Of a stretch of DNA of 64,000 nt, positions 1-64,000 are shown piece after piece. The notes under the pieces were generated by a model. The model ran no database searches. It saw nothing but the letters and a program-made list of their open reading frames with translations, and was not told the origin of the DNA. A program made the translations under genes and the position numbers. Position 1 is the stretch's first letter, and each line of letters starts with the position of its first letter. The stretch lies in IMG/VR virus record IMGVR_UViG_3300029880_000003, positions 66,978 to 130,977 of that record; one strand, 5' to 3'. The stretch is from a virus. Its lineage: Duplodnaviria; Heunggongvirae; Uroviricota; Caudoviricetes.

Positions 1-2359
1 CGCCTTTCATTCCGCGCAAACGCATCGAAACGACTTTTAACGCGTTACCCGCTTTTTCAGGATCTTGGGTAACTTCCGAAGCACCTGCAACCATTGCTGC
101 TGATTCTTCGAGCGTGTTATTTGCGACATCAAGCGCTGATGCAGACCTCTTCAGACCTTCGCCAACGCCAGCTGCCGTCACGGCATACTTGTTATCTAAC
201 TCATTTAAAATATCTCCGATATGACCAACAGCTTGAGTGGCATCGCCGTTATACCGCTCTGTCAACTGTTTCTCAAAACCCTTATAAGAGGTAAGTAGGT
301 TCTGAGCAGCCTCATCGTAATCAAGGTCGGATACGTGCTGATACATCGTAGTGATCTCAGCAAGCTGCTTTGATGTATTAGCATCAAAACCAGCACGACT
401 CCAATCAGCAGTAGCACTGATAATATCAGAAAGGGCAACACCATACTGCTGTGCTGAAGCAGTCATCTCCGAGAACAAATTGGTGTATTGAGATTCAGAA
501 AGATCGGTAACCCTTCGAAGCTCGGTCATCTGCGTATCGACTTGCAGAGTGTTGTTGAACATAGAACGAATACCCTGAGAGCCAACCATCATCGCGCCAG
601 CTAAGCCAAAGTATGTCGCGTATTGCTTAAGCTGGTTCTTGATTCTATCACCAACATTCAAAGTTGCCTTGTCTGCCAACTGTGCCTGATTGGTTACTTG
701 AGCAAACTCAGCTTTAAGATTATTCAAGGAACCAGGGCTGTCGATATCTTGAATTCTATTCTGAATATTTGTTAACTGCGTATCAAAATCGGTTCCAATG
801 ACAGCAGAATGATTCTTTCTCCAAACATCAATGCTGTCATAGAAGTTAGTCTTTTTAAGATTAAGATTGTCAAAAGCAAGCGCTGCTTTTTCTGCTTCTT
901 CAGCCTGTTTCTTTAACCCTGAATATTGCGAAATATCATTTTTCAAGAACGCTTCAGTTTTTTGGAATTCTTTTCTTGCCGCATTAGCTCTTTCAAAAGC
1001 ATAATTCCACTTATCGCTGCCTTTTGCTGATTTCTCCATCATGCTATTTGCAGTGCTTATGTCAACGGCAAGATTCTGAAGCTCTTTTCCTTTTTGCTTT
1101 AACCGCTCAGAACCATTGTTCAAGCTATCGATTTCTCGCATGTAATTCTTGGCAAGCGTTCCGTAATCTTTTGCTCCAACGTTTTTCGAGATGCTTCTTG
1201 CAATCTTTTCTTTCTCTTCGGCTACACGCCGTTCCATCTTATCTAAGCTAGACGTAATAGAAGCATCCTGTTTTGCCGTTGTCTTACCAAGGCTAGATTG
1301 CATCTTTTCAGCTTGAGCTTCAAGGGCGGCAAGCTTTGCTCTTGCTTCGTCTGCGTCTTTGGAAGTTTCGTCTAATCCAAGAAGCTTGATACGCTGATTA
1401 CCAATCTGGTTAATTATATCCTTTAATTGACTAATGGCAATCTTAGTCTGTTCTAGGTTGGCTCCATCGATGTTACCAGCCTTGGCTAGAGCAACACGAC
1501 TATTCGCCTTGGATTGAGCTTGGGCAATTCTTTCAAACTGGGAATCATTAAAAGAACCAAGAGATCTATTATGTAAAACATTCTCTCTGTCGCTAAGAGC
1601 CTTTAAGCGAGCTTCTATTACTTTGGCTTTTTCGTCCGCTTTATCAAGGCTGCTTAGGTCGATATTCAACTTAGCTTTCTCATTGATTATTCTAACGAGT
1701 TCACTGACATCGGCTTTAGCCTGGCTAATTCCTGCCTTGGCATTATCAAAGTTAAACGCATCTTTAGATTTTGCCTTGATTCTATCTAGCGAAAACTCTG
1801 CATCTTTTATAATGTTGTTTAAGGCGCTCTTTTGACCAGGTGCTAAATTTTTTCCGACCTCGCCTTCAAGTATGCCCTTATAGGATGCTACTAAGCTTTT
1901 TATTCTTGTCTCTACAACACCTATTTCCTGCGCGTTTTTGCTAAAGTCAAGCTTAGAAGCTTCTTTTGACAATTTCGCTATCTCAGTCAAGTCTTTTCGC
2001 ATTTGCGTGTATGTTTTAGGCGATTCAGACATACCAGGGCTTAAGTTGTTAATGGCAAGCTGTCGTTTCTCGATGGCACTAAGCTGCTTGTCGATATCTT
2101 TTCCAAATACGCCAGTGAATGTCTTTGAGACACTGGTTGCAGACTTTGCAGCAGCCCTCTCAACACCCGCGAACATATTGTTGGCAGTCTTAGAGTCAAC
2201 CGCTCTACCCATAATGGACTGAATGTTTTTAATGCTTGCATCAGATAGATCAACATTGACTTTGATTGATTTGTTCTCAAGACTCTTAATCTCAGACTTC
2301 AGCTTGCTAAGCTCACCAAAATCAACATCTACTCCAACGCCAACTTTATAATCAGCCAT
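1..2359 (-). CDS. tail tape measure protein (partial; C-terminus lies beyond window start)
   Basis: ATG at 2359 preceded by GGTGGTGA RBS; my translation MADYKVGVGVDVDFGELSKLKSEIKSLENK... is coiled-coil and Ala/Lys/Ser rich; no stop before window edge (absent from ORF track for that reason); sits at distal end of tail module. Confidence 0.55.
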   Translation of the reverse strand, partial: MADYKVGVGVDVDFGELSKLKSEIKSLENKSIKVNVDLSDASIKNIQSIMGRAVDSKTANNMFAGVERAAAKSATSVSKTFTGVFGKDIDKQLSAIEKRQLAINNLSPGMSESPKTYTQMRKDLTEIAKLSKEASKLDFSKNAQEIGVVETRIKSLVASYKGILEGEVGKNLAPGQKSALNNIIKDAEFSLDRIKAKSKDAFNFDNAKAGISQAKADVSELVRIINEKAKLNIDLSSLDKADEKAKVIEARLKALSDRENVLHNRSLGSFNDSQFERIAQAQSKANSRVALAKAGNIDGANLEQTKIAISQLKDIINQIGNQRIKLLGLDETSKDADEARAKLAALEAQAEKMQSSLGKTTAKQDASITSSLDKMERRVAEEKEKIARSISKNVGAKDYGTLAKNYMREIDSLNNGSERLKQKGKELQNLAVDISTANSMMEKSAKGSDKWNYAFERANAARKEFQKTEAFLKNDISQYSGLKKQAEEAEKAALAFDNLNLKKTNFYDSIDVWRKNHSAVIGTDFDTQLTNIQNRIQDIDSPGSLNNLKAEFAQVTNQAQLADKATLNVGDRIKNQLKQYATYFGLAGAMMVGSQGIRSMFNNTLQVDTQMTELRRVTDLSESQYTNLFSEMTASAQQYGVALSDIISATADWSRAGFDANTSKQLAEITTMYQHVSDLDYDEAAQNLLTSYKGFEKQLTERYNGDATQAVGHIGDILNELDNKYAVTAAGVGEGLKRSASALDVANNTLEESAAMVAGASEVTQDPEKAGNALKVVSMRLRGMKG

Positions 2360-2461
2360 ATATAAATCACCACCTTCAAAATAGTGCATTAAAAACGCAC
2401 CATCTACAAGGTGCGGTAATGTTTAAATTCATAATTTTAAATTGCAGAATTAAAGTTATTT

Positions 2462-2857
2462 TCAGTGAACGGGCAGTCCTGCCGCTTTTAATTCTTTGAC
2501 TATTAGAGCAACTATATCTCCAAGTTCAGCCATTGAAGCACCCCATACTGGCGTACCTCCAACGTATCCACCGTGACTGCCGCCCATAGACACATCAAGA
2601 ACTTTGGCTCCGCTCCAAGTGCCAGTTGTGTAACTTAACGCACCAGAATCAAAATATACCTCAGCATATAATCCACCACCAGTCCTAACCAAAGAATGAA
2701 GTAGCTGACTGGTTCTCTTATACATTATTGGACTGTATTCACCATAAAACACACGCAGGTTCTTATCTATTACCGAGTATATTTTTTCACGAGTATTGAA
2801 AATGGCTATTTCACTCTTCTTCAAAATATCCGCTTCAATCGCTTCTATGGTACTCAT
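2462..2857 (-). CDS. hypothetical protein (tail assembly region, Gly-rich)
   Basis: 131-aa ORF immediately upstream of tape measure gene. Confidence 0.4.
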   Translation of the reverse strand: MSTIEAIEADILKKSEIAIFNTREKIYSVIDKNLRVFYGEYSPIMYKRTSQLLHSLVRTGGGLYAEVYFDSGALSYTTGTWSGAKVLDVSMGGSHGGYVGGTPVWGASMAELGDIVALIVKELKAAGLPVH

Positions 2858-2871
2858 GGATACACCTTCGT

Positions 2872-3525
2872 TTACTCATCAAAAGAGGAGGGAGGAGCTG
2901 CCTCATCTTCATCTGTCTTCTTGAAATCAACTGGAATCACGCTAGCTGCATTGTCTTCCTTCTGCTTAAGAACCTCGTTCTTCAAATCCTGAAATGCACT
3001 TGACTTGGCATAAGCCTCAATCATATTATCGGGCGTAAGCTCACCAGCAACATCAGAGAACGACTGAGCCATGTCCATCATACTCTCAAGGTCAACTCCA
3101 TCGACCTTGCTCTCAACGGTCTGCAAGAGGGAGGCAAGAGCAATACCAACTGGATTGGTATGGATACCAGTCTTGTACTCGATATCCTTGTCAATAGCAT
3201 CACTCATAGACCGAATAAGACCAGGAGCGGCATTCTCCTTTACAATCTCAACAATGTTGGTTGCATCAAGGAACTGCTCAATGGTTTCAATCTGGTTGTT
3301 CTCATCGATATACATAGCAGTGTCAACATCAGTCATCACAGAGACAATCTGCATATCGAAAACCATATCTCTCAAGATAGAATGGTAATGCTCATCGGTC
3401 ACAACAGAATCTACAACCGAACCAACAAGTCCAGCCTTCTGCGTCATCGTCAAATCAGTGACAAAATTAAAAGCAATTTCGTCATCGCCGTATGTATATA
3501 CACCAGTCTTTACTTCAATAGCCAT
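2872..3525 (-). CDS. acidic protein, possible tail assembly chaperone
   Basis: 217-aa highly acidic ORF between major tail and tape measure genes; assignment by position only. Confidence 0.35.
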   Translation of the reverse strand: MAIEVKTGVYTYGDDEIAFNFVTDLTMTQKAGLVGSVVDSVVTDEHYHSILRDMVFDMQIVSVMTDVDTAMYIDENNQIETIEQFLDATNIVEIVKENAAPGLIRSMSDAIDKDIEYKTGIHTNPVGIALASLLQTVESKVDGVDLESMMDMAQSFSDVAGELTPDNMIEAYAKSSAFQDLKNEVLKQKEDNAASVIPVDFKKTDEDEAAPPSSFDE

Positions 3526-3562
3526 AACAAGACTCCTTTTTCAAACTTTACTTACTTCAAAC

Positions 3563-4099
3563 TTATATAGATTGAGAGTCAAAGAAACTCTCGAAATCCC
3601 ATGAATATCGGGTTCTCTTTTTAAACCCGTCAATCTTAAGCCCACCATTCAAAATGATATCAGCCATATTGAATGATTTCTTCCCGTTGATGTTGTCCAG
3701 CATCTCCATGAATTTATCAATGTGCATCACATATGTGCGTTGCTCATTGTCTTCTCCGATTTCCCTGAAGTTGAAAACGAAAGCGGGGTAGATACCGTCA
3801 AACTCAGCAGCCTTCTTAAGAGACAATATCTGATGTCGTTTAACCATCTTTGATTCAGGCTCTTTACCATATGGGTCATCGAATGACATACTGGTATTCT
3901 TTGTTGTTTTCATTTCCAAGCAATACACAATATGAGTCTTGGAATCTACAACAATATAATCATATGGGTTTTTACGAGAGAACGATGTGTCGCTTCTTTT
4001 TGTAAACGACTGAGGGGGGTCGGGAAGCCTGACAACCATACAACGCTCTGGCATACTGTTCTTCGCCGCATCCTCGAAAATCTTTCCTGGATTTTTCAT
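3563..4099 (-). CDS. PD-(D/E)xK nuclease-fold protein (RecU/Hjc-like resolvase or restriction-like nuclease)
   Basis: motif YDYIVVDSKTHIVYCLEMK fits D-x13-E-x-K. Confidence 0.35.
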   Translation of the reverse strand: MKNPGKIFEDAAKNSMPERCMVVRLPDPPQSFTKRSDTSFSRKNPYDYIVVDSKTHIVYCLEMKTTKNTSMSFDDPYGKEPESKMVKRHQILSLKKAAEFDGIYPAFVFNFREIGEDNEQRTYVMHIDKFMEMLDNINGKKSFNMADIILNGGLKIDGFKKRTRYSWDFESFFDSQSI

Positions 4100-4477
4100 T
4101 TAAGCACCTCCATATCAGTGAGGACGCTCACACCACTCAGAGAAATGGGCATCATGAAGCCATCTGGGAAAAACAAAAACAACATAGCCTTTGCTATCGG
4201 CAAACACATCAACAAGTTCACAGTCTGGTTTTTGTAGAAGAAACCCAGACTGACGAACATTTCTATAAAAAACGCAATCTTCCGATTCGTATGATTTTCC
4301 AGTTATGTTACTGAACTCAAGCATCCTTCACACTCCTTTCCAAATTCCTTCATCATATATAACCTGACTTGTTATGCATGATGAAAGAATTAAGCTAACG
4401 TAAAAAAAAGGAGGGATACTAAAACACAAAACAGTGCGATAATATCCCTCCTTATAAAATTTTAAATATCTTCACAC

Positions 4478-4855
4478 TTAGATAATAGCCTCAGATTCAT
4501 CTTCGGCTGGAACCTCAATAGGTTCAGGGTTGATAACAACCATAGGCTCAACGGGCTTTGCATTGCGAACAGCCTTAGCCTTCTTAGGCTCTCCCATAAC
4601 CTTCTTTATGGTTTCTTTGATATTATCTCGGAGGTCTTCAAGGTCAGAGAGGTCTACGTTCTTCAACTTAGCCTTAGCCTCGCGCTCATCATATACGCCA
4701 GTGGACAAGCCGTGGATGATCTGATAGATCTTAAAGTGTTCAGAAGTACACGTATGAATCTTCCAAGGTGCAGCAGTCATAGCATCCTTGCATGACAGAC
4801 ATACGTGATATCCCTTGCCACAAATAGAGCAGGTAGCATTAATATCTTCTGCCAT
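4478..4855 (-). CDS. zinc-ribbon protein (CxxC...CxxC)
   Basis: ATCSICGKGYHVCLSCKD Cys cluster; minus-strand rho-independent terminator downstream at about 4403-4460. Confidence 0.45.
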   Translation of the reverse strand: MAEDINATCSICGKGYHVCLSCKDAMTAAPWKIHTCTSEHFKIYQIIHGLSTGVYDEREAKAKLKNVDLSDLEDLRDNIKETIKKVMGEPKKAKAVRNAKPVEPMVVINPEPIEVPAEDESEAII

Positions 4856-4936
4856 ATCAACACCTCCAATCAGCAGAGAAGCAGGGGAGGGAGGAAGCTT
4901 GAATTTCTCCCGTCCCTGTTATTTCGCAAATTGAAG

Positions 4937-5725
4937 CTATTCAGATACTACAATCGTAAAGAGCTGATCCTCGTCCTCAGAAGCGCAGTAGTCTTTCATC
5001 ATCGTCATGGTAAAGGCATGTTTGCCAGTAGAGGTAAGCGCAAGCTCAATAGACTCGGGATTGAGCTTTGCCTTGGGAATGATGATCTTACCAGAATACA
5101 CAACATTCTCGTTGCACTTATCGCGGAAGTATGCGTAGATAACAGCCTTGCAAGCCTCGGGGAACTTGGAAGCGCTATTGACGATACGCACAGCGTTCTC
5201 AGTCTCATACTGATAATCAACATAAAGCTTGCCAACGAAACCAGTAGGTTTGGTTACTTCACCAGTTTCCTTTGCAACAACAAACTCGGTTGCGGTTGCA
5301 GCGGCAGCAGCCTTGAAGGACTGACCAATCTCACCATCAACAACGGAGTAAGCCCACTTCACTTCATTGGTAGGCTTGTGCTTCAGCGTAACACTGTCAG
5401 TACCCTCTGGGAAGTCAAGAATCTCATAGGTGTAGTCGGTAATCTTCTTCTCCGCAGAACCGACTTCCTTCTCGGCACCATACTGTGCAGCAGCAAGACC
5501 AAGAGAGATAAGAGAGTTGGTAGCGGTGAATTCGCCCTTCTTAGCGCGATAAAGAGTGGTGATAACTGCACCAACAGCGTCCGTTACCTCTTCGCCCTCA
5601 GCGGTGCAGTTCAGGCTGGAATCCTCAAGAGAGGTAAGGCGAAAGATCATCTCACCAGTGGAAAGATCGTGAGTGGTGAGTGAGCGCACCTTATCAAGGA
5701 TAAGTTCATCTTTATTAAAAGCCAT
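4937..5725 (-). CDS. putative major tail protein
   Basis: start MAFNKDEL with GGAGGAAAGCAAT-ATG RBS; Thr/Ala/Glu-rich 262 aa; position after head/neck genes. Confidence 0.4.
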   Translation of the reverse strand: MAFNKDELILDKVRSLTTHDLSTGEMIFRLTSLEDSSLNCTAEGEEVTDAVGAVITTLYRAKKGEFTATNSLISLGLAAAQYGAEKEVGSAEKKITDYTYEILDFPEGTDSVTLKHKPTNEVKWAYSVVDGEIGQSFKAAAAATATEFVVAKETGEVTKPTGFVGKLYVDYQYETENAVRIVNSASKFPEACKAVIYAYFRDKCNENVVYSGKIIIPKAKLNPESIELALTSTGKHAFTMTMMKDYCASEDEDQLFTIVVSE

Positions 5726-5763
5726 ATTGCTTTCCTCCAATCAATTTTAAGGAGATAGTTACA

Positions 5764-6591
5764 TTAAATATTGCCAAGCCAATCAAGGCGATTCTTATCA
5801 ACGCCTTTAAGGTCGGCAAAACCAGAATAAGCACCTTGCAATAGAAGGGTAGCATCCTGGATTTTCGTTGCCCTCTTTATATTATCGAAAAGCATGGCTA
5901 CTCCCATGTTCCATATCCTATCGTCACCGCACATACCGCAATTGACAGTAAGCGCAGAAATGAGGGGCTTTAATATGCTTTTGTACGGCTTGTTAGCCGA
6001 AGCCATAGCATCATCTCTAGCATCTTCAATAAGATCCATCTTGGTTGTCTCATTTGCTGGAATCTCATTGTTTCTTTTAAGACCATGTATCTTTCTAACG
6101 ACATCGACAATCTGAGAGTATACAACTTTATCAATTGTGATATCATGCTCTTTGTCATATAGGATAATCTGGTCTGTATCCCGCATAATGCAAGGAGTGA
6201 AATCTGCAAGGTCGATGTCTTTAAGAATCAACTGAAGAGGATTTACCTTCAATTCCTTTAACTGCTTTTCAGCCAAAGCCATAGCAGCCTCATCGCTCTC
6301 TTCGATTTCACTCATAAGCTCTTCGTAAAGCTTCTTCTTGCTAGAGACTATTTGAGATATGAATCCTACAAATAAATCATAGTCTTCAATTTGAGTATAA
6401 TCAGTGTCAGCGTAATCCCAAAGCTGCCATTTTAGGTCAGCAGGAGCGGCAGTAAGAGTATGTACGGCATTGAAATATCTTCTTTCTCCGAACTCCTCAA
6501 TCTGTCCAAGAGTGGGTTGCGTGACGGTTATCTTAGGGGTTATCTTAATGTCTGCACCCCTATAGATTTTCAGTTCATCTGCTTCAAACAT
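5764..6591 (-). CDS. hypothetical virion protein
   Basis: 275-aa ORF in structural module. Confidence 0.4.
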   Translation of the reverse strand: MFEADELKIYRGADIKITPKITVTQPTLGQIEEFGERRYFNAVHTLTAAPADLKWQLWDYADTDYTQIEDYDLFVGFISQIVSSKKKLYEELMSEIEESDEAAMALAEKQLKELKVNPLQLILKDIDLADFTPCIMRDTDQIILYDKEHDITIDKVVYSQIVDVVRKIHGLKRNNEIPANETTKMDLIEDARDDAMASANKPYKSILKPLISALTVNCGMCGDDRIWNMGVAMLFDNIKRATKIQDATLLLQGAYSGFADLKGVDKNRLDWLGNI

Positions 6592-6610
6592 CGATAGACC
6601 ACCCGCTTGG

Positions 6611-7117
6611 TTATTCTGTTGAACATAGTGAGTTGTTGAGGTCTGTTGCCTCGAACACTATATCCCTGAAAACGTAGTCTTTTTGGTATGATCCCTCTGT
6701 ATTGTATACAAGTGACAGCTCGCCGAAACCAAGACCTTTATAGCCATTGAACTTGTTGTCTATCAATCTAGATAGATAGTCGTTTCTGTTCTCTGTCACC
6801 TTTGGCACATTGTCAACAACCATGTGCTTCTCGTGCGAGAGTATGTATATCTGAATTGTAGGGTTGACATAAGTACGGGTAGACACATATTTTGCGCTGC
6901 TCATATATGATTGCGGAATATGAACTTGAACTGTAATAAACGTTGCTACGGTATTGATTGTATTTGGATTCTGATGGTAATTGAAGATGTGAGTGCCAAC
7001 AAGCTTCTCTGGCTCATCTATTTCCTCTGCGCCAATAGCTTGCACAATGGCATCATCCTTAATCAGTTCTTTGATTATGGTGTTCTTTGCTTTTCCGATT
7101 ATAGAACTGTTAGCCAT
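6611..7117 (-). CDS. hypothetical neck/tail-completion protein
   Basis: 168-aa ORF, position. Confidence 0.35.
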   Translation of the reverse strand: MANSSIIGKAKNTIIKELIKDDAIVQAIGAEEIDEPEKLVGTHIFNYHQNPNTINTVATFITVQVHIPQSYMSSAKYVSTRTYVNPTIQIYILSHEKHMVVDNVPKVTENRNDYLSRLIDNKFNGYKGLGFGELSLVYNTEGSYQKDYVFRDIVFEATDLNNSLCSTE

Positions 7118-8166
7118 TACAACAACGACTCGATTCTAATAATCAGGGAAGAGGAGTAGTTTCCTTCCATATCGGAAAGAACCAGCTTGAAATCCTCATC
7201 AACATAAGTGTCATCATCTATGCCAATAGATATTGCGTTGTCAGATTCCTCAATCTGCAATGCATCTTTAAAATCACAGATAATGTGCCACAAAGACTCA
7301 ACACCATCAATTACAGAACCATTTCTGTCAAAGAACTTTCCAGTGAACGTTTTCATATTGCCACCAGATTTAATAACATCAGAATCGTATGAGATAACAG
7401 ATTTAGAGACAAAGACCTTATCCGCATTGTCAGTCTTTATATCATCTTTCTCAACATAATCACATATGCCAAGATCTATTCTATCTGTCTCATTATTTGT
7501 AGCGCATTCCATAAGAGTAACCTTTACCAAACCCTTCTTACCATACGCATAACTTGTTGTATCGTTTTGCGTAACTATAAAAGACGTTGGATTCTCAAGA
7601 TCTCTATCCAAAAAGAATCTTTGAGGGGTTTTAAGCACAACGGTATTCTCATCATATGGCAACGTAATCATATGCTGAGAAGAACCAATTGTGAATTGCG
7701 CATTTGACATCTCACCAGAGTTGTACTGGGTTGAATTGATGTCATAACATGGATATTCTAATATATCGCCATGTTTGTTTTGCCATTTTAAAGTCCAGTT
7801 GCATAACGTGAACTTTCCTTGCCATTGAATGTCATCTATATTGAATACCTCTGTGCAAATGAAATACTCGTCTGCATCGGCATCGTAAACGATATCTCCG
7901 ACAAGAATAGGGTAATCGAACGGGGCATGGAACTTAACGGTAACGCCATTCGCAGCAGAATACTTCCTGTCATAAAACCTAAGAAGCAATTGTTTATCAT
8001 CATCATAAGTTTCATTGCCCAATTCCCAAAAATACACGTTATCTGTAAATGATGCATCATCAGCAAACACTTCGTTTAAAAGTTCTCTGCTATTTTTGAT
8101 GTTCTCGTTTTTCAACGAACCTCCACTGAGGCTCATTTTGCGCTTGAACTTGTCAAAACTTCTCAA
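7117..8166 (-). CDS. hypothetical virion protein
   Basis: 349-aa ORF overlapping neighbours by 1 nt (translational coupling). Confidence 0.4.
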   Translation of the reverse strand: MRSFDKFKRKMSLSGGSLKNENIKNSRELLNEVFADDASFTDNVYFWELGNETYDDDKQLLLRFYDRKYSAANGVTVKFHAPFDYPILVGDIVYDADADEYFICTEVFNIDDIQWQGKFTLCNWTLKWQNKHGDILEYPCYDINSTQYNSGEMSNAQFTIGSSQHMITLPYDENTVVLKTPQRFFLDRDLENPTSFIVTQNDTTSYAYGKKGLVKVTLMECATNNETDRIDLGICDYVEKDDIKTDNADKVFVSKSVISYDSDVIKSGGNMKTFTGKFFDRNGSVIDGVESLWHIICDFKDALQIEESDNAISIGIDDDTYVDEDFKLVLSDMEGNYSSSLIIRIESLL

Positions 8167-8184
8167 TATGATGCACCACCTTTC

Positions 8185-8670
8185 CTAAAGCATTCCAGGC
8201 TCGTCAAAGCCAATTCTATCCTTCTTATAGCCAGACGACCACGAGGCTCCGCTTTCTCCAATACCTAACCAGGCATAGCGAGAGAGTAGTCCTTCGTTTT
8301 CCGCTCGATAAGCTTTCCTCATCGCAAGAAGCTTATCGAGCATATTGGCTGGGCTATAGGAATTGAAGTCACTTGAACTAAGATTTACTTTAAGCAGGGT
8401 AGGAGTCCTGATATAAGTAGAATCAATATATTCCAAGAGAAGGTAATTGCTAAGAATCTCAATCTCAATATCAGATAACTCAACATTGAATCTCTCCAAT
8501 ATATCATCCCTATTGTTCAAGTCTTTCCTGCAAACATGGAATCTCGCAATGGCAGGGACGAGATAATCATGCAGATACTCTTTTACTTCTTCTTCGGTCA
8601 TAATAGGGATCTCATAACTGCGAAATTTAGGTAAAAGGTTTTCATATATCTTCTCATAAGAGGTATACAT
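8185..8670 (-). CDS. hypothetical head-tail connector-region protein
   Basis: 161-aa ORF between capsid and tail genes. Confidence 0.35.
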   Translation of the reverse strand: MYTSYEKIYENLLPKFRSYEIPIMTEEEVKEYLHDYLVPAIARFHVCRKDLNNRDDILERFNVELSDIEIEILSNYLLLEYIDSTYIRTPTLLKVNLSSSDFNSYSPANMLDKLLAMRKAYRAENEGLLSRYAWLGIGESGASWSSGYKKDRIGFDEPGML

Positions 8671-8696
8671 GATTACTCACCTACATTCATTGTCTA

Positions 8697-9314
8697 CTAA
8701 AGAAAAGAAAGCAACTCGATATCAAGCTTGTTTTCAAGCTTCTTGATTACCTTTACGTTGGAGACAACGCCTTGAGCAACCAAATCCTTTACTCGGTTCA
8801 CAACGGCAATCTTTAAACCGTTGGATGCAGACGAAATACCTTCAAGAATTTCATCAATGTTGTCTACGGTGTAATTGTTCTCATCCATGAGATAGTCATA
8901 CTTCTCATAGGTGCGAGACAAACCGAGCTTCTTGATAACGCGCTCATCGAGCGGCTTAAGCCACATATCGCCAAAGTAAGCCTTGTACTTGCGGTGCATA
9001 GCCTTAATTGCGTCAAACGTCATAAGCTCAACCTGACCAACAGAATCCCACTGATAATAGTCAGATGTGCGAGCGTCCTCATAGCTTACGTGTGGAATCA
9101 GAGCCATAACTTCGATCTCATCAGAATCAGAAAGAGGCTCCTCTTCAACCGTCTGAGTCTTACGTGCGCGAGTCGCTGGTTTCTTCTTTTCTACGACTTC
9201 AGTTTCTTCATTCGCATTTTCTTCCACTGCATCAACAGCAGCTACCGCAGATTCGTCCACGGTAGCTGCCTCAGCAACGGGTTCAGTCTTGGTAGTCTTT
9301 GCAGTACGTGCCAT
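8697..9314 (-). CDS. hypothetical protein with acidic N-terminal region
   Basis: ORF downstream of major capsid gene. Confidence 0.4.
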   Translation of the reverse strand: MARTAKTTKTEPVAEAATVDESAVAAVDAVEENANEETEVVEKKKPATRARKTQTVEEEPLSDSDEIEVMALIPHVSYEDARTSDYYQWDSVGQVELMTFDAIKAMHRKYKAYFGDMWLKPLDERVIKKLGLSRTYEKYDYLMDENNYTVDNIDEILEGISSASNGLKIAVVNRVKDLVAQGVVSNVKVIKKLENKLDIELLSFL

Positions 9315-9365
9315 AACCAAACCACCTTTCTTTAACTAATCTTCAAACAATATATAGCCTTAATA

Positions 9366-10388
9366 CTAGGCGAAATTGAATACGCCGAAGTACTGTGGCA
9401 ACAGCATTCCCATGCCAATCTGGGTCTGAATCTGCAAACCACGAGTCATATCATTGGTGTTGGTTTCATCATACTCAGTGGTACGGGTATCGCCAATGAA
9501 CTCAAGCTTGATGGGCTTAACATCAGCGCCCATGATGAATACCTGCTTCTTGCTAAGCGCAAGCTCAAAGGTGCCAGATTTGAGGGTCTGAGGGATGACC
9601 ATGAGCTTATTGCCTTCCCATTCGCCGATGGTGCCAGTAGAAGCCTTTGCTTCCTTCTGAGAGTCGGCAAAAGTCTTGTCGGGAACAACATCAACGAAGT
9701 GACGAAGCGCAGCCTTGGTGCCAGCAATGGTAAGAGAACCATAGCCGCCAGCAGCCTGAACCAGGTCACAAAGATCGCCAAGAGCCTCTTCAGTATTGCC
9801 AGAGGCAGTGAACTCAGCGGGAACAGAGTTGGCTACATTTTGGAACTGTGCGTAGATGCGGTCAGACATATACTTGTTGATAGCCTTGTAAACCTTGTCT
9901 ACGAGCTTGTCAAGGGAAGCAATGCCGAGAAGGAAGCGCTCAAGCTCATCATATACATGAATGTAGTACCATTCCTTTGGAAGCGTGAACTCCTCGCCAA
10001 GATCAATGGACTGACGATTGGTATCCCAGTGGTTGCCAGCGAAGGAAGCCACGGAGAGCATGCCACCCTCAGAGTAGAATGCGGTATTGTCACCGAGAGC
10101 GCGATTCTTAACCTCTACGAATGCATCGATAAAGGGAGAGTTCATAATATCTTCGCCGATTGCGGTTGTTACGATCTCTTCAATAATCTCAAACAGAACG
10201 AGCTTATTACGGCGATAAGCTTGGAACAGCGTCTTGCCGCCAAGAATGTCGTTATTAATGGTGTCACGAAGCTTCTGCTCAAGATCGCGCTTGGTTACCT
10301 CGCCCTCAAGTGAGAACTCGTTACGTGCAAGGTCAAGGGCAAGGTTGCAGACCTGCTGCTCTTCGGTGCTAAAATCAAACTTAGGCAT
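9366..10388 (-). CDS. major capsid protein (HK97-fold family, putative)
   Basis: 340 aa, follows protease-scaffold and small head protein genes; composition typical of MCP. Confidence 0.5.
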   Translation of the reverse strand: MPKFDFSTEEQQVCNLALDLARNEFSLEGEVTKRDLEQKLRDTINNDILGGKTLFQAYRRNKLVLFEIIEEIVTTAIGEDIMNSPFIDAFVEVKNRALGDNTAFYSEGGMLSVASFAGNHWDTNRQSIDLGEEFTLPKEWYYIHVYDELERFLLGIASLDKLVDKVYKAINKYMSDRIYAQFQNVANSVPAEFTASGNTEEALGDLCDLVQAAGGYGSLTIAGTKAALRHFVDVVPDKTFADSQKEAKASTGTIGEWEGNKLMVIPQTLKSGTFELALSKKQVFIMGADVKPIKLEFIGDTRTTEYDETNTNDMTRGLQIQTQIGMGMLLPQYFGVFNFA

Positions 10389-10411
10389 AGTCTATATCCT
10401 CCTTAAATAAG

Positions 10412-10969
10412 TTAACCCAGAACCTTGATACGGGCAGTGAACATTTCATTTGCATAACCATAGTTGTGTGCTGCGGTTGCAAGGGTGCCACCAACGATGC
10501 GCTTACGCTCGACAACTGCTTCCATAACAGGAGCAGAATCAGTCTTTACAGCGGTAGCATCGGCAGCGACAAGCTTACCAGAATCAGCATCGATGGTAAG
10601 GAATGCACCAATCTTCATCTTTGCCTGGGAAGCTGCTGTTACACCCTCGATGGTAATTGCGAACTCGTCATTCTTAGCAACAACGAATACGCGGAAGGGG
10701 GTGCCAGCCTTGATAACAAACTTATCACGGCGCTGGTTGGTGATGCGGCAGGTATCCTCGTCCCATGCAGGTTGATTTGCTACTACTACAGATTCACCAG
10801 CCTTAAAACCCCTCTTAAACTTATAAATGTGACTACCTTCCTCAGCCTGTTCGCCGAGATAACCAAAGGTGCCGTTTTCAATATCCTCTTCTGCTACGCA
10901 ATCAAAAATGCGCTCAGCGAAGCGGGATGCCTTCATATTAGTGGACTCAAAGACAGTATACTTAGCCAT
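10412..10969 (-). CDS. head decoration/scaffold-like protein
   Basis: 185-aa ORF between protease and MCP. Confidence 0.35.
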   Translation of the reverse strand: MAKYTVFESTNMKASRFAERIFDCVAEEDIENGTFGYLGEQAEEGSHIYKFKRGFKAGESVVVANQPAWDEDTCRITNQRRDKFVIKAGTPFRVFVVAKNDEFAITIEGVTAASQAKMKIGAFLTIDADSGKLVAADATAVKTDSAPVMEAVVERKRIVGGTLATAAHNYGYANEMFTARIKVLG

Positions 10970-10998
10970 TTAAAGCCTCCTTAATTATTAATCAAAAT

Positions 10999-12483
10999 TT
11001 ATCGACCAACTGGGATGCGACCATACTTTGTGGATACCCAACAGTTAGTCTCGTCATCGCCATCGTTCATAACGCCTACAACAGCAGCGCCAGCATTCTG
11101 TGCGCTGAAGTTGCTCTTGGAACGGTTTGCCTTCACATAAAGGACAGCACATTCCTTCTCGATGTCATCAACAGACAATTCATCTTTCTTTTCCTTAAGA
11201 GCAGCAAATTCAGCTACTTCAGAGAGTTCATCTTCGTACTCTGCGAACTTAGCATCCTTTGCGGCGTTGATTTCGTCATTCTTGCGCTTTTCCTCGTCAA
11301 GAACATACTCATCATACTTAGGCTTGATCTCATCGAAATCAGCCTTTACCTGAGCATAGTCAGTCTCGACCTGCTCCTTGGCTTGCTCAGCTTCGGAAAC
11401 CTTTTCCTCTGCTGCGCTAACCTTCTCAAATGCAGCTTCCTCAATCTTGGCGATATGCTCACCAAACTCGAAGCCACCTTCAGGAACAGCCGAACCCTCT
11501 TCGTAATTCTCGAAGCGAATCTTCTTGCGGGAACCATTCTCGAAATCAATCTCAGGCTTGTCACCGTTGATGGTGAACGTGAAGCCATAATAGCGATAGT
11601 TGTCCGCTGAATCCACGACAATTACCTCATTGTCCTGAATGTCTGCCATGTAGTAGCGGGGGACATCATCGCCCCAGCGATTCTTCGTGGTCGCATGTTC
11701 GTTGACCATCGCAGCCATATCTGAGAACTGTTCCATGACGGTCTGTGCGAAATCTGTTTCGGGCATATTCCTAACACCTCCTTGACTTGTTTTGTCGTTC
11801 ACCAACTTGGTGAAAGTCGTAAACTTATCGTTTAATTCGCTTTGGACAGCTTTTGTAAACTCGTCCATAGCAAACTTAACATCATTAATCTTTACATTTG
11901 CGCCAGTCATGGCGGGTTGAACACCCTCGCCCAACATGCAGCAACCATCGAATTGGAACGTGTCAAAATGGAACAATCCATCGTCTTCCTCATGTCCATC
12001 AACGGAGTACACATTAAGCTCCATGCTCTGATCCTTTTCGGAATCTCTGCGAAGAATGCTTGTTGAGTCACTAAACTTCTCCCAAAGCAAAGCGTCAACT
12101 TGCAAGAACTCACGCTCTTGACCATCATCACACAGTTTTGTAAACCACCGTGGGTTACAAGACTCTGGAATCACGCCGAAAGCATGTCCGAGGTAAAATT
12201 CCTCTACACCATTCTCGGTCTTGGTCAGTACGTGTTCATGTCCAAGAAAGTCGTTTTCGTTTGTATACTTGTCGCGTTTTACAAACCCAAGAACTGGGGT
12301 GTTCTTAATTGAATCAACGCAATTATCAACGACTTCCTTTGAGAAATAACTGCCATTAAGATTCTCACCAGTGTGTAGCACGTCAATAGTGATACTCATA
12401 AACCTAGTATCTTTATCCGAAATCTCTCCATTTACAGAGAAGCGCGAATGTAATGAAGCTGTTTTATCTTCTTTAATCTCCAT
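10999..12483 (-). CDS. prohead protease fused to coiled-coil scaffolding domain
   Basis: N-terminal protease-like region (LGFVKRD...LGHE), C-terminal Glu/Lys/Ala-rich coiled coil (AAFEKVSAAEEKVSEAEQAKEQVE). Confidence 0.5.
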   Translation of the reverse strand: MEIKEDKTASLHSRFSVNGEISDKDTRFMSITIDVLHTGENLNGSYFSKEVVDNCVDSIKNTPVLGFVKRDKYTNENDFLGHEHVLTKTENGVEEFYLGHAFGVIPESCNPRWFTKLCDDGQEREFLQVDALLWEKFSDSTSILRRDSEKDQSMELNVYSVDGHEEDDGLFHFDTFQFDGCCMLGEGVQPAMTGANVKINDVKFAMDEFTKAVQSELNDKFTTFTKLVNDKTSQGGVRNMPETDFAQTVMEQFSDMAAMVNEHATTKNRWGDDVPRYYMADIQDNEVIVVDSADNYRYYGFTFTINGDKPEIDFENGSRKKIRFENYEEGSAVPEGGFEFGEHIAKIEEAAFEKVSAAEEKVSEAEQAKEQVETDYAQVKADFDEIKPKYDEYVLDEEKRKNDEINAAKDAKFAEYEDELSEVAEFAALKEKKDELSVDDIEKECAVLYVKANRSKSNFSAQNAGAAVVGVMNDGDDETNCWVSTKYGRIPVGR

Positions 12484-12685
12484 AAAACCTCCATCAAAAC
12501 ATACATCTCTTATAATCGAGCTTCCACTGTTCTATAAGAAAGTCAATAGAATCATCGTATTCAAATACGAAAACGCCATCGTCAATTCTCAATAGTTTGG
12601 AACCTCGCTTGATAAGATAATCTGCAAGCTGTCTGCTATTGCAGTTGAACTCTTTGGTATCTGCCATATTCATACACCTCGCAAA

Positions 12686-14239
12686 TCATAGGCTATTCTT
12701 CTCGCCATCTTTAGTTTTTTCGCCTTCTTCGCTCAGAAGCTCGCCTTTTTCTTCGGCTGAAGGTCTGCCAACTTCTTCCTCGCTCAAAGCACCTGGCTCA
12801 TTGTAAGAAGAGGCAAGAGGCATGAAATTGTTGTGGAAGTCGAATATCACATTGTTTGTAATATAAGAGCCAAGCATTCTAGATGGAGTCATATCCAGAG
12901 AAGCCATCCATTTGTCGATTACTGTTGCTCCGAGAGCAATGGCATCTTTGTATCTATTAGATACGTTATCTCTGTTGAAAATAGTGATATCAAGGAGATA
13001 AAAGAAGAACTTATAATTCTTCTTATTGTATCGTCTAACCTTGATAAACCTGTTGACCCATCGTTCAAGTTGTCTATATACTCCGTATACAAAACCAGAA
13101 TCATTCTCCACAGAGAATGTTACGGCGGTGCCAGAAGAAGAGCCGTTATACAGCTCTCTTGTCTCACCAGAAGAGTTGTAAAGCTCATCAACAGCATCGG
13201 AAACATTGTTTCTAGTGTTAGAAGAGTTCTTGAAGCTAACTGCTTCACCACTTGAACCAAGAGTGTGGATTAAGCCGATATCGTCACTCATGCTCTCACG
13301 GTTCAATTGAGCAAATACGCCAAGAGTCTCTGGCGTAAGAAGTGGCTTGTCAACGGTGTCTTTGTCAATAGGCACCTCAACCATAATAGCCTTATAGTTA
13401 TCAGTTCTAGCAGATTGAAGCTTTAGCTTCTTATATACGTCTAAATCCAAGATATCTTTTATCAACCCAATAAGAATAGGGAATGGATATGACCATTGGC
13501 TGTTGAACTTGACGCAGATCTGCTTATCAGCAGGAGGGACGTACCACTTGCTAGACTGTCTGCCCTCTATGTATTCCAAATATGCATCTTGCACATAGTC
13601 TGGATATGCATTCAGATGCTTCTTATCTATAGAAGCCAAGTCCATCCTGAAATTATACATTCCGTCTTGAACTTGATACAGCTCACACTGCTCAAAATAT
13701 ATCTCCTGAAAGAAGAAGTCCTCTGAGTTCTCGACAACAAGACCACAGTAAATGTCCTGATATGGGAGCTTTCTCATAATCTTTGCAAACTCATGTTTCA
13801 GATTCATTCCTTCAAGTTTTGCAGCAAGATTAGTATACTGCTTTTTAACAGTGTTAATATTGGCAGTATCTTTAACATCGTATAAATCAACCCACCAACA
13901 GAACATTGCTAGATTGCTATACAGGCTATTCAGTCTATAGTAATGAGGAGAGACACGCATCAACTGCTCAGAAGCTCGCAGCAAAACTCGCCACCCTTTT
14001 TTAGGATGATCCATAGCAAATCTGACTTCTTCGAGTTTTACGTTGCCAATTCGGTCAGTATCTATAACTTCTGAGTTGGTGATAAGATCGCGCATCATAA
14101 GTCTGCTGAAAGATGACCAATCAACTTTGCCTTCTCTCTCGGCTTTAGTAAAAGATTCTTCATCGCGCTTATAATCAGATTCACTATAAGCGACTACATT
14201 CATCGAATCTTTATCTTCATTTGATTTATCTGGCATCAA
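12686..14239 (-). CDS. portal protein
   Basis: 517 aa, between terminase large subunit and protease. Confidence 0.5.
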   Translation of the reverse strand: MMPDKSNEDKDSMNVVAYSESDYKRDEESFTKAEREGKVDWSSFSRLMMRDLITNSEVIDTDRIGNVKLEEVRFAMDHPKKGWRVLLRASEQLMRVSPHYYRLNSLYSNLAMFCWWVDLYDVKDTANINTVKKQYTNLAAKLEGMNLKHEFAKIMRKLPYQDIYCGLVVENSEDFFFQEIYFEQCELYQVQDGMYNFRMDLASIDKKHLNAYPDYVQDAYLEYIEGRQSSKWYVPPADKQICVKFNSQWSYPFPILIGLIKDILDLDVYKKLKLQSARTDNYKAIMVEVPIDKDTVDKPLLTPETLGVFAQLNRESMSDDIGLIHTLGSSGEAVSFKNSSNTRNNVSDAVDELYNSSGETRELYNGSSSGTAVTFSVENDSGFVYGVYRQLERWVNRFIKVRRYNKKNYKFFFYLLDITIFNRDNVSNRYKDAIALGATVIDKWMASLDMTPSRMLGSYITNNVIFDFHNNFMPLASSYNEPGALSEEEVGRPSAEEKGELLSEEGEKTKDGEKNSL

Positions 14240-14257
14240 GTCACCTCCTCATCAACA

Positions 14258-15823
14258 TCAGTACATTGTAGGTCTATGGTTTAATTTGCTCATCTTGGCT
14301 GCGTAATCTTGGATATTGAACCCTACGTTAGCCTTGTGAAGCAGCTCTCGTTCAAGTTGGCACTGAACCCAATAGTTGTAAGCAAGAGAACTGTAACGGT
14401 CTTTTCTCATACCAGAACGCTCTTTAATCTTGATGTTAGTGCCTTTAACTTCGTATTCGAGCTTGATAAGCTCATTTACGAGCAATGTTGTTTGAATATA
14501 TGGCATCTTATATGGCAATTGCTCTTGCTCTGTCATTTTTGAAAACCCTGAGATTTTCTTCTTTAAGATATCTTCTGCATCGGGTTCTTCTGGAACTAGC
14601 AAATTTATTCTGCCAGTTTTAAATGCATTTCTCAAAAGAATACAGATCTCGTTGTTGAATGTTGCACTGCCCTTGATAGACCATATCTCTTTAGGAGCGC
14701 CATCAACTTTACACCGATCCGCCATAATATCATCGTTGCAGCACGAAAGAGCTGGATATAGTTCACCAGTTTCAGGATCTACGATATCTTGTACCAATTG
14801 ATCATAAACTCCGATACCAGCACCCAATGTATCAACAACCAAATCGGTACATTTATAAGTTTTATATAATCTGCGAATAATAAGGGCTAATTCATTAGTA
14901 TTCAACCCTTCGTGATTTTCCATATATACTATATTCGCAATATAGTTATTATCATTTGTAGGAATCGCACTATTAATAATGATAGAACTGGCATCGTTCT
15001 TATGTTTTTTAGAAGCCATAAGAGCAATGTCTACAGATAAAATCCTTCTTTCGTTCGGTACAAGATCTGGGATTTTATATGTTTTATTTTGTATCGAAGA
15101 TGGCGGATATATTGCAGTTTTAAGTTTTCTTCTGGTTGATATGTCGCTAAGCTTAAAGAACGAACCATCAGTATCTCCGTAGAATAGGCTACCCATCTCC
15201 ATAGACCATTTAACCTCGTCAAAGTCTTCTTCAGACATTTCATCTTGAACTGCCTCCTTTTGGAGAAGTCCTTCTTTAATAGATATCTGATATGGAAGAC
15301 TACAAATAAAATATTTCTTATCTGGGTCTAGCAAGTTCGCAGTATATGCTTTTGCTTTTTCATAAGCCCAGTGGTCTACGTACCACGCCGAACTCATGTA
15401 GATCTCTTTATTTCGCTCAAGCATATGAGCGTACTTCGGATTATTGAGATAACCTGGCGTTCTTGGTGCCGTCAAGAATTTCTTTAAAACAGTGTCGATT
15501 GTATCTTTGTCTACCATACGGAATTCATCACAAACAAGAACGTTAGCTCTACCACCGCGCCCTGTGTCTGAGGCAGTGACAACTTTTATGTAAGATCCAT
15601 TTTTAAAATTAATCACGGCATTGTTAATACCTACAGTGTGAAATGATATTTCGCGTTTTAAATTCTCCGAACCCCAGCCATGAAGTTTCATAAAGTCATC
15701 TTCAATTTTCAATAAAACTTCATTTGCCTGTGTTCTAGTAGAAGATGCCACGCATATCTTTGTTCCTGGGAACAATATGCATCGGCAAACGCAAAACAAA
15801 GCAGTCAAAAAAGTCTTACCTTG
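14258..15823 (-). CDS. terL: terminase large subunit, exon 2
   Basis: reading frame opens directly after in-frame TAA and begins Q-G-K-T-F-L-T-A-L (Walker A lysine) with no ATG or RBS; Walker B VLVCDEF; nuclease domain follows. Confidence 0.7.
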   Translation of the reverse strand, partial: QGKTFLTALFCVCRCILFPGTKICVASSTRTQANEVLLKIEDDFMKLHGWGSENLKREISFHTVGINNAVINFKNGSYIKVVTASDTGRGGRANVLVCDEFRMVDKDTIDTVLKKFLTAPRTPGYLNNPKYAHMLERNKEIYMSSAWYVDHWAYEKAKAYTANLLDPDKKYFICSLPYQISIKEGLLQKEAVQDEMSEEDFDEVKWSMEMGSLFYGDTDGSFFKLSDISTRRKLKTAIYPPSSIQNKTYKIPDLVPNERRILSVDIALMASKKHKNDASSIIINSAIPTNDNNYIANIVYMENHEGLNTNELALIIRRLYKTYKCTDLVVDTLGAGIGVYDQLVQDIVDPETGELYPALSCCNDDIMADRCKVDGAPKEIWSIKGSATFNNEICILLRNAFKTGRINLLVPEEPDAEDILKKKISGFSKMTEQEQLPYKMPYIQTTLLVNELIKLEYEVKGTNIKIKERSGMRKDRYSSLAYNYWVQCQLERELLHKANVGFNIQDYAAKMSKLNHRPTMY

Positions 15824-17136
15824 CGGTTGTTATTAACCATAGGCTTTTTATCCTATGCTCTGGAAGTTTCCTTCATTTTCATCGGCATGTCTTTTCATGC
15901 CCAGCCTAGCACATATTTTCACCTACGACTCTACGTTTAGGTGGAGAAGACTCGTGGAGATGTTATATTTATTCAATCTCTGTGCGTTACGGTGCAAATT
16001 AGCCTTACGCAATCTAATTTGTTACCTCGGTATTAGCATATAATGTTACCTACTTAGCCTTCACCGATTTTCCTCTCTTTAATTACCTGCTCATTTCTGA
16101 GCAGGAAGACCATTTTTATACAATAAGTATTTTTGATATTTTCTATCTAATTTTTGAACATTGACATCGTAATAAATTAAATCCAATAGCTTTTCTGCAT
16201 TTGTACCATATAAATTCAATCTGTATTTTCTATCGTTCTCTTTATATACATTTGATTTTATTGAATATTCGGACAATTTATTTTTGATATACACAAGAAC
16301 ATCATCAAATGAAGACGTTATGTGGACGTAGAGATGATTGTTATTGCCTATATAAATACAACCATCTCCATCGATGTAGCCCCTTAGAAAATCTAAGAAG
16401 TAATCATCTAGCTCTGGGAAAACTTTATGATTTGTTTTATCTGGCACAACTCCATGAGAAATCAAGTCGGAGACTATATCTTTTGAATACACTCTAATTA
16501 AGGCAGTATCACTAATTGATTTTTCTGGATAGCCACAGATATATTTTTCTCTATGTCTGAATTTTATATCATGTGCATTTCCGAGTTCGCTGTTGAAATC
16601 CTCTAACAGTTTAACATCGTTCTCCTGCAATTCAATTGCCAACTCATACGTTCTTCTATCTGTATTGCATTGAATACTGCCGTCAGCAAATATAAAACCA
16701 AGCCAATACGCTTTGTTATTGGTATCTATGAACTTGAAATATCTTTTATCAAAATTCCTTAACTTAGTGTCGCAGTTATTGTTTATCCAACCTCTAACTT
16801 GCCTCTCGGTAAAGCCAAGTTCTTTTGCAATATCAGAGTATTTCATACTCGTATAATTGTTGGACATGTATTCAATATCGCTCTTACTAAAAATAGACCG
16901 ATTTGATTTCTTGTATCCATTGTTGTTCAGCCAACCATTTATTTGTTGTGGCGTATACCCACCTAAGTTTTCTCCGATTTCTTTATATGTCATATGCTCA
17001 TAATTTGATAGTATGTAATTTATCTGTTCGTCATTAAATAATTTTCTCATATCAACCTCTTTCGCTAAGGAAAGAGGTGGACGGTGGCTATCCGCCAAAC
17101 CTCAATTAAATACGTTTACTTATCGTAATGCTTTCG
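15824..17136 (-). mobile_element. group I intron with LAGLIDADG homing endonuclease ORF, inserted in terL
   Basis: exon 1 ends in U (GGU), intron ends in G (…AACAACCG); splicing joins …YIAARG to QGKTFLTAL, giving AARGQGKT ([AG]x4GK[ST]); about 1313 nt, AT-rich, stem-rich flanks. Confidence 0.7.
16091..17050 (-). CDS. LAGLIDADG homing endonuclease (double-motif) with N-terminal tandem HTH-like repeats
   Basis: motifs YWLGFIFADGSI and LRGYIDGDGCI; own AGAGGT RBS before ATG at 17050; N-terminal repeats …NY..M.Y.EI…LG….Q(I/V).GW(L/I)NNN twice. Confidence 0.85.
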   Translation of the reverse strand: MRKLFNDEQINYILSNYEHMTYKEIGENLGGYTPQQINGWLNNNGYKKSNRSIFSKSDIEYMSNNYTSMKYSDIAKELGFTERQVRGWINNNCDTKLRNFDKRYFKFIDTNNKAYWLGFIFADGSIQCNTDRRTYELAIELQENDVKLLEDFNSELGNAHDIKFRHREKYICGYPEKSISDTALIRVYSKDIVSDLISHGVVPDKTNHKVFPELDDYFLDFLRGYIDGDGCIYIGNNNHLYVHITSSFDDVLVYIKNKLSEYSIKSNVYKENDRKYRLNLYGTNAEKLLDLIYYDVNVQKLDRKYQKYLLYKNGLPAQK

Positions 17137-17346
17137 ACCTCGTGCTGCAATATACATAAAATAATAATTATGCATCATTGCATACAATAATATTTTCTGA
17201 AACAGCTTTAATTTCACATTTAGGTAATCAGCTACAAATCTCTGAGGATTGCTTCGATAGAAAGCAGTCCATGCAGCAACACCATCCATAATCCTAGCCG
17301 ACTTCTCATTGGCTATCTCTTTTTCGGATTTCTTTCTCTTAGCCAT
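17137..17346 (-). CDS. terL: terminase large subunit, exon 1
   Basis: [10 protein letters not shown]…FQKILLYAM…YIAARG then intron read-through RKHYDK-stop; 1-nt overlap ATGA with terS. Confidence 0.65.
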
Positions 17347-18392
17347 TATGACTTCTCCTCTTCATCGGAGATGTCACTTCCGAAGAGGGCATCGAAGATA
17401 GCTTCGTTATCCTCTTCTTCGGCATACTCTGGCTTCTCAGCAGTATACTTAGCCATGAACCTATCATACAAATTAGACAGACCATTCTTAAGACCCATCA
17501 TCTTAGCAAGATGCCCTCTAAAGAATGTATCCAGATAAAGTCCGATCTTGTCAACATCAGCCAATTCAGGATCGCAATCTGGAATCGGTCTTGTATTTTC
17601 CCATTTGTCGATGAGAGTGCCAAGCGTCTGAGAATCAGACATTGCCTCACCAGAGTTTTGCTTTGGCTGCAACTTCGCAGAATCAAGAAGCTTCTGGAAC
17701 TGTATCGTCAAATCCTTCGTATCACCCTTGGCTCTGTTGGCTCTCTGCAACTCTAACTGGGTAAAGCAAATCTGCTTGAACAGCTCTTCTTGAGCCTTCG
17801 TATTGCACTCATGTCTGGCAGTCCAATCAGTGTATTGGCTATACAGATAAAGATAATCTTCTTTTTCAAAGCCTTCACCGAATATCTCTATTGCCTTGGC
17901 AATCTTATCGTTCGCCTTGATATCGCTCTCTGTAACCAGCATAGTAGGGGAGGAGTCTTTGCCACCCTCGACAATCTTCTCATTGATGGTACCATCATAA
18001 CCCTTTTCCCTGTTTTGACTTAGATTGATTCGTTTAACATACAAACCAACCAACGGGGTGTCGATATATCTCCCAGACTTCTGATCGTTGACTGCCGCAT
18101 CAAGCACTTTGTCGGCATAATACCAATCCATTAGCATACATATTCGTTCCATTGCTTTCCGCTCTGGATTTGTGTAACCTAGCGATTTATACTTCGTAGC
18201 ATAATCGTAGCAAAGCTTGTCTAAGCATTCTTTGCAAATCGGTACTTTGCCAACAGCTCCGAACGCCTTGCTTTTAGTAGCATAAAAATTTTTCTTAAAA
18301 TCAAGCTTCTCTCCACAGCAGAGACAAAACGTCTTTGTTGGCGGATTCTTAAGAAACTCCTTTTCCTTTGGCGGTCTGCCTCTGGTAGCCAT
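17346..18392 (-). CDS. terS: terminase small subunit (putative)
   Basis: directly upstream of terL; likely start ATG at 18392 after GAGGTG RBS ([12 protein letters not shown]…); acidic C-terminus. Confidence 0.45.
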
Positions 18393-18457
18393 AGGCATCA
18401 CCTCTATAATTTCTTCAAACAAAAACAGCCCTCAACATTGAGAGCTACAATAAATCA

Positions 18458-19723
18458 TTAGAACTTTACGTCATACAGGCAATCCAAGCCATCTTTAGTA
18501 ACAACAGAGATTGTCTGCTCAGCCTTGTTTCGCAAACGCTTATCAAGGCAATAATCATCAGTAGACGATAACGAGCCAGACTGAATTACCTTAGTGTCAT
18601 ATACCGTAGACATTGCATTGGTATGCCTATGCCCAAGATACACAAGGGCGGGGCGAACACCGAACAGAAGCGTGAACTTCTGCACTACAGTCTTGGGATC
18701 GTCTCTATCGCCATGAGAAGCCATGACAATCTTATCTCTTACACTGAACATGGCAATGGTTTCTTCCATATCATTCTCAATGAACGCGATATTCTTGAAG
18801 TTTTGCAGCTTTGCGCTCAAATAGGGAAGAGCAAGCAAGTCTATGTTCTCACCACGAAGAGATTCTTCTTTGTTTGGTGAGATGCGTGAATGATTGCCTG
18901 GTACAACAAACACTTCAACTTTCTCAAAACGATAACTCAACTCTGCTAAGAATTGAGAAAGATAATCGGTAACTGTCAAGAATTGCTCGATAAGGTTCTG
19001 GTTGTTCTCGATTCTAAGAGTCGGATGAATGATGCCAGAGCAAAGTTCGCTCAAGATAACATATGCATTCTCAGAACCGTGACGGAGCTGAACTTCGAAG
19101 ATCCTATCAAGATAGTGATTCAATCTATCACGTAGAACATCTTCGTTGAATTTATTGAAATAATTGTCAATCTCGATGCCAGCATGTAGGTCTGTCATAG
19201 AGATAACCAAATCGTTGTCAGACTTAATCACACCGTCAAACTTCTTAGACTCATCATAAGAGAGAGGATGGCAGTCATGTTCCGAGATACTTCTAAGAAC
19301 CTGATCTTTGTAGCTTTCTCTACGAGCTTCCTCACGAATAAGACGGTTAAGCTCGGTACGCTCATCCCTGGTCTTAATCTGCTGCTTGGCAAGCTCTTGT
19401 CTCTGATACTCTAGCTCTTTAGCATATTCTTCATTCGTCAATTCCTTGAATACGCCAGCATCATAGTAACGCTTAGCCTGTTGATATGGCTTTCTGAACG
19501 CCGCTTCGGAATACGGCGTGTCCTCATTGCCAGTCTCCTTGTTGATAATATCAGCAATTTCTTCCCAACTCATATTGAGAACACCAGAGTCTTTGGATTG
19601 CCCAAGTCTCCAAATAAATTGCTCGACATTTTCTGATTCTAACTTGTGTAGATTCAAAGCTACACCTCCCGATGTTTCATAACTCGTTACATCTTCATAC
19701 TCAGTGCGCGACGCACACAACAA
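18458..19723 (-). CDS. calcineurin-like metallophosphoesterase (SbcD/Mre11-like) with N-terminal coiled coil
   Basis: motifs DLHAG, VVPGNHSR, GHRH. Confidence 0.55.
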   Translation of the reverse strand: MLCASRTEYEDVTSYETSGGVALNLHKLESENVEQFIWRLGQSKDSGVLNMSWEEIADIINKETGNEDTPYSEAAFRKPYQQAKRYYDAGVFKELTNEEYAKELEYQRQELAKQQIKTRDERTELNRLIREEARRESYKDQVLRSISEHDCHPLSYDESKKFDGVIKSDNDLVISMTDLHAGIEIDNYFNKFNEDVLRDRLNHYLDRIFEVQLRHGSENAYVILSELCSGIIHPTLRIENNQNLIEQFLTVTDYLSQFLAELSYRFEKVEVFVVPGNHSRISPNKEESLRGENIDLLALPYLSAKLQNFKNIAFIENDMEETIAMFSVRDKIVMASHGDRDDPKTVVQKFTLLFGVRPALVYLGHRHTNAMSTVYDTKVIQSGSLSSTDDYCLDKRLRNKAEQTISVVTKDGLDCLYDVKF

Positions 19724-19815
19724 GCGAAGCGCCCGACTCTCACAGACATCTTCCGTGCCATCAATCTTTCATATACTGCCGTTTGTTTTAGGTTTAAACT
19801 AGCTTCGCATGTCGC

Positions 19816-19842
19816 AGAAAAAGCGGGGATGCCCCGCTCGAT
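19816..19842 (-). terminator. rho-independent terminator downstream of HU gene
   Basis: GAGCGGGGCATCCCCGCTTTTTCT read on minus strand. Confidence 0.5.
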
Positions 19843-19992
19843 CTTAAAGTTAACTCTGCATCTTATTTTTCTAAAACAAAGTGCTGCGGCTACCTAATCG
19901 TAACCGCAGCAATAGCAAAGAAAGGTGTAGAAAAATATGAATGCAAAGAAACCATATATAATCAGCGTTATGCTGGTTATACCGAAAATTAA

Positions 19993-20331
19993 TTACTTAC
20001 AAGCATCTGATTTTGCTGTAAGCTTCTCACCGTATTTGCGAGTGACGTTTGCTTTTGGCTTGATTTTCTTCTTGGTCATAATTGTCTCGCCAGTGAGATT
20101 GTTGCGCTTTTCCTTCTCGTCAAGAAAAGTGCTGTCAATGGAAATACCCTCAAACAGTCTAATGGTTACGTCTTTATCAGCGTCAGCTGATGAAAGAAGT
20201 TCAACCATCTGTTCTTCAAGAGCGTCAAGAACCTTCCTGATAAAGCTGTAACGAATGAATTCTGTTCTAGCGATACGCTTCATAATGTCGGATCTTGTAT
20301 ATACAATCTTTTCCTTTTCATTGTTCTCCAT
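19993..20331 (-). CDS. HU/IHF family DNA-binding protein
   Basis: …KRNNLTGETIMTKKKIKPKANV… resembles HU beta-arm RNPxTGE. Confidence 0.6.
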   Translation of the reverse strand: MENNEKEKIVYTRSDIMKRIARTEFIRYSFIRKVLDALEEQMVELLSSADADKDVTIRLFEGISIDSTFLDEKEKRNNLTGETIMTKKKIKPKANVTRKYGEKLTAKSDACK

Positions 20332-20502
20332 TGATTTATTCCTCCGTATCTGTGGTGGAATGGAGGTTCAAATCTTTCAAATTTTCTTAATTTGGATATG
20401 CCCTCCATATTATAAGATTTCACACTTCAACAAATAACCTTGTAACAAGGTCATTTCTAAAATCGCCAAAAATCGCATATAACCTTATTTATATGTCTTT
20501 TG

Positions 20503-21579
20503 TTATATAGTGGGGGTCTGTCCACGCAAGCGATTTCTGCGCTCTCTTTCCTTGATTCTCTTGTATTCTCGCCTATACTCATCGTGGCAACCTGGACATC
20601 TACAGGTCTTTGAGTCGTATATTCCTACCTCAAACCATAGTCCACAGTCAACACATTGAATATCTTTCGTTTGAGGTCTTAGATGGGATTCAAGGTTCTC
20701 AAGTATGATATCACCGTAACACAGCCACAGAGCCGTCTTGTTGTTGCTCTTCTTGATTCCGTATAGGAACTTTACCAATATATCGACAACATCATAGTTA
20801 TTGTAACCATAAAGAGAGAGGGCGTATCTTACGTCACTGAAAATCTTGCGATGCTTAGCCACTGTCCTAAGATAAGAATCAGAGCTGTTGTCCTTGTCTG
20901 AACACAACATGCTGTCAAGAGCAAGATAGTATTCCTTGTTAAACTCACAATACTTCACGATAACAGGATCGGTTTCCTCTTTGATGATTTTACCCTTGTC
21001 CGTAAAAGCAACATCGAACTCGATATCGGGATTCTTCATCATCAAGGTATAATCGATTTCATCAAGACCAAGCTTACGGCAGTTGATTCTTGGGTTTGGG
21101 ATGATTGCCTCAAGTTTATTTACGAAGCTTTCATTGGAGCCAAGCACCTGAGAATCCTTTTTGTCTTTTGCATACTTGAAAAAATGGGGGAGAGGGTCTT
21201 TTGTTAATTCATTGATTTTCTCGTCAATCTCATCTGGTCTTGTTGGCTTGTATAGAGTTTTCGCAAAATCTATAACGAAGTTGTTCTCCATACAAAGCAA
21301 TCTAATTACATCAATTGCATCACATTGCTCCTCGTGCGTTCCATCAACAAACACATCGCTGTTCCAAATCTTCGAAATGTTGTTGCTATAGATACCGATA
21401 TTCCCTCCAACAAACGCAGCATGAAGACCATCATAGATGGCGGCATTGTTGAGCGGACGCGGCTCAGCTTTCTTCATGTTGTAGTAGAGAGGGACGATAT
21501 CGAATTTCTCAAGATTTCTTTCTGCAACTTCAATAAGCGTCTTGTCTGCAACGACAAGCGACTTATCTCCATCAACCAA
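20503..21579 (-). CDS. hypothetical protein with C-terminal zinc ribbon and basic tail (possibly exon 2 of split gene)
   Basis: frame opens right after in-frame TAG (TAG CTA TAC AGG TTG…) with only TTG and no RBS; C-term CVDCGLWFEVGIYDSKTCRCPGCHDEY. Confidence 0.4.
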   Translation of the reverse strand: MVDGDKSLVVADKTLIEVAERNLEKFDIVPLYYNMKKAEPRPLNNAAIYDGLHAAFVGGNIGIYSNNISKIWNSDVFVDGTHEEQCDAIDVIRLLCMENNFVIDFAKTLYKPTRPDEIDEKINELTKDPLPHFFKYAKDKKDSQVLGSNESFVNKLEAIIPNPRINCRKLGLDEIDYTLMMKNPDIEFDVAFTDKGKIIKEETDPVIVKYCEFNKEYYLALDSMLCSDKDNSSDSYLRTVAKHRKIFSDVRYALSLYGYNNYDVVDILVKFLYGIKKSNNKTALWLCYGDIILENLESHLRPQTKDIQCVDCGLWFEVGIYDSKTCRCPGCHDEYRREYKRIKERERRNRLRGQTPTI

Positions 21580-21761
21580 CCTGTATAGCTACAGGTCAGA
21601 CTATATCATAACCATATCATTTCTGACTTAGGTTCTCGGCACTTCCAAATGAGGTGTCTCACCTCAAATGTACTCTACTCGGTTATTTATGTTTAACCAT
21701 ATCATTTTGACTTAGGTTAAACATTATCCTTTCGATAGTCGTTTGACATTTGTAAATTGAA

Positions 21762-22379
21762 TCATTCTTTTTCAAAACTCAAGCCCTTATATGTTTTATT
21801 GTTTCTGATGGATTTATCTATCTGACTACGTATTCCTTCCAACGAACAATTTTGCGCATAATGTTTCTGTATATATTCGCAACATTTTACAATATAGTCA
21901 AATTCTTTTATAAACTCGCCATCTAAAAACATTTTTATTTTTCTGCATCTACCATTTCTCAAGCCTTTACGCCCTTGTTTTTCTTTTGCGTATTCCTTGT
22001 TATTCGAGTATATCTCATGCAGCTTTCTATTCCCGTAATTTGGATTATTGCTTCCATGATAATCTGGCATGTTACATTTGCTATACCTTACATTATCAAT
22101 TCTTGATATCCATTCTAAATTATCAACATTTGAATTAGATCTATCGTAATCCTTATGATTCACCTCTGGTAAATTATCTGGGTTCGGTATATAAGCAAGT
22201 GCCACTAGTCTAGCAATTCTAACTGATCGCCATCCTTTATTCGGCACCTTTATAGAGCATATCGAATAACCATCTTTATTATATCTGGTATTCCTTAACT
22301 CACCATTCCAAATAACTTTCCCATCCCTGCTAACCTTTACGGGTGTTCCAAAATAATCTATTTCTTTGTATTCGTCCAT
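21762..22379 (-). CDS. HNH homing endonuclease (HNH_3 / AP2-type)
   Basis: VNHKDYDRSNSNVDNLEW motif; strong GAGGAGG RBS; AT-rich; flanked by about 180 and 160 nt of non-coding DNA. Confidence 0.75.
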   Translation of the reverse strand: MDEYKEIDYFGTPVKVSRDGKVIWNGELRNTRYNKDGYSICSIKVPNKGWRSVRIARLVALAYIPNPDNLPEVNHKDYDRSNSNVDNLEWISRIDNVRYSKCNMPDYHGSNNPNYGNRKLHEIYSNNKEYAKEKQGRKGLRNGRCRKIKMFLDGEFIKEFDYIVKCCEYIQKHYAQNCSLEGIRSQIDKSIRNNKTYKGLSFEKE

Positions 22380-22536
22380 TCTGCCTCCTCAGCAGAATGA
22401 TTCAATTTACACTTTGCACAGGATTCCAAAATGGTTCCCTGTTAGCATGGCTCCTAGCTGTCATTTCCTACAGCTCCTATATGTAAGCCATACACCCCAG
22501 ATGTCTGGGTTCACCGAGTTTTATATCCCTGTATTT

Positions 22537-24387
22537 CTACAGGGTTCGACATTTATGGTCATCGAATTGAAGAATCTTGCTTATCAAATCCTTACAGCTT
22601 GTATAAACCGCATCGGTAACGAACCATTCCCGAAGTTTCTTCTGTCGTTCCTTATACTCTCTGCAAGCGATATTCTTTCTGATTGCATGTTCCATGAAGA
22701 GGTGCGGCGATCTCAGGCAATCAAGCTTGTCATCCTTCCTGAACAACCAACAGAAGACCTCTCCATCGTCAAGCAACCCATTTGGATTCTCCTCTCCTAG
22801 AAACCAATGCTCGCACGCAGCATAGAAATCTGGGAGCAGGAAAGTGTATTTACCTCGCACATTCAGCTTGCCAGACTTGCATTTCTTGATGATGCTGTCC
22901 TTGATGCTTCTCAAATGAGATTTCGCATACTCGTCATTCAGCAAATCTGGATACAAATCGATTGATTCTTGAAAAGCAGTCTTGTTCGTGTTATACGGTG
23001 TTACACCAAACGCATCCTTGATATTCTTGACAGAAGAGCAGAGGTTCTTAAGCTTGCCAACGGACTGTCCAGATATCTCAGCAATCTCATCGTCTGTGAT
23101 ATCAGTCAAACTCTGCAACATCTGATAGTTGATTGTCGCGTCCTTTATCCTGTCTTCCTCAAGGTTCGTGTACCCAGCAGAGCAATTGTACTTCTTGTAG
23201 TTCTCCTTGTACTCATCCCATGAGTCATAGTATTTGTACATCTTGAACTGACTTTTGCAGAAGACAACCTGTATATCCTCTGCGATGATATCATGCTCTT
23301 TGCCGTAGATATCCTTCAGAACAGGAGAGCATCCGTGTTCCTCTATGAACTTGACGAAATCGAACACACCGAGCAATCCCTTCACCCAGGGGAGCCGAAC
23401 CATCCTGTTCTTACCCATGCATGGAAGCATCATACCAGCACCATCTGTGTGGGTAATCGGCACATGCTTGTTTTGACGCTTGATGGAGTAGTCTGTCTCA
23501 TCAACCAAATCGTATGTACCTAAAACATCAGTCTCGAAATCGTCAACCACAATCGTCTTGTCGATATCGAACTCTTCCCAAACATCTGTTGCGGAGTTAG
23601 CCAAAGCCATGTAAGCCAGATGCTTGTTCGGGTTGTTGCCGCCCTTTGCGTTGATCTTGTCGATTGTCAATCCGCACATCAACGACCTCTCGTACTTCTT
23701 CCACACGGACTCTCTCACGAACACGCACTTCTTTGTTCTGATCTGTCCAGCAGAAGAGGTGAAGTACACGTACTTCTCTCCCTCGAACATGAACCCATGG
23801 TAAATCAAGTCCTTGATGACATCGAAGTAGTATACCTGAATAACCATGAAGTCCTTGCAAAGCTCATCTTGCTCGGCTCCGATTGTCCTTGTGAAGTAGG
23901 AGTCAAAAACAGAGATGATGTTCTTATCGGCGATAGCCTCATCACGCAGCTCTCTGATATGATGTGTACCATTTGACCTTATGTTAGCCTCAACCTTGTT
24001 AGCCAAGAGAAGAAGAAGGTTGTCTTTTGCTTCCTTTGCCTTTTTGTTCTTCATGCGAACAATGTCCTTCTGCTTGGAGTACCTATGCCCAAGCTCGGTC
24101 ATCATCTCTGCATCCTCGCCGTATCCAGAGAAGTCGAACTCGTTCTTCGCGACAGACTTCAAATCATCGTCTGAGACACCGTATTCGCGCAGCTTCTTCT
24201 TGATATCCCCAAGCCCCATGACGGTTCGCTTGACTCTGCCGTTCGACCCCTTGAAGGTGTAGCCGTTAACAAGCTGGTTTCTCTCGGATCTCAACCTATG
24301 GTTCTGCATGTGCAGGTTCTTTTCCTCGTTGCTGTAGAAATCAGCAGTGTCAAAGCAATAAATCTGAATTTGCTTGTCTAATGCCAT
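22537..24387 (-). CDS. large hypothetical protein (possible nucleic-acid enzyme/replication; function unknown)
   Basis: 616-aa ORF; possible AEP-like DxD (IVVDDFETD) but no confident family assignment. Confidence 0.45.
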   Translation of the reverse strand: MALDKQIQIYCFDTADFYSNEEKNLHMQNHRLRSERNQLVNGYTFKGSNGRVKRTVMGLGDIKKKLREYGVSDDDLKSVAKNEFDFSGYGEDAEMMTELGHRYSKQKDIVRMKNKKAKEAKDNLLLLLANKVEANIRSNGTHHIRELRDEAIADKNIISVFDSYFTRTIGAEQDELCKDFMVIQVYYFDVIKDLIYHGFMFEGEKYVYFTSSAGQIRTKKCVFVRESVWKKYERSLMCGLTIDKINAKGGNNPNKHLAYMALANSATDVWEEFDIDKTIVVDDFETDVLGTYDLVDETDYSIKRQNKHVPITHTDGAGMMLPCMGKNRMVRLPWVKGLLGVFDFVKFIEEHGCSPVLKDIYGKEHDIIAEDIQVVFCKSQFKMYKYYDSWDEYKENYKKYNCSAGYTNLEEDRIKDATINYQMLQSLTDITDDEIAEISGQSVGKLKNLCSSVKNIKDAFGVTPYNTNKTAFQESIDLYPDLLNDEYAKSHLRSIKDSIIKKCKSGKLNVRGKYTFLLPDFYAACEHWFLGEENPNGLLDDGEVFCWLFRKDDKLDCLRSPHLFMEHAIRKNIACREYKERQKKLREWFVTDAVYTSCKDLISKILQFDDHKCRTL

Positions 24388-24540
24388 ACAATACCTTCCT
24401 TTCTTTTGCTATTCTTCGTTTTTTCATCGTTTTCTTCGCATCCATATTCGTTTTTCAAAGTACATAGGTTTCTTCGTGTATAACCTTATCAGTTAATAAT
24501 AATATAAAAAATAACAGTTCTCAAATTAAAAATAAATTAT

Positions 24541-24726
24541 TTACAATCGCCAATCATCGAACAGGTCATCGCCGTACTCCTTGTAGAACCATCCAGCGTA
24601 GTCGTAGAAGTTATCGCCTTCCTCAACATCGTCTACGCATGATATATACTCTCGATCGTCCGATGGTGGATAGAAATCCTTCTCAGTTAAAACATCGTTG
24701 ACCATCTTTCTCTTGCTGTTCGCCAT
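24541..24726 (-). CDS. small acidic hypothetical protein
   Basis: 61-aa ORF. Confidence 0.3.
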   Translation of the reverse strand: MANSKRKMVNDVLTEKDFYPPSDDREYISCVDDVEEGDNFYDYAGWFYKEYGDDLFDDWRL

Positions 24727-24747
24727 TCAATCACTTCCTCAGCGGCT

Positions 24748-25653
24748 CTAACTTGCCGCACTCGCTTTTGTCTTATTTGCTTTTTTGACCCTGCTTTGCA
24801 CAATGAGCCTTTTCTTAGCAGATATCTCCAAACCATAATATGCGCTTCCAGATGCAAGAAGCATATCGCCGTCCCTCTTATACCAATTGCAGAACAATGT
24901 GCAATCCGTTCGCCATTCACCATCAAATCTGAGCCTTGGCATATGCTCGAAGTATATGATCTTCAAATCCTTAAGAAGATGAATGTACTTCGAGGCAACG
25001 TATTCGGTAAGCCCAACATCGATTGCAATGTCTTTGAAATATGCATTGCATGACTCAGGATACTTATCCCTTCTTTTGGTGATGTCGGAATCGCTTGCCT
25101 CATCATCTCCGATGCCGATTTCATCATAATGAAGCTCGTTCCTTCGCCTCGGTATGCTCAACCTGAGATATGCCAGTATCAGAAGCATCGCGTCCTTGTT
25201 GGGCGGTCTGCCTTTCTTGTCTTCTTCCGTATAAGACAGAACCTTGATTATCTCGTCAACATACAGGATGCCGAATCTTTCCTCGGAGCATTTATCGTTC
25301 AGAAAGTCGATGTTGAAGCTTGCATCGGTCTGCTCTGTGTTCTTCGGATCGCCATCAACATCAATGTAGCCAAGCCCCTCAAGATAGGACACCGTGGACG
25401 CTAGGGCATCGTTGCCGTATCCCTTCTTCCTGCTAGGCTTCCGTCCCATCCACTTCGACAACTCGTTCAATGTGAACGTCATGTCTCCGTATATTCCCCT
25501 CATCGATGCGAAGAACGAGTAAACAGAGATTCGTTTGTCATCATCTCCGCAATCAAGAATCAAACTCTCTGGCACCCTGATAAATGCCCTCTCTTTGCTG
25601 TCAAGCTTTCTTTCACCAACATATTCGACATCATTGCCCTTAAAACGCCTCAA
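24748..25653 (-). CDS. hypothetical protein, candidate replication initiator/regulator adjacent to iteron region
   Basis: first gene of leftward operon next to repeat-rich ORF-free region. Confidence 0.3.
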   Translation of the reverse strand: MRRFKGNDVEYVGERKLDSKERAFIRVPESLILDCGDDDKRISVYSFFASMRGIYGDMTFTLNELSKWMGRKPSRKKGYGNDALASTVSYLEGLGYIDVDGDPKNTEQTDASFNIDFLNDKCSEERFGILYVDEIIKVLSYTEEDKKGRPPNKDAMLLILAYLRLSIPRRRNELHYDEIGIGDDEASDSDITKRRDKYPESCNAYFKDIAIDVGLTEYVASKYIHLLKDLKIIYFEHMPRLRFDGEWRTDCTLFCNWYKRDGDMLLASGSAYYGLEISAKKRLIVQSRVKKANKTKASAAS

Positions 25654-26090
25654 CTAAATCACCTGCCTAACGACCTGCATATGACATCATCGAATACAAA
25701 TAAGATGATATCATATTGATCTTATATGTAAAGAGCATCTTCACCTCAACACATAACCCACACATATTCAAATGCAACCAATGCATTGAAAGCATAATAG
25801 AACGACCAATCGATAGCGTCAATGGCTGATTTTAATTTTGACACGCAAAACGTACCCAAAATTTTTAAAATGCGAATTATGGTTACAACATGCGTGTCAA
25901 AACTGCGGCGGTAATTATATATATAATAATATATAGTATATAAGGCGCAAGCGCCCCGACCGCGTGTACTCAGGAGGATACGTATCTAGACCGAGAGCGT
26001 ATCTTGAGTGTAGCTGTATTTTGGGGTAGACGTTATATCTAGGATAAGTTTTATCCTGGGGTAGGTTTTATTTAGAGGTATATATTAACT

Positions 26091-26430
26091 TCGATTGCTA
26101 ACGCAATCTCAGATATTAACTTCGTAAGCTTATGCTCGCTAACGCTCACACGCTTACGTTAGCTTCGTATTCTAACGAATACTCAGCGCTCAGGATATTA
26201 TCTAGCTTCGCTAACGCTCAGCGTTTCCAGCTTCATATCTTCTTAGGTTAGATCGTTAAGCATCAGTTGCCAATCATCGCGTTCTGTTGCGATTACATTA
26301 GTTTTCACATTAGATTACATTACATTACATTAGATTAGATTACATTAGATTAGATTAGATTAGTTTTCACATTAGTTTCTATCAGTCAATTTCGATTGCT
26401 AATGCAATCATTTTTCGATTGCTAACGCTC
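26091..26430. promoter_or_regulatory. repeated operator-like palindrome TTCGATTGCTAACGCAATC (3 copies) and CGCTAACGCTCA repeats
   Basis: copies at about 26091, 26391, 26413. Confidence 0.45.
26308..26372. repeat. hexamer tandem repeat (ATTAGA/ATTACA)n flanked by direct repeat TAGTTTTCACATTAG
   Basis: cattacattacattagattagattacattagattagattagattag. Confidence 0.8.
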
Positions 26431-27344
26431 AACTACTTCAAAGAATAGATACACAATGTCTTATTACATAGATATAACGTCTTATTGATCGCACCTATTA
26501 TCTACATACGGTATAGCTCACAATATTCTCACCAGTATGGATACACATCAAACCCAATAGTTTTCTTTATCATCAGATATTGTCGAACTGGTATATGACC
26601 TGGGATTATATGTCTTTTAAAGCATACTGGCTCCTTGCTTGACACGGGCTTCCATACTGCATACGTTTCATTTATTTCATCAGCTTATGTTGTCACGATA
26701 TTGTTATTATGTAGATAGTTCATCTCTATATTGTTGTTATGTAGTTGATATGTAGTCAATTAAATATAGTCTCTTTTCGGCTTGCTGCCTGGGTTTACGA
26801 GGTTTTCCTTGCTACCTGGGCTTTTTTGTTTTCGTTGGATTTATTCGTAGGTCATGTAGTAACTGTGTAGCTGTCATGTAGTCGTGTTTTCAGACAAGTT
26901 TTTAGGTGGGCGAGGGGTTGCTTGGATGGGTTTGAGCGGTGGTCTATGGGTTGAATCTTCGGTAGTGATTTAGGCGATATAGATGTTTTGGGTTAGGAGT
27001 GTTTAGGTGCGATTGATGGTTGGGTTGGTTTGGTGAACGGTTTGGATACGTGATCTGGATGTCTTGGGTATGGCTTGATTTTTAGGTTCGTTATACGTGT
27101 GTGAAACACGTGGTGGCGTTTGCCAAAATCAAATAGCGTTCAAAAGTTTTAAACAGGGGTAGGGTGCTACCTTATGCAGTTTTGTAACATTGAATTCTAA
27201 TTCCTATAGGTTTACTAGGATATAAATTTTTCGAACATGTGTTCGTGTTTTTTTGGGACTCCTGGAACAAAAAAAATTTGGGGGTGTTACAAAAATTTTT
27301 TGTAATTGTGTTTCATTATAAGGGGCGGCGCTGGTTAATAAAGA

Positions 27345-27431
27345 ACTACTTATAAAATATAATTATAAAATATAACTATTTTACTTATAAAATATAACTA
27401 TAAAATATAATTATAAAATATAACTATCTAC
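27345..27431. repeat. AT-rich tandem repeat (TATAAAATATAAYTA)n, candidate DNA unwinding element
   Basis: ttataaaatataattataaaatataactattttacttataaaatataactataaaatataattataaaatataactatc. Confidence 0.75.
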
Positions 27432-27440
27432 CTAAAACCG

Positions 27441-27565
27441 ATACCCTAAACTCATAGCCTAACGCTATCATTCCACCAACCCATAGCCTACGCCTATCAA
27501 TTCCCTATTCCATAGTCCTACACTATCAATTCTCAAACCTATAGCCTCACGCTATCAATTAACCA
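27441..27565. repeat. four iteron-like direct repeats ATAGCCTACGCCTATCAATTC with period about 29 bp
   Basis: atagcctaacgctatcattcc / atagcctacgcctatcaattcc / atagtcctacactatcaattct / atagcctcacgctatcaattaa. Confidence 0.7.
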
Positions 27566-27844
27566 AACTAAACTATTCGCCCACGTTATCGAACTTATAA
27601 CAAACTCAAATACCACGCTATAAGCCGCTCTAAGCCGTTCTAAGCCCCTATTTCCGATTCTAGGCAATAAGCACCCTACCTAACCCGTTATCGACCGTTA
27701 CACGCCATAGTACCAGGTCAAACCCTATATTTAGGTTGTCTAACTATCCATTCATAGTCTATAGCTATCAATACCATACTGAATAACCTATTGATATATC
27801 CTTATAGCTATGGTATTCGCGCGTACTATAACGTATGGCACCTA

Positions 27845-27950
27845 TTAGTTAACCATAGCTAACTTACTGTTATAGCCTGAACCTATAACCAACTATAAGC
27901 GTAGCCTATAGCTAGGATCCATAGTTAACCATGGTTAACTTATACAATGC
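27845..27950. repeat. two copies of 21-bp palindromic element TAGTTAACCATGGTTAACTTA
   Basis: tagttaaccatagctaactta and tagttaaccatggttaactta. Confidence 0.6.
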
Positions 27951-28502
27951 GAACGCGCCAAACCATAGGGCGAACGCCTGAAACCTCGTTTAACGTGTCT
28001 AGAATCCATCCTAAGTCCATATAACGCTAAACGTGAACGCTTATAGCTTAAAGCACTAAACGCGCCTGAAACAGGCTTAGAACAGTCTTATATGCGATTG
28101 TGAAGAAACTGTGAACGAAAACAGTTTGGTACTAGACAACTAAAAACGAATGCGTAATATATAAAGCGTCCCAAGGGGGACGGGGCGAGCGCCGAACGAT
28201 TGGAGGCTTTAGGCGCGAAGTCAATCGAATACATGCGAATACTACGCTTATATAGTGGTAGTCTGGTTTATTGCAAATCGCAATGAATCAGGAGGGACAA
28301 CTATATAGGACGTATAGGCAAAAACTATAAAACTAGTTGGCGGTATCATTTGCCGTAAAACGTGGAGTAGTTAGTAACCGAAACCGCTCGCAACTTGACA
28401 ATCGAATAAATGCGCACCTACCCGCGCGGTAGGGCATGGGATTCATTCTCTTACAACGTGGGCTATCTGCTAGGGCGTATAACCTAGTGGTTAGGATTTA
28501 TC

Positions 28503-28814
28503 ATGTTTGAAACTGTAACTTTCCACTTGAACGCAATGGATGTACGCGATGCTTGCATTAAGAATGATTGGTATAACGCGGGTTCATGCAAGGACTATAG
28601 CGTTTTGCTTGATTATGTTGATGAACATTTGAGCGAGTTTGACACAGCGTATATGCCTATCCTTATGGGCAAGCTTGAATATGTTGCTGAAAACATACGG
28701 AAACATACCGATTGGGACGAAAACGCCTATGATTGTACGGTTAGCGAATTTGAGGCGAACATTGCGTCTGTTTTGTTGGACGACTATGCACAATGGACGG
28801 TCGAATTGTTGTAG
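28503..28814 (+). CDS. hypothetical early protein
   Basis: 103-aa ORF. Confidence 0.45.
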   Translation: MFETVTFHLNAMDVRDACIKNDWYNAGSCKDYSVLLDYVDEHLSEFDTAYMPILMGKLEYVAENIRKHTDWDENAYDCTVSEFEANIASVLLDDYAQWTVELL

Positions 28815-28878
28815 TGGAATAGGACGATAAGCGCAAGGGGCAACCCTTGCCACGTCCTAGCAGGTAGCCATAAAACGA

Positions 28879-29238
28879 TTGATAGGGGATAAAATGAAAC
28901 TCCGTAGTATGAGCGCCGAAGTAGAACACGTTTCTAACATTACGCTTGAGTTGGCAAACGGCGAAACTGTAGAGCTTGAGAACGCCTATGTTCTCTGGTC
29001 ATACGCTAGCCGTGTTGCCGTGTACTGCAAAATGCGCGTTTACCTGTTGCCGCGATACGATTATTCCGTGACAACATGGAAGCACGTACATGCATTTATT
29101 CAGGACTATTGCCCTGGTGTGCGTGACTATGACGCAAAAACCATGCGTTACCATGCAAAACATGAGCTTAATAACGGTGAATACATGTTTGCAAACGGTA
29201 TTGTCAACACGTACAGCGGCAAAGTGAGTGCGTACTAA
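28879..29238 (+). CDS. hypothetical early protein
   Basis: 119-aa ORF. Confidence 0.45.
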   Translation: MIGDKMKLRSMSAEVEHVSNITLELANGETVELENAYVLWSYASRVAVYCKMRVYLLPRYDYSVTTWKHVHAFIQDYCPGVRDYDAKTMRYHAKHELNNGEYMFANGIVNTYSGKVSAY

Positions 29239-29380
29239 TGGAACAGTTTGTGGAACTATTCGGTATCATGCTTTTTGTTGGTATAGAATGCTTTCTACTA
29301 GGAACAGCATACGAACGCAAGAAGTATGAGAACAAACGCGATAGGCGCTAAACAAAGCGGATAGCCTACATTGTAGGGGA

Positions 29381-29770
29381 ATGGATCTATGGATACTACG
29401 CAACTACTGCGTAGTTACGATAGCCTACATTGCAGGGCGCAAGATTGGACGGTGTACTATGATTGAATACAACGCCTATGAGTTCTGCGAGGGTTCCGAA
29501 GATTGGCAAGGTTTCGAAATGTCATATGAGGTTCATGTCAACGGCAAGGATCGCGGTAGGGCTGGTTTCGGCGGCTTGTTCATGTACAATGTAACGCCCG
29601 ATGTTGTGCGCGTATATGCGTATGACGGTGACGAGGAACGTACTCTGATGAATTGGAACGAGAAAACACAAGGCAAAAGCATGGATTATGCTAATGATGA
29701 CTTGTCGGGTTTCTCTGATGATTTTGTTCAAGAATTGCTATATGCTTGCTTTGAAAGCGATATTTGGTAA
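29381..29770 (+). CDS. hypothetical acidic protein (start uncertain, possibly 29456)
   Basis: ORF. Confidence 0.4.
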   Translation: MDLWILRNYCVVTIAYIAGRKIGRCTMIEYNAYEFCEGSEDWQGFEMSYEVHVNGKDRGRAGFGGLFMYNVTPDVVRVYAYDGDEERTLMNWNEKTQGKSMDYANDDLSGFSDDFVQELLYACFESDIW

Positions 29771-29854
29771 AACTACTATGTTGCGCCTTGCAACGTGGGC
29801 TATCTGTATAATCGGCTATCTGCCAGGGTGTAAACCTAGTAGAAAGGAATAGCA

Positions 29855-30121
29855 ATGGTCGAGTTTGTTTTTTATGACGGCGAGTATCCCAATTTGTGCA
29901 GTGGAACCCTCATGCTCAGCATTGATGGGGAAACCGTTGAATTTCCCAAATACTGCATGCGTTCAGGCGGCTCCGTTTGGTTCGATGACGAGTGGAACGA
30001 GCATGTAGAGTGTGGGGAATGGTCTGTAGAGGTTCCCGAAAAGTATGCACATCTTCAAAAAGAAATCGAAGATTGTGTGAACTCTAATGTGCCGTGCGGC
30101 TGCTGTGGAGGTTGCATCTAA
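29855..30121 (+). CDS. Cys-rich small protein ending CGCCGGCI (paralog of 63144..63482)
   Basis: YPNLCSGTLML… …CGCCGGCI-stop. Confidence 0.5.
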   Translation: MVEFVFYDGEYPNLCSGTLMLSIDGETVEFPKYCMRSGGSVWFDDEWNEHVECGEWSVEVPEKYAHLQKEIEDCVNSNVPCGCCGGCI

Positions 30122-30303
30122 TGGAAAAACTGATGCAGTTTATCGCCGACAATGGCGAAACCTATGGGGTCAATATGAGTATGGTTATGACCGTGCTCGC
30201 TCCCGAAGAAATGGAAAACCTGGGCAATCAAGGTGAAAAGGCAATGCATAATTTTTTCGCCGAAGAGTTCGATCGATTGTTTGACCAGGCATTTTCCTAC
30301 TAA
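30121..30303 (+). CDS. small acidic hypothetical protein (TAATG-coupled)
   Basis: ATG overlaps upstream stop. Confidence 0.4.
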   Translation: MEKLMQFIADNGETYGVNMSMVMTVLAPEEMENLGNQGEKAMHNFFAEEFDRLFDQAFSY

Positions 30304-30440
30304 CCATAAGAAGGACGATAAGCGCAAGGATCAACCCTTGCCACGTCCTAGCAGGTAGCCGAAACATTAGCTATTCTAGGGCGGTATAGAAATTTTCATA
30401 CGGAAAATCTACTCGCAAGAGTTGCGAGAATCTTAGGAAG

Positions 30441-30656
30441 GTGTCTATCATGGAGCGCAAAGAAGCATTTGAGATTGTAGCAAGCTGGATCAAGACTTGC
30501 CACGTCCTAGCGGAAAATGATAGGTACGAAGCAATGGACGAACCTAGCGAGCGCGATATGTACATGCGCAGCGCTAAGGCGTGGGAGGAGCGAGAAGAAG
30601 CATTTGGAATAATTCTCGGTTTGGCGCGAGGATACGAGTATCATGAGGGCGAATAG
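30441..30656 (+). CDS. hypothetical small protein
   Basis: ORF after ACGGAAAAT motif. Confidence 0.4.
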   Translation: MSIMERKEAFEIVASWIKTCHVLAENDRYEAMDEPSERDMYMRSAKAWEEREEAFGIILGLARGYEYHEGE

Positions 30657-30694
30657 GAATCACCAAACGGAAAATCTTTTCGTTAAGGTAGCAA

Positions 30695-30724
30695 GAATTT
30701 ATTTGGAGCTGCTGTAATGGCAGC
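30695..30724 (+). terminator. rho-independent terminator
   Basis: GGAGCTGCTGTAATGGCAGCTCTTTTTTATT. Confidence 0.7.
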
Positions 30725-30831
30725 TCTTTTTTATTGTTGCTAGTCGGAAAATTTCTTTAACAATACTATTGACACAAGCAACCAACATGGTAATATATAC
30801 CTATCAAAAGAAATCGTTGAACGGAGAAGCC

Positions 30832-31062
30832 ATGAAGAACAAAGTACCAGCATACATCATTAAGGACTTGGAAAAACTTAACAAGCACTTGAACGCTGTA
30901 GCCGAACTTGCTGGTAACATAGAATCGTGGGTCGGAAAAAATACCAGCGAAGATGGTTTGGATTTTTTCTATGAAAATCATCTGGACATGCCATATGAAT
31001 TTGATCTTGACTATACCAAAGCTGAATTGGAAAGAATCGTGGACAGAAAATCTGCTTGCTAG
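30832..31062 (+). CDS. hypothetical small protein
   Basis: ATG after GGAGAAG RBS; sigma70-like promoter TTGACA-17-AATATA upstream at about 30772-30800. Confidence 0.45.
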   Translation: MKNKVPAYIIKDLEKLNKHLNAVAELAGNIESWVGKNTSEDGLDFFYENHLDMPYEFDLDYTKAELERIVDRKSAC

Positions 31063-31079
31063 AGTAGCGAGATTAAATC

Positions 31080-31107
31080 GGAGCAGCCTAAATGCTGCTC
31101 TTTTTTG
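31080..31107 (+). terminator. rho-independent terminator
   Basis: CGGAGCAGCCTAAATGCTGCTCTTTTTTG. Confidence 0.7.
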
Positions 31108-31283
31108 TTTGGTGTGTTGTATAGAAATACCCGAACGGAAAATAAATATACTATTATATACAACTCAACCGAACCAGTCAACTTGTGGAGACAATATGGA
31201 CACACAACCATACAGAATTTGACGCATGGAAAATCTGCTGTATAATAACGAAAAGCATTTGAACTTAGCTCAAAGGAGAAACA

Positions 31284-31628
31284 ATGCTTTGCAAGAATCA
31301 AATTGATAACTATAAGTTTCATAATTCTTTATCGGAAAATTCCAGGGCATACTTGCATTCTTGCATGGAGTATGCTAGCACAGAGGAAGATCAGATGATG
31401 ATTCGCATTGCGGATTTTTGCTTGGCTAATCGCAGTCGTATGTTTTTCTGGTCGGATAATTATTTCTGGGTTGACCGTGGAGCGCCAATGGGTTACATCA
31501 ACGTAAATATCAAGAATGATTCAAACGGAAAATCATTTAAGCGTAGAGTAGCATTAGGCAAGGAGCCTGAACGTACCATTATGAGCCTAGCACAAGGCTT
31601 TGCAGACTTGATGGAAGAGTTGCAATAG
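31284..31628 (+). CDS. hypothetical protein
   Basis: 114-aa ORF, AAAGGAGAAACA-ATG RBS. Confidence 0.45.
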   Translation: MLCKNQIDNYKFHNSLSENSRAYLHSCMEYASTEEDQMMIRIADFCLANRSRMFFWSDNYFWVDRGAPMGYINVNIKNDSNGKSFKRRVALGKEPERTIMSLAQGFADLMEELQ

Positions 31629-32146
31629 AAATATCTAGACGGAAAATTTTAGCGTCTTAGATAGGCTTAGAATAGCTTAGAGAATAAAGAGCAAGCAAGA
31701 TAGAGAGGATATAGCATGGAAGATTTTTTGCTCAATACCATATTTAGTTGCACAATGTCAACTATCATTGGTGGGATCATTGGATTTGCTAAGGATAACA
31801 TTGTAGAGATCGGAAAGACTGTCATTAGTAGCATTACTAAAATCAATCTGGGTTAACAGAAATTTTTAGACGGAAAATCTTTTCGTTAGAGTAGCGAGAA
31901 TTTATTTGTATTCTCACTTGCATAGCCTGATCTTTCTGCTATACTAATTCCCAACGGAAAACAAACATAGCAGAAAGGCAGTAAGCATGAGCGTTTGGAT
32001 TATTCTTACGGAGATCAACGGATACAAGAATATTTATGAGGTGTACGAGACGGAAGAAAAGGCACGTCAAGCAGCGGATAATATGCCTTGGCAATATGAC
32101 AGGCATGAAGTATGGGTTTGCGAGTACCATGTATTGTAATTAGTTT

Positions 32147-32177
32147 GGAGTGGGTGCAATGCCCACTCTTTTTTTAT
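32147..32177 (+). terminator. rho-independent terminator
   Basis: GGAGTGGGTGCAATGCCCACTCTTTTTTT. Confidence 0.7.
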
Positions 32178-32281
32178 GCGTGGAAAATTGTGTAGAAAAT
32201 ATGAAGTGGAAAATTTTAGGTAGACACAGACTAACAAAGTAGTATTATTAAATCATCGAAGGAACCGAACAGAAAGAAAAG

Positions 32282-32716
32282 GTGAGAACATTGGCTATCA
32301 AACGTGAGTACAAGACCAAGGAAGAATGCGTAGGTCTTTACATGGAAGAGGGATTCAATGAGTTTCCATCGTGGGTAGTGAGCGAGCAGCCAGATTTCTA
32401 TGATAACTGGTCTTTCATGGCAGCTCTTGACGAGTATGAAGCCGAGGAAGAAGGTGAGGAATACGGACACACCAATGAGCCTATGTGGTCTACTTGGTTT
32501 ATCCCTAACGACACTTGCATTAGGCGATTCATCGAAGAGAATCCCGAAAAGGTTATGGATTGTGGCTTCACTCTAATCTATGATTCTGACGAGGATTTGT
32601 TTGCTATTGGTGTAGATGGTTGTGGATACAGCTTTAGGGATACGCATTTCACACGTCTGTATGACGCAGAAGGTTTGCATTGGCACGATGAGCCAGAAGA
32701 GGAAGAAGAGAATTAG
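32282..32716 (+). CDS. acidic hypothetical protein (start uncertain, GTG/TTG)
   Basis: ORF, Glu-rich C-terminus. Confidence 0.4.
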   Translation: MRTLAIKREYKTKEECVGLYMEEGFNEFPSWVVSEQPDFYDNWSFMAALDEYEAEEEGEEYGHTNEPMWSTWFIPNDTCIRRFIEENPEKVMDCGFTLIYDSDEDLFAIGVDGCGYSFRDTHFTRLYDAEGLHWHDEPEEEEEN

Positions 32717-32730
32717 CCAACAACCAACCT

Positions 32731-32759
32731 GGGGAGCTGTAATGGCTCCCCATTTTTTA
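32731..32759 (+). terminator. rho-independent terminator
   Basis: GGGGAGCTGTAATGGCTCCCCATTTTTTAT. Confidence 0.7.
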
Positions 32760-32877
32760 TGTGATCGTATTTTTTATTACTTGTGAAGAAATTGTGGAGT
32801 GTCTAGGTTATCGATTGTATTAGCTGTATTCGTGGTATTATTTAACTGTTGAAAGACCTAAGAGAAAGGTTAAGACA

Positions 32878-33159
32878 ATGACTAAGGACGAACTTGATAA
32901 GCTGATAGCAGATGGCAAGACGTTTGATGATCTTATCTATAATTTTGAGTTTTCCAATGACGAGATTGTTAGCCGAGATATTATTCTTGACTTTGCTATC
33001 AATCAGATTCAGAACGACAGACTGTTTCTTGCACGTCACGTTCTCGATGCGGTAGACAAGGAGTATGCAGATTTTTATTCCTATGACATGAGCATGGGTA
33101 CACTTGAAACGCCAACCGCTATTACGAGCATCGAAGATTTGTACGATTTTGTAGATTAG
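32878..33159 (+). CDS. acidic hypothetical protein
   Basis: ORF. Confidence 0.45.
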   Translation: MTKDELDKLIADGKTFDDLIYNFEFSNDEIVSRDIILDFAINQIQNDRLFLARHVLDAVDKEYADFYSYDMSMGTLETPTAITSIEDLYDFVD

Positions 33160-33169
33160 GAGAATTACA

Positions 33170-33382
33170 ATGAATGTTACCGAGCTTAACCGAGATCAGC
33201 TTATCGAATTGAAGCAGAGCTATCTTGATGTGCTTAATGAATCTGACGAGCATGAAGAGGTTGTGGGCGTTAGCTATAACGAGTTGGCGAACGCTGACGA
33301 GATTGTACCTGATGACGTTATCTTTGATTACTATGCTGACATTATCTTTAGCGAAGATGATTTCTTTTGTAGTGCAGCTTAG
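33170..33382 (+). CDS. acidic hypothetical protein
   Basis: ORF. Confidence 0.45.
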   Translation: MNVTELNRDQLIELKQSYLDVLNESDEHEEVVGVSYNELANADEIVPDDVIFDYYADIIFSEDDFFCSAA

Positions 33383-33398
33383 ATGAAAAGTTAGATTA

Positions 33399-33429
33399 GA
33401 GCGGGTATCATTCCCGCTCTTTTCTTTTG
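33399..33429 (+). terminator. rho-independent terminator
   Basis: GAGCGGGTATCATTCCCGCTCTTTTCTTTTG. Confidence 0.65.
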
Positions 33430-33532
33430 TATGGATACTTGTGAAGAGATTGTGAAGTATCTAGGTTCTCGCTGGAATGCAGCTTGGCTGTAGTAATATA
33501 TACCTATCAAAAGAAATGTTAAGGAGCAAAAG

Positions 33533-33787
33533 ATGATTTCGGCAAAAGAAGCGAAAAAAATCGCACAAGATTCTAATAAGCATAATGGAATTGATTTTGA
33601 TTTTATTGCTAGATTGAGTGGAATAATAGAAAAACAAGCAAAAAAAGGTTACTTTAACTTAAAGATTAAATTCTGTAAACCTTGCGATGGTGATGCTGTT
33701 CCTACTGTAATAGACTATCTTCTGTATCATGGATATAAAATAAGCTATGATACAAACACACAAAAATTTGATGTTAGCTGGGAATAA
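33533..33787 (+). CDS. hypothetical protein
   Basis: ORF with AAGGAGCAAAAG-ATG RBS. Confidence 0.45.
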   Translation: MISAKEAKKIAQDSNKHNGIDFDFIARLSGIIEKQAKKGYFNLKIKFCKPCDGDAVPTVIDYLLYHGYKISYDTNTQKFDVSWE

Positions 33788-33799
33788 AAGGAGATTAAA

Positions 33800-34141
33800 T
33801 TGCAGTTCGATTACAACGAAACTTATCAGCTCATGCGCAAGTTCCACGATCTTGGTAAGAATGAAGCTCTAATCATGGATTATCTTTTCAAGCAGAGTGT
33901 AGCAGAAGTAACCTATTCACAGCTTGCAAAAGCTATCGGGCAAAAGGATATGAGCAACGTAAGAAAAGCTATCCTTAACTTAGAGCAGATGGGACTGGTA
34001 AACATCTGCCGAAAGTATGAGGAAGAGGAAGCGCCTAAGAATTCTAATCCTATGATTGCTTGCTTTATCGTAGATGGCTGGATGGAAAGGCTGTTATACG
34101 GTACCTGGGATACATCTGAATGGGACTGTATCAGACGTTAA
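33800..34141 (+). CDS. hypothetical protein (TTG start after AAGGAG)
   Basis: ORF. Confidence 0.4.
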   Translation: MQFDYNETYQLMRKFHDLGKNEALIMDYLFKQSVAEVTYSQLAKAIGQKDMSNVRKAILNLEQMGLVNICRKYEEEEAPKNSNPMIACFIVDGWMERLLYGTWDTSEWDCIRR

Positions 34142-34182
34142 AGGTCACGTCTTAGAATTGACTACAGAGCCTAGAGAAAGGA

Positions 34183-34437
34183 TTGAAGGTGGCACGTAAA
34201 TACTATGCAGAAGAATGTCCATACGGTATCAGAACTTTGAGCGATTGCGATTCTTGCTTTGTATTTGAATCGCAGATGGAACGTGACAATTTTGTAAGCG
34301 AAGATGATATGCACCGATCTGCTATCAGTCGTGACAATGTACGTATGAGATATGATCTTAGCGCTGATGAATTTGAAAAGCCTGATTATGAATGGCATAA
34401 TGCAGTAGACGGATACCCAGCGAAGGAACGGTATTGA
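34183..34437 (+). CDS. hypothetical protein
   Basis: ORF. Confidence 0.4.
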   Translation: MKVARKYYAEECPYGIRTLSDCDSCFVFESQMERDNFVSEDDMHRSAISRDNVRMRYDLSADEFEKPDYEWHNAVDGYPAKERY

Positions 34438-34643
34438 TGAAGTATAAAGAAACGGCAGATCAGTTTCAGTATTTTGCTGCTAGTACGCTAAACATTCCAG
34501 AAGAGGATATTAGAGCAGTACAAGGGGTATTGCGTATTCTCCCCGATGGTAAAGTAGGGGTTAATACAATCAGAAAAATGCTATCTTATATCTACCGAAA
34601 AGAAGTGATTAAGCAAGGCGATAATTGGTATGAGAAGTATTAG
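34434..34643 (+). CDS. hypothetical protein
   Basis: ORF overlapping by 4 nt. Confidence 0.4.
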   Translation: MMKYKETADQFQYFAASTLNIPEEDIRAVQGVLRILPDGKVGVNTIRKMLSYIYRKEVIKQGDNWYEKY

Positions 34644-34669
34644 GGGAGGTAATTATACCTCCCTTTTTT
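34644..34669 (+). terminator. rho-independent terminator
   Basis: GGGGAGGTAATTATACCTCCCTTTTTTG. Confidence 0.7.
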
Positions 34670-34766
34670 GTGTAGAAACTGTGGAGTAATGTGTATCTGG
34701 TAATAGCATGGTCTGATGTTTGGTAATATATACCCATCGGAAGAACAAAAGAGAAAGGAACTCCCG

Positions 34767-35426
34767 ATGCGTACCGAGACTGTTACATACAAGATCTATA
34801 AGTACAGCGAACTTTCCGATGATGCCAAGGCTAAGGCGTTTGAATGGTTCAAAAGCGTTCGTGCCGATGAGAACTATATCTTTACCGAGGATTGCGAAGA
34901 TAGTCTGAAGCTTCGGTTCCCTAACAGCGAATTGCAGGTACAGTACAGTCTTAGTTATTCGCAGGGCGATGGTCTTAATATCTTTGGTAATCTGTACTTG
35001 CCTGATGTGTTGTCATATATTAAAGATAACTTCACGGAAGAAGAATTTTCTTACATTAAGCATATCGTAAACGAGTATGGCACTGGTGAGGGCTGTTGGT
35101 TTGGCGATCAGTATGTTAAGATGCAACGAAATACTCGTTACGCATATTGCATTGCTGCATGTAATGATTATGTAACTGCTATGCGAGATAATATCGTATG
35201 TGAAATCGAAATAGCCGAAGAGAGCGAACGTAAACCAGATACGATTATCAATGATGAATTGATTAACAGGTTTAATATGTACGTAGTCGAATACTTTACC
35301 AATCTTTGCAAAGAGTATGAAGAATGGGGATATGACTTCTTCTATCCCGAAGATGATGCGGAGTTTATCGAGCTGTGCGAAGCTAACGATTGGGAGTTTT
35401 ATGAAGATGGTACTTTTTATTGCTAG
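34767..35426 (+). CDS. hypothetical acidic protein
   Basis: start MRTETVTY after AGAGAAAGGAAC RBS. Confidence 0.45.
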   Translation: MRTETVTYKIYKYSELSDDAKAKAFEWFKSVRADENYIFTEDCEDSLKLRFPNSELQVQYSLSYSQGDGLNIFGNLYLPDVLSYIKDNFTEEEFSYIKHIVNEYGTGEGCWFGDQYVKMQRNTRYAYCIAACNDYVTAMRDNIVCEIEIAEESERKPDTIINDELINRFNMYVVEYFTNLCKEYEEWGYDFFYPEDDAEFIELCEANDWEFYEDGTFYC

Positions 35427-35512
35427 TGTAGGAATTGTGGAGATTTATATTCTTAGCTGAACACGATTCCTTTAGTGGTAATGTGTAACTACAGAAAGAG
35501 AAAGGAAGAACA

Positions 35513-35938
35513 ATGTCATTTCATATGATTACAAAATCCGAACAGCAAAGTAATGGTCTTGGTTGGCTTAAGGATATTTGTGATTATGATATTAAGAAGC
35601 GCAAGGATGATCTGCTTTACATCGTAGACGATCAGCATTGTACTGATTATCATAGGTGCAATAAGTCTGTTCTGTATAATGATATGACTGGGTATGAAGA
35701 TTTGATTCAGCGTGAAGGTGAATTGAAAGACGATGAATTTTATGTAGTGCTGTATAACAAACCTGTTAAGGCTTATGGTTTTTGGGAACTTTGGGGAGCT
35801 GTTGACTTCGGTGTAACCAAAGAAGATATTATTCAAAATGTACTTGACAACAAGTATGCGGAAGGTGCCTACTACTTTACTGTAGGTCAAATGATGAAAA
35901 CTACTTTGGATTATCAGAATGGTGTTTACAATGGGTAA
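35513..35938 (+). CDS. hypothetical protein
   Basis: 141-aa ORF. Confidence 0.45.
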   Translation: MSFHMITKSEQQSNGLGWLKDICDYDIKKRKDDLLYIVDDQHCTDYHRCNKSVLYNDMTGYEDLIQREGELKDDEFYVVLYNKPVKAYGFWELWGAVDFGVTKEDIIQNVLDNKYAEGAYYFTVGQMMKTTLDYQNGVYNG

Positions 35939-36146
35939 AGCTGAATGGCAAAGCACTACGCAAAGTTGCTGCAATGAATGCCCAGTAATCAGCATGGAAA
36001 CGTGCGACCAATGCCCTATTAAAATGTATGGAGACTTACTTGCTGCACGCTCTTTGTATGGTATTGGGTCTACAGAAGAAGAGAGCGTATCAAAGCTGTT
36101 CAACTCTACAATGAGCAGCAAAGAGAACATGGGTAGGCAGCTATGA
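35931..36146 (+). CDS. small Cys-rich protein (coupled start)
   Basis: MGKAEWQSTTQSCCNECPVISMETCDQCPIKMYGDLL. Confidence 0.35.
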   Translation: MGKAEWQSTTQSCCNECPVISMETCDQCPIKMYGDLLAARSLYGIGSTEEESVSKLFNSTMSSKENMGRQL

Positions 36147-36312
36147 ATTTGCTAGATCTGTTTATGATACCTGGGTTAGACAATAGCAGTGAAATCAAAC
36201 GTCTTAGAAAGGAATCTAAGGAGCGCATGAGAAAGCCTATATGGGTTTATAGGTATCCTTACAATAAGAAGCCTAAGAAGGCTGACAAAGGTAAATAATT
36301 AAGGTTGTAGTT

Positions 36313-36759
36313 ATGTGCAAACATAAAAAACGATATGAAGAAATCTATTGTCGATATAAAAAGTATACTATTGACGAGGTGCGAAAACTATGGGAGTGGT
36401 CTAAGTCAGAATACGAAAAGACGGGTAAATACCCTGTTATCTTTATTGACGGAGATAAAAAAATCAAGACGAGTATGGGAAAGAAAACGTCCAGTAATTA
36501 CCGATATGATAATTTCTTTTTACACGGCACAGATTGCGTGTCATGCGGTCTAAAAGGTCAATACTTCTGGCTTGAAAAAAATAATGATAATAGAACTAAG
36601 ACGTGGCATTTTAATTTATATGGAGTTGACGAAAACGGGCGCGAGGTTCAAATGACAAAGGATCATATTATCCCTAAGAGTTGTGGCGGTAAAAATCATG
36701 TAGACAATTATCAACCGATGTGTTGCCGTTGCAACCTAGCGAAAGGCAATAAGCAATAA
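36313..36759 (+). CDS. HNH endonuclease
   Basis: TKDHIIPKSCGGKNHVDNYQPMCCRCNLAKG canonical HNH. Confidence 0.75.
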   Translation: MCKHKKRYEEIYCRYKKYTIDEVRKLWEWSKSEYEKTGKYPVIFIDGDKKIKTSMGKKTSSNYRYDNFFLHGTDCVSCGLKGQYFWLEKNNDNRTKTWHFNLYGVDENGREVQMTKDHIIPKSCGGKNHVDNYQPMCCRCNLAKGNKQ

Positions 36760-36765
36760 CGCTAT

Positions 36766-36795
36766 GGGCGTCCAGTTTTTGGACACCTTTTTATT
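36766..36795 (+). terminator. terminator-like hairpin with T-run
   Basis: GGGCGTCCAGTTTTTGGACACCTTTTTATTTTTG. Confidence 0.5.
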
Positions 36796-37029
36796 TTTGT
36801 GGCAGAACTATACCGCTAATAGCATAGTTTTGCCATTTACTATCTCGCAAAACTATGCTATTAGCGGTATAGCTTTCTTAATCTGTTCCCCTAAACTATT
36901 CCGATAACGGTATAGTTTCTCCCGAAATTGTCTAAGAAAAATTTCCAAAATATAGTTGACAAGTAGTTGAATACCATATAATATGTAGGCATAGAGAAAA
37001 GCAACGGAACCTTAGAGAAAGGTACGACA

Positions 37030-37869
37030 ATGGAAACCACGATGAACAACAAGGTAAAGACCTCTAGCACAGCACTTGGATGCTTTGTCTACGATGGTCT
37101 GTATGAAACCTACATTGGAGAGTTGATTGGTCTTGTGCCTTACGATCAGCGCGAGAAAGTCAATGATGAGATCGGTGAGTTGTATTGCGAGAAACTTTCC
37201 GAGTTCATGTATGACGTTTTGCCTAGTGACATTGATGATGAATTCGAGATTACCTATGTGGAAACTTTCCATCCACGTTATTACAACTATGAGACTGATT
37301 CTATCAATTTCGTCTTCAAGTATTCTAATGCTGTGAAAGATTGGATTCGTTCACAGGTTAAGCACAACGGATTCGATAAATTCTTGGCTGATAACTTCAC
37401 TGATCGTGACGGCTTTCTTTCCCTTACTCCAAATAATCGCAAGGATTGGAGTAAGGGTTTTAATCGCAACGATTGGCGTTGCGTGTCTGCCGCTCTTTGG
37501 TATATTGCTGATAATGAAAGCAACGATGGTTACAAACTGGCTTTCAATGAGAATGTTTATTATCTTATCACTGAAAACTATGTGCCTTATGAGTACGCAG
37601 AACAATTCTCCAATGGCATGATTGGTGTTGTCACCAGTGAGTATGACGAGAAAAACGATTGTGAATACTTCGATGCATACTTGATTGATGTTGACGGTAG
37701 CATTGTTAACAACGTCAAGATGAATGACGAATGGAATGAACTCTACGGTAGCGCATTTGCGGCGTGGCAGTACAGCGATATTGTCAATGATCTTACTGAT
37801 GGCTACAGCTATTGCGATAGTCAGTCTAAGCCTTGTAAGGTTCCTGAATTCAATAAGGCTGTAGCATAG
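37030..37869 (+). CDS. acidic hypothetical protein (anti-restriction-like composition; unassigned)
   Basis: 279-aa Asp/Glu/Tyr-rich ORF. Confidence 0.45.
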   Translation: METTMNNKVKTSSTALGCFVYDGLYETYIGELIGLVPYDQREKVNDEIGELYCEKLSEFMYDVLPSDIDDEFEITYVETFHPRYYNYETDSINFVFKYSNAVKDWIRSQVKHNGFDKFLADNFTDRDGFLSLTPNNRKDWSKGFNRNDWRCVSAALWYIADNESNDGYKLAFNENVYYLITENYVPYEYAEQFSNGMIGVVTSEYDEKNDCEYFDAYLIDVDGSIVNNVKMNDEWNELYGSAFAAWQYSDIVNDLTDGYSYCDSQSKPCKVPEFNKAVA

Positions 37870-37882
37870 TTTAGAGGGGAAT

Positions 37883-38095
37883 ATGGTTATGTATTCTGTT
37901 TCTATCTGTACTATCAGAGCAAAGTTTGTGGACTATCTTGTATTTGATACGCGTAAGAAAGCAACGAATTATCTTAAAGAACATGGGTTTGCATATGATA
38001 GCGTAGCTGATACAAGATATGCGAGCTATATTCCAGATGTTTGGTATAATTCTAATACAAAATGCGAAGCAACTATTTTGAGTTATTGTTGCTAA
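37883..38095 (+). CDS. small protein, tandem paralog A
   Basis: shares …KEA..YL..HGF……D.R…YIPD..YN..T with next ORF. Confidence 0.45.
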   Translation: MVMYSVSICTIRAKFVDYLVFDTRKKATNYLKEHGFAYDSVADTRYASYIPDVWYNSNTKCEATILSYCC

Positions 38096-38115
38096 CGGAT
38101 AGAAAGTAAATTATC

Positions 38116-38322
38116 ATGTTTTATGTAGAGATCATCGGTGAGATGTTCGAACCGATTAAATATATTGATTGCAAAACCCGCAAAGAAGCGTTAGACTATC
38201 TTAATACGCATGGTTTTGTTCGTAATACAGTGGGGGATGGGCGTTGCTACGAATACATTCCCGATATTTACTACAATGAGAGTACGGACAAAAGAGCAAA
38301 GATCTTTAGTGACAACAAATAA
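38116..38322 (+). CDS. small protein, tandem paralog B
   Basis: paralog of 37883..38095. Confidence 0.45.
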   Translation: MFYVEIIGEMFEPIKYIDCKTRKEALDYLNTHGFVRNTVGDGRCYEYIPDIYYNESTDKRAKIFSDNK

Positions 38323-38428
38323 CAACACGATGCGACCAGCAAAGCTGTGTTGCCTTTACAGAATGGCAGCTGCGTTCTCCTTTCGGTTTCTTTCCTTTCT
38401 CTATCTCATTTAGCAGCTGCCATACACA

Positions 38429-38459
38429 AGGAGTGGACTTCGGTTCACTCCTTTTTATT
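38429..38459 (+). terminator. rho-independent terminator
   Basis: AAGGAGTGGACTTCGGTTCACTCCTTTTTATTT. Confidence 0.7.
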
Positions 38460-38916
38460 TAGAAACCTACTTGCCAACTACATTAGACTGATATATAATA
38501 TGGAAAAGATATTGTGATTACCTCGGAGGTGTACGGAATGACCATTGAAACAGTTGGTAAGATCAAAGGCTATGTGTCTCCTGGCATGGCTGCAAATGAT
38601 AGTTATAAGGCATATAATGCCGTCTATGAAGAGCGGTAGACATATGCTTGTATCTGGTGTTCCGTATTTAATCACTTTAATCATAATGACTGCTGCTGTT
38701 ATTGGGGCAACCATTTTGGTTTCGAGGTTATAGATGAACAAACTATATACCTATTTCATCATCACTGTTGACGAAAGGGATCCTGACGGTGGAACGTATG
38801 CGGGAGAAGTTTCAAGAAGCAGAAGGATACCATGTTGTCGCTGATGGATATTACGTGAAGTACGTTTATATGCTGTATGATGTTGTCGAAGAAAGCAAGC
38901 TGCGCCATGTCGCAAA

Positions 38917-39126
38917 ATGAAGGGAACCACTACCCCATGTCGCAAAATGAAAGGATTCATCATGTTCGGTAGGAAGAAAAAGTGCTGCTATTGCGGTGAC
39001 AAGAAGAGCGATCTCTATGTCGGCTTCGTGAAAGATCGGCGAGGAAATATCGAGAAGATCATATGTTGCAAAACGTGTGCCGTGTTCCGAGGAATCAGGA
39101 TTTATCAAAACGATAAATCACGGTAG
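38917..39126 (+). CDS. zinc-ribbon small protein
   Basis: CCYCGD…CCKTC. Confidence 0.35.
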   Translation: MKGTTTPCRKMKGFIMFGRKKKCCYCGDKKSDLYVGFVKDRRGNIEKIICCKTCAVFRGIRIYQNDKSR

Positions 39127-39206
39127 CAATTGATGGTATGTATTCTAATCTATGTGCAAACATGATACAATGTATCTGAATATCATATCGGAAAGGGCTG
39201 TCGTGT

Positions 39207-39425
39207 ATGTCACGAATAAAAACAAATGTGACCCAAGGCAAAAGAGCGATGCTCAACACTACTATAAGGCAAGAAACGCTAGACGATTTCAAGGCATACT
39301 GCAAAGAGCTTGGCTTTCCTATGAACATGATTTTGGAATCTTTCATGTCGCAGTTTGTAAACGGTGAGTTTGTATTGAAGATTGGAAAAGCTAACAAGTT
39401 GAACGTAGATGTTAGAGACGAATAG
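39207..39425 (+). CDS. small DNA-binding-like protein (ribbon-helix-helix-like), paralog of 42010..42213
   Basis: both share NTT(I/V)……L..F(K/R).(Y/K)C…G..MN..LE.FM.QF..GEF…GK. Confidence 0.4.
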   Translation: MSRIKTNVTQGKRAMLNTTIRQETLDDFKAYCKELGFPMNMILESFMSQFVNGEFVLKIGKANKLNVDVRDE

Positions 39426-39452
39426 ATAGATAGAATACGTATGTTGTTTTTT

Positions 39453-39485
39453 GACTGGCGCATGTTGTGTCAGTCTCTTTTTTAT
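39453..39485 (+). terminator. rho-independent terminator
   Basis: GACTGGCGCATGTTGTGTCAGTCTCTTTTTTAT. Confidence 0.65.
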
Positions 39486-39596
39486 ATGTAGAAATTGTGG
39501 TGCGACATACGCTCATGTTGTTAGTGTGGTATTATTCTCCTAAGAAATAAACAAGGTTAGATGCGATTGGAGATTTCAAAATGAATTGGGAAAACC

Positions 39597-39815
39597 TTGA
39601 AATATATCTGTTCTTATTGGTTCTGTTTGTTATCGCTATCGTGCTTTGCTAAGGAAGGAATGTATATGTATATTGTAAATCTTATGTGCGTATCATTCGG
39701 TTTGTCTATATCTGCTTTCGTCATGGCTCTTATTGCTATGGTAAAGACCATGAGAGTTAAAAGCAAAGTTGAGGATATTCGCTTTGATGTGTATCGGAGG
39801 AGGAACAAGCGATGA
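39597..39815 (+). CDS. small membrane protein (likely start 39663)
   Basis: hydrophobic segment VNLMCVSFGLSISAFVMALIAMV. Confidence 0.35.
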   Translation: MKYICSYWFCLLSLSCFAKEGMYMYIVNLMCVSFGLSISAFVMALIAMVKTMRVKSKVEDIRFDVYRRRNKR

Positions 39816-40063
39816 TAGATATTTTTATCAAGATTGCTATTCCTATTGCGATTGCACTTATCATGTTCGATGCTGCTTTGTTGTTTAAGGTCGGCGCTAG
39901 TGGCGTTGAAACTGATAATGCGGAAAATGGCATTAGCGCCGAGGATAAGCCACTTGTTAGTGAAGACGATCAGAGGATGATTGACGAGTATGGCAGCGCG
40001 GGAATCGATGTTGGCGATGATAGGATTTTGATTATCACTAAGGACGATGATTACAATGAATAA
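39812..40063 (+). CDS. small membrane protein with acidic tail
   Basis: N-terminal TM IKIAIPIAIALIMFDAALLF. Confidence 0.35.
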   Translation: MIDIFIKIAIPIAIALIMFDAALLFKVGASGVETDNAENGISAEDKPLVSEDDQRMIDEYGSAGIDVGDDRILIITKDDDYNE

Positions 40064-40222
40064 TAAATTAAAGGCTGTGTTATCTGTACTTATTTCTATA
40101 ATTATAGTTACGGTTGTGCTAATAATATCAGCACAACATCCTATCATTTATCAATTGCTTGCGCTGATTGTTGTTATCTGTGTTATTTCATATGTTGTTT
40201 ATGACGTATTATAGGAGTAATC

Positions 40223-40528
40223 ATGCATGTTAAGACAATTTATACATGTGATCGCTGCGGAAAAGAATTCGAGGTGACCAATGGAATCTTTAGAGTATGT
40301 AAGCCTAAGAGATATCTTATGAATGTATTTCGTCCACGGTGTTTTTACGAAGATAGATATGATCTATGCGATGATTGCAAGGAGTCGTTTGAATCCTGGC
40401 TTTATAATCCCGAAGCTGATGCACACTCCAACAAATCAGATTTATCAGGTGAAGCCAAGGATATTTATGATGGTATGTTAAAGCGTCTTGGGAATGGCGA
40501 TGAAGACCATGGTTTTGGGTCACTTTAA
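40223..40528 (+). CDS. zinc-ribbon protein
   Basis: CDRCGKEF…CDDC. Confidence 0.4.
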   Translation: MHVKTIYTCDRCGKEFEVTNGIFRVCKPKRYLMNVFRPRCFYEDRYDLCDDCKESFESWLYNPEADAHSNKSDLSGEAKDIYDGMLKRLGNGDEDHGFGSL

Positions 40529-40822
40529 TAAGTTTGACAATCGGAGCAGTTGCGACAGCAGCATTTCTGTACTTCACACAACAGGTTGCAGGTTGGCTTC
40601 TGTTCCCAGATGCAAAGGTTGTAGAGATGGCACTTAAAGCTATTGGGTAAGTAGGAAGAGTGAAGTATTTTGTCGAATAAATATCCACAATGCTTAAAGC
40701 GATCTTCAATGAGCTTGCGAGCATCAATGCAATGCTAGGATCGATTGTTTCTTTTATGAGAAAGCTGGACAACGATGGTGCTATGATGCTTAAAAATGCA
40801 ATGAATAATCAAAATAGGGCGA

Positions 40823-41164
40823 TTGATTTGTACGAAAAGGCAGCGAAGGAACATGAACAAGGTTAGCGACAAAGAGCGGCGAGAGATTGCTCAAAAGTTG
40901 CGGAGCTTAAACCCCAGCGACACATGCAAGCTATGCGATGATGATTTCATCGACCTTTTGAGTGAAACATTAGGCGTAGACACAGACCAATTGTGCTATG
41001 ATGCGCAGCTTATTAAGCGCCTTGCCGACCTGATTGACCGTCCGATAGCTGCAAGGTATTTCGCAGCAACTATCGAAAATATATTGCATTGTGGCAACTG
41101 TAGTTATACTATTACTCGTAGTTACCGCTATTGTCCACAATGCGGAGTGGAGCTTAAGAAATGA
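40823..41164 (+). CDS. zinc-ribbon protein, tandem paralog A
   Basis: LIKRLADLIDRP … YCPQCGV. Confidence 0.45.
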   Translation: MICTKRQRRNMNKVSDKERREIAQKLRSLNPSDTCKLCDDDFIDLLSETLGVDTDQLCYDAQLIKRLADLIDRPIAARYFAATIENILHCGNCSYTITRSYRYCPQCGVELKK

Positions 41165-41541
41165 TTAGCGATGAAAAACGCAATGAAGTAGCAGATAAAC
41201 TACGTGACATTGCAAAAGAAGAAGATATCGATGGTTATTCATATACAGAGTTGTGGGATAAGCTTATTGATATTATCTATGATGACCTTGAAAGCTATGA
41301 GAATGCTACTTGCGTAGATGATTTGAGTCTTCTTGCTGATCTGATTGACCGACCTGCGGTAAAACCTGTTTATCCATATGATGATATGCCTGATTATATT
41401 TTCTGTGGCGAATGCAACACTCAGATTTGGAATTCTGCAAATTATTGTCCGCAATGTGGAGTTAGATGTGTTCCATATGGTAAACCGTTTTTTGATGATG
41501 AAGACAGGAGAATCTATGAAACTATATGTGGCGATGTGTAA
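41161..41541 (+). CDS. zinc-ribbon protein, tandem paralog B
   Basis: LSLLADLIDRP … YCPQCGV. Confidence 0.45.
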   Translation: MISDEKRNEVADKLRDIAKEEDIDGYSYTELWDKLIDIIYDDLESYENATCVDDLSLLADLIDRPAVKPVYPYDDMPDYIFCGECNTQIWNSANYCPQCGVRCVPYGKPFFDDEDRRIYETICGDV

Positions 41542-41770
41542 CAATGGCGAAGAGTGGGAAGACAACTATGAGTATGTAGATGCAATTTTCTCCACATATG
41601 AAAAGGCTGTTGAGTATATCGAGAACAGTGGATTTGTCGAAGACAAACCATCTTGTTGGAAGCAAACATGGAGTATCCCCGAGCAAGAATGCGATTACTG
41701 GGGAAGCAATGAATACATGTTCGTTGATGAATTCGAGCTTGACAATCCCAATAAAGATGATATCATCTAA
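41516..41770 (+). CDS. acidic hypothetical protein
   Basis: MKLYVAMCNNGEEWEDNYEY…. Confidence 0.4.
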   Translation: MKLYVAMCNNGEEWEDNYEYVDAIFSTYEKAVEYIENSGFVEDKPSCWKQTWSIPEQECDYWGSNEYMFVDEFELDNPNKDDII

Positions 41771-41805
41771 GAATCTTAGAAAGACAGTTGTTAAGGAGTT
41801 ATAAG

Positions 41806-41997
41806 ATGTCTAAGAAGTGTCCTCAAATTTGCGCTAACTGCAAGAACTTCAAGTCTTTTGATGTAGACTTTGATTACCCAGAGGATCTATGTGGTTCATG
41901 CAAGGCGAACGGTGGGGAAGTAATGTACGGTGACGATGAGAAGTGCGAGAACTACAGTCAGGTAAAGCACCCTCGTGTCACGAGCTTTAGTTATTAG
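41806..41997 (+). CDS. small Cys-rich protein
   Basis: MSKKCPQICANCKNF…CGSCK. Confidence 0.35.
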   Translation: MSKKCPQICANCKNFKSFDVDFDYPEDLCGSCKANGGEVMYGDDEKCENYSQVKHPRVTSFSY

Positions 41998-42009
41998 TAG
42001 ATGATATAA

Positions 42010-42213
42010 ATGCCAGTTAAGAAGAAAGCCAATAGAGCTGTTATCAATACAACAGTTGACAAGAAGGTGTTGAAGTCATTCAGGGATAAATGCGATTACA
42101 TTGGTTGCAACATGAACGTAGTATTGGAAGCTTTCATGCGACAATTCGCAACGGGAGAATTCACTATCCAGCTAGGCAAAACAAAGGGCTTTGAAGTCAA
42201 GCTAGATGAATAG
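42010..42213 (+). CDS. small DNA-binding-like protein (paralog of 39207..39425), upstream of recombinase
   Basis: see 39207; terminator at 42221-42249 follows. Confidence 0.4.
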   Translation: MPVKKKANRAVINTTVDKKVLKSFRDKCDYIGCNMNVVLEAFMRQFATGEFTIQLGKTKGFEVKLDE

Positions 42214-42337
42214 ATAATCGAGGGAGATAATATTCTCCCTCTTTTTTTGTTATATTAAACTTAGTCAAACTACTTGCCAGCTACATAAACGAGTGTTACA
42301 ATTATTGTATAGAAAAGGACAGAAGCTAGAAAGGGTG

Positions 42338-43138
42338 TTCAACATGGCTGATTATGCTCCGCAAATTAACTATCAGTACAAGTCCAACGTCATCTCGTTC
42401 GAGGATCTTAAGAGCAAGAAGGATGAAGAGAACACTAAGGCAGCAGATGAGCCTAAACGTATCAGTTATACCGCTGGCAAGTCCACTGAGGTATATGCTT
42501 TCCGTACCGAAGAAGAGATCAAGGCTATGATCGATGTGTACGATAAGCATATTGATGAAGCTGCCAATGAAGATCAAAGACGTGTAGCATGTCGCAACAA
42601 GATGATGTTCGTTGTCGGTTTGAATATTGGTATTCGTGTAAGTGATTTGGCATCGTTGAAGTATTCTTTCTTCTTCGATAAGAAACCCAATGGAGAATAT
42701 GCATTCAAGAAGTTCTATACTTTGCAGCCTAAGAAGCAACGCAAGAGCGGTAAGTTCGTTAAGCTGTTCTTCAATCAGACTGTTCGTGTTGCTATTGAAA
42801 ACTACATTGCAGAGTATCCGTTTGAAAGTCTTGATGAATATCTATTCACTTCTAGAGAAGGAGACAACAAGCCATTGGAAACACGTTCTATTTGGCGCAT
42901 TATCAAGCGTACCGCGAAGGAAGCTGGTATTAATAAGAACATTGGATCGCACAGCCTTCGCAAGACATGGGCTTATCGAGTTTGGAGCAGCGCCGAAGAT
43001 AAGAATAAAGCTCTAGTTATGTTGATGCGCTGCTTTAATCATTCCTCTGCTGTTGTTACGATGCGCTACATTGGAATCATGGATGATGAAATCGAAAAAA
43101 TGTATAATAGCGTTGAGCTAGGTCTTGATTATTTATAG
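42338..43138 (+). CDS. tyrosine recombinase / phage integrase family (short, XerC/D-like)
   Basis: catalytic region HSLRKTWA…LMRCFNHSSAVVTMRYI (R, H-x-x-R, Y). Confidence 0.65.
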   Translation, partial: FNMADYAPQINYQYKSNVISFEDLKSKKDEENTKAADEPKRISYTAGKSTEVYAFRTEEEIKAMIDVYDKHIDEAANEDQRRVACRNKMMFVVGLNIGIRVSDLASLKYSFFFDKKPNGEYAFKKFYTLQPKKQRKSGKFVKLFFNQTVRVAIENYIAEYPFESLDEYLFTSREGDNKPLETRSIWRIIKRTAKEAGINKNIGSHSLRKTWAYRVWSSAEDKNKALVMLMRCFNHSSAVVTMRYIGIMDDEIEKMYNSVELGLDYL

Positions 43139-43270
43139 AAGAAGATGAGCATTATAAGCAAAGTAATTAAATAAAGGTGACGGCTGTTTTTAGCAGCCGT
43201 TGCCATTTGTATTAATGTTATATGTTGTGTAATATTGACTTAGAATACTACAAGAAAGGGGCGCTCATGT

Positions 43271-44209
43271 GTGAACAATGATTTTGAGGGGTTTATAAAA
43301 ACATTCGACTCTCCAAACACAGTAAGAGTAGTTAAGTCATTACAAGCAATAGGAGATTATGATTACTCTAATTGTACGCCGTTTGATATTGAGAATATAA
43401 TCCTTAACCTAAAACCAAATAGTCCAAAAGCTATAACAACAATCATATATATCATGTCTTTATACGCTAAGTATCTTGGAAATAAAGACATGTTGTATAT
43501 GATTGAGGACATTGATAGGAATGCTCTTTGGTTATTGGCAAAACCAAATGCAGCAAAGAAGTTCATATCCAATAAAGATTTCGAGAACGTCTATCATGAG
43601 ATAGGGGTGCATGAGGAACATAACTCATTCTATATACAAACATTGTTCAGATGCTTGTATGAAGGAATCTATTGTGATGATATGAGCGTCATAAAGAATC
43701 TGAGGGCAAGCGATGTAAATGATAGCGTTGTCACTCTTAGAGATGATAATGGTAATGAGTATAATATAACTGTGTCAGATAGGCTTGCTGGTGATCTTGT
43801 GAAGCTAGGCGATGTCGATACATGGAGCAGGAACAACCGCTATGGCGTATGCAACATTGCAATAACTGGATTATATAAGGATAGTTGCTTTAAAGTTGAG
43901 AATAGAAAAGGAAGTTCGGAATACAGCTATAGGTTTTCTTATTATCGCATATTGAGGAACATAGCAAAGAATTATGTTGGATACAGTTTATTACCGTTGC
44001 AACTCTATGTGAGCGGCATAATGTATAGAATAGGGAAGATGTTGAAGCAGCATGATATTGCGATACAAGACGCTTTCTCAGACAATAATAGGGATAAGAT
44101 TGTTAATACAATAATAACCAATGAACTTACCAGGTGCATGTGCGATACGCCAGTAAGAAACTTTAGGGAAATGGTTAAAGGACATTTAGAAGTATTTGAT
44201 ACTTTCTGA
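43271..44209 (+). CDS. hypothetical protein, AT-rich, possibly degenerate integrase-like/SAM-like domain
   Basis: 312-aa ORF; weak resemblance only. Confidence 0.3.
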   Translation: MNNDFEGFIKTFDSPNTVRVVKSLQAIGDYDYSNCTPFDIENIILNLKPNSPKAITTIIYIMSLYAKYLGNKDMLYMIEDIDRNALWLLAKPNAAKKFISNKDFENVYHEIGVHEEHNSFYIQTLFRCLYEGIYCDDMSVIKNLRASDVNDSVVTLRDDNGNEYNITVSDRLAGDLVKLGDVDTWSRNNRYGVCNIAITGLYKDSCFKVENRKGSSEYSYRFSYYRILRNIAKNYVGYSLLPLQLYVSGIMYRIGKMLKQHDIAIQDAFSDNNRDKIVNTIITNELTRCMCDTPVRNFREMVKGHLEVFDTF

Positions 44210-44329
44210 AAACTTGGAACTATTTACTATTTGAAAAACTTTATCGACTGGTGCTACATTAATAGTGTTGTCTGGTGTATATAAAAGTGTATATACACCT
44301 TCAATACTATTTTTGAGAGGTGACCTTCT

Positions 44330-44665
44330 ATGTTTGACTATGAAAGATACGGCTTCAAATGCGGTGGGAAGTCAGAGCTTGGTAAGATTCTTGGAAATAA
44401 ACTGAATCTTAAATCTGTTCATATAGATACATATATTGCAAGTCCATACATATTTTTATTGAGATCTGCTGAAAATAAAGTCACTGCTGCGATAGAGAAT
44501 GATAGGGTAATCATCAGAAGAAACGACCGTAACAACACAACGATATCAAATATCCCGTTTGACGTTGTTGAAGATGTGAAGTTCAAGTTTATGGAAGACT
44601 GTAGGTTCCAGGCATTCTTCACTATATTCAATATCTGCTATCGTATTATCGCTGAGGTATGCTAG
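44330..44665 (+). CDS. hypothetical protein
   Basis: 111-aa ORF, AT-rich. Confidence 0.35.
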   Translation: MFDYERYGFKCGGKSELGKILGNKLNLKSVHIDTYIASPYIFLLRSAENKVTAAIENDRVIIRRNDRNNTTISNIPFDVVEDVKFKFMEDCRFQAFFTIFNICYRIIAEVC

Positions 44666-44853
44666 AAATTTTTCCGAATTGCCATTGACAACTTAAAAAC
44701 TTATATGCAATAATGTTTCTTGTCAGGATAAATATGGTTATCGAAACGAACCAAAATCCTGGCAAGAGATCGTTGCAAGTATCTAGATAAGATGCTAGGA
44801 TATATCTCATGAACCTTGACAACAGAATATTCAAAATATTTTGAGAAAAGTTC

Positions 44854-44882
44854 TTGACATGATAATCTGATCTGATAATATA
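44854..44882 (+). promoter_or_regulatory. sigma70-like promoter upstream of tRNA cluster
   Basis: TTGACA-16nt-TAATAT. Confidence 0.35.
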
Positions 44883-45521
44883 GTTGATATCACGAAACAA
44901 AAGCAATCGACTTAAATGATTGAGAGGAAGCGGTTGTGAAGGTCTTGTGAGGCAGCTTGATAACTAAAAAGGTTATATGTTAAGATGTTTGAAGACAGTA
45001 AAGGTTATTGTTTGTAATTAGATTGCAGATTTGCTTCATAAGAACCTCCTTTAGTGGATAACAATCGAAATGTGGAATACTGATATCGAATAATAGGCAA
45101 ACATCCACCGATAGGTTTAATCCAAAGGGTAAGCTCGCTCCTATGAAAACAACGAATACAAACGCAAAGATGCAATCTAATTACAGACAATAGCAAAGGT
45201 TATTGCATATGCAGAAGTTATTGATTTGGGGTAACTTTTGCATGGGCAGTAACCCGATAATGAGTGCTGTCCCCCCTGCCTAGTTTGGGTTAGTAATAAG
45301 GCTAGGCGTTGTGCATTGCAAATGGGTTTGATATCCGAAGCTACTAGTCAAGTTTGTGATGCATTGCCATTACGACAACATGGAAGCGAAGCTTGGTCGT
45401 ATCTTTGCGGCGGTTTTAATATAACGACCCCTTGGTAGTTGGAGGTAAAACTACCACCGCTTATGAAGCGCATATTTGATGGTTGGTATGTGTTTCACAG
45501 GCGGTTGTGAATCGTCTGAAT

Positions 45522-45593
45522 GCAGGGTTAGCTCAACGGTGGAGCAGAGATCTCAATCTTTGGTCGTGGGGTCAGCACCCACACCCTGCACCA
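45522..45593 (+). pseudogene. tRNA-like element with intact acceptor/T-arm/CCA but non-canonical anticodon arm (tRNA pseudogene or att-site tRNA fragment)
   Basis: GCAGGGT…ACCCTGC-A-CCA acceptor, T-arm GTGGG/CCCAC; no 5-bp/7-nt anticodon arm can be formed. Confidence 0.35.
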
Positions 45594-45596
45594 AAT

Positions 45597-45672
45597 GCGC
45601 CAGTAACTCAGGGGACAGAGTTCCGATCTTCTAAATCGGGGGTCGAGTGTTCAAATCACTCCTGGCGCTCCA
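45597..45672 (+). tRNA. tRNA-Arg (anticodon UCU)
   Basis: hand-folded cloverleaf: acceptor GCGCCAG/CTGGCGC, D-stem ACTC/GAGT, anticodon stem CCGAT/ATCGG loop CTTCTAA, T-arm GAGTG-TTCAAAT-CACTC, encoded CCA. Confidence 0.8.
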
Positions 45673-45674
45673 AT

Positions 45675-45748
45675 GCCTGATTAGTTTAATGGTAAAACAA
45701 ATCACTTGTAATGGTTAGTCGAGCGTCCGATTCGTTCATCAGGCACCA
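45675..45748 (+). tRNA. tRNA-Thr (anticodon UGU), T-loop slightly non-canonical
   Basis: acceptor GCCTGAT/ATCAGGC, D-stem GTTT/AAAC, anticodon stem AATCA/TGGTT loop CTTGTAA, encoded CCA. Confidence 0.55.
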
Positions 45749-45871
45749 TTCTAACAATAACGCCGAGTACAGAATAAAGATTGCTTCGAAGCGCCTCTGT
45801 AATTGACATGCGAAACTTGAGAAGGGGAGGCTTGGCGTTATTTATATAATGAATTACATTAAGGAGTCTCA

Positions 45872-46159
45872 ATGAAACTTATCGTCAAGGATCGTGGTAT
45901 GGGTAAGACTATTGAGTTGATTCATGTTAGTGAAGCTACTGGCTATCCAATTGCGGCAAGCACAGAGATGCATAGACAGTGTATCATCGATAAAGCAAAA
46001 GAGCTTAAGTGTAATATTCCAGAACCCGTCTCAATTGAATATGCGAAATGCTATGAGCATGTTCTAGTGGATGAAATTACCATGGGTGGAATTCTATCGA
46101 AAGCTGTTAACGAGTATCTTGGAACCGATGTTGTTGCTTGCACTTGTTCGCCAGATTAA
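45872..46159 (+). CDS. hypothetical protein
   Basis: 95-aa ORF. Confidence 0.4.
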   Translation: MKLIVKDRGMGKTIELIHVSEATGYPIAASTEMHRQCIIDKAKELKCNIPEPVSIEYAKCYEHVLVDEITMGGILSKAVNEYLGTDVVACTCSPD

Positions 46160-46170
46160 AAGGAATTGGT

Positions 46171-47172
46171 ATGGTAACATTTGTTATCGGGATTATTGCA
46201 CTTCTTATTGCGATCCCAGCTATCATCTTCGCTATTCGAATGAAGGTACCAGAGCTAGTTGAGACTGGTAAAGATGCGTGGGGTGATCCAAAAACGAACG
46301 AGAATGATGTTCGTAACGCAAGAGAGAATAAACGTTTTGCTACTATTGTTGCTTCAGCATTTTTTGCTTTTGCAATCCTCTTTGGTGCAATATCTTGTAT
46401 CTACTCTCAGGATATTGGTGAGGTAAAGGTAATTCGTAACTTTGGCGGTTCTCTTGGTGGTGTTAGCACAGAAGCTGGTTTTCATGTAAAAGCTCCTTGG
46501 CAAGATATGATTACCTATGATGTGCGAAACAACATTCTATCTTTCATGGATGATAGTGAGAAAGATCAATTTGAAGGTGGTTCTGCAAATGGCTCTGCTG
46601 TAACTATCAACGACTCGTCAGGCACGTCTGCTACGATTGATATCCAAGTAAACTATTCTCTTGACCCAGAAGCAGCAGAGCGACTTTATGCTGACTATGG
46701 TACGCAGGAAAACTTTGTAAAGTCAATTTGCGCAGTCGATATCCGCGCCATTCCTCGTGAGGTAAGTGGAAAGTTCGATACTATCAGTATTCTTACTACT
46801 CGCGGTGATTTTACTTCGGCAGTACAGGAAGCATTGACTGACAAGTGGAAGGATTACGGTCTTGTTGTAGAGCAAGTTTCTATTCAGAATGTAGTGTATC
46901 CTCAGTCTATCATCGATAAGTATAGCGAAGCTACGGCAGCAGAGGTTGCTAAAGCGACCGCTGAAAACAACCAGAAGGTTGCCGAGGTAGAAGCACAAAC
47001 TAAGGTAACTACCGCTAAGGGTGAAGCTGAAGCAAATGCAATCCTTGAGAAGTCTCTAACTGATAAGGTTATTCAGAAGCAGTATGTTGAAACCCTCAAG
47101 AGCATTGGTGAAAATGGAAATCTTGTGGTTGTTCCAGAAGGAAGCAGTCCAATCGTTTCAACTGGTAAGTAG
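46171..47172 (+). CDS. SPFH/band-7 (HflK/C, prohibitin-like) membrane protein
   Basis: N-terminal TM VTFVIGIIALLIAIPAIIFAI plus second TM; Ala/Glu-rich coiled C-terminal region typical of SPFH. Confidence 0.5.
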   Translation: MVTFVIGIIALLIAIPAIIFAIRMKVPELVETGKDAWGDPKTNENDVRNARENKRFATIVASAFFAFAILFGAISCIYSQDIGEVKVIRNFGGSLGGVSTEAGFHVKAPWQDMITYDVRNNILSFMDDSEKDQFEGGSANGSAVTINDSSGTSATIDIQVNYSLDPEAAERLYADYGTQENFVKSICAVDIRAIPREVSGKFDTISILTTRGDFTSAVQEALTDKWKDYGLVVEQVSIQNVVYPQSIIDKYSEATAAEVAKATAENNQKVAEVEAQTKVTTAKGEAEANAILEKSLTDKVIQKQYVETLKSIGENGNLVVVPEGSSPIVSTGK

Positions 47173-47284
47173 TTGATGTAAAATATAATTGCCTTGGAGC
47201 CTTCGGGTGACCATGAAAGACAGCAGTTGCGACTGTGTGCTAGTAGCAGATGAGTCTGTGAAAGCTTAATGCGAAAGCGATTAT

Positions 47285-47758
47285 GTGCTTATAAGTTATA
47301 ACAGGAAAGAGTTAACGGTGAAGTTCTCTAACTTTGAAATGCGTATGTTCAATGAGGCTCATAAAGAAGCTAAGAAAGGAACATACAAGCAAGTTAAAGT
47401 TGGCTGTGTTATAACTTATAAACATAAGATTATCGGTAGGGGTCACAATCAAGATAAGACCCATCCTATGCAGAAGAAATACAATCGTTATCGAAATTTT
47501 AATAATACAGAAGGCGAGTTTGTTAAAGACTATGCTCATGCAGAAGTTATTGCAATAGGAGCTATTCCATATACAACTGGTATTGAAGTTGATTTTTCGA
47601 AAGCCAAAGTGTTTGTGTATCGCGTTTGTCCTGGCAAGCAATTTGGATACGGGAACTCAAAACCATGTCCAGCTTGCATGAATCTTATAAAGGACTTAGG
47701 CATAAAGAAAATCTATTATACTGACGATGATGGATATAATTATCTTCAATTGAATTAG
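47285..47758 (+). CDS. dCMP/cytidine deaminase (zinc-dependent)
   Basis: HAEVIAIG … PCPACMNLI (H-A-E and PCxxC motifs); start may be 47339. Confidence 0.65.
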   Translation: MLISYNRKELTVKFSNFEMRMFNEAHKEAKKGTYKQVKVGCVITYKHKIIGRGHNQDKTHPMQKKYNRYRNFNNTEGEFVKDYAHAEVIAIGAIPYTTGIEVDFSKAKVFVYRVCPGKQFGYGNSKPCPACMNLIKDLGIKKIYYTDDDGYNYLQLN

Positions 47759-47880
47759 GTATAACGTTGGTGCAGTCTTAGGATATGGCTGTTAAATGGC
47801 TAGTGAACACGTTATGAAGGTGCGTACCTCATAAACTAGGAAGCAGCAGCCAACGCAGAAAAATAGTTTGAAAGGAATGT

Positions 47881-48348
47881 ATGTCTATGGAAACGAACAA
47901 GAACAAGAAGTATGGTTGTTGTGAATGCTGTGACGATTGTTATGATGGTCGCAGTAATATTCGTATTACAAGGGATTACATTTATGACATTCTCGACAAG
48001 TCAGAAATTATCGTGACCACAGTTTTCGATAAGTGTACTATTGTGTCATGCAAACTTCCAAGTGGTTTTGTGATTGTAGAATCATCTGCCTGTGTTGATC
48101 CGAACAACTATGATGAAGACTATGGTGCAGAGATTTGCATTGATAAGATTGTCGATAAGCTCTATGAACTTGAAGGCTATCTACTTCAAGAAGCTCTTAG
48201 TCTGAATAGCTATGACGAAGACGAAGATGATCTATCAGGTGATTACGAACGTGTAAACTATGATTACGAAGCTAAGTACCATGACTTCGACCCTATGGAT
48301 GACTTTGATGATTTCTATGAAATCTATGCTGGATATATTCGCAAGTAA
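47881..48348 (+). CDS. acidic Cys-containing hypothetical protein
   Basis: 155-aa ORF. Confidence 0.4.
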   Translation: MSMETNKNKKYGCCECCDDCYDGRSNIRITRDYIYDILDKSEIIVTTVFDKCTIVSCKLPSGFVIVESSACVDPNNYDEDYGAEICIDKIVDKLYELEGYLLQEALSLNSYDEDEDDLSGDYERVNYDYEAKYHDFDPMDDFDDFYEIYAGYIRK

Positions 48349-48360
48349 CTAGGAGTCTAT

Positions 48361-49521
48361 ATGGGTATTTATCTAGATGAAGCTGCTACCACTAAGCCAA
48401 GCCCAGAAGTAATCAGCGCTATGATGCCGTATCTATCTGAGAAATGGCATAACCCTTCTTCGCTATACAGCTGGGCTTCTGATGTCTCTAAGGATATTTC
48501 AAAGGCGCGTAAGACTGTTGCTGATTTTATCAATGCAGAAGAAGATGAAGTGTTCTTTACATCTGGTGGTAGTGAAAGCAACTGTTGGGCTATTCAAGGT
48601 TTCGTAACACATCGTTCTGCAATCGAGGAACTACCTTGCATCATCACTACAAACATCGAGCATCATTCTATTATGGAATGCACTGCAATGATGAATATGC
48701 TGCCATGTCTTGTTTGGTATGTTGGTGTTGATGAGTATGGCAACGTTGATATCGAAGAGCTAGAAGAAGCTCTTAAGTGCATGACTAAAGAGACTAAACC
48801 TAGTAATGTTCTAGTGTCTATTGGAATGGCAAACAATGAGATCGGCACTATTCAAGATATCAAGAAGCTTTCTGAGATCATTCATTCATATGGCGCAATC
48901 TTCCATACTGATGCAGTGCAAGCTTTCGGGCATATTCCAATTGACGTAGAGGATATGGGTATCGATATACTTAGTGCAAGTGGGCATAAGATTGGAGCGC
49001 CAAAAGGTATTGGCATTCTTTACAAGCGCAACGGTACTGAAATCAACCCTCTTATCTATGGTAGTCAGATGGATGGTATGCGTGGTGGAACCGAGAATGT
49101 TCCTTATATCATCGGTATGGCTAAGGCTGTTGAGCTTATTGAGCGATATGCAAAGCCTGATATGTGTCAGAGAATTGCATACACACGAGATTATTTTATT
49201 GACAAACTAGAGAGCATCGGTTGCAAGCTCAATGGTTCTCGTGAGAATAGGTTGCCCAACAACATCAATGTGACTTTACCGCATGGTCTTAACGGCGAGT
49301 CTATGCTGTACTGCATGGATTTATGTGATGTGTATATCAGTACGGGAAGTGCTTGCAATTCTAAGTCTATCGAGCCGTCACCTGTATTGAGTGCAATTGG
49401 CTTAGGCGATGATGCTTACAATTCTATTCGCATCACTTTCCCTGTTGGCATCACAAAGGAAGAGATTGATGAGGTTGTGAGCGAAATGGATAGGCAGATT
49501 AAGATTCTTGTAAACAACTAA
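48361..49521 (+). CDS. cysteine desulfurase (class V aminotransferase, IscS/NifS-like)
   Basis: PLP-lysine motif SASGHKIGAPKGIGILY; active-site Cys region STGSACNS. Confidence 0.7.
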   Translation: MGIYLDEAATTKPSPEVISAMMPYLSEKWHNPSSLYSWASDVSKDISKARKTVADFINAEEDEVFFTSGGSESNCWAIQGFVTHRSAIEELPCIITTNIEHHSIMECTAMMNMLPCLVWYVGVDEYGNVDIEELEEALKCMTKETKPSNVLVSIGMANNEIGTIQDIKKLSEIIHSYGAIFHTDAVQAFGHIPIDVEDMGIDILSASGHKIGAPKGIGILYKRNGTEINPLIYGSQMDGMRGGTENVPYIIGMAKAVELIERYAKPDMCQRIAYTRDYFIDKLESIGCKLNGSRENRLPNNINVTLPHGLNGESMLYCMDLCDVYISTGSACNSKSIEPSPVLSAIGLGDDAYNSIRITFPVGITKEEIDEVVSEMDRQIKILVNN

Positions 49522-49549
49522 GGATATATGCTAAGAAAGGTAAAATCAT

Positions 49550-50722
49550 ATGCTTATTAACGGTGAACGAGCGCTGGCTTATACTGTGACGATTGATAGT
49601 ATCACGCCAATCGAAGGCGCAGACAATATTGAGCTTGCTCATGTAGGTGGCTGGTGTGTAATTATTCGCAAGCAGGAGTATAAGCCTGGTGATATGGCGG
49701 TCTTCTGTGAGATTGATTCCAAGCTGCCAGAGAAAGAATGGTCTGAGTTCTTGCGTCCTAAGAAGTTCAAGGTGAAAACCTATCGACTTGGTAAGTTTAA
49801 AGTTATCAGCCAAGGATTGCTCCTACCTATGAGTATTCTTCCAGAAGGTAATTATGAGATTCACACTGATGTAACCAAGACACTTGGCATTACATACTCA
49901 GTCGTAGAAGACAATGTACGTAAAGCTAAGACCAATCCGAATGCAAAGTACGACAACATGTGCGCACGAAACAAGAAGTTATCTCAGAAGCGTTGGTGGA
50001 AGTGGTTGATGAAACGTCTGTGGGGTCGCAAGCTGCTGTTTGCTTTCTTTGGTAGCAAGAAAGATAACCCAAAGAAGTTTCCTGAGTGGATTAAGAAGAC
50101 CGATGAAGATCGCATTGAAAATTGCATGTGGATGCTCGACAACAAAGATCCGTTTGTATGTAGCGAAAAATTGGACGGCACCTCGTCTACGTTCTTTATT
50201 GACTATGCAAAGTCGAAGCGTAAGCCAGAGTTCGGCGTATGTTCCCGCAATGTGCGTCAGGTAGATATGAATCAAGATACATACTTTGATTGCGAGAATG
50301 TCTACTGGGAGATGGCTTTTAAGTACAATATTGAGGATGCGCTGAAGAGCATCGCCAAGGAGTATAATGTAGACCGTGTTGTTCTTCAAGGCGAGACTTA
50401 CGGCGAAAAGGTTCAAGGCAATCCATACAAGTTAGATGAACGCAGGTTTGCTGCATTTAATCTAGTTTTCAATGGTGAGCGACTTGGCTCTCTCGAAGCA
50501 AAGAACATCCTTGATAAGTATGATATTCCATTTGTGCCTATCATTGATGAGAATTATATCTTGCCAGATCGTGAAGGTTTTGAGGAGTTCAAGAAGTCTG
50601 CTGATGGCATGAGTACAATCAATAAACAGACTAGGCGAGAAGGCTTTGTTTATCGTAGTCAGGACGGCAAGCAATCGTTCAAGTCTATCAGTCGTAAGTT
50701 TCTCTTAAAGAAGAAGGAGTAA
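49550..50722 (+). CDS. ATP-dependent RNA ligase family protein (nucleotidyltransferase)
   Basis: motif I KLDGTS, motif IV-like EGFVYRS; N-terminal extra domain. Confidence 0.5.
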   Translation: MLINGERALAYTVTIDSITPIEGADNIELAHVGGWCVIIRKQEYKPGDMAVFCEIDSKLPEKEWSEFLRPKKFKVKTYRLGKFKVISQGLLLPMSILPEGNYEIHTDVTKTLGITYSVVEDNVRKAKTNPNAKYDNMCARNKKLSQKRWWKWLMKRLWGRKLLFAFFGSKKDNPKKFPEWIKKTDEDRIENCMWMLDNKDPFVCSEKLDGTSSTFFIDYAKSKRKPEFGVCSRNVRQVDMNQDTYFDCENVYWEMAFKYNIEDALKSIAKEYNVDRVVLQGETYGEKVQGNPYKLDERRFAAFNLVFNGERLGSLEAKNILDKYDIPFVPIIDENYILPDREGFEEFKKSADGMSTINKQTRREGFVYRSQDGKQSFKSISRKFLLKKKE

Positions 50723-50725
50723 ATA

Positions 50726-51694
50726 GTGAACAGCACGAAGCCAGTGCTGACGATGATGGTAGGCTTGCCTGGAAGCGGCAAGTCTACCTATTCATATCAG
50801 TTGGCAAAAGAAACCAACGCTACTGTATTTAGCTCTGATGAATTACGTAAAGAAATGTTTGGAGACATCAACGACCAGGCTCATAATGTTGAGGTGTTTA
50901 ACGAACTTCATAAGCGAATTAAGAACTGTTTAAAGTCTGGCGGCAATGCTATTTATGATGCATGTAATATCTCTAGTAAAAGACGCAGGGCGTTTTTGCA
51001 AGAGTTAAATAAAATTGATTGCGTCAAGGAATGTATTGTTATAGCAACGCAATTTTTGAAATGCATTTATTATAACAATAAGAGAAATAGAAAAGTACCG
51101 ACTTATACAATACATAGAATGCGTGAGCAATGGAATACTCCTTATTGGTTTGAAGGATGGGATAAAATAGACGTACATTATTGTGACAATATTATATTTG
51201 AAAATCCACTTACGTTTATGCTGGCATATGCTTCATTCAATCAAGATAATTCACATCATACGTTGTCACTTGGAGAACATTGCTTTAAGACCGCTAGTTA
51301 TATAGAAAAGGGAAGCCACCCTTATGCAGTAAGCTCACTGTTGAGTTTGATTATCGCGGCATGTATTCACGATTGTGGCAAACCATACGTTAAAAATTTT
51401 AAAAATGCCAATGGAAAACCAACAGATGAGGCGCATTACTATAGACATGAAAATGTTGGAGCATATGAAGCCTTGTTCTTTGATTGTCCAGTCGAAAACG
51501 ATGGACTGCATTCAATAAGAGCCAATATACTTGACGTTTCTGTTTTGGTAAATCTACATATGCAGTCATATTATTGGGAACGTGAGCAAGGTCACAACAA
51601 AGAAAGATTGTGTAACAAATACAGAAAATTGTGGGGAGATACGTTATATGACGAAGTGATGAAATTACATGAAGCAGATAAAGCGGCGCATTAA
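50726..51694 (+). CDS. polynucleotide kinase (P-loop) fused to HD-domain phosphohydrolase
   Basis: Walker A GLPGSGKST; HD domain HH…ACIHDCGK. Confidence 0.55.
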   Translation: MNSTKPVLTMMVGLPGSGKSTYSYQLAKETNATVFSSDELRKEMFGDINDQAHNVEVFNELHKRIKNCLKSGGNAIYDACNISSKRRRAFLQELNKIDCVKECIVIATQFLKCIYYNNKRNRKVPTYTIHRMREQWNTPYWFEGWDKIDVHYCDNIIFENPLTFMLAYASFNQDNSHHTLSLGEHCFKTASYIEKGSHPYAVSSLLSLIIAACIHDCGKPYVKNFKNANGKPTDEAHYYRHENVGAYEALFFDCPVENDGLHSIRANILDVSVLVNLHMQSYYWEREQGHNKERLCNKYRKLWGDTLYDEVMKLHEADKAAH

Positions 51695-51700
51695 GGAGGA

Positions 51701-52228
51701 ATGACTATGCTGCGAGTATGGGATACAAAGAAGAAGAAGTGGTGTGACCCAGATGGTTTCTACCTGTCATGCTATGAGGATTTATACACGTATTCTGAAA
51801 AGCGGTTCGGCAGTAAGCTGAAGCGTGTTCGTGATGATGAACGATATGTTTACCACAGGTCTTTGGGTATGCATGACGAGACTGGAACCGAGGTGTATGA
51901 AGGAGATATTCTTGGCGGTGTTAAGGATGATGGTAAGGTCTGCTATATGACAGTAGCCTATGTTCCATCACATGCACAGTTTGTTTTGTTTGATGAAGAT
52001 GATAAGCCTGAGAACATGGACGGTACATATTATCTTATTGAAGATGATTTTATTGAAGAACTGAAGATTGTAGGCAATGTTTTCGAAGGTATCAAGGAAG
52101 AGATTGAAGCACCTGAAATCGTAGAGGAACCCGAAGAGGTTGTTGCCGATGATGTTGCTTCTGTTGGAACAGATGATGTTGAAGTTGTAGAAGCAGAAGT
52201 GATTGAGGAAAGCGAATTAAAAGAATAA
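51701..52228 (+). CDS. YopX family protein with acidic C-terminal tail
   Basis: C-terminal core …LKIVGNVFEG… like YopX IGNIYENPEL. Confidence 0.5.
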   Translation: MTMLRVWDTKKKKWCDPDGFYLSCYEDLYTYSEKRFGSKLKRVRDDERYVYHRSLGMHDETGTEVYEGDILGGVKDDGKVCYMTVAYVPSHAQFVLFDEDDKPENMDGTYYLIEDDFIEELKIVGNVFEGIKEEIEAPEIVEEPEEVVADDVASVGTDDVEVVEAEVIEESELKE

Positions 52229-52408
52229 TAGCAAGGGAGAGTTGTGGATGTCTTATGTGATAATTACACTACTCGTAATTCTTGGGATTACATCTGTTGC
52301 CTTATGTTATGCTTGTTACGTTGTATCTAGACGTTGTTCTAGAGAAGAAGAAAAGCTGGAACGTTATGAGAATGACGATTCAGGAAATGTTTGAAGAAAG
52401 GTAAGACG

Positions 52409-52948
52409 ATGATTCAAGTTAGGCAAGGAGTCTTTGAGACTAATTCATCTAGTACCCACTCGATTTGCATTCCAAAGAAGTGTGATAAGATCATCAATCA
52501 TGTCGATTTCCGTATTGGCGAATATGGATGGGAGAATGACGAAGCTGATCCAGCATCGTATTTGTATACTGGCATTCTGTATGCATACAAAAAGGATGAA
52601 GCTCAAGAGCTTATTAATGATATTGCCAACTTCCTTGTCAACAATGATATTAGCTTTACTTTTGAAAAACCTAAGTATGACGAATACAATCGTCTTTCGT
52701 ATGAACAAGGTTATATTGACCATGGGTATGAGCTATGTGAGTTTATTGAATATATTTTAAATGACGGAGAGGCGTTTCTGCGTTATTTGTCTGGTGGTAT
52801 TGTGTATACTGGCAACGATAATCAAGATCCGCAACCGAGCGGTTGTGATATTTGTGATGAGGATTATTACGATTACGATCTTGATAAGTATGTTCCGAAC
52901 CCATACCACGACATTGAGAACTATGAATATTTTTATAAGGGAAACTAA
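52409..52948 (+). CDS. hypothetical protein, paralog A with conserved N-terminus MIQVRQGVFETNSSSTHSI
   Basis: 20/22 N-terminal residues identical to next ORF, rest diverged; Tyr/Asp-rich C-terminus. Confidence 0.5.
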   Translation: MIQVRQGVFETNSSSTHSICIPKKCDKIINHVDFRIGEYGWENDEADPASYLYTGILYAYKKDEAQELINDIANFLVNNDISFTFEKPKYDEYNRLSYEQGYIDHGYELCEFIEYILNDGEAFLRYLSGGIVYTGNDNQDPQPSGCDICDEDYYDYDLDKYVPNPYHDIENYEYFYKGN

Positions 52949-52961
52949 CTAGGAGAATGCT

Positions 52962-53351
52962 ATGCTACAAGTACGTCAAGGTGTTTTTGAAACGAATTCT
53001 AGTTCAACCCATTCAATTACAATTGTTCCGCAATCTGAGTTCAATGAATGGAAAAACGGGGACACTTACTTTAATGATGGATGGTGGTATAATAGCATCG
53101 ATCCAATTAAGGACAATACATTTATTACAAAAGACGAAGCTATTTCGCTTGTAATGACGAGTGATTATCTTCCTGAGAGTAATCCATATGAAATGTCAGA
53201 AGAAGAACTTGACGAGTTGTTCGCTGATGAATATAGTATTTATTCGTATGAGAAGTTTTTGTATGATAGCTATCTTGAAAGCTATGTAAAACACTGCACT
53301 ACGGAACACGGTGACAATATTGTTGCCTTTGGACAATACGGACATGATTGA
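52962..53351 (+). CDS. hypothetical protein, paralog B with conserved N-terminus MLQVRQGVFETNSSSTHSI
   Basis: AGGAGAA RBS; see paralog A. Confidence 0.5.
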   Translation: MLQVRQGVFETNSSSTHSITIVPQSEFNEWKNGDTYFNDGWWYNSIDPIKDNTFITKDEAISLVMTSDYLPESNPYEMSEEELDELFADEYSIYSYEKFLYDSYLESYVKHCTTEHGDNIVAFGQYGHD

Positions 53352-54256
53352 TGGGAGATAAGATGAAAACCCTTGGTAAGTACAAGAACGGAAATTACCG
53401 TGTGGCGATGCTGGTTGACGGTTCCAAGATTCGTTACAATGATCTTGATTTCTTTGAGCCAGAAAAACCAGAATCGATTGATCTTAAGATTACTAACCGT
53501 TGCTTTAGAGGCTGTAGTTTTTGCCACGAGAATTCAACCTGCGATGGCAAGCATGGAGACATTCTTAATCTTCCGTTCTTAGATACCATGTTGCCATATA
53601 GCGAAATTGCAATTGGCGGTGGGAACGTACTTCTTCATCCAGACTTGATTCCGTTTCTTGAAGGTCTTAAAGAACGTAAGCTCATTGCAAATATGACCGT
53701 CCATCAAAACGACTTCATGGCTAACAGTGATTTTCTTAAGTATCTTGTTGAAGATAAGTTGATTTATGGGCTTGGTGTTTCTCTTAATTATGTAGACGAT
53801 GAATTCATCGAGGTTATCAAAGAGTTTCCCAATGCGGTAATTCACGTTATCAATGGCGTTGTATCAGTATCTGAGCTAGAGAGCCTTGCAAATAACAACC
53901 TTAAGATTCTTATTCTTGGATACAAAGAATTTAGGCGTGGCAAGGATCTATATAATATTATCGGAGATGATATCGAACACGATAAGTCTGAACTATATGA
54001 AGCGTTGCCAACGATTGTCAGCAATGGTTGGTTCGACTGCGTGAGCTTCGATAATCTAGCAATCAAGCAGCTTGATCCTAAGCGTTTTATGAGTGAAGAT
54101 AAATGGAAGTCTTTTTATATGGGAGACGATGGCGCATTTACTATGTATATCGATGCTGTTGAAAGAAAGTTTGCCAAGAGTTCTGTATCTACAGAACGTT
54201 GGGAGATTACAGATGGTATTAAGGAAATGTTTAACAAGGTGAGGAGTGTTGCTTAA
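53348..54256 (+). CDS. radical SAM enzyme (CxxxCxxC; viperin/QueE-like minimal radical SAM, family unassigned)
   Basis: ITNRCFRGCSFCHE cluster-binding motif; Gly-rich SAM-binding stretch EIAIGGGNVLLHPD; likely start ATG 53362. Confidence 0.6.
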   Translation: MMGDKMKTLGKYKNGNYRVAMLVDGSKIRYNDLDFFEPEKPESIDLKITNRCFRGCSFCHENSTCDGKHGDILNLPFLDTMLPYSEIAIGGGNVLLHPDLIPFLEGLKERKLIANMTVHQNDFMANSDFLKYLVEDKLIYGLGVSLNYVDDEFIEVIKEFPNAVIHVINGVVSVSELESLANNNLKILILGYKEFRRGKDLYNIIGDDIEHDKSELYEALPTIVSNGWFDCVSFDNLAIKQLDPKRFMSEDKWKSFYMGDDGAFTMYIDAVERKFAKSSVSTERWEITDGIKEMFNKVRSVA

Positions 54257-54684
54257 TGGAAGTATGTAAAATTTTTCTTAGTGGTGGAATGAGTGGTCTT
54301 ACCCAGAAGCAGCAATGGGCTTGGCGAAAAGAAGTTGAGAAGGAGCTGACTGAGTTCAGGTATGGAACTAGGGTGAAGCCAGAGTTCTTTAATCCATGCT
54401 TGTACTACAATGTAGATGAGGATTATCACAAGACCGAGAATGAACATTTCGAGTTTGATACCTATAATCTACGCAGATCTGATTTGGTTATTGTGAACTT
54501 CAATGCTCCTAATTCTATTGGCTCAGCAATGGAGCTGATGTTGGCGAAAGAGCTGCACATTCCTATCATTGGTCTTAATGAGAACAAGCGTAAGCTTCAC
54601 CCGTGGTTAGAGGTATGCTGCAATCGTATCTGCGATGATATAGAAGAACTCGTAGATCATGTGGCTGCTTGCTATTTGAATTAA
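54256..54684 (+). CDS. nucleoside 2-deoxyribosyltransferase-like (NDT/DNPH1/Rcl fold) protein
   Basis: N-terminal IFLSGGM and NSIGSAMELMLA resemble NDT motifs; ATGGA overlap with upstream gene. Confidence 0.45.
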   Translation: MEVCKIFLSGGMSGLTQKQQWAWRKEVEKELTEFRYGTRVKPEFFNPCLYYNVDEDYHKTENEHFEFDTYNLRRSDLVIVNFNAPNSIGSAMELMLAKELHIPIIGLNENKRKLHPWLEVCCNRICDDIEELVDHVAACYLN

Positions 54685-54702
54685 TATAGAAAGGATATTG
54701 CT

Positions 54703-54978
54703 ATGCGAATTGGTAAGCTTCAGGTTACTACTGAATTCGAATCTGATGAAAGTGTATTTGAGAGTATCAAGTCATACAATATTATTGAAGTAGACGCTGG
54801 TACTACTAGTCTGATTGGTGTGTCTCCTGTCGATGACCCCACTAAGGATATTGTCTGGAAGTATGGCTTCAATATCAACGATGAGTATTATCTTGACAAG
54901 GTGTTTAATGTTATGGGAAAGAATACATATGATTGGGTAGAGCCTATGCATGGGACTGATGAAGATATTTATTCTTAA
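54703..54978 (+). CDS. hypothetical protein
   Basis: 91-aa ORF. Confidence 0.4.
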   Translation: MRIGKLQVTTEFESDESVFESIKSYNIIEVDAGTTSLIGVSPVDDPTKDIVWKYGFNINDEYYLDKVFNVMGKNTYDWVEPMHGTDEDIYS

Positions 54979-55114
54979 TTTGCTGTTTGCAACAGTTTGA
55001 ATATAGTGTATAATCTTATTGCTAATAAGGTTATATGTTGAAGGAGAAACCATTTGATAGTTTAAGTATGAATGTAAAAATGAACTAAATGATCTAATTA
55101 CGGAGGTATGGTAA

Positions 55115-56284
55115 ATGGCAAATGAAAAGAATGTGATTACAAAGTCTGACTGGGTTTCCAACTTTACCCTCATTGGTGAAGCAAAGGTTAATGATTACAC
55201 CTTTAAGATTGATGAGCATAGCAACAAGTCATCCTGGATTTACAATTCTATGAATCTCGGCATTGACTGCGGTGAGAAGTTCGGGACAGTTTTCGCCGAT
55301 CTCATGGGGGGTTATAGCGAAGACCGAGAGAACATCATCTACGTACATGGCAAGGATGAAAATGGTAACAATGACTTTGGGCAGACTTTCACGGTAGATT
55401 GGGAAGATCGCCTAAATGATGAAGTGCTTGAGTCAGTAGGTGATTTGTGTTTTATCACCGTTGGTCTTGAGAAGACTACTACTGGCAAGACATACTATAA
55501 GAACTTCCTTAGCGCATATGATGCAATTGCATATGCTCAGGAACATCTCGAAGATGGCATGGTAGTCAACGTCCGTGGTCGCTTGCAGTACAGTATTTAC
55601 AATGATAATGTTCAGGTACGCAAGACAATCCAGAGCATTGTACTGAGCAATGTTGATGATTCTTCCAAGTATGTTGCCCGATTCACACAGTCTGTTCTTC
55701 TCGACAAGGATTCTGCGAGCTTGAAGGACGTTGACAAGGACAAGGGTGTTATGTATGTGAATGCTCGTGTTCTTGATTATCTCAAAGAACTGAATGGCGT
55801 TGAGATTAGGGGTCAATATCCTTACAATGTCACCTTTGAATTCCCCATGGATCTGACTAAGCCTGATACTTGCAAGAAGATTTATGAGAAGCTGTTCAAG
55901 GTTAAGAAGAATGTTCGTCAAGTAACATTTGAAGGTGAGTTTGTTGAGGGTGGCGCTGTAGTTCAAACATCCTGGGAGGACGTACCCGATGACATCAAGG
56001 ATCTTGTTGAGATTGGCGTTTACAGCAAGGAGGAGGCACTTCAGAAGTGCAGCGCAAATGGCTCTCGTGAGCGCCGTATGCTGTTGAAGAAGCCTCATAT
56101 TAAATTGGTAGGCGATGATAAGACTCCTGTTGTCCAGGTGTTTGATGATAAGTACACTGAAGATGAGCTTATCATTGATACTGGTGCTGCTGAGGATGAT
56201 GAAGAGGAGCTGCCTTTTGATGAGGATAAGTCTTCTAATGAATCCTCTGATGACGATTCGATGTCCTGGTTAGATGAACTCTAG
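55115..56284 (+). CDS. putative ssDNA-binding/recombination-associated protein with acidic C-terminal tail
   Basis: C-terminus EEELPFDEDK…DDDSMSWLDEL reminiscent of SSB acidic tip; upstream of Sak4-like ATPase. Confidence 0.3.
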   Translation: MANEKNVITKSDWVSNFTLIGEAKVNDYTFKIDEHSNKSSWIYNSMNLGIDCGEKFGTVFADLMGGYSEDRENIIYVHGKDENGNNDFGQTFTVDWEDRLNDEVLESVGDLCFITVGLEKTTTGKTYYKNFLSAYDAIAYAQEHLEDGMVVNVRGRLQYSIYNDNVQVRKTIQSIVLSNVDDSSKYVARFTQSVLLDKDSASLKDVDKDKGVMYVNARVLDYLKELNGVEIRGQYPYNVTFEFPMDLTKPDTCKKIYEKLFKVKKNVRQVTFEGEFVEGGAVVQTSWEDVPDDIKDLVEIGVYSKEEALQKCSANGSRERRMLLKKPHIKLVGDDKTPVVQVFDDKYTEDELIIDTGAAEDDEEELPFDEDKSSNESSDDDSMSWLDEL

Positions 56285-56310
56285 TATTTAATTACTAAAG
56301 TTATATGCTG

Positions 56311-56338
56311 AGTGGGAGGGCTGATTCTCTCCCACTCT
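56311..56338 (+). terminator. terminator-like hairpin
   Basis: AGTGGGAGGGCTGATTCTCTCCCACT. Confidence 0.4.
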
Positions 56339-56400
56339 ATTAAAAGAAAGAGTAAATCACAAGAAGCATACGAAAAAGCAATTACGAAAGGTGATTAAGC

Positions 56401-57561
56401 ATGGCATTTGGAAAGCGTAATAGCGTAAACCTAGATATTCTTAGCTATAATATTATGTTGCTAGGAGAATCTGGCGCAGGTAAGACCTCATTGATTAACG
56501 ATGTGTGTACTAAGTATACTGGCGATCCAAAATCAGTATTGTTCCTAGAAATCGGACAGGAGCGAGGAGCTGACGCGATTGATGGAATCAACTACATGAA
56601 TTGTCCAGAATGGGACATGGATTATGATGAATTAGACAATGCTGCTGGGTTTGCAGACGTATGTGAGGATATTATTGAAAACAAAGTAAGTGAATATCCA
56701 GAACTTCGCGCTGTTGTTTGGGACACGCTGGATCAATTGATTAATTGCGCTGAAAATAAAGTAATTTCGATGTGGAATCGTGAATGCCGCACATCTGGAC
56801 ACCCAGAAAAGTGTGCTAAGACAATTAACGGCTGCTATTCTGGTTACGGTCGTGGTGAAAGGAAAGCGATTGAGCTTATGCTTGATATGATGGCTCGTTT
56901 GCGCCGCGTTGGAGTAGCAACGATTATTGTTGGACACGTAAAGCAGAAGCAAATTGAAGACGCGCTTAGCGGACAGACTTATCAGATTCTTACCTCCGAC
57001 CAGCAACAAAACTATTTCAATGCTGTAAAGAAAAATCTTCATTTCCTTGGTCTTCTTTACTATGACCGTCATATTATTGCTGAGAAGACTGGCAAAAAGG
57101 AGTTCAATTCTAAAAAAGATGAAACTGTTAATCGTGTCGCAGATGAAACACGCCGCATTCGCTTCCGTGATGATGGTGCGGTAGTAGATTGCAAGTCTCG
57201 TTTTGCCAATATTGTTCCCGAGATTGACTATGATGCAGACCAGTTTATTCAAGCTATTACAGATGCTATCAAGGCAGAACAATCTAAGTCTGGTGTGTCC
57301 CTAGAGGATGCTAAGAAACAACAGAAAAAACAAGAGAAGGAACTTGAGAAGCGAGTAGCAGAGCAAGAGAAGGCTGCTAAGTCTAAGGCTGCGGTAGATG
57401 AAGTGACCTCAGAGATCGTAAATTTCTTCACTGAGAACAAGTCTGAGATCGACAAAATCAAACCAGTGATGGCTGAGATCAAGAAGCGTGGATATGCTAA
57501 GCCCACTGAGATTTCCGATATCGAGGATGCAAAGGCTATTCTCGCTCTTACTCTTCAGTAA
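56401..57561 (+). CDS. AAA_24-type (Sak4-like) RecA-fold ATPase with Lys/Glu-rich C-terminal extension
   Basis: Walker A GESGAGKTS; Walker B-like VVWDT. Confidence 0.55.
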   Translation: MAFGKRNSVNLDILSYNIMLLGESGAGKTSLINDVCTKYTGDPKSVLFLEIGQERGADAIDGINYMNCPEWDMDYDELDNAAGFADVCEDIIENKVSEYPELRAVVWDTLDQLINCAENKVISMWNRECRTSGHPEKCAKTINGCYSGYGRGERKAIELMLDMMARLRRVGVATIIVGHVKQKQIEDALSGQTYQILTSDQQQNYFNAVKKNLHFLGLLYYDRHIIAEKTGKKEFNSKKDETVNRVADETRRIRFRDDGAVVDCKSRFANIVPEIDYDADQFIQAITDAIKAEQSKSGVSLEDAKKQQKKQEKELEKRVAEQEKAAKSKAAVDEVTSEIVNFFTENKSEIDKIKPVMAEIKKRGYAKPTEISDIEDAKAILALTLQ

Positions 57562-57761
57562 AACAACAAGTGTCAAAGAAAGGTATACATATGAAAGAAC
57601 CAATTGAATCTATGGAGTATCGTTACAACTGTATGGCTCAGAACGGTAAGAACGAGTGGGGACATGGCATCATGCGTAAGCTCTACTATAAGATTATCCA
57701 GGCTAAGGAAGCTGCCGACCGCTCTTAATTAGAGAGCATAAGTTTAAAAGACTACCCGTGG

Positions 57762-58271
57762 TTGAAATATACTGCGGGTAGACGTGTAGATAAAGGAGGT
57801 TTGATCGTGGGCAAGACATCTAGAAAGCGCATGACAAAAGAAGAGCGAGAAGCTTGGGATAGTTTATATGAGTATGTACGCACAAAGGTAATGCGATACG
57901 ATTCAAACCAAGCTTTGCCAAGTCAAATGGTTCTTCGCCTTAAGGGTATGTTAAACGGCAAGTTCATGGCTAACGGCTCTACCAAGGATATGGCTGACTA
58001 TTCTTATGATGTTGTGCTTAATACGTTCAAGTATTCTATGCCAGACATTCAACGCGCATTGGGGAGTGTGAGTTTCAGAGATGAATCACATAAGTTCAAC
58101 TATATTATGAAGATTGTAGAAGGCAATCTGAATGATGTGTATATGAGGATGAAGAGTGCTGAGAGGGCTAAGGAGGAAATATTGCGAGATGACTCTTGTA
58201 GCGTTCCGCATAAAGCAGTAGAATATAAACCCAAGAAAAAGAACAAAGATAAGTTCTCTGATTTATGGTAG
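57762..58271 (+). CDS. hypothetical protein (possible helicase-loader/replisome organiser by position)
   Basis: 169-aa ORF directly upstream of helicase. Confidence 0.3.
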   Translation: MKYTAGRRVDKGGLIVGKTSRKRMTKEEREAWDSLYEYVRTKVMRYDSNQALPSQMVLRLKGMLNGKFMANGSTKDMADYSYDVVLNTFKYSMPDIQRALGSVSFRDESHKFNYIMKIVEGNLNDVYMRMKSAERAKEEILRDDSCSVPHKAVEYKPKKKNKDKFSDLW

Positions 58272-58287
58272 ACAAGGTGATGCTTAG

Positions 58288-59766
58288 ATGGCAGAAAAGA
58301 ATATTAAACTGACACCGTTTGAACAGCAGCAGCGAGATTCTGCTAAGAAAGTATTGGAGTACAAACTTGGCTCAGAAGCATCTGTCGTATCTATGATATA
58401 TAAGAAACCAGATTTGCTTACTGAAACAAATCTCACACTTGCTGACTTCCATAATAATGTCTGGCGAATTTACTTTGAGGTCGCAAGAGCTTTAATTCTT
58501 GATGAAAAAAAGGTTGCACTATCTGAGATTGATGTTGGTCTTTATCTTGATAAGCATCCTAAGTTGGCTGAAAAGTATGATGAGTATGGTGGATATCAAA
58601 CAGTCGAAGATGCTGGTGCATATGTAGATACGCAGAATTTTTATGGCTATGTATCTGATCTACGAAAATGGAATGTAGTAATCAAACTTATCAAGCGTGG
58701 TTTTCCGTGTGATAAGGAACGTATTAGTGAGCTTGCCGATATGACGGCAGAAGATGTTTACAATGAATATACCGTATACTTAAATGACATCTTTGCTAAT
58801 GTGGATAACAACGTCAAATCATATAATGGCTTTGAGGGCATGAAAGAATTTGTCGATGAACTTGACGAAGGTATGAGTGTTGGCATTCCATTTGCTAACT
58901 GTGATATTCTCAACAAGGAAACTGGTGGTATGCTTGGCGGTAATATCATCGGCATTGGAGCCAGCAGCGGGGTTGGCAAGAGTACCCTATCTATTAATTA
59001 TATTTTTCCTTCTATGATTAAATATAATCTAAAAGCATTGTTTATTATTAATGAAGAAGACGAGAAAAAATTCAAACGCGAGGCTTTGGTATGGTATTGT
59101 TCAAATGTTCTTAAACATCCCATTCCAAAGCACGTTCTTCGTGATGGCGGTTTTGATAAGGAAACAAAGGAAGTTTTATATAAAGCTTCTGAATGGTTTG
59201 AAGAACAAAAGGATAAGCATAATATTACAATCATTCCTCTTGAACAATATACCGCAAGGATTGTAATTAAACTTATTAAGAAATATACGAATATGCTGGT
59301 GGATGTCATCGTGGTTGATACCCTGAAAGAGAGCTACGATTCTCGTAATAAAGAGTCGTGGAAGTCTCTTATGACTGATTGTGTTGACTTCTATGACTGT
59401 ATTAAGCACACGAATACTTGCATGATTATCACGTATCAGCTTGTTAAGAATAAGAGCAAGTATCTAACTAATGCAGATATCGGAGTGTCCAAGGGCATTC
59501 TCGATGTGTTCAGTGTTAATTTGTTTTTTAGAAGACCATTACAGACTGAATATGCTGGCGAGAGAGAAGAGCTGTACTGTTACAAACATGGAAATAGTAA
59601 CAATACAAAGATTCCTTTTAAACTTGAAAGAGATAAGCATTATATGATTACATTTCTTAGTAAGAATAGAAATGGAAGTAGTGATATTCAGATTGTAAGT
59701 GAAGCAGATTTTTCTATTAACAAGTATGAAGATCTCGGATACGCCGTGGTACAACAAGACTACTGA
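58288..59766 (+). CDS. DnaB-like replicative helicase
   Basis: Walker A GIGASSGVGKST, N-terminal DnaB-like domain, C-terminal RecA-like fold. Confidence 0.6.
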   Translation: MAEKNIKLTPFEQQQRDSAKKVLEYKLGSEASVVSMIYKKPDLLTETNLTLADFHNNVWRIYFEVARALILDEKKVALSEIDVGLYLDKHPKLAEKYDEYGGYQTVEDAGAYVDTQNFYGYVSDLRKWNVVIKLIKRGFPCDKERISELADMTAEDVYNEYTVYLNDIFANVDNNVKSYNGFEGMKEFVDELDEGMSVGIPFANCDILNKETGGMLGGNIIGIGASSGVGKSTLSINYIFPSMIKYNLKALFIINEEDEKKFKREALVWYCSNVLKHPIPKHVLRDGGFDKETKEVLYKASEWFEEQKDKHNITIIPLEQYTARIVIKLIKKYTNMLVDVIVVDTLKESYDSRNKESWKSLMTDCVDFYDCIKHTNTCMIITYQLVKNKSKYLTNADIGVSKGILDVFSVNLFFRRPLQTEYAGEREELYCYKHGNSNNTKIPFKLERDKHYMITFLSKNRNGSSDIQIVSEADFSINKYEDLGYAVVQQDY

Positions 59767-59778
59767 TAGGATTAGCAT

Positions 59779-60580
59779 AATGGGCATTAAAGGAGTTCAA
59801 AGTGTAAATTTACATGATGATAGAATTGGAGACTGTGAAATCAATTACCAAGGCTGTTCAATGAAGATAGTTGAATATAATGCTGCACGAGACATCATCG
59901 TTGAGTTTCAAGATAGTTATCGTGGATTAGTACATACTCAGTATTATAATTTTAAAAATGGTCAGGTTAAAAATCCATATTACCCATCGATATACGGCAT
60001 CGGCATGATTGGAAATAAGTATCCTACATCAAGAGGCTCAAAGCATTTAAAAGAATACAGCGCGTGGACTAAAATATTGAGAAGATGCTATGATGATAAA
60101 TTCAAGTTAAATAGACCAACGTATAGGGACGTTACGTGTTGTGACGAATGGTTGTTATATGAAAATTTTTATGAATGGTTGCACTCACAAAAAAATTTTG
60201 ATAAATGGTTAAATGGCAATATGTGGGCTGTTGACAAAGATATACTTGTGAAAGGGAACAAAGTTTATAGTCCAAACGCATGTTGTTTAGTTCCACGCGT
60301 TGTAAATTCGTTGTTTGTAAAATCTGATGAACGAAGAGGTAATCTTCCAATCGGTGTAAGTTACAGCAAACAAAATAAAGCTTATATGTTATCTATCAGT
60401 AGAAAATTATTTGATTGTCCTATGATGTATTTTCACACGCCAGAAGAAGCATTTGAAGAGTATAAGCAAAGAAAAGAAAATCTCATCAAACAAATGGCTC
60501 AGAAGGAGTTTGACTCTGGAAATATTACAAAAGAATGTTATAACGCTATGATGAGCTACGAGGTTGAAATTACCGATTAA
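59779..60580 (+). CDS. AT-rich hypothetical protein, possible homing-endonuclease-like insertion between helicase and primase
   Basis: position and low GC; Cys pairs CCDEW/CCLVP; no confident motif. Confidence 0.3.
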
Positions 60581-60681
60581 ATCTTCATAACTACTCATGT
60601 TATATGCTATACTGTGAATAGTTGCTTTAATAAGCAAACCAACCATACAAGTAAATCAATTAAGAAAGGAGTGGTATTTAC

Positions 60682-61752
60682 ATGGACACTGTTTCTCTGA
60701 AGAAATACATATATGAGAACAATAAAATAGAATATGTGCTTCAAGAGATTGGCTGCGGCAACATTAAATACCATTCCAATAAAGAGTTCTATAGTGCATC
60801 AAATGCAAATGGCGATAATCCAGGCGCTATCAATGTAAAGAATAATAAATACCTTAATGTAGTTAATTGGACTCGACAGAATGAGTTCCCTGAAGGCTCT
60901 GATATCTTCAATCTTGTTCAATATAACAAGCAATGCTCATTTGTTGAATCAGTCAAATACCTTCATAAGATTCTTGATCTTGATTACAGTCCATATAAGA
61001 AGCAAGAGAAGAAGGAAAAATTCGATCCTCTGAATGTATTCAAGCGCGTCCTAAGTGCAAGGAGAAGAGTCGATGTAAGTGAGATACATGCTATAAGCGA
61101 TGAAGCCTTAAATGATTACGTTCCCATGTTGCATATCTCCTGGTTCAGAGAAGGCGTGATGCCATGGACTAGGGAGAAGTTCGGGATAGCTTATTCATAT
61201 AAGCACAAACGAGTAGTGATTCCGCTGCGTTCCTGGCTAGACGGGGCGTTGCTTGGATTCAATCAGCGCACAACTGTCGAGAACTATGAAGAGCTTGGCG
61301 TGTCTAAATATTTCATCACGCATTCATATCAGAAGAGTTTGAACCTGTATGGACTCTGGGAGAACAGGGAAGAGATTGAGCAAAAGAGATATGTAGTGAT
61401 CGTTGAATCCGAGAAGTCTGTGTTGAAACGGCATTCTTTGAATGATGGAACGTGCGTGGCTCTCCAAGGAAAGACATTGAGCGATGAGCAGTTGAGGATA
61501 ATCTTAGGTCTTGATGTTGATGAGGTTATCGTTGCTCTTGACAATGATGTTCCTATTGAGGAAGTCAGATATATGTGCGAGAAGTTCTATCGCTTCCGTA
61601 AGGTTAGTTATGTGAAGGATTCATGGGATTTGCTTGACAAGAAGGATTCTCCATGCGATGCGAAGGACAAAGTGTATAATTTTCTTATGAAGTTCAGAAC
61701 TACATATGATAATAGTGAACATAGCAAGTATCTTAAGAGCATAGAGAGGTAG
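60682..61752 (+). CDS. DnaG-type primase (TOPRIM domain)
   Basis: TOPRIM motifs VIVESEKS and ALDNDV; N-terminal Zn-binding-like region. Confidence 0.55.
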   Translation: MDTVSLKKYIYENNKIEYVLQEIGCGNIKYHSNKEFYSASNANGDNPGAINVKNNKYLNVVNWTRQNEFPEGSDIFNLVQYNKQCSFVESVKYLHKILDLDYSPYKKQEKKEKFDPLNVFKRVLSARRRVDVSEIHAISDEALNDYVPMLHISWFREGVMPWTREKFGIAYSYKHKRVVIPLRSWLDGALLGFNQRTTVENYEELGVSKYFITHSYQKSLNLYGLWENREEIEQKRYVVIVESEKSVLKRHSLNDGTCVALQGKTLSDEQLRIILGLDVDEVIVALDNDVPIEEVRYMCEKFYRFRKVSYVKDSWDLLDKKDSPCDAKDKVYNFLMKFRTTYDNSEHSKYLKSIER

Positions 61753-61759
61753 ACATATT

Positions 61760-61963
61760 ATGATAGTGATGTTTTATGACGGCTACAAAGAAATTCCAAT
61801 TGGCGATGCTGCCAGTGAAGACGATGCACTTGATATCGTTAAAGAATATCTTGATGGCATGAATGTATCACCGCGTTATTACCGCGTATGGGTTAAAGAC
61901 AATATCAAATACATTGATTATGGTAGCCATACGAACTTCTTTAAGATTCATTCCAAGGAGTAG
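61760..61963 (+). CDS. hypothetical small protein
   Basis: ORF. Confidence 0.35.
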   Translation: MIVMFYDGYKEIPIGDAASEDDALDIVKEYLDGMNVSPRYYRVWVKDNIKYIDYGSHTNFFKIHSKE

Positions 61964-61969
61964 CGGACT

Positions 61970-62536
61970 ATGGATAGGTTTATTTCAGATATTCATTTCG
62001 GGCATAATAATTGTCTTGCATTTGATAGCCGACCTTTTAAGACAATTGAAGAACATGATAAGGTGCTAATTGACAACTGGAATGACACTGTATCTTGTGA
62101 AGACCATGTATATATTCTGGGTGATATTTCTTGGCACAACTCTACCAAGACAATTGAAATCTTCGAGCAGCTTAACGGATATAAGACTCTAATTCGTGGA
62201 AACCATGATGGCAAGGTCTTGAAGAATCCTAAGATGCGAGAGCAGTTTGTTGAGATAGCCGATTACAAGGAGCTTACGTTTGATGATGGTGGTGGACTTG
62301 TACTTTGCCATTATCCTATTCTCGCATTTAAGAATCATTACTATAATTGGGTTCATTTCTACGGACATGTCCATACAACATGGGAGTACGACATCATCGA
62401 AGAAGCCAGAAGGCGTTCTATTGAAGTCTCTGGTACTCCTTGCAACATGATTAATGTTGGTTGTATGATGCCGTGGATGAACTATACACCAAAGACATTT
62501 ACGGAGATTATGTCTACATATAAAGAAGGAGATTAA
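61970..62536 (+). CDS. calcineurin-like metallophosphoesterase
   Basis: DIHFGH, GDISW, GNHD, GHVH motifs. Confidence 0.65.
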   Translation: MDRFISDIHFGHNNCLAFDSRPFKTIEEHDKVLIDNWNDTVSCEDHVYILGDISWHNSTKTIEIFEQLNGYKTLIRGNHDGKVLKNPKMREQFVEIADYKELTFDDGGGLVLCHYPILAFKNHYYNWVHFYGHVHTTWEYDIIEEARRRSIEVSGTPCNMINVGCMMPWMNYTPKTFTEIMSTYKEGD

Positions 62537-62537
62537 G

Positions 62538-62744
62538 ATGGACAACTATCCAGATACTACATACGAAGCAGATCCAGATGCACCATGGAATCAGCAAGAC
62601 CCCTGGGTTGAGCATAGCTGCGATGAATGTATACGATACAATATGATTCCATCTGAGATTGGCAACTCAAAGTATGGATTCTGTACTGAGAGCGGTGAGT
62701 TCACTGAAGGTGACGAAGAGGCGTGCATGTGGTTTGAGGATTAG
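62538..62744 (+). CDS. small acidic Cys-containing protein
   Basis: ORF. Confidence 0.35.
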   Translation: MDNYPDTTYEADPDAPWNQQDPWVEHSCDECIRYNMIPSEIGNSKYGFCTESGEFTEGDEEACMWFED

Positions 62745-62746
62745 CT

Positions 62747-63151
62747 ATGATGGAATGCTATGATTGCAAAAATGTAAAGACCAGAAAGCCACATACATGT
62801 TTCTTGTGTGGTAGAACTATTGAATCTGGCAAAGAAGCTTTATATGAGAGTGGCAAGTATGATGGCGAGTTCTTTAGTCGTTATACTTGCAAGGATTGTA
62901 AGCCTTTGTCAGATCGATTCTGGGAGTTTGTATGTAGCGAGTCATACTCTCCTGTAGAGGATTTCATGGAAATGCTTCAGGAGCATATAGATATTGCTAA
63001 GCCGCTAAACCATCCTCTTGTTGTTGATATAGACTGCCAAGAATGCGGTAAAATAAAGGCTGTAGATTGGACGTATGAGGTATCAAATGGTGCAGACACC
63101 ATGGAATGTCCACGTTGTTTCAGAGAGGCTAAAGTGATTAAAGATGAGTGA
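62747..63151 (+). CDS. multi-CxxC zinc-finger protein
   Basis: CYDC…CFLC…CKDC…CQEC…CPRC. Confidence 0.45.
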   Translation: MMECYDCKNVKTRKPHTCFLCGRTIESGKEALYESGKYDGEFFSRYTCKDCKPLSDRFWEFVCSESYSPVEDFMEMLQEHIDIAKPLNHPLVVDIDCQECGKIKAVDWTYEVSNGADTMECPRCFREAKVIKDE

Positions 63152-63482
63152 ATGGGTAGCTGAATGGTCTGGGTCTTATCCAAGTCTGTGTTGCGGGGAA
63201 TGGACTTTGTATCATAACGAAGAAGAAGTAGATGTTTCTATACCATTCCAAGGACATCCAGCTGATACATATGGTGAATATTGGGAGTGGTTCTTTGGCG
63301 GCGAAAGTGGCTGGGAAGAAATGGAAGAACCGTATGAAGATGGTTTTGACGAAGCCGATTGGATACAAGAGAATATCGAGTATTTAAAAGAAGTGACATC
63401 AGACGAAACCCAGTATCCAGCCATCTACGAAGCATTCAGGGAACAAGATTTCAGATATGGATCATGCGGAGGTTGCATATAG
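63144..63482 (+). CDS. Cys-rich acidic protein ending GSCGGCI (paralog of 29855..30121)
   Basis: YPSLCCGEWTLY… …GSCGGCI-stop. Confidence 0.5.
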   Translation: MSEWVAEWSGSYPSLCCGEWTLYHNEEEVDVSIPFQGHPADTYGEYWEWFFGGESGWEEMEEPYEDGFDEADWIQENIEYLKEVTSDETQYPAIYEAFREQDFRYGSCGGCI

Positions 63483-63840
63483 CATGAGCGATAACAATGC
63501 AAGCAATATGATTGGTAAGACAATCTATGCTGGCGATGCAAGGATTTACGATAGCCCTAATAGCCTTTTTGGGTTACGGCAGTATTATAAAGATGACCCG
63601 TATTATACGATAATCGGTGATTCTCGCAACCGCTATTGTGTGCGGTATCGCAAGCTTAGTTCTGATATAACTGGTTGGTTCAATAAGAGCGATGTTCTTG
63701 TCGTACAACTCGTAGGCACTGTGCCTTGCCAACGTCCAGTAAGTGTATTCGATGATGTGACAAATGAGCTTCGGCAGATTAAGAAAGATATAGAGTCTAT
63801 TGCAGAAAGACTTAATAGAATAGCAAAGAGATTAGATTGA
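63457..63840 (+). CDS. hypothetical protein
   Basis: 127-aa ORF. Confidence 0.4.
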   Translation: MDHAEVAYSMSDNNASNMIGKTIYAGDARIYDSPNSLFGLRQYYKDDPYYTIIGDSRNRYCVRYRKLSSDITGWFNKSDVLVVQLVGTVPCQRPVSVFDDVTNELRQIKKDIESIAERLNRIAKRLD

Positions 63841-64000
63841 TGGTGATGATTATGAAGTATAAATTTGGAATCAAGCATTGGAAGCTTGCGAAAGGTCATT
63901 GGTCTTTAAGTATTGGAATCGCCCATTCGAATGATGAGACATTCTTAGAGTTAGAATTGTTCAAGTGGGTAGTTCTTATCGGTTTGATGTATAAATAAGT

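Follow-up and report, generated by a model that had tools for sequence, protein, structure and literature searches.

A probable group I intron with an HNH endonuclease gene at the catalytic aspartate motif of a YonO-like phage RNA polymerase

Positions 22560..21577 on the minus strand of the window (the whole 64,000-nt stretch analyzed here, positions 66,978 to 130,977 of IMG/VR record IMGVR_UViG_3300029880_000003) very probably constitute a mobile phage-type (IA) group I intron, lodged in a YonO-like RNA polymerase gene of a phage or prophage. In the list of open reading frames (ORFs), the locus appears as three ORFs, all on the minus strand like every gene and ribozyme element given below: a 616-aa ORF with an ATG start (24387..22537), a 205-aa HNH ORF (22379..21762), and a 358-aa ORF listed from a TTG (21579..20503). 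By sequence comparison, the 616-aa and 358-aa ORFs correspond to the two exons of a single 966-aa gene homologous to SPbeta yonO, in agreement with an earlier note on this DNA, which had suggested an HNH-bearing intron splitting a single gene of ~970 aa. The note had set the element at 21580-22536; the intervening sequence is real, but its true limits are slightly wider (22560..21577), so that the 616-aa ORF ends with seven sense codons and a stop that belong to the intron, as does the TTG of the 358-aa ORF.

The elements described in that note (ORFs, flanks, ribosome binding site (RBS), base composition, hairpins, repeat, and in-frame UAG) are all present in the sequence. The HNH gene, lying between two same-strand ORFs, has a strong RBS (GAGGAGG at 22390..22384, 4 nt upstream of the ATG) and is AT-rich (G+C of 0.31-0.32 vs 0.40-0.47 in the flanking ORFs), with non-coding flanks of 157 nt (22536..22380) and 182 nt (21761..21580), close to the ~160 and ~180 nt given earlier. 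The 358-aa ORF lacks an ATG and an RBS, as had been claimed; an in-frame UAG lies four codons upstream of the TTG, and the first Met is codon 35. As to whether this ORF stands as a separate gene, it lacks its own start codon, the TTG being the final 3 nt of the intron.

Exon 1 (22561..24387) comprises 609 codons ending in ILQFD, with its last base, U, at 22561, and matched the Pfam family of eukaryotic-type RdRP (PF05183; E = 1.8e-7, 30.7 bits, above the cut-off of 23.8). Exon 2 (20503..21576) comprises 357 codons plus the stop and begins GUU GAU GGA GAU, encoding VDGD. The window polymerase shares 45% identity with SPbeta YonO over ~800 aa (tblastn), exon 1 aligning to it directly. SPbeta yonO is uninterrupted and encodes 840 aa, whereas the window protein has 966 aa; YonO is continuous across the junction, reading LLQFDNDGDKALII there, and the two share the D-x-D-G-D triad as well as the same gene neighbors (HU-like and YonJ/YonG-like genes). 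SPbeta YonO works as a DNA-dependent RNA polymerase that transcribes the late genes, and it needs its aspartate triad for catalysis (Forrest et al. 2017, PMC5467207); by analogy, the window polymerase may be needed for late transcription. Database homologues number more than 3,500, the top 120 being single proteins of ~905-979 aa, and relatives of the window protein occur mostly in gut Clostridia/Lachnospiraceae assemblies. The 20 kb adjoining the gene gave no match to cultured phages (megablast), leaving this phage without a close sequenced relative.

The earlier note had asked whether homologues of the two ORFs occur fused, and an uninterrupted allele does exist (P0001/L004, from a public assembly): it encodes 966 aa, shares 98% protein and 96.1% DNA identity with the spliced product, and is gapless against exon 1 and across the predicted junction, where it reads QFDVDGDK. 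The intron, which begins GACCAUAAAU and ends CAGGUUG (terminal G at 21577), divides the catalytic motif between LQFD and VDGD, and removal of exactly 984 nt restores both the frame and the DVDGD motif seen in the uninterrupted allele, a motif that fits the conserved D-x-D-G-D triad of YonO-like two-barrel polymerases. The predicted exon joint, CAAUUCGAU followed by GUUGAUGGAGAU, gives one 966-aa frame. While DNA comparison alone lets the junction slide by 1 nt, the rule that exon 1 ends in U and the intron in G, observed in the window copy and all 11 related YonO-gene introns, together with P1, selects the junction given here. At the site, the spliced exons of the window read AAGATTCTTCAATTCGATGTTGATGG and the intron-less allele AAGATTTTACAGTTTGATGTTGATGGAGATAAGTCG, with four synonymous changes clustered within the 12 nt upstream of the insertion site.

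We considered whether the polymerase is truly split into two separately translated, assembling polypeptides, with a free-standing HNH gene between them and no splicing. Multi-subunit phage RNA polymerases are often divided among several genes (PMC2919709), free-standing HNH genes are frequent in phages, and Rfam returned no threshold match to an intron here. Such a division, however, would leave a downstream part without ATG or RBS behind an in-frame UAG, would set the first catalytic aspartate apart from its two partners, and sits poorly with a 984-nt removal that recovers the uninterrupted allele and with flanks that form a covariation-supported group I core obeying the U and G boundary rules. 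We hold this arrangement to be highly improbable and favor a spliced gene.

As a group I intron, the RNA opens with P1 (22545..22566), in which exon bases UUCGAU (22566..22561) pair with the internal guide GUCGAA (22550..22545), so that the splice site carries a U.G wobble; in relatives, the guide has changed in step with the exon (UUUGAU/GUCAAA, UACAGU/GCUGUA, and UUCGGU/GCCGAA). P10 is weak, with 5/6 pairs and an A.G mismatch as judged by eye. The GNRA hairpin noted earlier as holding the stop codon of the upstream ORF (CCCUGUA-GAAA-UACAGGG, 22527..22544) is P2, with 6/7 pairs showing compensatory changes and the UAG at 22539..22537. The 5′ strand of P3 (CUCGGUG, 22512..22518) pairs with a 3′ strand, GUGCCGAG, at 21635..21642; the two covary, with CG, GC, AU, and UA all seen at alignment column 60/336. 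A different P3 partner, ACCGAG (21683..21678), was chosen over GCCGAG by the single-sequence minimum free energy fold; it was rejected because it is invariant, without covariation in relatives, whereas 21642..21635 covaries.

Two hairpins follow between P3 and P4, where the textbook group I scheme is not known to have any: CCCAGA/UCUGGG (22509..22496) and a longer one formed by GUAUGGCUU/GGAGCCAUGC with inner AGCUGU/ACAGCU (22493..22445). Both show covariation, and both (22445..22509) are common to the Staphylococcus phage polA intron discussed below. P4 (ACAGGG/UCCUGU, a helix included in the covariation test) and a short P5 (CCA/UGG) occupy 22418..22442, where CAGGGAAC followed by AAUCCUG resembles, and presumably corresponds to, P4/P5 of phage group IA introns. 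P6 (GCA) and the 5′ strand of P6a, UGUAAAUUGAAUCAUUCU (22394..22417), pair with the 3′ strands at 21746..21768, that of P6 being UGU and that of P6a overlapping the HNH stop codon. This 18-bp P6a helix, which holds the HNH gene in its loop, is formed by a perfect 18-nt inverted repeat (22411..22394 and 21768..21751) that brackets the HNH ORF and was absent from the earlier note; across P6 and P6a, 12/13 consensus pairs show compensatory changes.

The 5′ strand of P7, GACUAU (21735..21740), lies inside the conserved AACGACUAUCGAAAGG and pairs with AUAGUC at 21604..21599. P7 is invariant in 12/12 introns, so covariation is uninformative for this helix, which is supported by conservation only. 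A local UAUC-GAAAG-GAUA hairpin proposed by RNAalifold competes with P7 and is invariant; P7, likewise invariant, was put in its place. Between P7 and the 3′ strand of P3 lie P7.1 (21724..21689) and P7.2 (21670..21646, the GAGGUG-AGA-CACCUC hairpin), both included in the covariation test. P8 (AACC-UAAG-UCA-GAAA-UGA-UAU-GGUU, 21610..21634) and the tip of P7.1 (21718..21695) are the two copies of the 24-nt direct repeat noted earlier (21634..21610 and 21718..21695; 24/25 nt, one indel), and the CCUAAG..UAUGG of this duplicated hairpin we take to be the 11-nt GAAA-tetraloop receptor, into which, in P8, the GAAA loop of P2 may dock. J8/7 and the 3′ strand of P7, AUGAUAUAGUC, were aligned by Rfam RF00028 within 21577..21609. 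The UACAGG flagged at the putative 3′ junction belongs to P9 (CCUGUA-GCUA-UACAGG, 21595..21580), which is followed by the terminal UUG with its last G at 21577. The P2 and P9 hairpins (22543..22528 and 21595..21580) are 88% alike; as this stem likeness is not conserved in relatives, we treated it as incidental.

In an alignment of 12 introns, RNAalifold predicted P1, P2, P3, P4, P6/P6a, P7.1, P7.2, and P8, with compensatory changes at 66/87 pairs. Once P7 is included as a pseudoknot, the paired share of cells is 95.3% (36-40% with partners slid), and 68/89 consensus pairs show compensatory changes; any of these measures was reached in 0/500 shuffles. Core helices P3-P8 follow the canonical order, P3 crossing P7, the window copy forms each of the 89 consensus pairs, and the ORF-trimmed window RNA folds with z = -7.7. 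These data also bear on a second alternative, namely a group I intron by descent in which splicing has been lost or become too poor, the polymerase being a pseudogene here. Introns carrying homing endonucleases do decay, and the HNH ORF is frameshifted in one relative (L124). Against such decay, the window intron retains every consensus pair, the P1 U.G, the terminal G, and the conserved P7 and J8/7 sequences, and both exons are open. The dN/dS against the intron-less allele is likewise low (0.03-0.05; 0.049 in exon 1 and 0.030 in exon 2), indicating that the part 3′ of the intron, which would go untranslated in unspliced RNA, is still under protein-level selection. The polymerase, moreover, may be required for late transcription by the SPbeta analogy (PMC5467207). 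We consider loss of splicing very unlikely, and take the intron to be one that probably splices.

At the gathering threshold, Rfam matched two tRNAs only in the whole window and no group I or group II intron; RF00028 matched the 3′ part of the intron alone (22.1 bits, where the gathering score is 50; E = 0.005). Even so, an intron core of the kind looked for by the earlier note is present, both halves being homologous to a Staphylococcus phage intron and a complete group I fold being supported by covariation. The ORF-less relatives L102 (356 nt) and L112 (348 nt) gave no Rfam match at E <= 0.01, which makes Rfam unusable for classifying this intron family, and the Rfam group I model has been reported as incomplete for phage introns (PMC11878797). 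A gathering-score match is a detection criterion and not a defining property of group I introns. Subgroup IA is defined by P7.1/P7.2 between P7 and the 3′ strand of P3 (Michel and Westhof 1990). The window intron has both P7.1 and P7.2, while its two covariation-supported hairpins violate the subgroup trait of no further helices between P3 and P4; given these hairpins, an IA2 assignment was considered and dropped, and none was made to IA1, IA2, or IA3. Phage IA2 introns are reported to be heterogeneous (PMC11878797).

A different kind of intervening element, either a group II intron or an intein, removed by protein splicing, would be a third explanation, as both kinds occur in phage genes and inteins are mentioned for a Staphylococcus phage DNA polymerase (PMC7497331). 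The RNA nevertheless bears group I hallmarks. An intein is ruled out by the stop codons that close the frame on both sides and by the HNH ORF having its own start and RBS, and a group II intron is countered by the lack of a reverse-transcriptase/maturase ORF and of an Rfam group II match. We regard this explanation as having a negligible probability, and retain the group I intron.

The HNH homing-endonuclease gene in the P6a loop (21762..22379, 205 aa) has matches in Pfam, PHROG, and PDB. Its Pfam HNH_3 match falls just below the cut-off of 24.8 (23.4 bits, E = 4.7e-5), and the protein also matches PHROG 59 and 959 (E ~4e-21) and I-HmuI (PDB 1U3E, E = 3.4e-4), with an intact HNH catalytic motif (EVNHKDYDRSNSNVDNLEWISRIDNV). 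From these matches, its product is by family an I-HmuI-like homing endonuclease. A candidate site of nicking or cleavage lies in the intron-less allele, between ATTTTACAGTTTGAT and GTTGATGGAGATAAG.

Following the group I mechanism, the pre-mRNA would fold into the ribozyme and guanosine would attack after U 22561, which the guide GUCGAA keeps in the U.G pair of P1. The 3′-OH set free on exon 1 would then attack after the terminal G at 21577, joining the exons and leaving D-V-D-G-D intact. Unspliced RNA would yield the 616-aa product only, because the UAG inside P2 ends translation, and this product would lack two of the three catalytic aspartates. The I-HmuI-like enzyme, for its part, would nick or cut intron-less alleles near the site, with repair copying the intron in, and such homing would account for the sporadic distribution of the intron.

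Among the closest known systems are the polA introns of Twort-like Staphylococcus phages (vB_SsapH-Golestan101-M; Remus/Romulus), which belong to the same ribozyme family as the window intron. Compared to the Golestan101-M polA intervening sequence, mean column identity is 76% in the 5′ core and 75% in the 3′ core. These introns and that of the window have the same helix order, including the two P3-P4 hairpins, share AACGACUAUCGAAAGG, UAACCRAGUAGAGUA, and GAUAUAGUCU, and carry an endonuclease gene in the P6 loop. The Golestan copy differs in its host gene (polA), its lack of P2, its ORF (annotated as an HTH and not an HNH homing endonuclease), and its phage lineage. The polA interruptions in Silviavirus phages have been described as group I introns (PMC7497331).

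The HNH protein aligns to I-HmuI, from the SPO1 DNA-polymerase intron, over its N-terminal 98 residues, HNH motif included, and both genes lie inside a phage group I intron; similarity is low, however, and the C-terminal DNA-binding part of I-HmuI is unmatched by the window protein. In the T4 td intron (group IA2), the endonuclease ORF is likewise looped from P6, P7.1/P7.2 are present, and the insertion falls within a conserved stretch of an enzyme gene, but the endonuclease is the GIY-YIG enzyme I-TevI and P3-P4 hairpins are not known there. The virion RNA polymerase beta'-like gene of PhiPA3, a nucleus-forming jumbo Pseudomonas phage, also has an HNH-bearing intron beside the conserved aspartates of a two-barrel polymerase, where the I-HmuI-like HNH enzyme gp210 nicks the intron-less homologue (Birkholz et al. 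2024, PMC11620839). The PhiPA3 polymerase is multi-subunit whereas the window host is a single-subunit YonO-type enzyme, and a role in competition, demonstrated for the PhiPA3 intron endonuclease, is only conjectured for the window intron.

Most homologues are intron-less, with 62/65 homologous genome loci continuous across the insertion site, while related introns interrupt the same motif in at least 13 other viral contigs. Among the interrupted viral contigs, the endonuclease is intact, frameshifted, replaced, or absent. Two insertion sites lie 5 nt apart at the aspartate motif, and relatives have a further site at aa 712/713. In 113/127 motif occurrences, a GAUAUAGUC-like motif comes 78-272 nt after AACGACUAUCGAAAGG, pointing to a large intron family in viral contigs. 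A motif search of the window for further intron copies found CGACUAUCGAAAGG in this copy only. A second exact GATATAGTCT occurs at 16480..16471, inside a LAGLIDADG ORF.

The element itself is of a textbook selfish kind; for its host gene, we found no earlier report of introns in yonO-like genes in the open-access literature, which is weak evidence of absence. In annotation terms, what is listed as two 'hypothetical' ORFs with an HNH gene becomes a single 966-aa RNA polymerase gene and a mobile intron, missed by gene callers and Rfam. The 12-intron alignment and the AACGACUAUCGAAAGG/GAUAUAGUC motif pair mark a large phage intron family with P3-P4 hairpins beyond the curated model, and would help to detect introns better in viral metagenomes. 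The catalytic aspartate motif is a target of homing introns both in multi-subunit phage polymerases (PhiPA3) and in the very distant single-subunit YonO lineage, and this targeting is repeated, with the two sites 5 nt apart, the aa 712/713 site, and several endonuclease types. Because the intron sits in the catalytic triad of a polymerase that, by the SPbeta analogy, drives late transcription, the intron and endonuclease might serve as a weapon, nicking the polymerase gene in intron-less relatives that infect the same cell, in the way that PhiPA3 gp210 attacks PhiKZ, while making late expression dependent on splicing; we offer this as a speculative and rather unlikely reading. The neighboring insertion sites, the turnover of endonucleases, and the four clustered synonymous changes would fit an ongoing contest over one motif.

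Three consecutive ORFs on the minus strand of the window encode products of 616 aa (24387..22537, ATG start), 205 aa (22379..21762), and 358 aa (21579..20503, listed from a TTG), the second of which, an HNH endonuclease gene, is flanked by 157 and 182 nt of non-coding DNA where the earlier note had placed them. The 616-aa ORF displayed a Pfam RdRP (PF05183) match above cut-off, and yonO of the Bacillus phage SPbeta and its relatives matched both outer ORFs at the DNA level. YonO, a DNA-dependent RNA polymerase made of a single 840-aa chain, relies on an aspartate triad for catalysis and transcribes the SPbeta late genes (PMC5467207). The corresponding place in YonO reads ..SKLLQFDNDGDKALII.., and given that the body of the upstream ORF ends in ..SKILQFD and the downstream ORF begins with VDGDKSLVV.., the interruption lies inside the D-x-D-G-D motif. 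When 24387..22561 is joined to 21576..20503, the result is an open frame of 966 aa; a database search with this product returned >3,500 homologs, the 120 best of which are single proteins of about 905–979 aa, in agreement with the proposal that the outer ORFs form one gene. The closest match (P0001), exactly 966 aa long and 98% identical without gaps, has QFDVDGDK where the two exons meet. The gene for P0001 lies on an assembled contig of 55.6 kb (L004), and its gapless alignment with the joined exons shows 96.1% identity at the nucleotide level. Compared to this intron-less allele, dN/dS is 0.049 in exon 1 and 0.030 in exon 2, the latter indicating that the sequence downstream of the insertion is still selected as protein.

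Given the gapless alignment of L004 to the joined exons, the intervening sequence spans 22560..21577 (984 nt). The split of a ~970-aa gene by an intron carrying an HNH gene, as suggested previously, thus stands, with its boundaries moved from 21580-22536. By DNA comparison alone the junction can slide by 1 nt, which was settled by the U/G boundary rule and helix P1: the last base of exon 1 is U (22561), the last base of the intron is G (21577), and base pairing between the exon hexamer UUCGAU and GUCGAA (22550..22545) puts the splice site at a U.G wobble.

The Rfam group I model matched the 3′ part only, and below threshold (22.1 bits, E = 0.005). Both non-coding flanks are homologous (BLAST) to unannotated DNA of Staphylococcus, Enterococcus, Bacillus, and Clostridium phages; for the Staphylococcus phage Golestan101-M, the matching DNA separates two exons of DNA polymerase I and adjoins a homing-endonuclease gene, with mean column identities of 76% and 75% in the two cores. 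The polA interruptions of related phages have been described as group I introns (PMC7497331), and those of Twort-like phages are the closest ribozyme relatives of the window intron. We aligned 12 introns (alignment A3), trimming the P6a loop at fixed offsets from conserved anchors rather than by pairing, and RNAalifold independently predicted P1, P2, P3, two hairpins, P4, P6, P6a, P7.1, P7.2, and P8, with compensatory changes in 66 of 87 pairs. Once P7 was entered as a pseudoknot, standard pairs were formed in 95.3% of cells of the whole structure, versus 36–40% when the partners are slid by 1–3 columns; P7 itself (GACUAU/AUAGUC) is invariant and is supported by conservation, not by covariation. 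With P7 included, two-sided changes occur in 68/89 pairs of A3, and none of 500 shuffles reached any of the five covariation measures. The window copy forms all 89 consensus pairs, and its ORF-trimmed RNA folds with z = -7.7. In a single-sequence fold, the 5′ strand of P3 was paired with the invariant ACCGAG, which we rejected on comparative data; the true partner of the P3 strand, GUGCCGAG (21642..21635), shows covariation across four pair types. Homology to a phage polA intron and a covariation-supported fold together establish a group I core; the earlier note had suggested a search for group I or II cores.

From 5′ to 3′, the intron comprises P1, P2 (with a GAAA loop), the P3 5′ strand, two extra hairpins, P4 with a short P5, P6 with an 18-bp P6a, the P7 5′ strand, P7.1, P7.2, the P3 3′ strand, P8, J8/7 with the P7 3′ strand, P9, and the terminal G. 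P7.1 and P7.2 are located between P7 and P3′, a hallmark of subgroup IA. The two extra hairpins, which separate P3 from P4, could not be placed in a named subgroup and recur in the Staphylococcus polA intron. The other features listed in the earlier note were all seen again at their given positions, namely the upstream stop codon within the hairpin CCCUGUA-GAAA-UACAGGG, the in-frame UAG four codons 5′ of the TTG of the 358-aa ORF, the GAGGUG-AGA-CACCUC hairpin, and a direct repeat (24/25 nt, at 21634..21610 and 21718..21695). The repeat corresponds to P8 (21610-21634) and the tip of P7.1 (21695-21718), and both copies carry CCUAAG..UAUGG, which we take to be the canonical 11-nt GAAA-tetraloop receptor. 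GAAA loops occur in P2 (L2, 22537..22534) and in P8 itself, and from established knowledge of such receptors L2 likely docks into P8. The duplicated receptor hairpin is also found in two related introns (L033 and L110) and not in two others (L124 and L084). The stem CCUGUA/UACAGG common to P2 and P9 occurs in the window copy only, and since relatives do not share it, we treated this likeness as incidental. According to a recent survey, phage 'IA2' introns are a heterogeneous set with poor coverage in Rfam (PMC11878797).

The 625-nt P6a loop houses the HNH gene, which is exactly flanked by an 18-nt perfect inverted repeat (22411..22394 with 21768..21751) absent from the earlier list. The gene has a GAGGAGG ribosome-binding site and a G+C content of 0.31–0.32, compared to 0.40–0.47 in neighboring ORFs. 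Its 205-aa product matched Pfam HNH_3 slightly under cut-off and PHROG HNH-endonuclease families at E of about 4e-21. The first 98 residues, to which the likeness is limited, align with I-HmuI (PDB 1U3E; E = 3.4e-4), the nicking HNH enzyme encoded by the intron in the SPO1 DNA-polymerase gene, with the HNH motif kept. The nearest relatives in cultured phages share only about 30–35% identity over most of the length. Elsewhere in the window, a minus-strand LAGLIDADG ORF (17098..16091; Pfam LAGLIDADG_3, 1.1e-12; LAGLIDADG_1, 1.6e-6; N-terminal HTH matches) is flanked by an ORF at 18422..17346 and a 516-aa ORF opening with TTG (15808..14258, minus). This region is probably the 'terL intron' of the earlier note; given that 14258-18422 has no Rfam match at E <= 1 and lacks the family motif CGACUATCGAAAGG, it would, if an intron, be of another type. 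Two adjacent tRNA genes lie at 45597-45745 (+; 61 and 58.6 bits).

At least 120 stretches of viral contigs contain a conserved 16-mer, AACGACUAUCGAAAGG (= AACGACTATCGAAAGG), and in the loci examined 113 of its 127 occurrences are followed, 78–272 nt downstream, by a GAUAUAGUC-like motif (= GATATAGTC). The 16-mer marks a very large phage intron family (L005-L124), and Rfam RF00028 did not detect the ORF-less members examined. At least 13 YonO-like genes among these stretches are interrupted at residues 607-610: seven distinct introns (L084, L124, L116, L102, L067, L112, L026) occupy exactly the window's site, and three closely related introns (L033, with L019; L110; L030) occupy a second site, which follows ..UUACAGU 5 nt upstream; their guide is GCUGUA. 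Every related YonO-gene intron has U at the exon end and G at the intron end, and the guide varies together with the exon (UUUGAU/GUCAAA, UACAGU/GCUGUA). The endonucleases at the motif have turned over: HNH homologs (43–63% identity) are present in L030, L084, L116, and L026, the closest (63%) being in L030, an intron of the upstream site; L124 has a frameshifted HNH copy, L067 a GIY-YIG-like ORF (judged by eye), L110 an unrelated ORF, and L102, L112, and L033 no ORF. Six of these loci (L033, L084, L110, L019, L030, L112) bear a second intervening sequence of about 370–1180 nt at residues 712/713, in the conserved CMENNF.IDFAKT region, where the window has none. Among 65 homologous loci from species-representative genomes, most of them assemblies of Lachnospiraceae and other Clostridia, the site is continuous in 62 and interrupted in one, a patchy distribution such as a homing element produces. 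Exon 1 of the window differs from L004 by four synonymous changes at -12, -10, -7, and -4 from the insertion site (22562-22573; CTTCAATTCGAT vs TTACAGTTTGAT), with none across the opening 166 nt of exon 2 and ~4% divergence over the rest of the gene. This clustering could reflect a co-conversion tract or changes in the target that confer resistance to the endonuclease.

Directly downstream of the polymerase gene lies an HU-like DNA-binding protein gene (19993-20331, minus), followed by ORFs whose L004 counterparts match Pfam YonJ_N and YonG. This order parallels SPbeta yonO-yonN-yonJ-yonG, and the relatives are mostly gut Lachnospiraceae/Clostridia assemblies; the 20 kb adjoining the gene had no high-identity match among cultured phages. 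SPbeta yonO is uninterrupted, and no description of introns in yonO-type genes turned up in the limited literature searched. The closest functional parallel is in PhiPA3, where an I-HmuI-like HNH endonuclease (gp210) resides in an intron adjoining the conserved aspartates of a virion RNA-polymerase subunit gene and nicks the intron-less PhiKZ gene, resulting in a competitive advantage (PMC11620839). Exon continuity, boundaries, and the group I fold bear out the earlier intron interpretation, and we are highly confident that a YonO-like RNA polymerase gene is interrupted, in its catalytic aspartate motif, by a mobile, splicing-competent group I intron encoding an HNH homing endonuclease; we infer the splicing and endonuclease activity of this element. 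The kind of element is classical and the new part is its host gene, of yonO type. The case is a clean one: it corrects how this locus is annotated and, within a kind of system that is not new, offers a notable parallel to PhiPA3.

Follow-up and report, generated by a model that had tools for sequence, protein, structure and literature searches.

We report that the approximately 2.85 kb between the two divergent transcription arms of an uncultured human-gut phage, which judging by its sequence belongs to the SPβ/YonO-RNA-polymerase group, is a control region, i.e. a real element of several parts and partly of a known kind, and that it is most likely not merely a replication origin. SPβ-like phages are large and temperate and encode an unusual RNA polymerase made of a single chain, and both their replication origin and their packaging signal are undefined. 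We give about an even chance to the gap being the composite inter-arm control region of a YonO-encoding SPβ-like phage with a DNA-packaging region at its centre (~26.9-27.6 kb). Specifically, ~27344-27347 would be the point at which the terminase cuts concatemers; packaging would proceed leftward into yonO and the structural arm and leave a short terminal repeat whose right edge is that point and whose left edge may be at ~27100 (~245 bp) or at the CTATGGGT island at 26944 (~400 bp). A C-poor tract would flank the cut region to the left, and an A+T-rich 13-mer array, the dyad iterons and a G-poor tract to the right, the repeat arrays being putative sites at which the packaging or DNA-end machinery binds. 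At the left, 290 bp would form a separate cassette of an initiator-like gene (promoter, 12-nt inverted repeat and A+T run), and the right 360 bp would be a changeable promoter region of the early arm.

Positions refer to the window, i.e. the whole stretch of DNA that was analysed (64,000 nucleotides). The longest ORF entirely within 25654-28502 encodes 51 aa, which agrees with the preliminary description of about 2.85 kb without an ORF of at least 60 aa, and for five related contigs the public gene callers likewise predicted zero genes in the gap. Two arms do diverge from the gap, as had been described, and the order of the left arm is that of SPβ: yonO (split by an HNH gene), an HU-like gene, yonJ, yonG, terminase and portal. 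The position of the gap, non-coding between divergent arms and upstream of yonP/yonO, is that found in SPβ and in the Psychrobacillus phage Perkons (MT325768). By YonO the closest cultured relatives are the C. botulinum phages D-1873 and c-st, both of which are plasmid prophages. The GTDB species genomes contain no close relative, the top YonO identity being 66%. Samples in which the phage is present include ERR912111 (contig ERZ918349 k127_76432, 100% identical to the window), ERR11569709, ERR11565261, SRR8146980 and ERR13332333. The GC content of the phage is ~40%, and its relatives are prophages whose hosts are chiefly Lachnospiraceae and other Clostridia. No DNA similarity was detected among 50,697 phage records, two pattern scans of JGI metagenomes gave no match, and neither blastn-short nor local alignment with shuffles revealed conservation of the gap outside close strains. 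The features of the gap and its left neighbour are as follows.

24748..25653, minus strand: gene of a 301-aa protein with two predicted winged-helix domains, replication-initiator-like; first gene of the yonO arm
25654..25942, no strand: candidate promoter/operator module of the initiator-like gene
25836-25847 and 25891-25902: 12-nt inverted repeat TGCGTGTCAAAA
25906-25942: 37-nt nearly pure A+T run
25822-25794 and 25732-25705: leftward promoter-like sites
25943..26290, plus strand: most conserved block of the gap, with short hairpins, a constant TAAC centre and GCTAAYGC boxes at 26097, 26138 and 26210
26291..26378, no strand: (ATTAG/ATTAC)n microsatellite, ~14 units at 26291-26363, with flanking direct repeats
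26379..26759, no strand: conserved unique spacer from the microsatellite to the C-poor tract
26760..27100, plus strand: C-poor, G+T-rich tract on the yonO side (GC skew up to +0.72, G+T up to 0.78)
26928..26972, plus strand: 45-nt invariant island with CTATGGGT at 26944-26951
27101..27346, no strand: block of balanced composition separating the two skewed tracts
27344..27347, no strand: discontinuity and predicted virion DNA end/packaging start, leftward into the yonO arm
27347..27427, plus strand: A+T-rich 13-mer tandem array TTATAAAATATAA
27351..27700, plus strand: G-poor, C+A-rich tract on the early-arm side (1-14 G per 100 nt, GC skew -0.85 to -0.36)
27453..27568, plus strand: four dyad-symmetric iterons (ATAGY-N5-RCTATCAAT) at 29-bp spacing; fifth copy at 27753-27772
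27846-27866 (imperfect) and 27922-27942, no strand: two copies of the 21-nt palindrome AGTTAACCATGGTTAACT
28140..28502, plus strand: variable promoter/leader region of the early arm, which runs rightward
28167-28182 and 28412-28428: terminator-like hairpins

Skewed tracts and the predicted DNA end

The switch in plus-strand base composition that had been noted is sharp: GC skew lies between +0.55 and +0.72 at 26850-27100 and between -0.85 and -0.5 at 27351-27650. The flip is at 27346|27347 and has a sign opposite to that of the genome-wide flip. The window shares the architecture of SPβ and Perkons: going from the yonO side toward the early side, a C-poor tract, a balanced block and a G-poor tract follow one another. 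In the relative L035 part of 26760..27100 has diverged in sequence yet is still G+T-rich.

Between yonR and yonP, SPβ-like phages have their genome opening point together with a block of ~250 bp with precise ends, and they package toward yonO; for SPβ, the opening point and block go back to Fink and Zahler (1982), cited via Kohm et al. (bioRxiv 10.1101/2021.11.22.469490). As in the window, the gap of SPβ separates the early arm from the divergent late arm of yonP/yonO, a C-poor tract is followed by a balanced block (the 251-bp 'pac' block) and a G-poor tract, and the implied packaging direction is toward yonO; it differs in measuring just ~950 bp, in having no detectable sequence similarity to the window and in being without an initiator-like gene, 13-mer array, 29-bp iterons and microsatellite. 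In Perkons, a 264-bp short direct terminal repeat mapped with PhageTerm (PMC13245101) lies, comparably, upstream of yonO within ~2.15 kb that contain no ORF. There a ~500-bp C-poor tract stops exactly at the repeat, the repeat itself is balanced in composition, and A+T-rich direct repeats and a G-poor patch come next. The ends of Perkons are read-mapped whereas those of the window are deduced; moreover, the two share no sequence similarity and no initiator-like gene adjoins the Perkons region. The SPβ block and the Perkons repeat are homologous (global alignment z = 4.4), and the pattern of skewed tracts recurs in several IMG/VR clades.

Taken together, the window, its gut relatives, SPβ and Perkons show a conserved layout of skewed tracts around a terminal repeat, which to our knowledge has apparently been described by no one, and which allows genome ends in uncultured relatives to be predicted from sequence only. 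In the gut clade this layout comes with two further elements, an initiator-like gene and repeat arrays that vary between strains. The preliminary description had proposed an origin, and had named physical termini mapping to the gap as the finding that would point to a terminal repeat or packaging region instead; termini do map there in SPβ and Perkons, the relatives studied by experiment, and for the window the breakpoints suggest the same.

By position, the block 27101..27346 corresponds to the 251-bp block in SPβ and to the 264-bp repeat in Perkons. Neither of the two candidate blocks had sequence similarity to these in global alignment (z -0.5 to 1.2; for 27101..27346 alone, z -0.4 and -0.5 vs the SPβ and Perkons blocks). 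Likewise, matches in the window to the boundary motifs of SPβ/Perkons were not above shuffles; this includes the match that scores highest on the plus strand for the right boundary of Perkons (27330-27365). The 40 nt over the right edge of the block (27320-27362) are conserved in all six strains compared, and 27236-27318 is variable in L088. To its left, the island 26928..26972 is identical in the six strains although L035 diverges to either side, and it is a candidate for the left boundary of a ~400-bp terminal repeat. Its 8-mer CTATGGGT is also the start of the SPβ block GCTATGGGT, a likeness by itself without statistical significance, and the reverse complement, CAACCCATAG, is found again in iteron 2.

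Assembly breakpoints (27284-27473) and one chimeric junction (27346) served as proxies for the terminal repeat. Seven of 14 related contigs break in 27284-27473, and each time the DNA goes on into the yonO arm, in agreement with the SPβ packaging direction. Contig ends near the junction are at 27346 (L093), 27361 (L163), 27331 (L164), 27284 (L094) and 27397 (L092), and the JGI contig ends at 27408 and ~27470. In L091 (ERZ27237347), phage homology ends at 27346 and unrelated 61%-GC host DNA follows, a junction known from this contig only. Since the skew flips, independent assemblies break around this base and host DNA is joined exactly there, we infer, in keeping with the architecture described above, that a virion DNA end lies at ~27344-27347. 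Breaks near 27.35 kb may also be caused by the tandem array, with its G+C content of 13%, and one contig breaking there has just a 66-bp circular overlap. Reading the terminal repeat directly from contig ends was rejected, as the overlaps of 46 bp (L010) and 66 bp (the JGI contig) are circular-assembly overlaps. The position of the terminal repeat by yonO is not universal, since the 404-bp terminal repeat of c-st, which also encodes YonO, is located elsewhere and does not adjoin yonO.

Terminase recognition arrays next to cut sites are exemplified by the λ cosB R sites, the SPP1 pacL/pacR boxes and the P1 pac hexamer clusters. Here too short repeated elements for protein binding and bendable A+T-rich DNA would flank the cut site, a likeness in architecture only, and we know of no terminase small subunit or binding specificity in this phage group. 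Chi arrays as the sense of the G-rich tracts were considered and dropped, the B. subtilis Chi (AGCGG) being absent from the SPβ tract.

A broader and doubtful proposal is that SPβ-like phages have a conserved end architecture in which the short terminal repeat is framed by oppositely skewed tracts and, at each genome end, the strand with the 3' terminus is G-rich some hundreds of bases inward, which might serve strand-specific end processing, protection or concatemer resolution. The gut clade would then have added a plasmid-type initiator cassette and variable arrays, tying packaging to replication control. Should packaging and replication indeed prove to be neighbouring functions here, the locus would be a natural handle for engineering or typing of abundant gut phages.

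The initiator-like gene and the question of an origin

Against packaging at the centre of the gap it can be held that an iteron array and an A+T-rich array beside an initiator-like gene resemble an origin too. The 301-aa protein itself has no Pfam, PHROG or NCBIfam match; its relatives match the wHTH families HTH_24, HTH_36 and MarR, and no match to Rep_3 or another initiator Pfam was found for the protein or its family. An AlphaFold model built on 60 sequences has a pLDDT of 94.9 (a 6-sequence alignment gave pLDDT 42.7 and was discarded). The only two-domain PDB matches of this model are π, RepE and RctB (Foldseek matches to the PDB being weak, E ~2e-3 and TM 0.37-0.5), and matches in BFVD include 'Replication protein O' and 'Replication initiator protein'. 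The modelled fold resembles that of the two-winged-helix initiators π and RepE and of phage "replication protein O". A homolog of the gene is kept at the equivalent place next to the gap in nearly all gut-clade loci, and no further initiator candidate was found among the scanned genes of the window. An origin within the gene was rejected, there being no repeat arrays inside it.

Upstream of the gene, 25654..25942 is a candidate cognate-site and unwinding module. In L035, the gene and this ~290-bp segment have been exchanged together, with homology back at ~25916-25943; the L035 protein is 43-45% identical to that of the window, the remaining gap is ~90% identical, and the replaced segment has its own repeats and A+T run. 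In the sister clade, a 23-nt repeat is present about three times at a distance of 250-400 bp from the homologous gene. This cassette of the window is the likelier site of action for the 301-aa protein. It is possible, if short of probable, that the protein acts on the 12-nt inverted repeat and A+T run (25836-25942) as a compact origin or autoregulated operator, the rest of the gap serving packaging and transcription. However, the cassette holds a single inverted pair and no iteron series, and a plain autoregulated promoter would fit too.

Unlikely, though not far-fetched, is that the iterons at 27453-27568 and the 13-mer array at 27347-27427 constitute a theta/plasmid-type origin, at which the 301-aa protein would bind the iterons and melt the array, and which would be compatible with a nearby packaging site. 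The layout is canonical in that four dyad iterons lie next to an 81-bp array at 13% G+C. The pattern ATAGY-N5-RCTAT (with its internal dyad) has 6 matches vs 0.23 expected, all in the gap region; the four copies claimed earlier exist, in tandem at 29-bp spacing, and there is a fifth copy at 27753. The AT-rich tandem repeat likewise withstood scrutiny as a 13-mer in five or six copies vs 0.43 expected, and the 100 nt around it (27351-27450) have 13% G+C; its length is strain-variable, and a scaffold gap of L088 falls inside it. Other clades have different arrays at the equivalent place, e.g. GTTGAAAAC about eight times, and the origin of SPβ is undefined, the closest YonO relatives being D-1873 and c-st.

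As in iteron origins (R6K π, F RepE, pPS10 RepA, and ori λ with O), dyad iterons lie beside an A+T-rich array and a neighbouring gene product is modelled with the two-winged-helix initiator fold. In contrast to these, the spacing is 29 bp vs ~22 bp, the protein has no initiator Pfam match, and the iterons lie 1.8 kb from the gene, number 1-4 copies and do not co-vary with the protein. Specifically, the window and L035 have the same iteron despite the divergence of their proteins, whereas L011 and L014, whose proteins are 99% identical, have different far-end arrays. The number of copies is 4, 4, 4, 3, 1 and 1 in six near-identical strains, and in the exchange seen in L035 the gene moved with its own 290-bp upstream module only. 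The local skew flip is opposite in sign to an origin-type flip, no DnaA box is present in the gap region, and SPβ and Perkons have the same architecture without the 301-aa protein. Of the origin proposed in the preliminary description, what stands is thus the iteron/AT layout and the initiator-like neighbour, and the sign of the skew, copy number, absence of co-variation and lack of a DnaA box speak against it. Cumulative GC skew does reach its minimum at 25-28 kb; this minimum coincides with the change of coding strand, and as both fall at the gap the two are inseparable.

Transcription, integration and the flanks of the gap

The gap had also been called a regulatory hub, which is plausible because promoters for both arms must be located in it, but its promoter-like matches are not above chance (15 vs 11.8 ± 3.9 expected). 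The left half contains its most conserved block, 25943..26290, with 92-100% invariant positions per 50 nt and an 81-nt run (26087-26167) invariant in six strains. The GCTAAYGC box has five of its eight window-wide matches within 26097-26428, all on the plus strand, and the stems of the hairpins vary among units around the constant TAAC centre.

We regard it as improbable that the gap is mainly transcribed, with G-poor leaders or ncRNAs running outward from ~27.1-27.4 kb (e.g. for Rho-loading or antitermination) and the hairpins at 26.09-26.29 kb forming a structured RNA. It would fit that both tracts are G-poor in the outward direction, that terminator-like hairpins are somewhat enriched (7 vs 2.6 ± 1.6), and that the block with differing stems is the most conserved one. 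However, Rfam 15 covariance models gave no match at E up to 1 on either strand of 24000-30000, the fold z-scores of the hairpin block are only -1.3 and -2.1, the strains are too alike for covariation, the promoter-like sites are at chance level, and the breakpoints find no explanation in this reading.

Integration into host obg, with 27346|27347 as attP crossover, is very improbable and was rejected: L091 passes from rplU-rpmA-obg straight into phage DNA at 27346 and several assemblies break at or near this base, as expected for mixed integrated and free forms, but the core shared with intact obg is only 0-1 bp, the junction truncates the Obg GTPase (which is essential) just past its G5 motif, the chimeric ORF is a singleton on one contig among 15 billion proteins, the host is of the 61%-GC Gemmiger/Subdoligranulum type and does not match the lower GC of the phage or the hosts of its relatives, tyrosine-recombinase-like genes are 15 kb off, and the equivalent SPβ region is internal to the prophage.

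The microsatellite next to the hairpin block is indeed bracketed by direct repeats (26-nt copies at 26291-26316 and 26353-26378), with a pentanucleotide ATTAG/ATTAC in place of the hexamer ATTAGA/ATTACA given earlier. Its length differs in all six strains, and two contigs end at it (L095 at 26369, L096 at 26358). The motif TTCGATTGCTAAYGC occurs three times (26090, 26391 and 26414) vs 0.74 expected in the whole window; only two of the three GATTGC sites, all previously listed as palindromes, are full palindromes (GATTGC-TAAC/TAAT-GCAATC) and the third is a half-site. The spacer 26379..26759 contains the TTCGATTGCTAAYGC sites at 26391 and 26414 together with GCTAAYGC boxes four and five (26398 and 26421). 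Rightward of 26454, 84-98% of the positions per 50 nt are invariant in the six strains, and invariant runs in the spacer are 26592-26628 and 26657-26719. The iteron and GATTGC motifs are restricted to the gap region, and dispersed operators of the SPBRE-like kind were therefore rejected.

On the right flank, the 21-bp palindrome was found twice, as had been stated, the copy at 27846 being imperfect. Finally, 28140..28502 is replaced in L088, L089 and L035. Its conserved box GTGGGCTATCTGCTAGG (28458-28474) is matched 3 times within the window vs 0.07 expected and is also present upstream of early genes in L035.

Phage identity and content of the gap

Two gene arms flank the gap, the ORF-free stretch at 25654-28502 of the window; their relevant features are:

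Left arm, minus strand: single-chain RNA polymerase gene of the YonO type, interrupted by an HNH endonuclease gene, then HU-like protein, YonJ exonuclease, YonG, terminase and portal
16091-17098, minus: endonuclease-like gene flanked by the YonG-like gene and the terminase-like ORF (region 14258-18422)
Right arm, plus strand: numerous small early genes, two tRNA genes and two recombinase-like genes
42293-44209, plus, early arm: adjacent pair of tyrosine-recombinase-like genes (281 and 312 aa)
45597-45748, plus, early arm: adjacent tRNA-Arg(TCT) and tRNA-Thr(TGT) genes

This gene content, the 50-54% identity of the YonO fragment to YonO of SPβ, phi3T, Perkons and Clostridium phage D-1873, and the 100% match over the compared stretches to contigs of ~130.5-131 kb from human-gut metagenomes assign the window to the SPβ-like group as an uncultured gut phage. 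The recombinase-like pair could encode integrases; alternatively, its products could be repressors akin to YopR/MrpR of SPβ, proteins with a recombinase fold. Since the terminase-like ORF covers large-terminase profiles only partially, the terminase gene may, like yonO, be interrupted.

The gap proves to be a genuine element, conserved and built of several modules. As the preliminary description had it, ORFs are lacking (the longest is 51 aa, and public gene callers are empty there in related contigs), and every repeat it listed exists, with three details amended: the microsatellite (26291-26363) has a pentanucleotide unit (ATTAG or ATTAC), one of the three GATTGC sites lacks the palindrome that the other two form, and each iteron (27453-27568) carries an internal dyad, ATAGY-N5-RCTAT, at 29 bp spacing. 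The reported composition switch holds and is the most striking feature of the gap: on the plus strand, GC skew lies between +0.55 and +0.72 at 26850-27100 and between -0.85 and -0.5 at 27351-27650, with the sign change at 27346|27347. The genome-wide change, from a negative left arm to a positive right arm, has the opposite sign to this local flip.

Comparison of six near-identical strains showed that the most conserved part is not the iteron module but 26087-26290; within it, an 81-nt invariant run consists of short hairpins, with TAAC constant at their centre, and of GCTAAYGC boxes. An invariant 45-nt island (26928-26972), on either side of which the related sequence L035 diverges, contains CTATGGGT, the 8-mer at the start of the SPβ block described below; iteron 2 carries its reverse complement. 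Iteron copies number 4, 4, 4, 3, 1 and 1, and the 13-mer array and the microsatellite differ in length among the six strains. In L035, one part of the G+T-rich tract differs in sequence yet remains G+T-rich, which suggests that selection acts on its composition rather than its sequence.

No Rfam family was matched in the gap region, z-scores from RNA folding of the hairpin block were weak, and promoter-like sites in the gap were at chance level with terminator-like hairpins mildly enriched. The right edge is a variable early promoter region and the left edge a separate initiator-gene cassette. Several early genes are preceded, immediately 5' of their ribosome-binding sites, by a conserved box, GTGGGCTATCTGCTAGG, with a short hairpin (CTAGG...CCTAG) after it. 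The box, which may serve as an early promoter or in translational control, lies at:

Window: 28458-28474, 29811-29827 and 30347-30363
L035: 160-220 and 1545-1600

Terminal repeats and the discontinuity at 27346

In SPβ-like phages the genome opening point (Fink & Zahler 1982, cited in bioRxiv 10.1101/2021.11.22.469490) was placed between yonR and yonP by restriction mapping and read pile-ups, and a precise block of ~250 bp is located at this point, with packaging towards yonO. Perkons (MT325768) has a 264-bp direct terminal repeat by PhageTerm (PMC13245101), which, with the ends joined, lies inside a ~2.15 kb ORF-free stretch upstream of yonO. We mapped the SPβ block onto the SPβ record (251 bp, L001 7876-8126) and found end-to-end homology to the Perkons repeat (L083 1-264; z = 4.4), both starting GCTWWGGGT and ending GGGAAT..CG.AAG. 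On this homology, SPβ-like phages probably have a short direct terminal repeat, beyond a headful pac site alone. A short terminal repeat, of 404 bp, is known from phage c-st too, where its gene neighbourhood differs. The SPβ YonO promoter lies upstream of yonK and downstream of, i.e. outside, the yonR-yonP region, and known Chi sites were not found in the SPβ tract.

SPβ and Perkons share a layout in which a C-poor tract on the yonO side ends at the block, which is compositionally balanced and followed by a G-poor stretch on the early side; the window and several IMG/VR clades have the same layout. These oppositely skewed tracts around the terminal repeat (SPβ, Perkons, gut clades) are the most interesting lead.

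Among 14 related contigs compared with the window, five traverse the gap, two end inside the microsatellite and seven break within 27284-27473, where coverage loss and repeats at the A+T-rich tandem array would also produce breaks; one of the broken contigs is circular with a 66-bp overlap. One contig (L093) ends at 27346, and in another (L091) phage homology runs to 27346 and gives way to 61%-GC DNA. All broken contigs extend leftward into the yonO arm, in agreement with the SPβ packaging direction. ACTACTTATAAAAT, just right of 27346|27347, resembles the flanks after the Perkons and c-st repeats (ACTTC...), and the right boundary of the Perkons repeat finds its best plus-strand match at the discontinuity, but with a score not above shuffles. 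The most likely reading, at about even odds, is that the gap holds the packaging start and a terminal-repeat boundary near 27345.

The initiator-like protein and the origin reading

The proposal of a replication origin at the iteron/A+T-rich module is compatible with a packaging role but less probable. It is genuinely supported by the initiator-like 301-aa protein (24748..25653) next to the gap, but pairing of this protein with the 29-bp iterons fails a co-variation test: the L035 homolog is only 43-45% identical while the iteron is the same, and sister-clade proteins 99% identical accompany differing far-end arrays. In L035 only the adjacent 290 bp, holding a 12-nt inverted repeat and an A+T run, were exchanged along with the gene. 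Should the protein act as an initiator, it would more likely do so at the left gap edge. The sister clade has 23-nt repeats 250-400 bp from the gene. No DnaA box was found in the gap region; the DnaA-box-like TTWTNCACA occurs once in the 64-kb window (at 58800) vs 8.1 ± 2.6 expected. At the early-arm end of the gap, other clades have long arrays, each its own and all strongly strand-skewed:

L005, ~2725-3140 bp upstream of its initiator-like gene: 30-nt unit, ~9 copies
L016, 1734-1832: 22-nt palindromic unit, 4 copies
L017, 1366-1435: 21-nt unit, 3.3 copies

The L091 junction and insertions in yonO

In L091 (1-1855), a 130.7-kb metagenome contig, rplU-rpmA-obg of a 61%-GC Gemmiger/Subdoligranulum-like bacterium is fused mid-obg to 40%-GC phage with no common sequence. 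An attachment site there is implausible: phage and intact obg have no more than one base in common at the junction, which cuts the Obg GTPase directly after its G5 motif, the chimeric protein is found on a single contig only, and the host is of Gemmiger/Subdoligranulum type, whereas related prophages lie mainly in Lachnospiraceae and other Clostridia. The junction is better explained by chimeric joining at a DNA end that already existed. L091 is probably such a chimera, assembled at an end of phage DNA, and contigs of this kind warn against host prediction from these joins.

Finally, yonO (20503-24387, minus) is a hot spot of homing-endonuclease insertion, as compared in L088-L096 and L084. 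The HNH gene splits it at 21762-22379 in the window, and it is uninterrupted (966 aa) in L090, L091 and L096. Inserts in other strains differ in kind and position, leaving fragments of 712+255 aa (I-HmuI-like gene), 720+255 aa or 607+238+324 aa, and in Bacillus phage BUCT083 yonO is split by a GIY-YIG gene.
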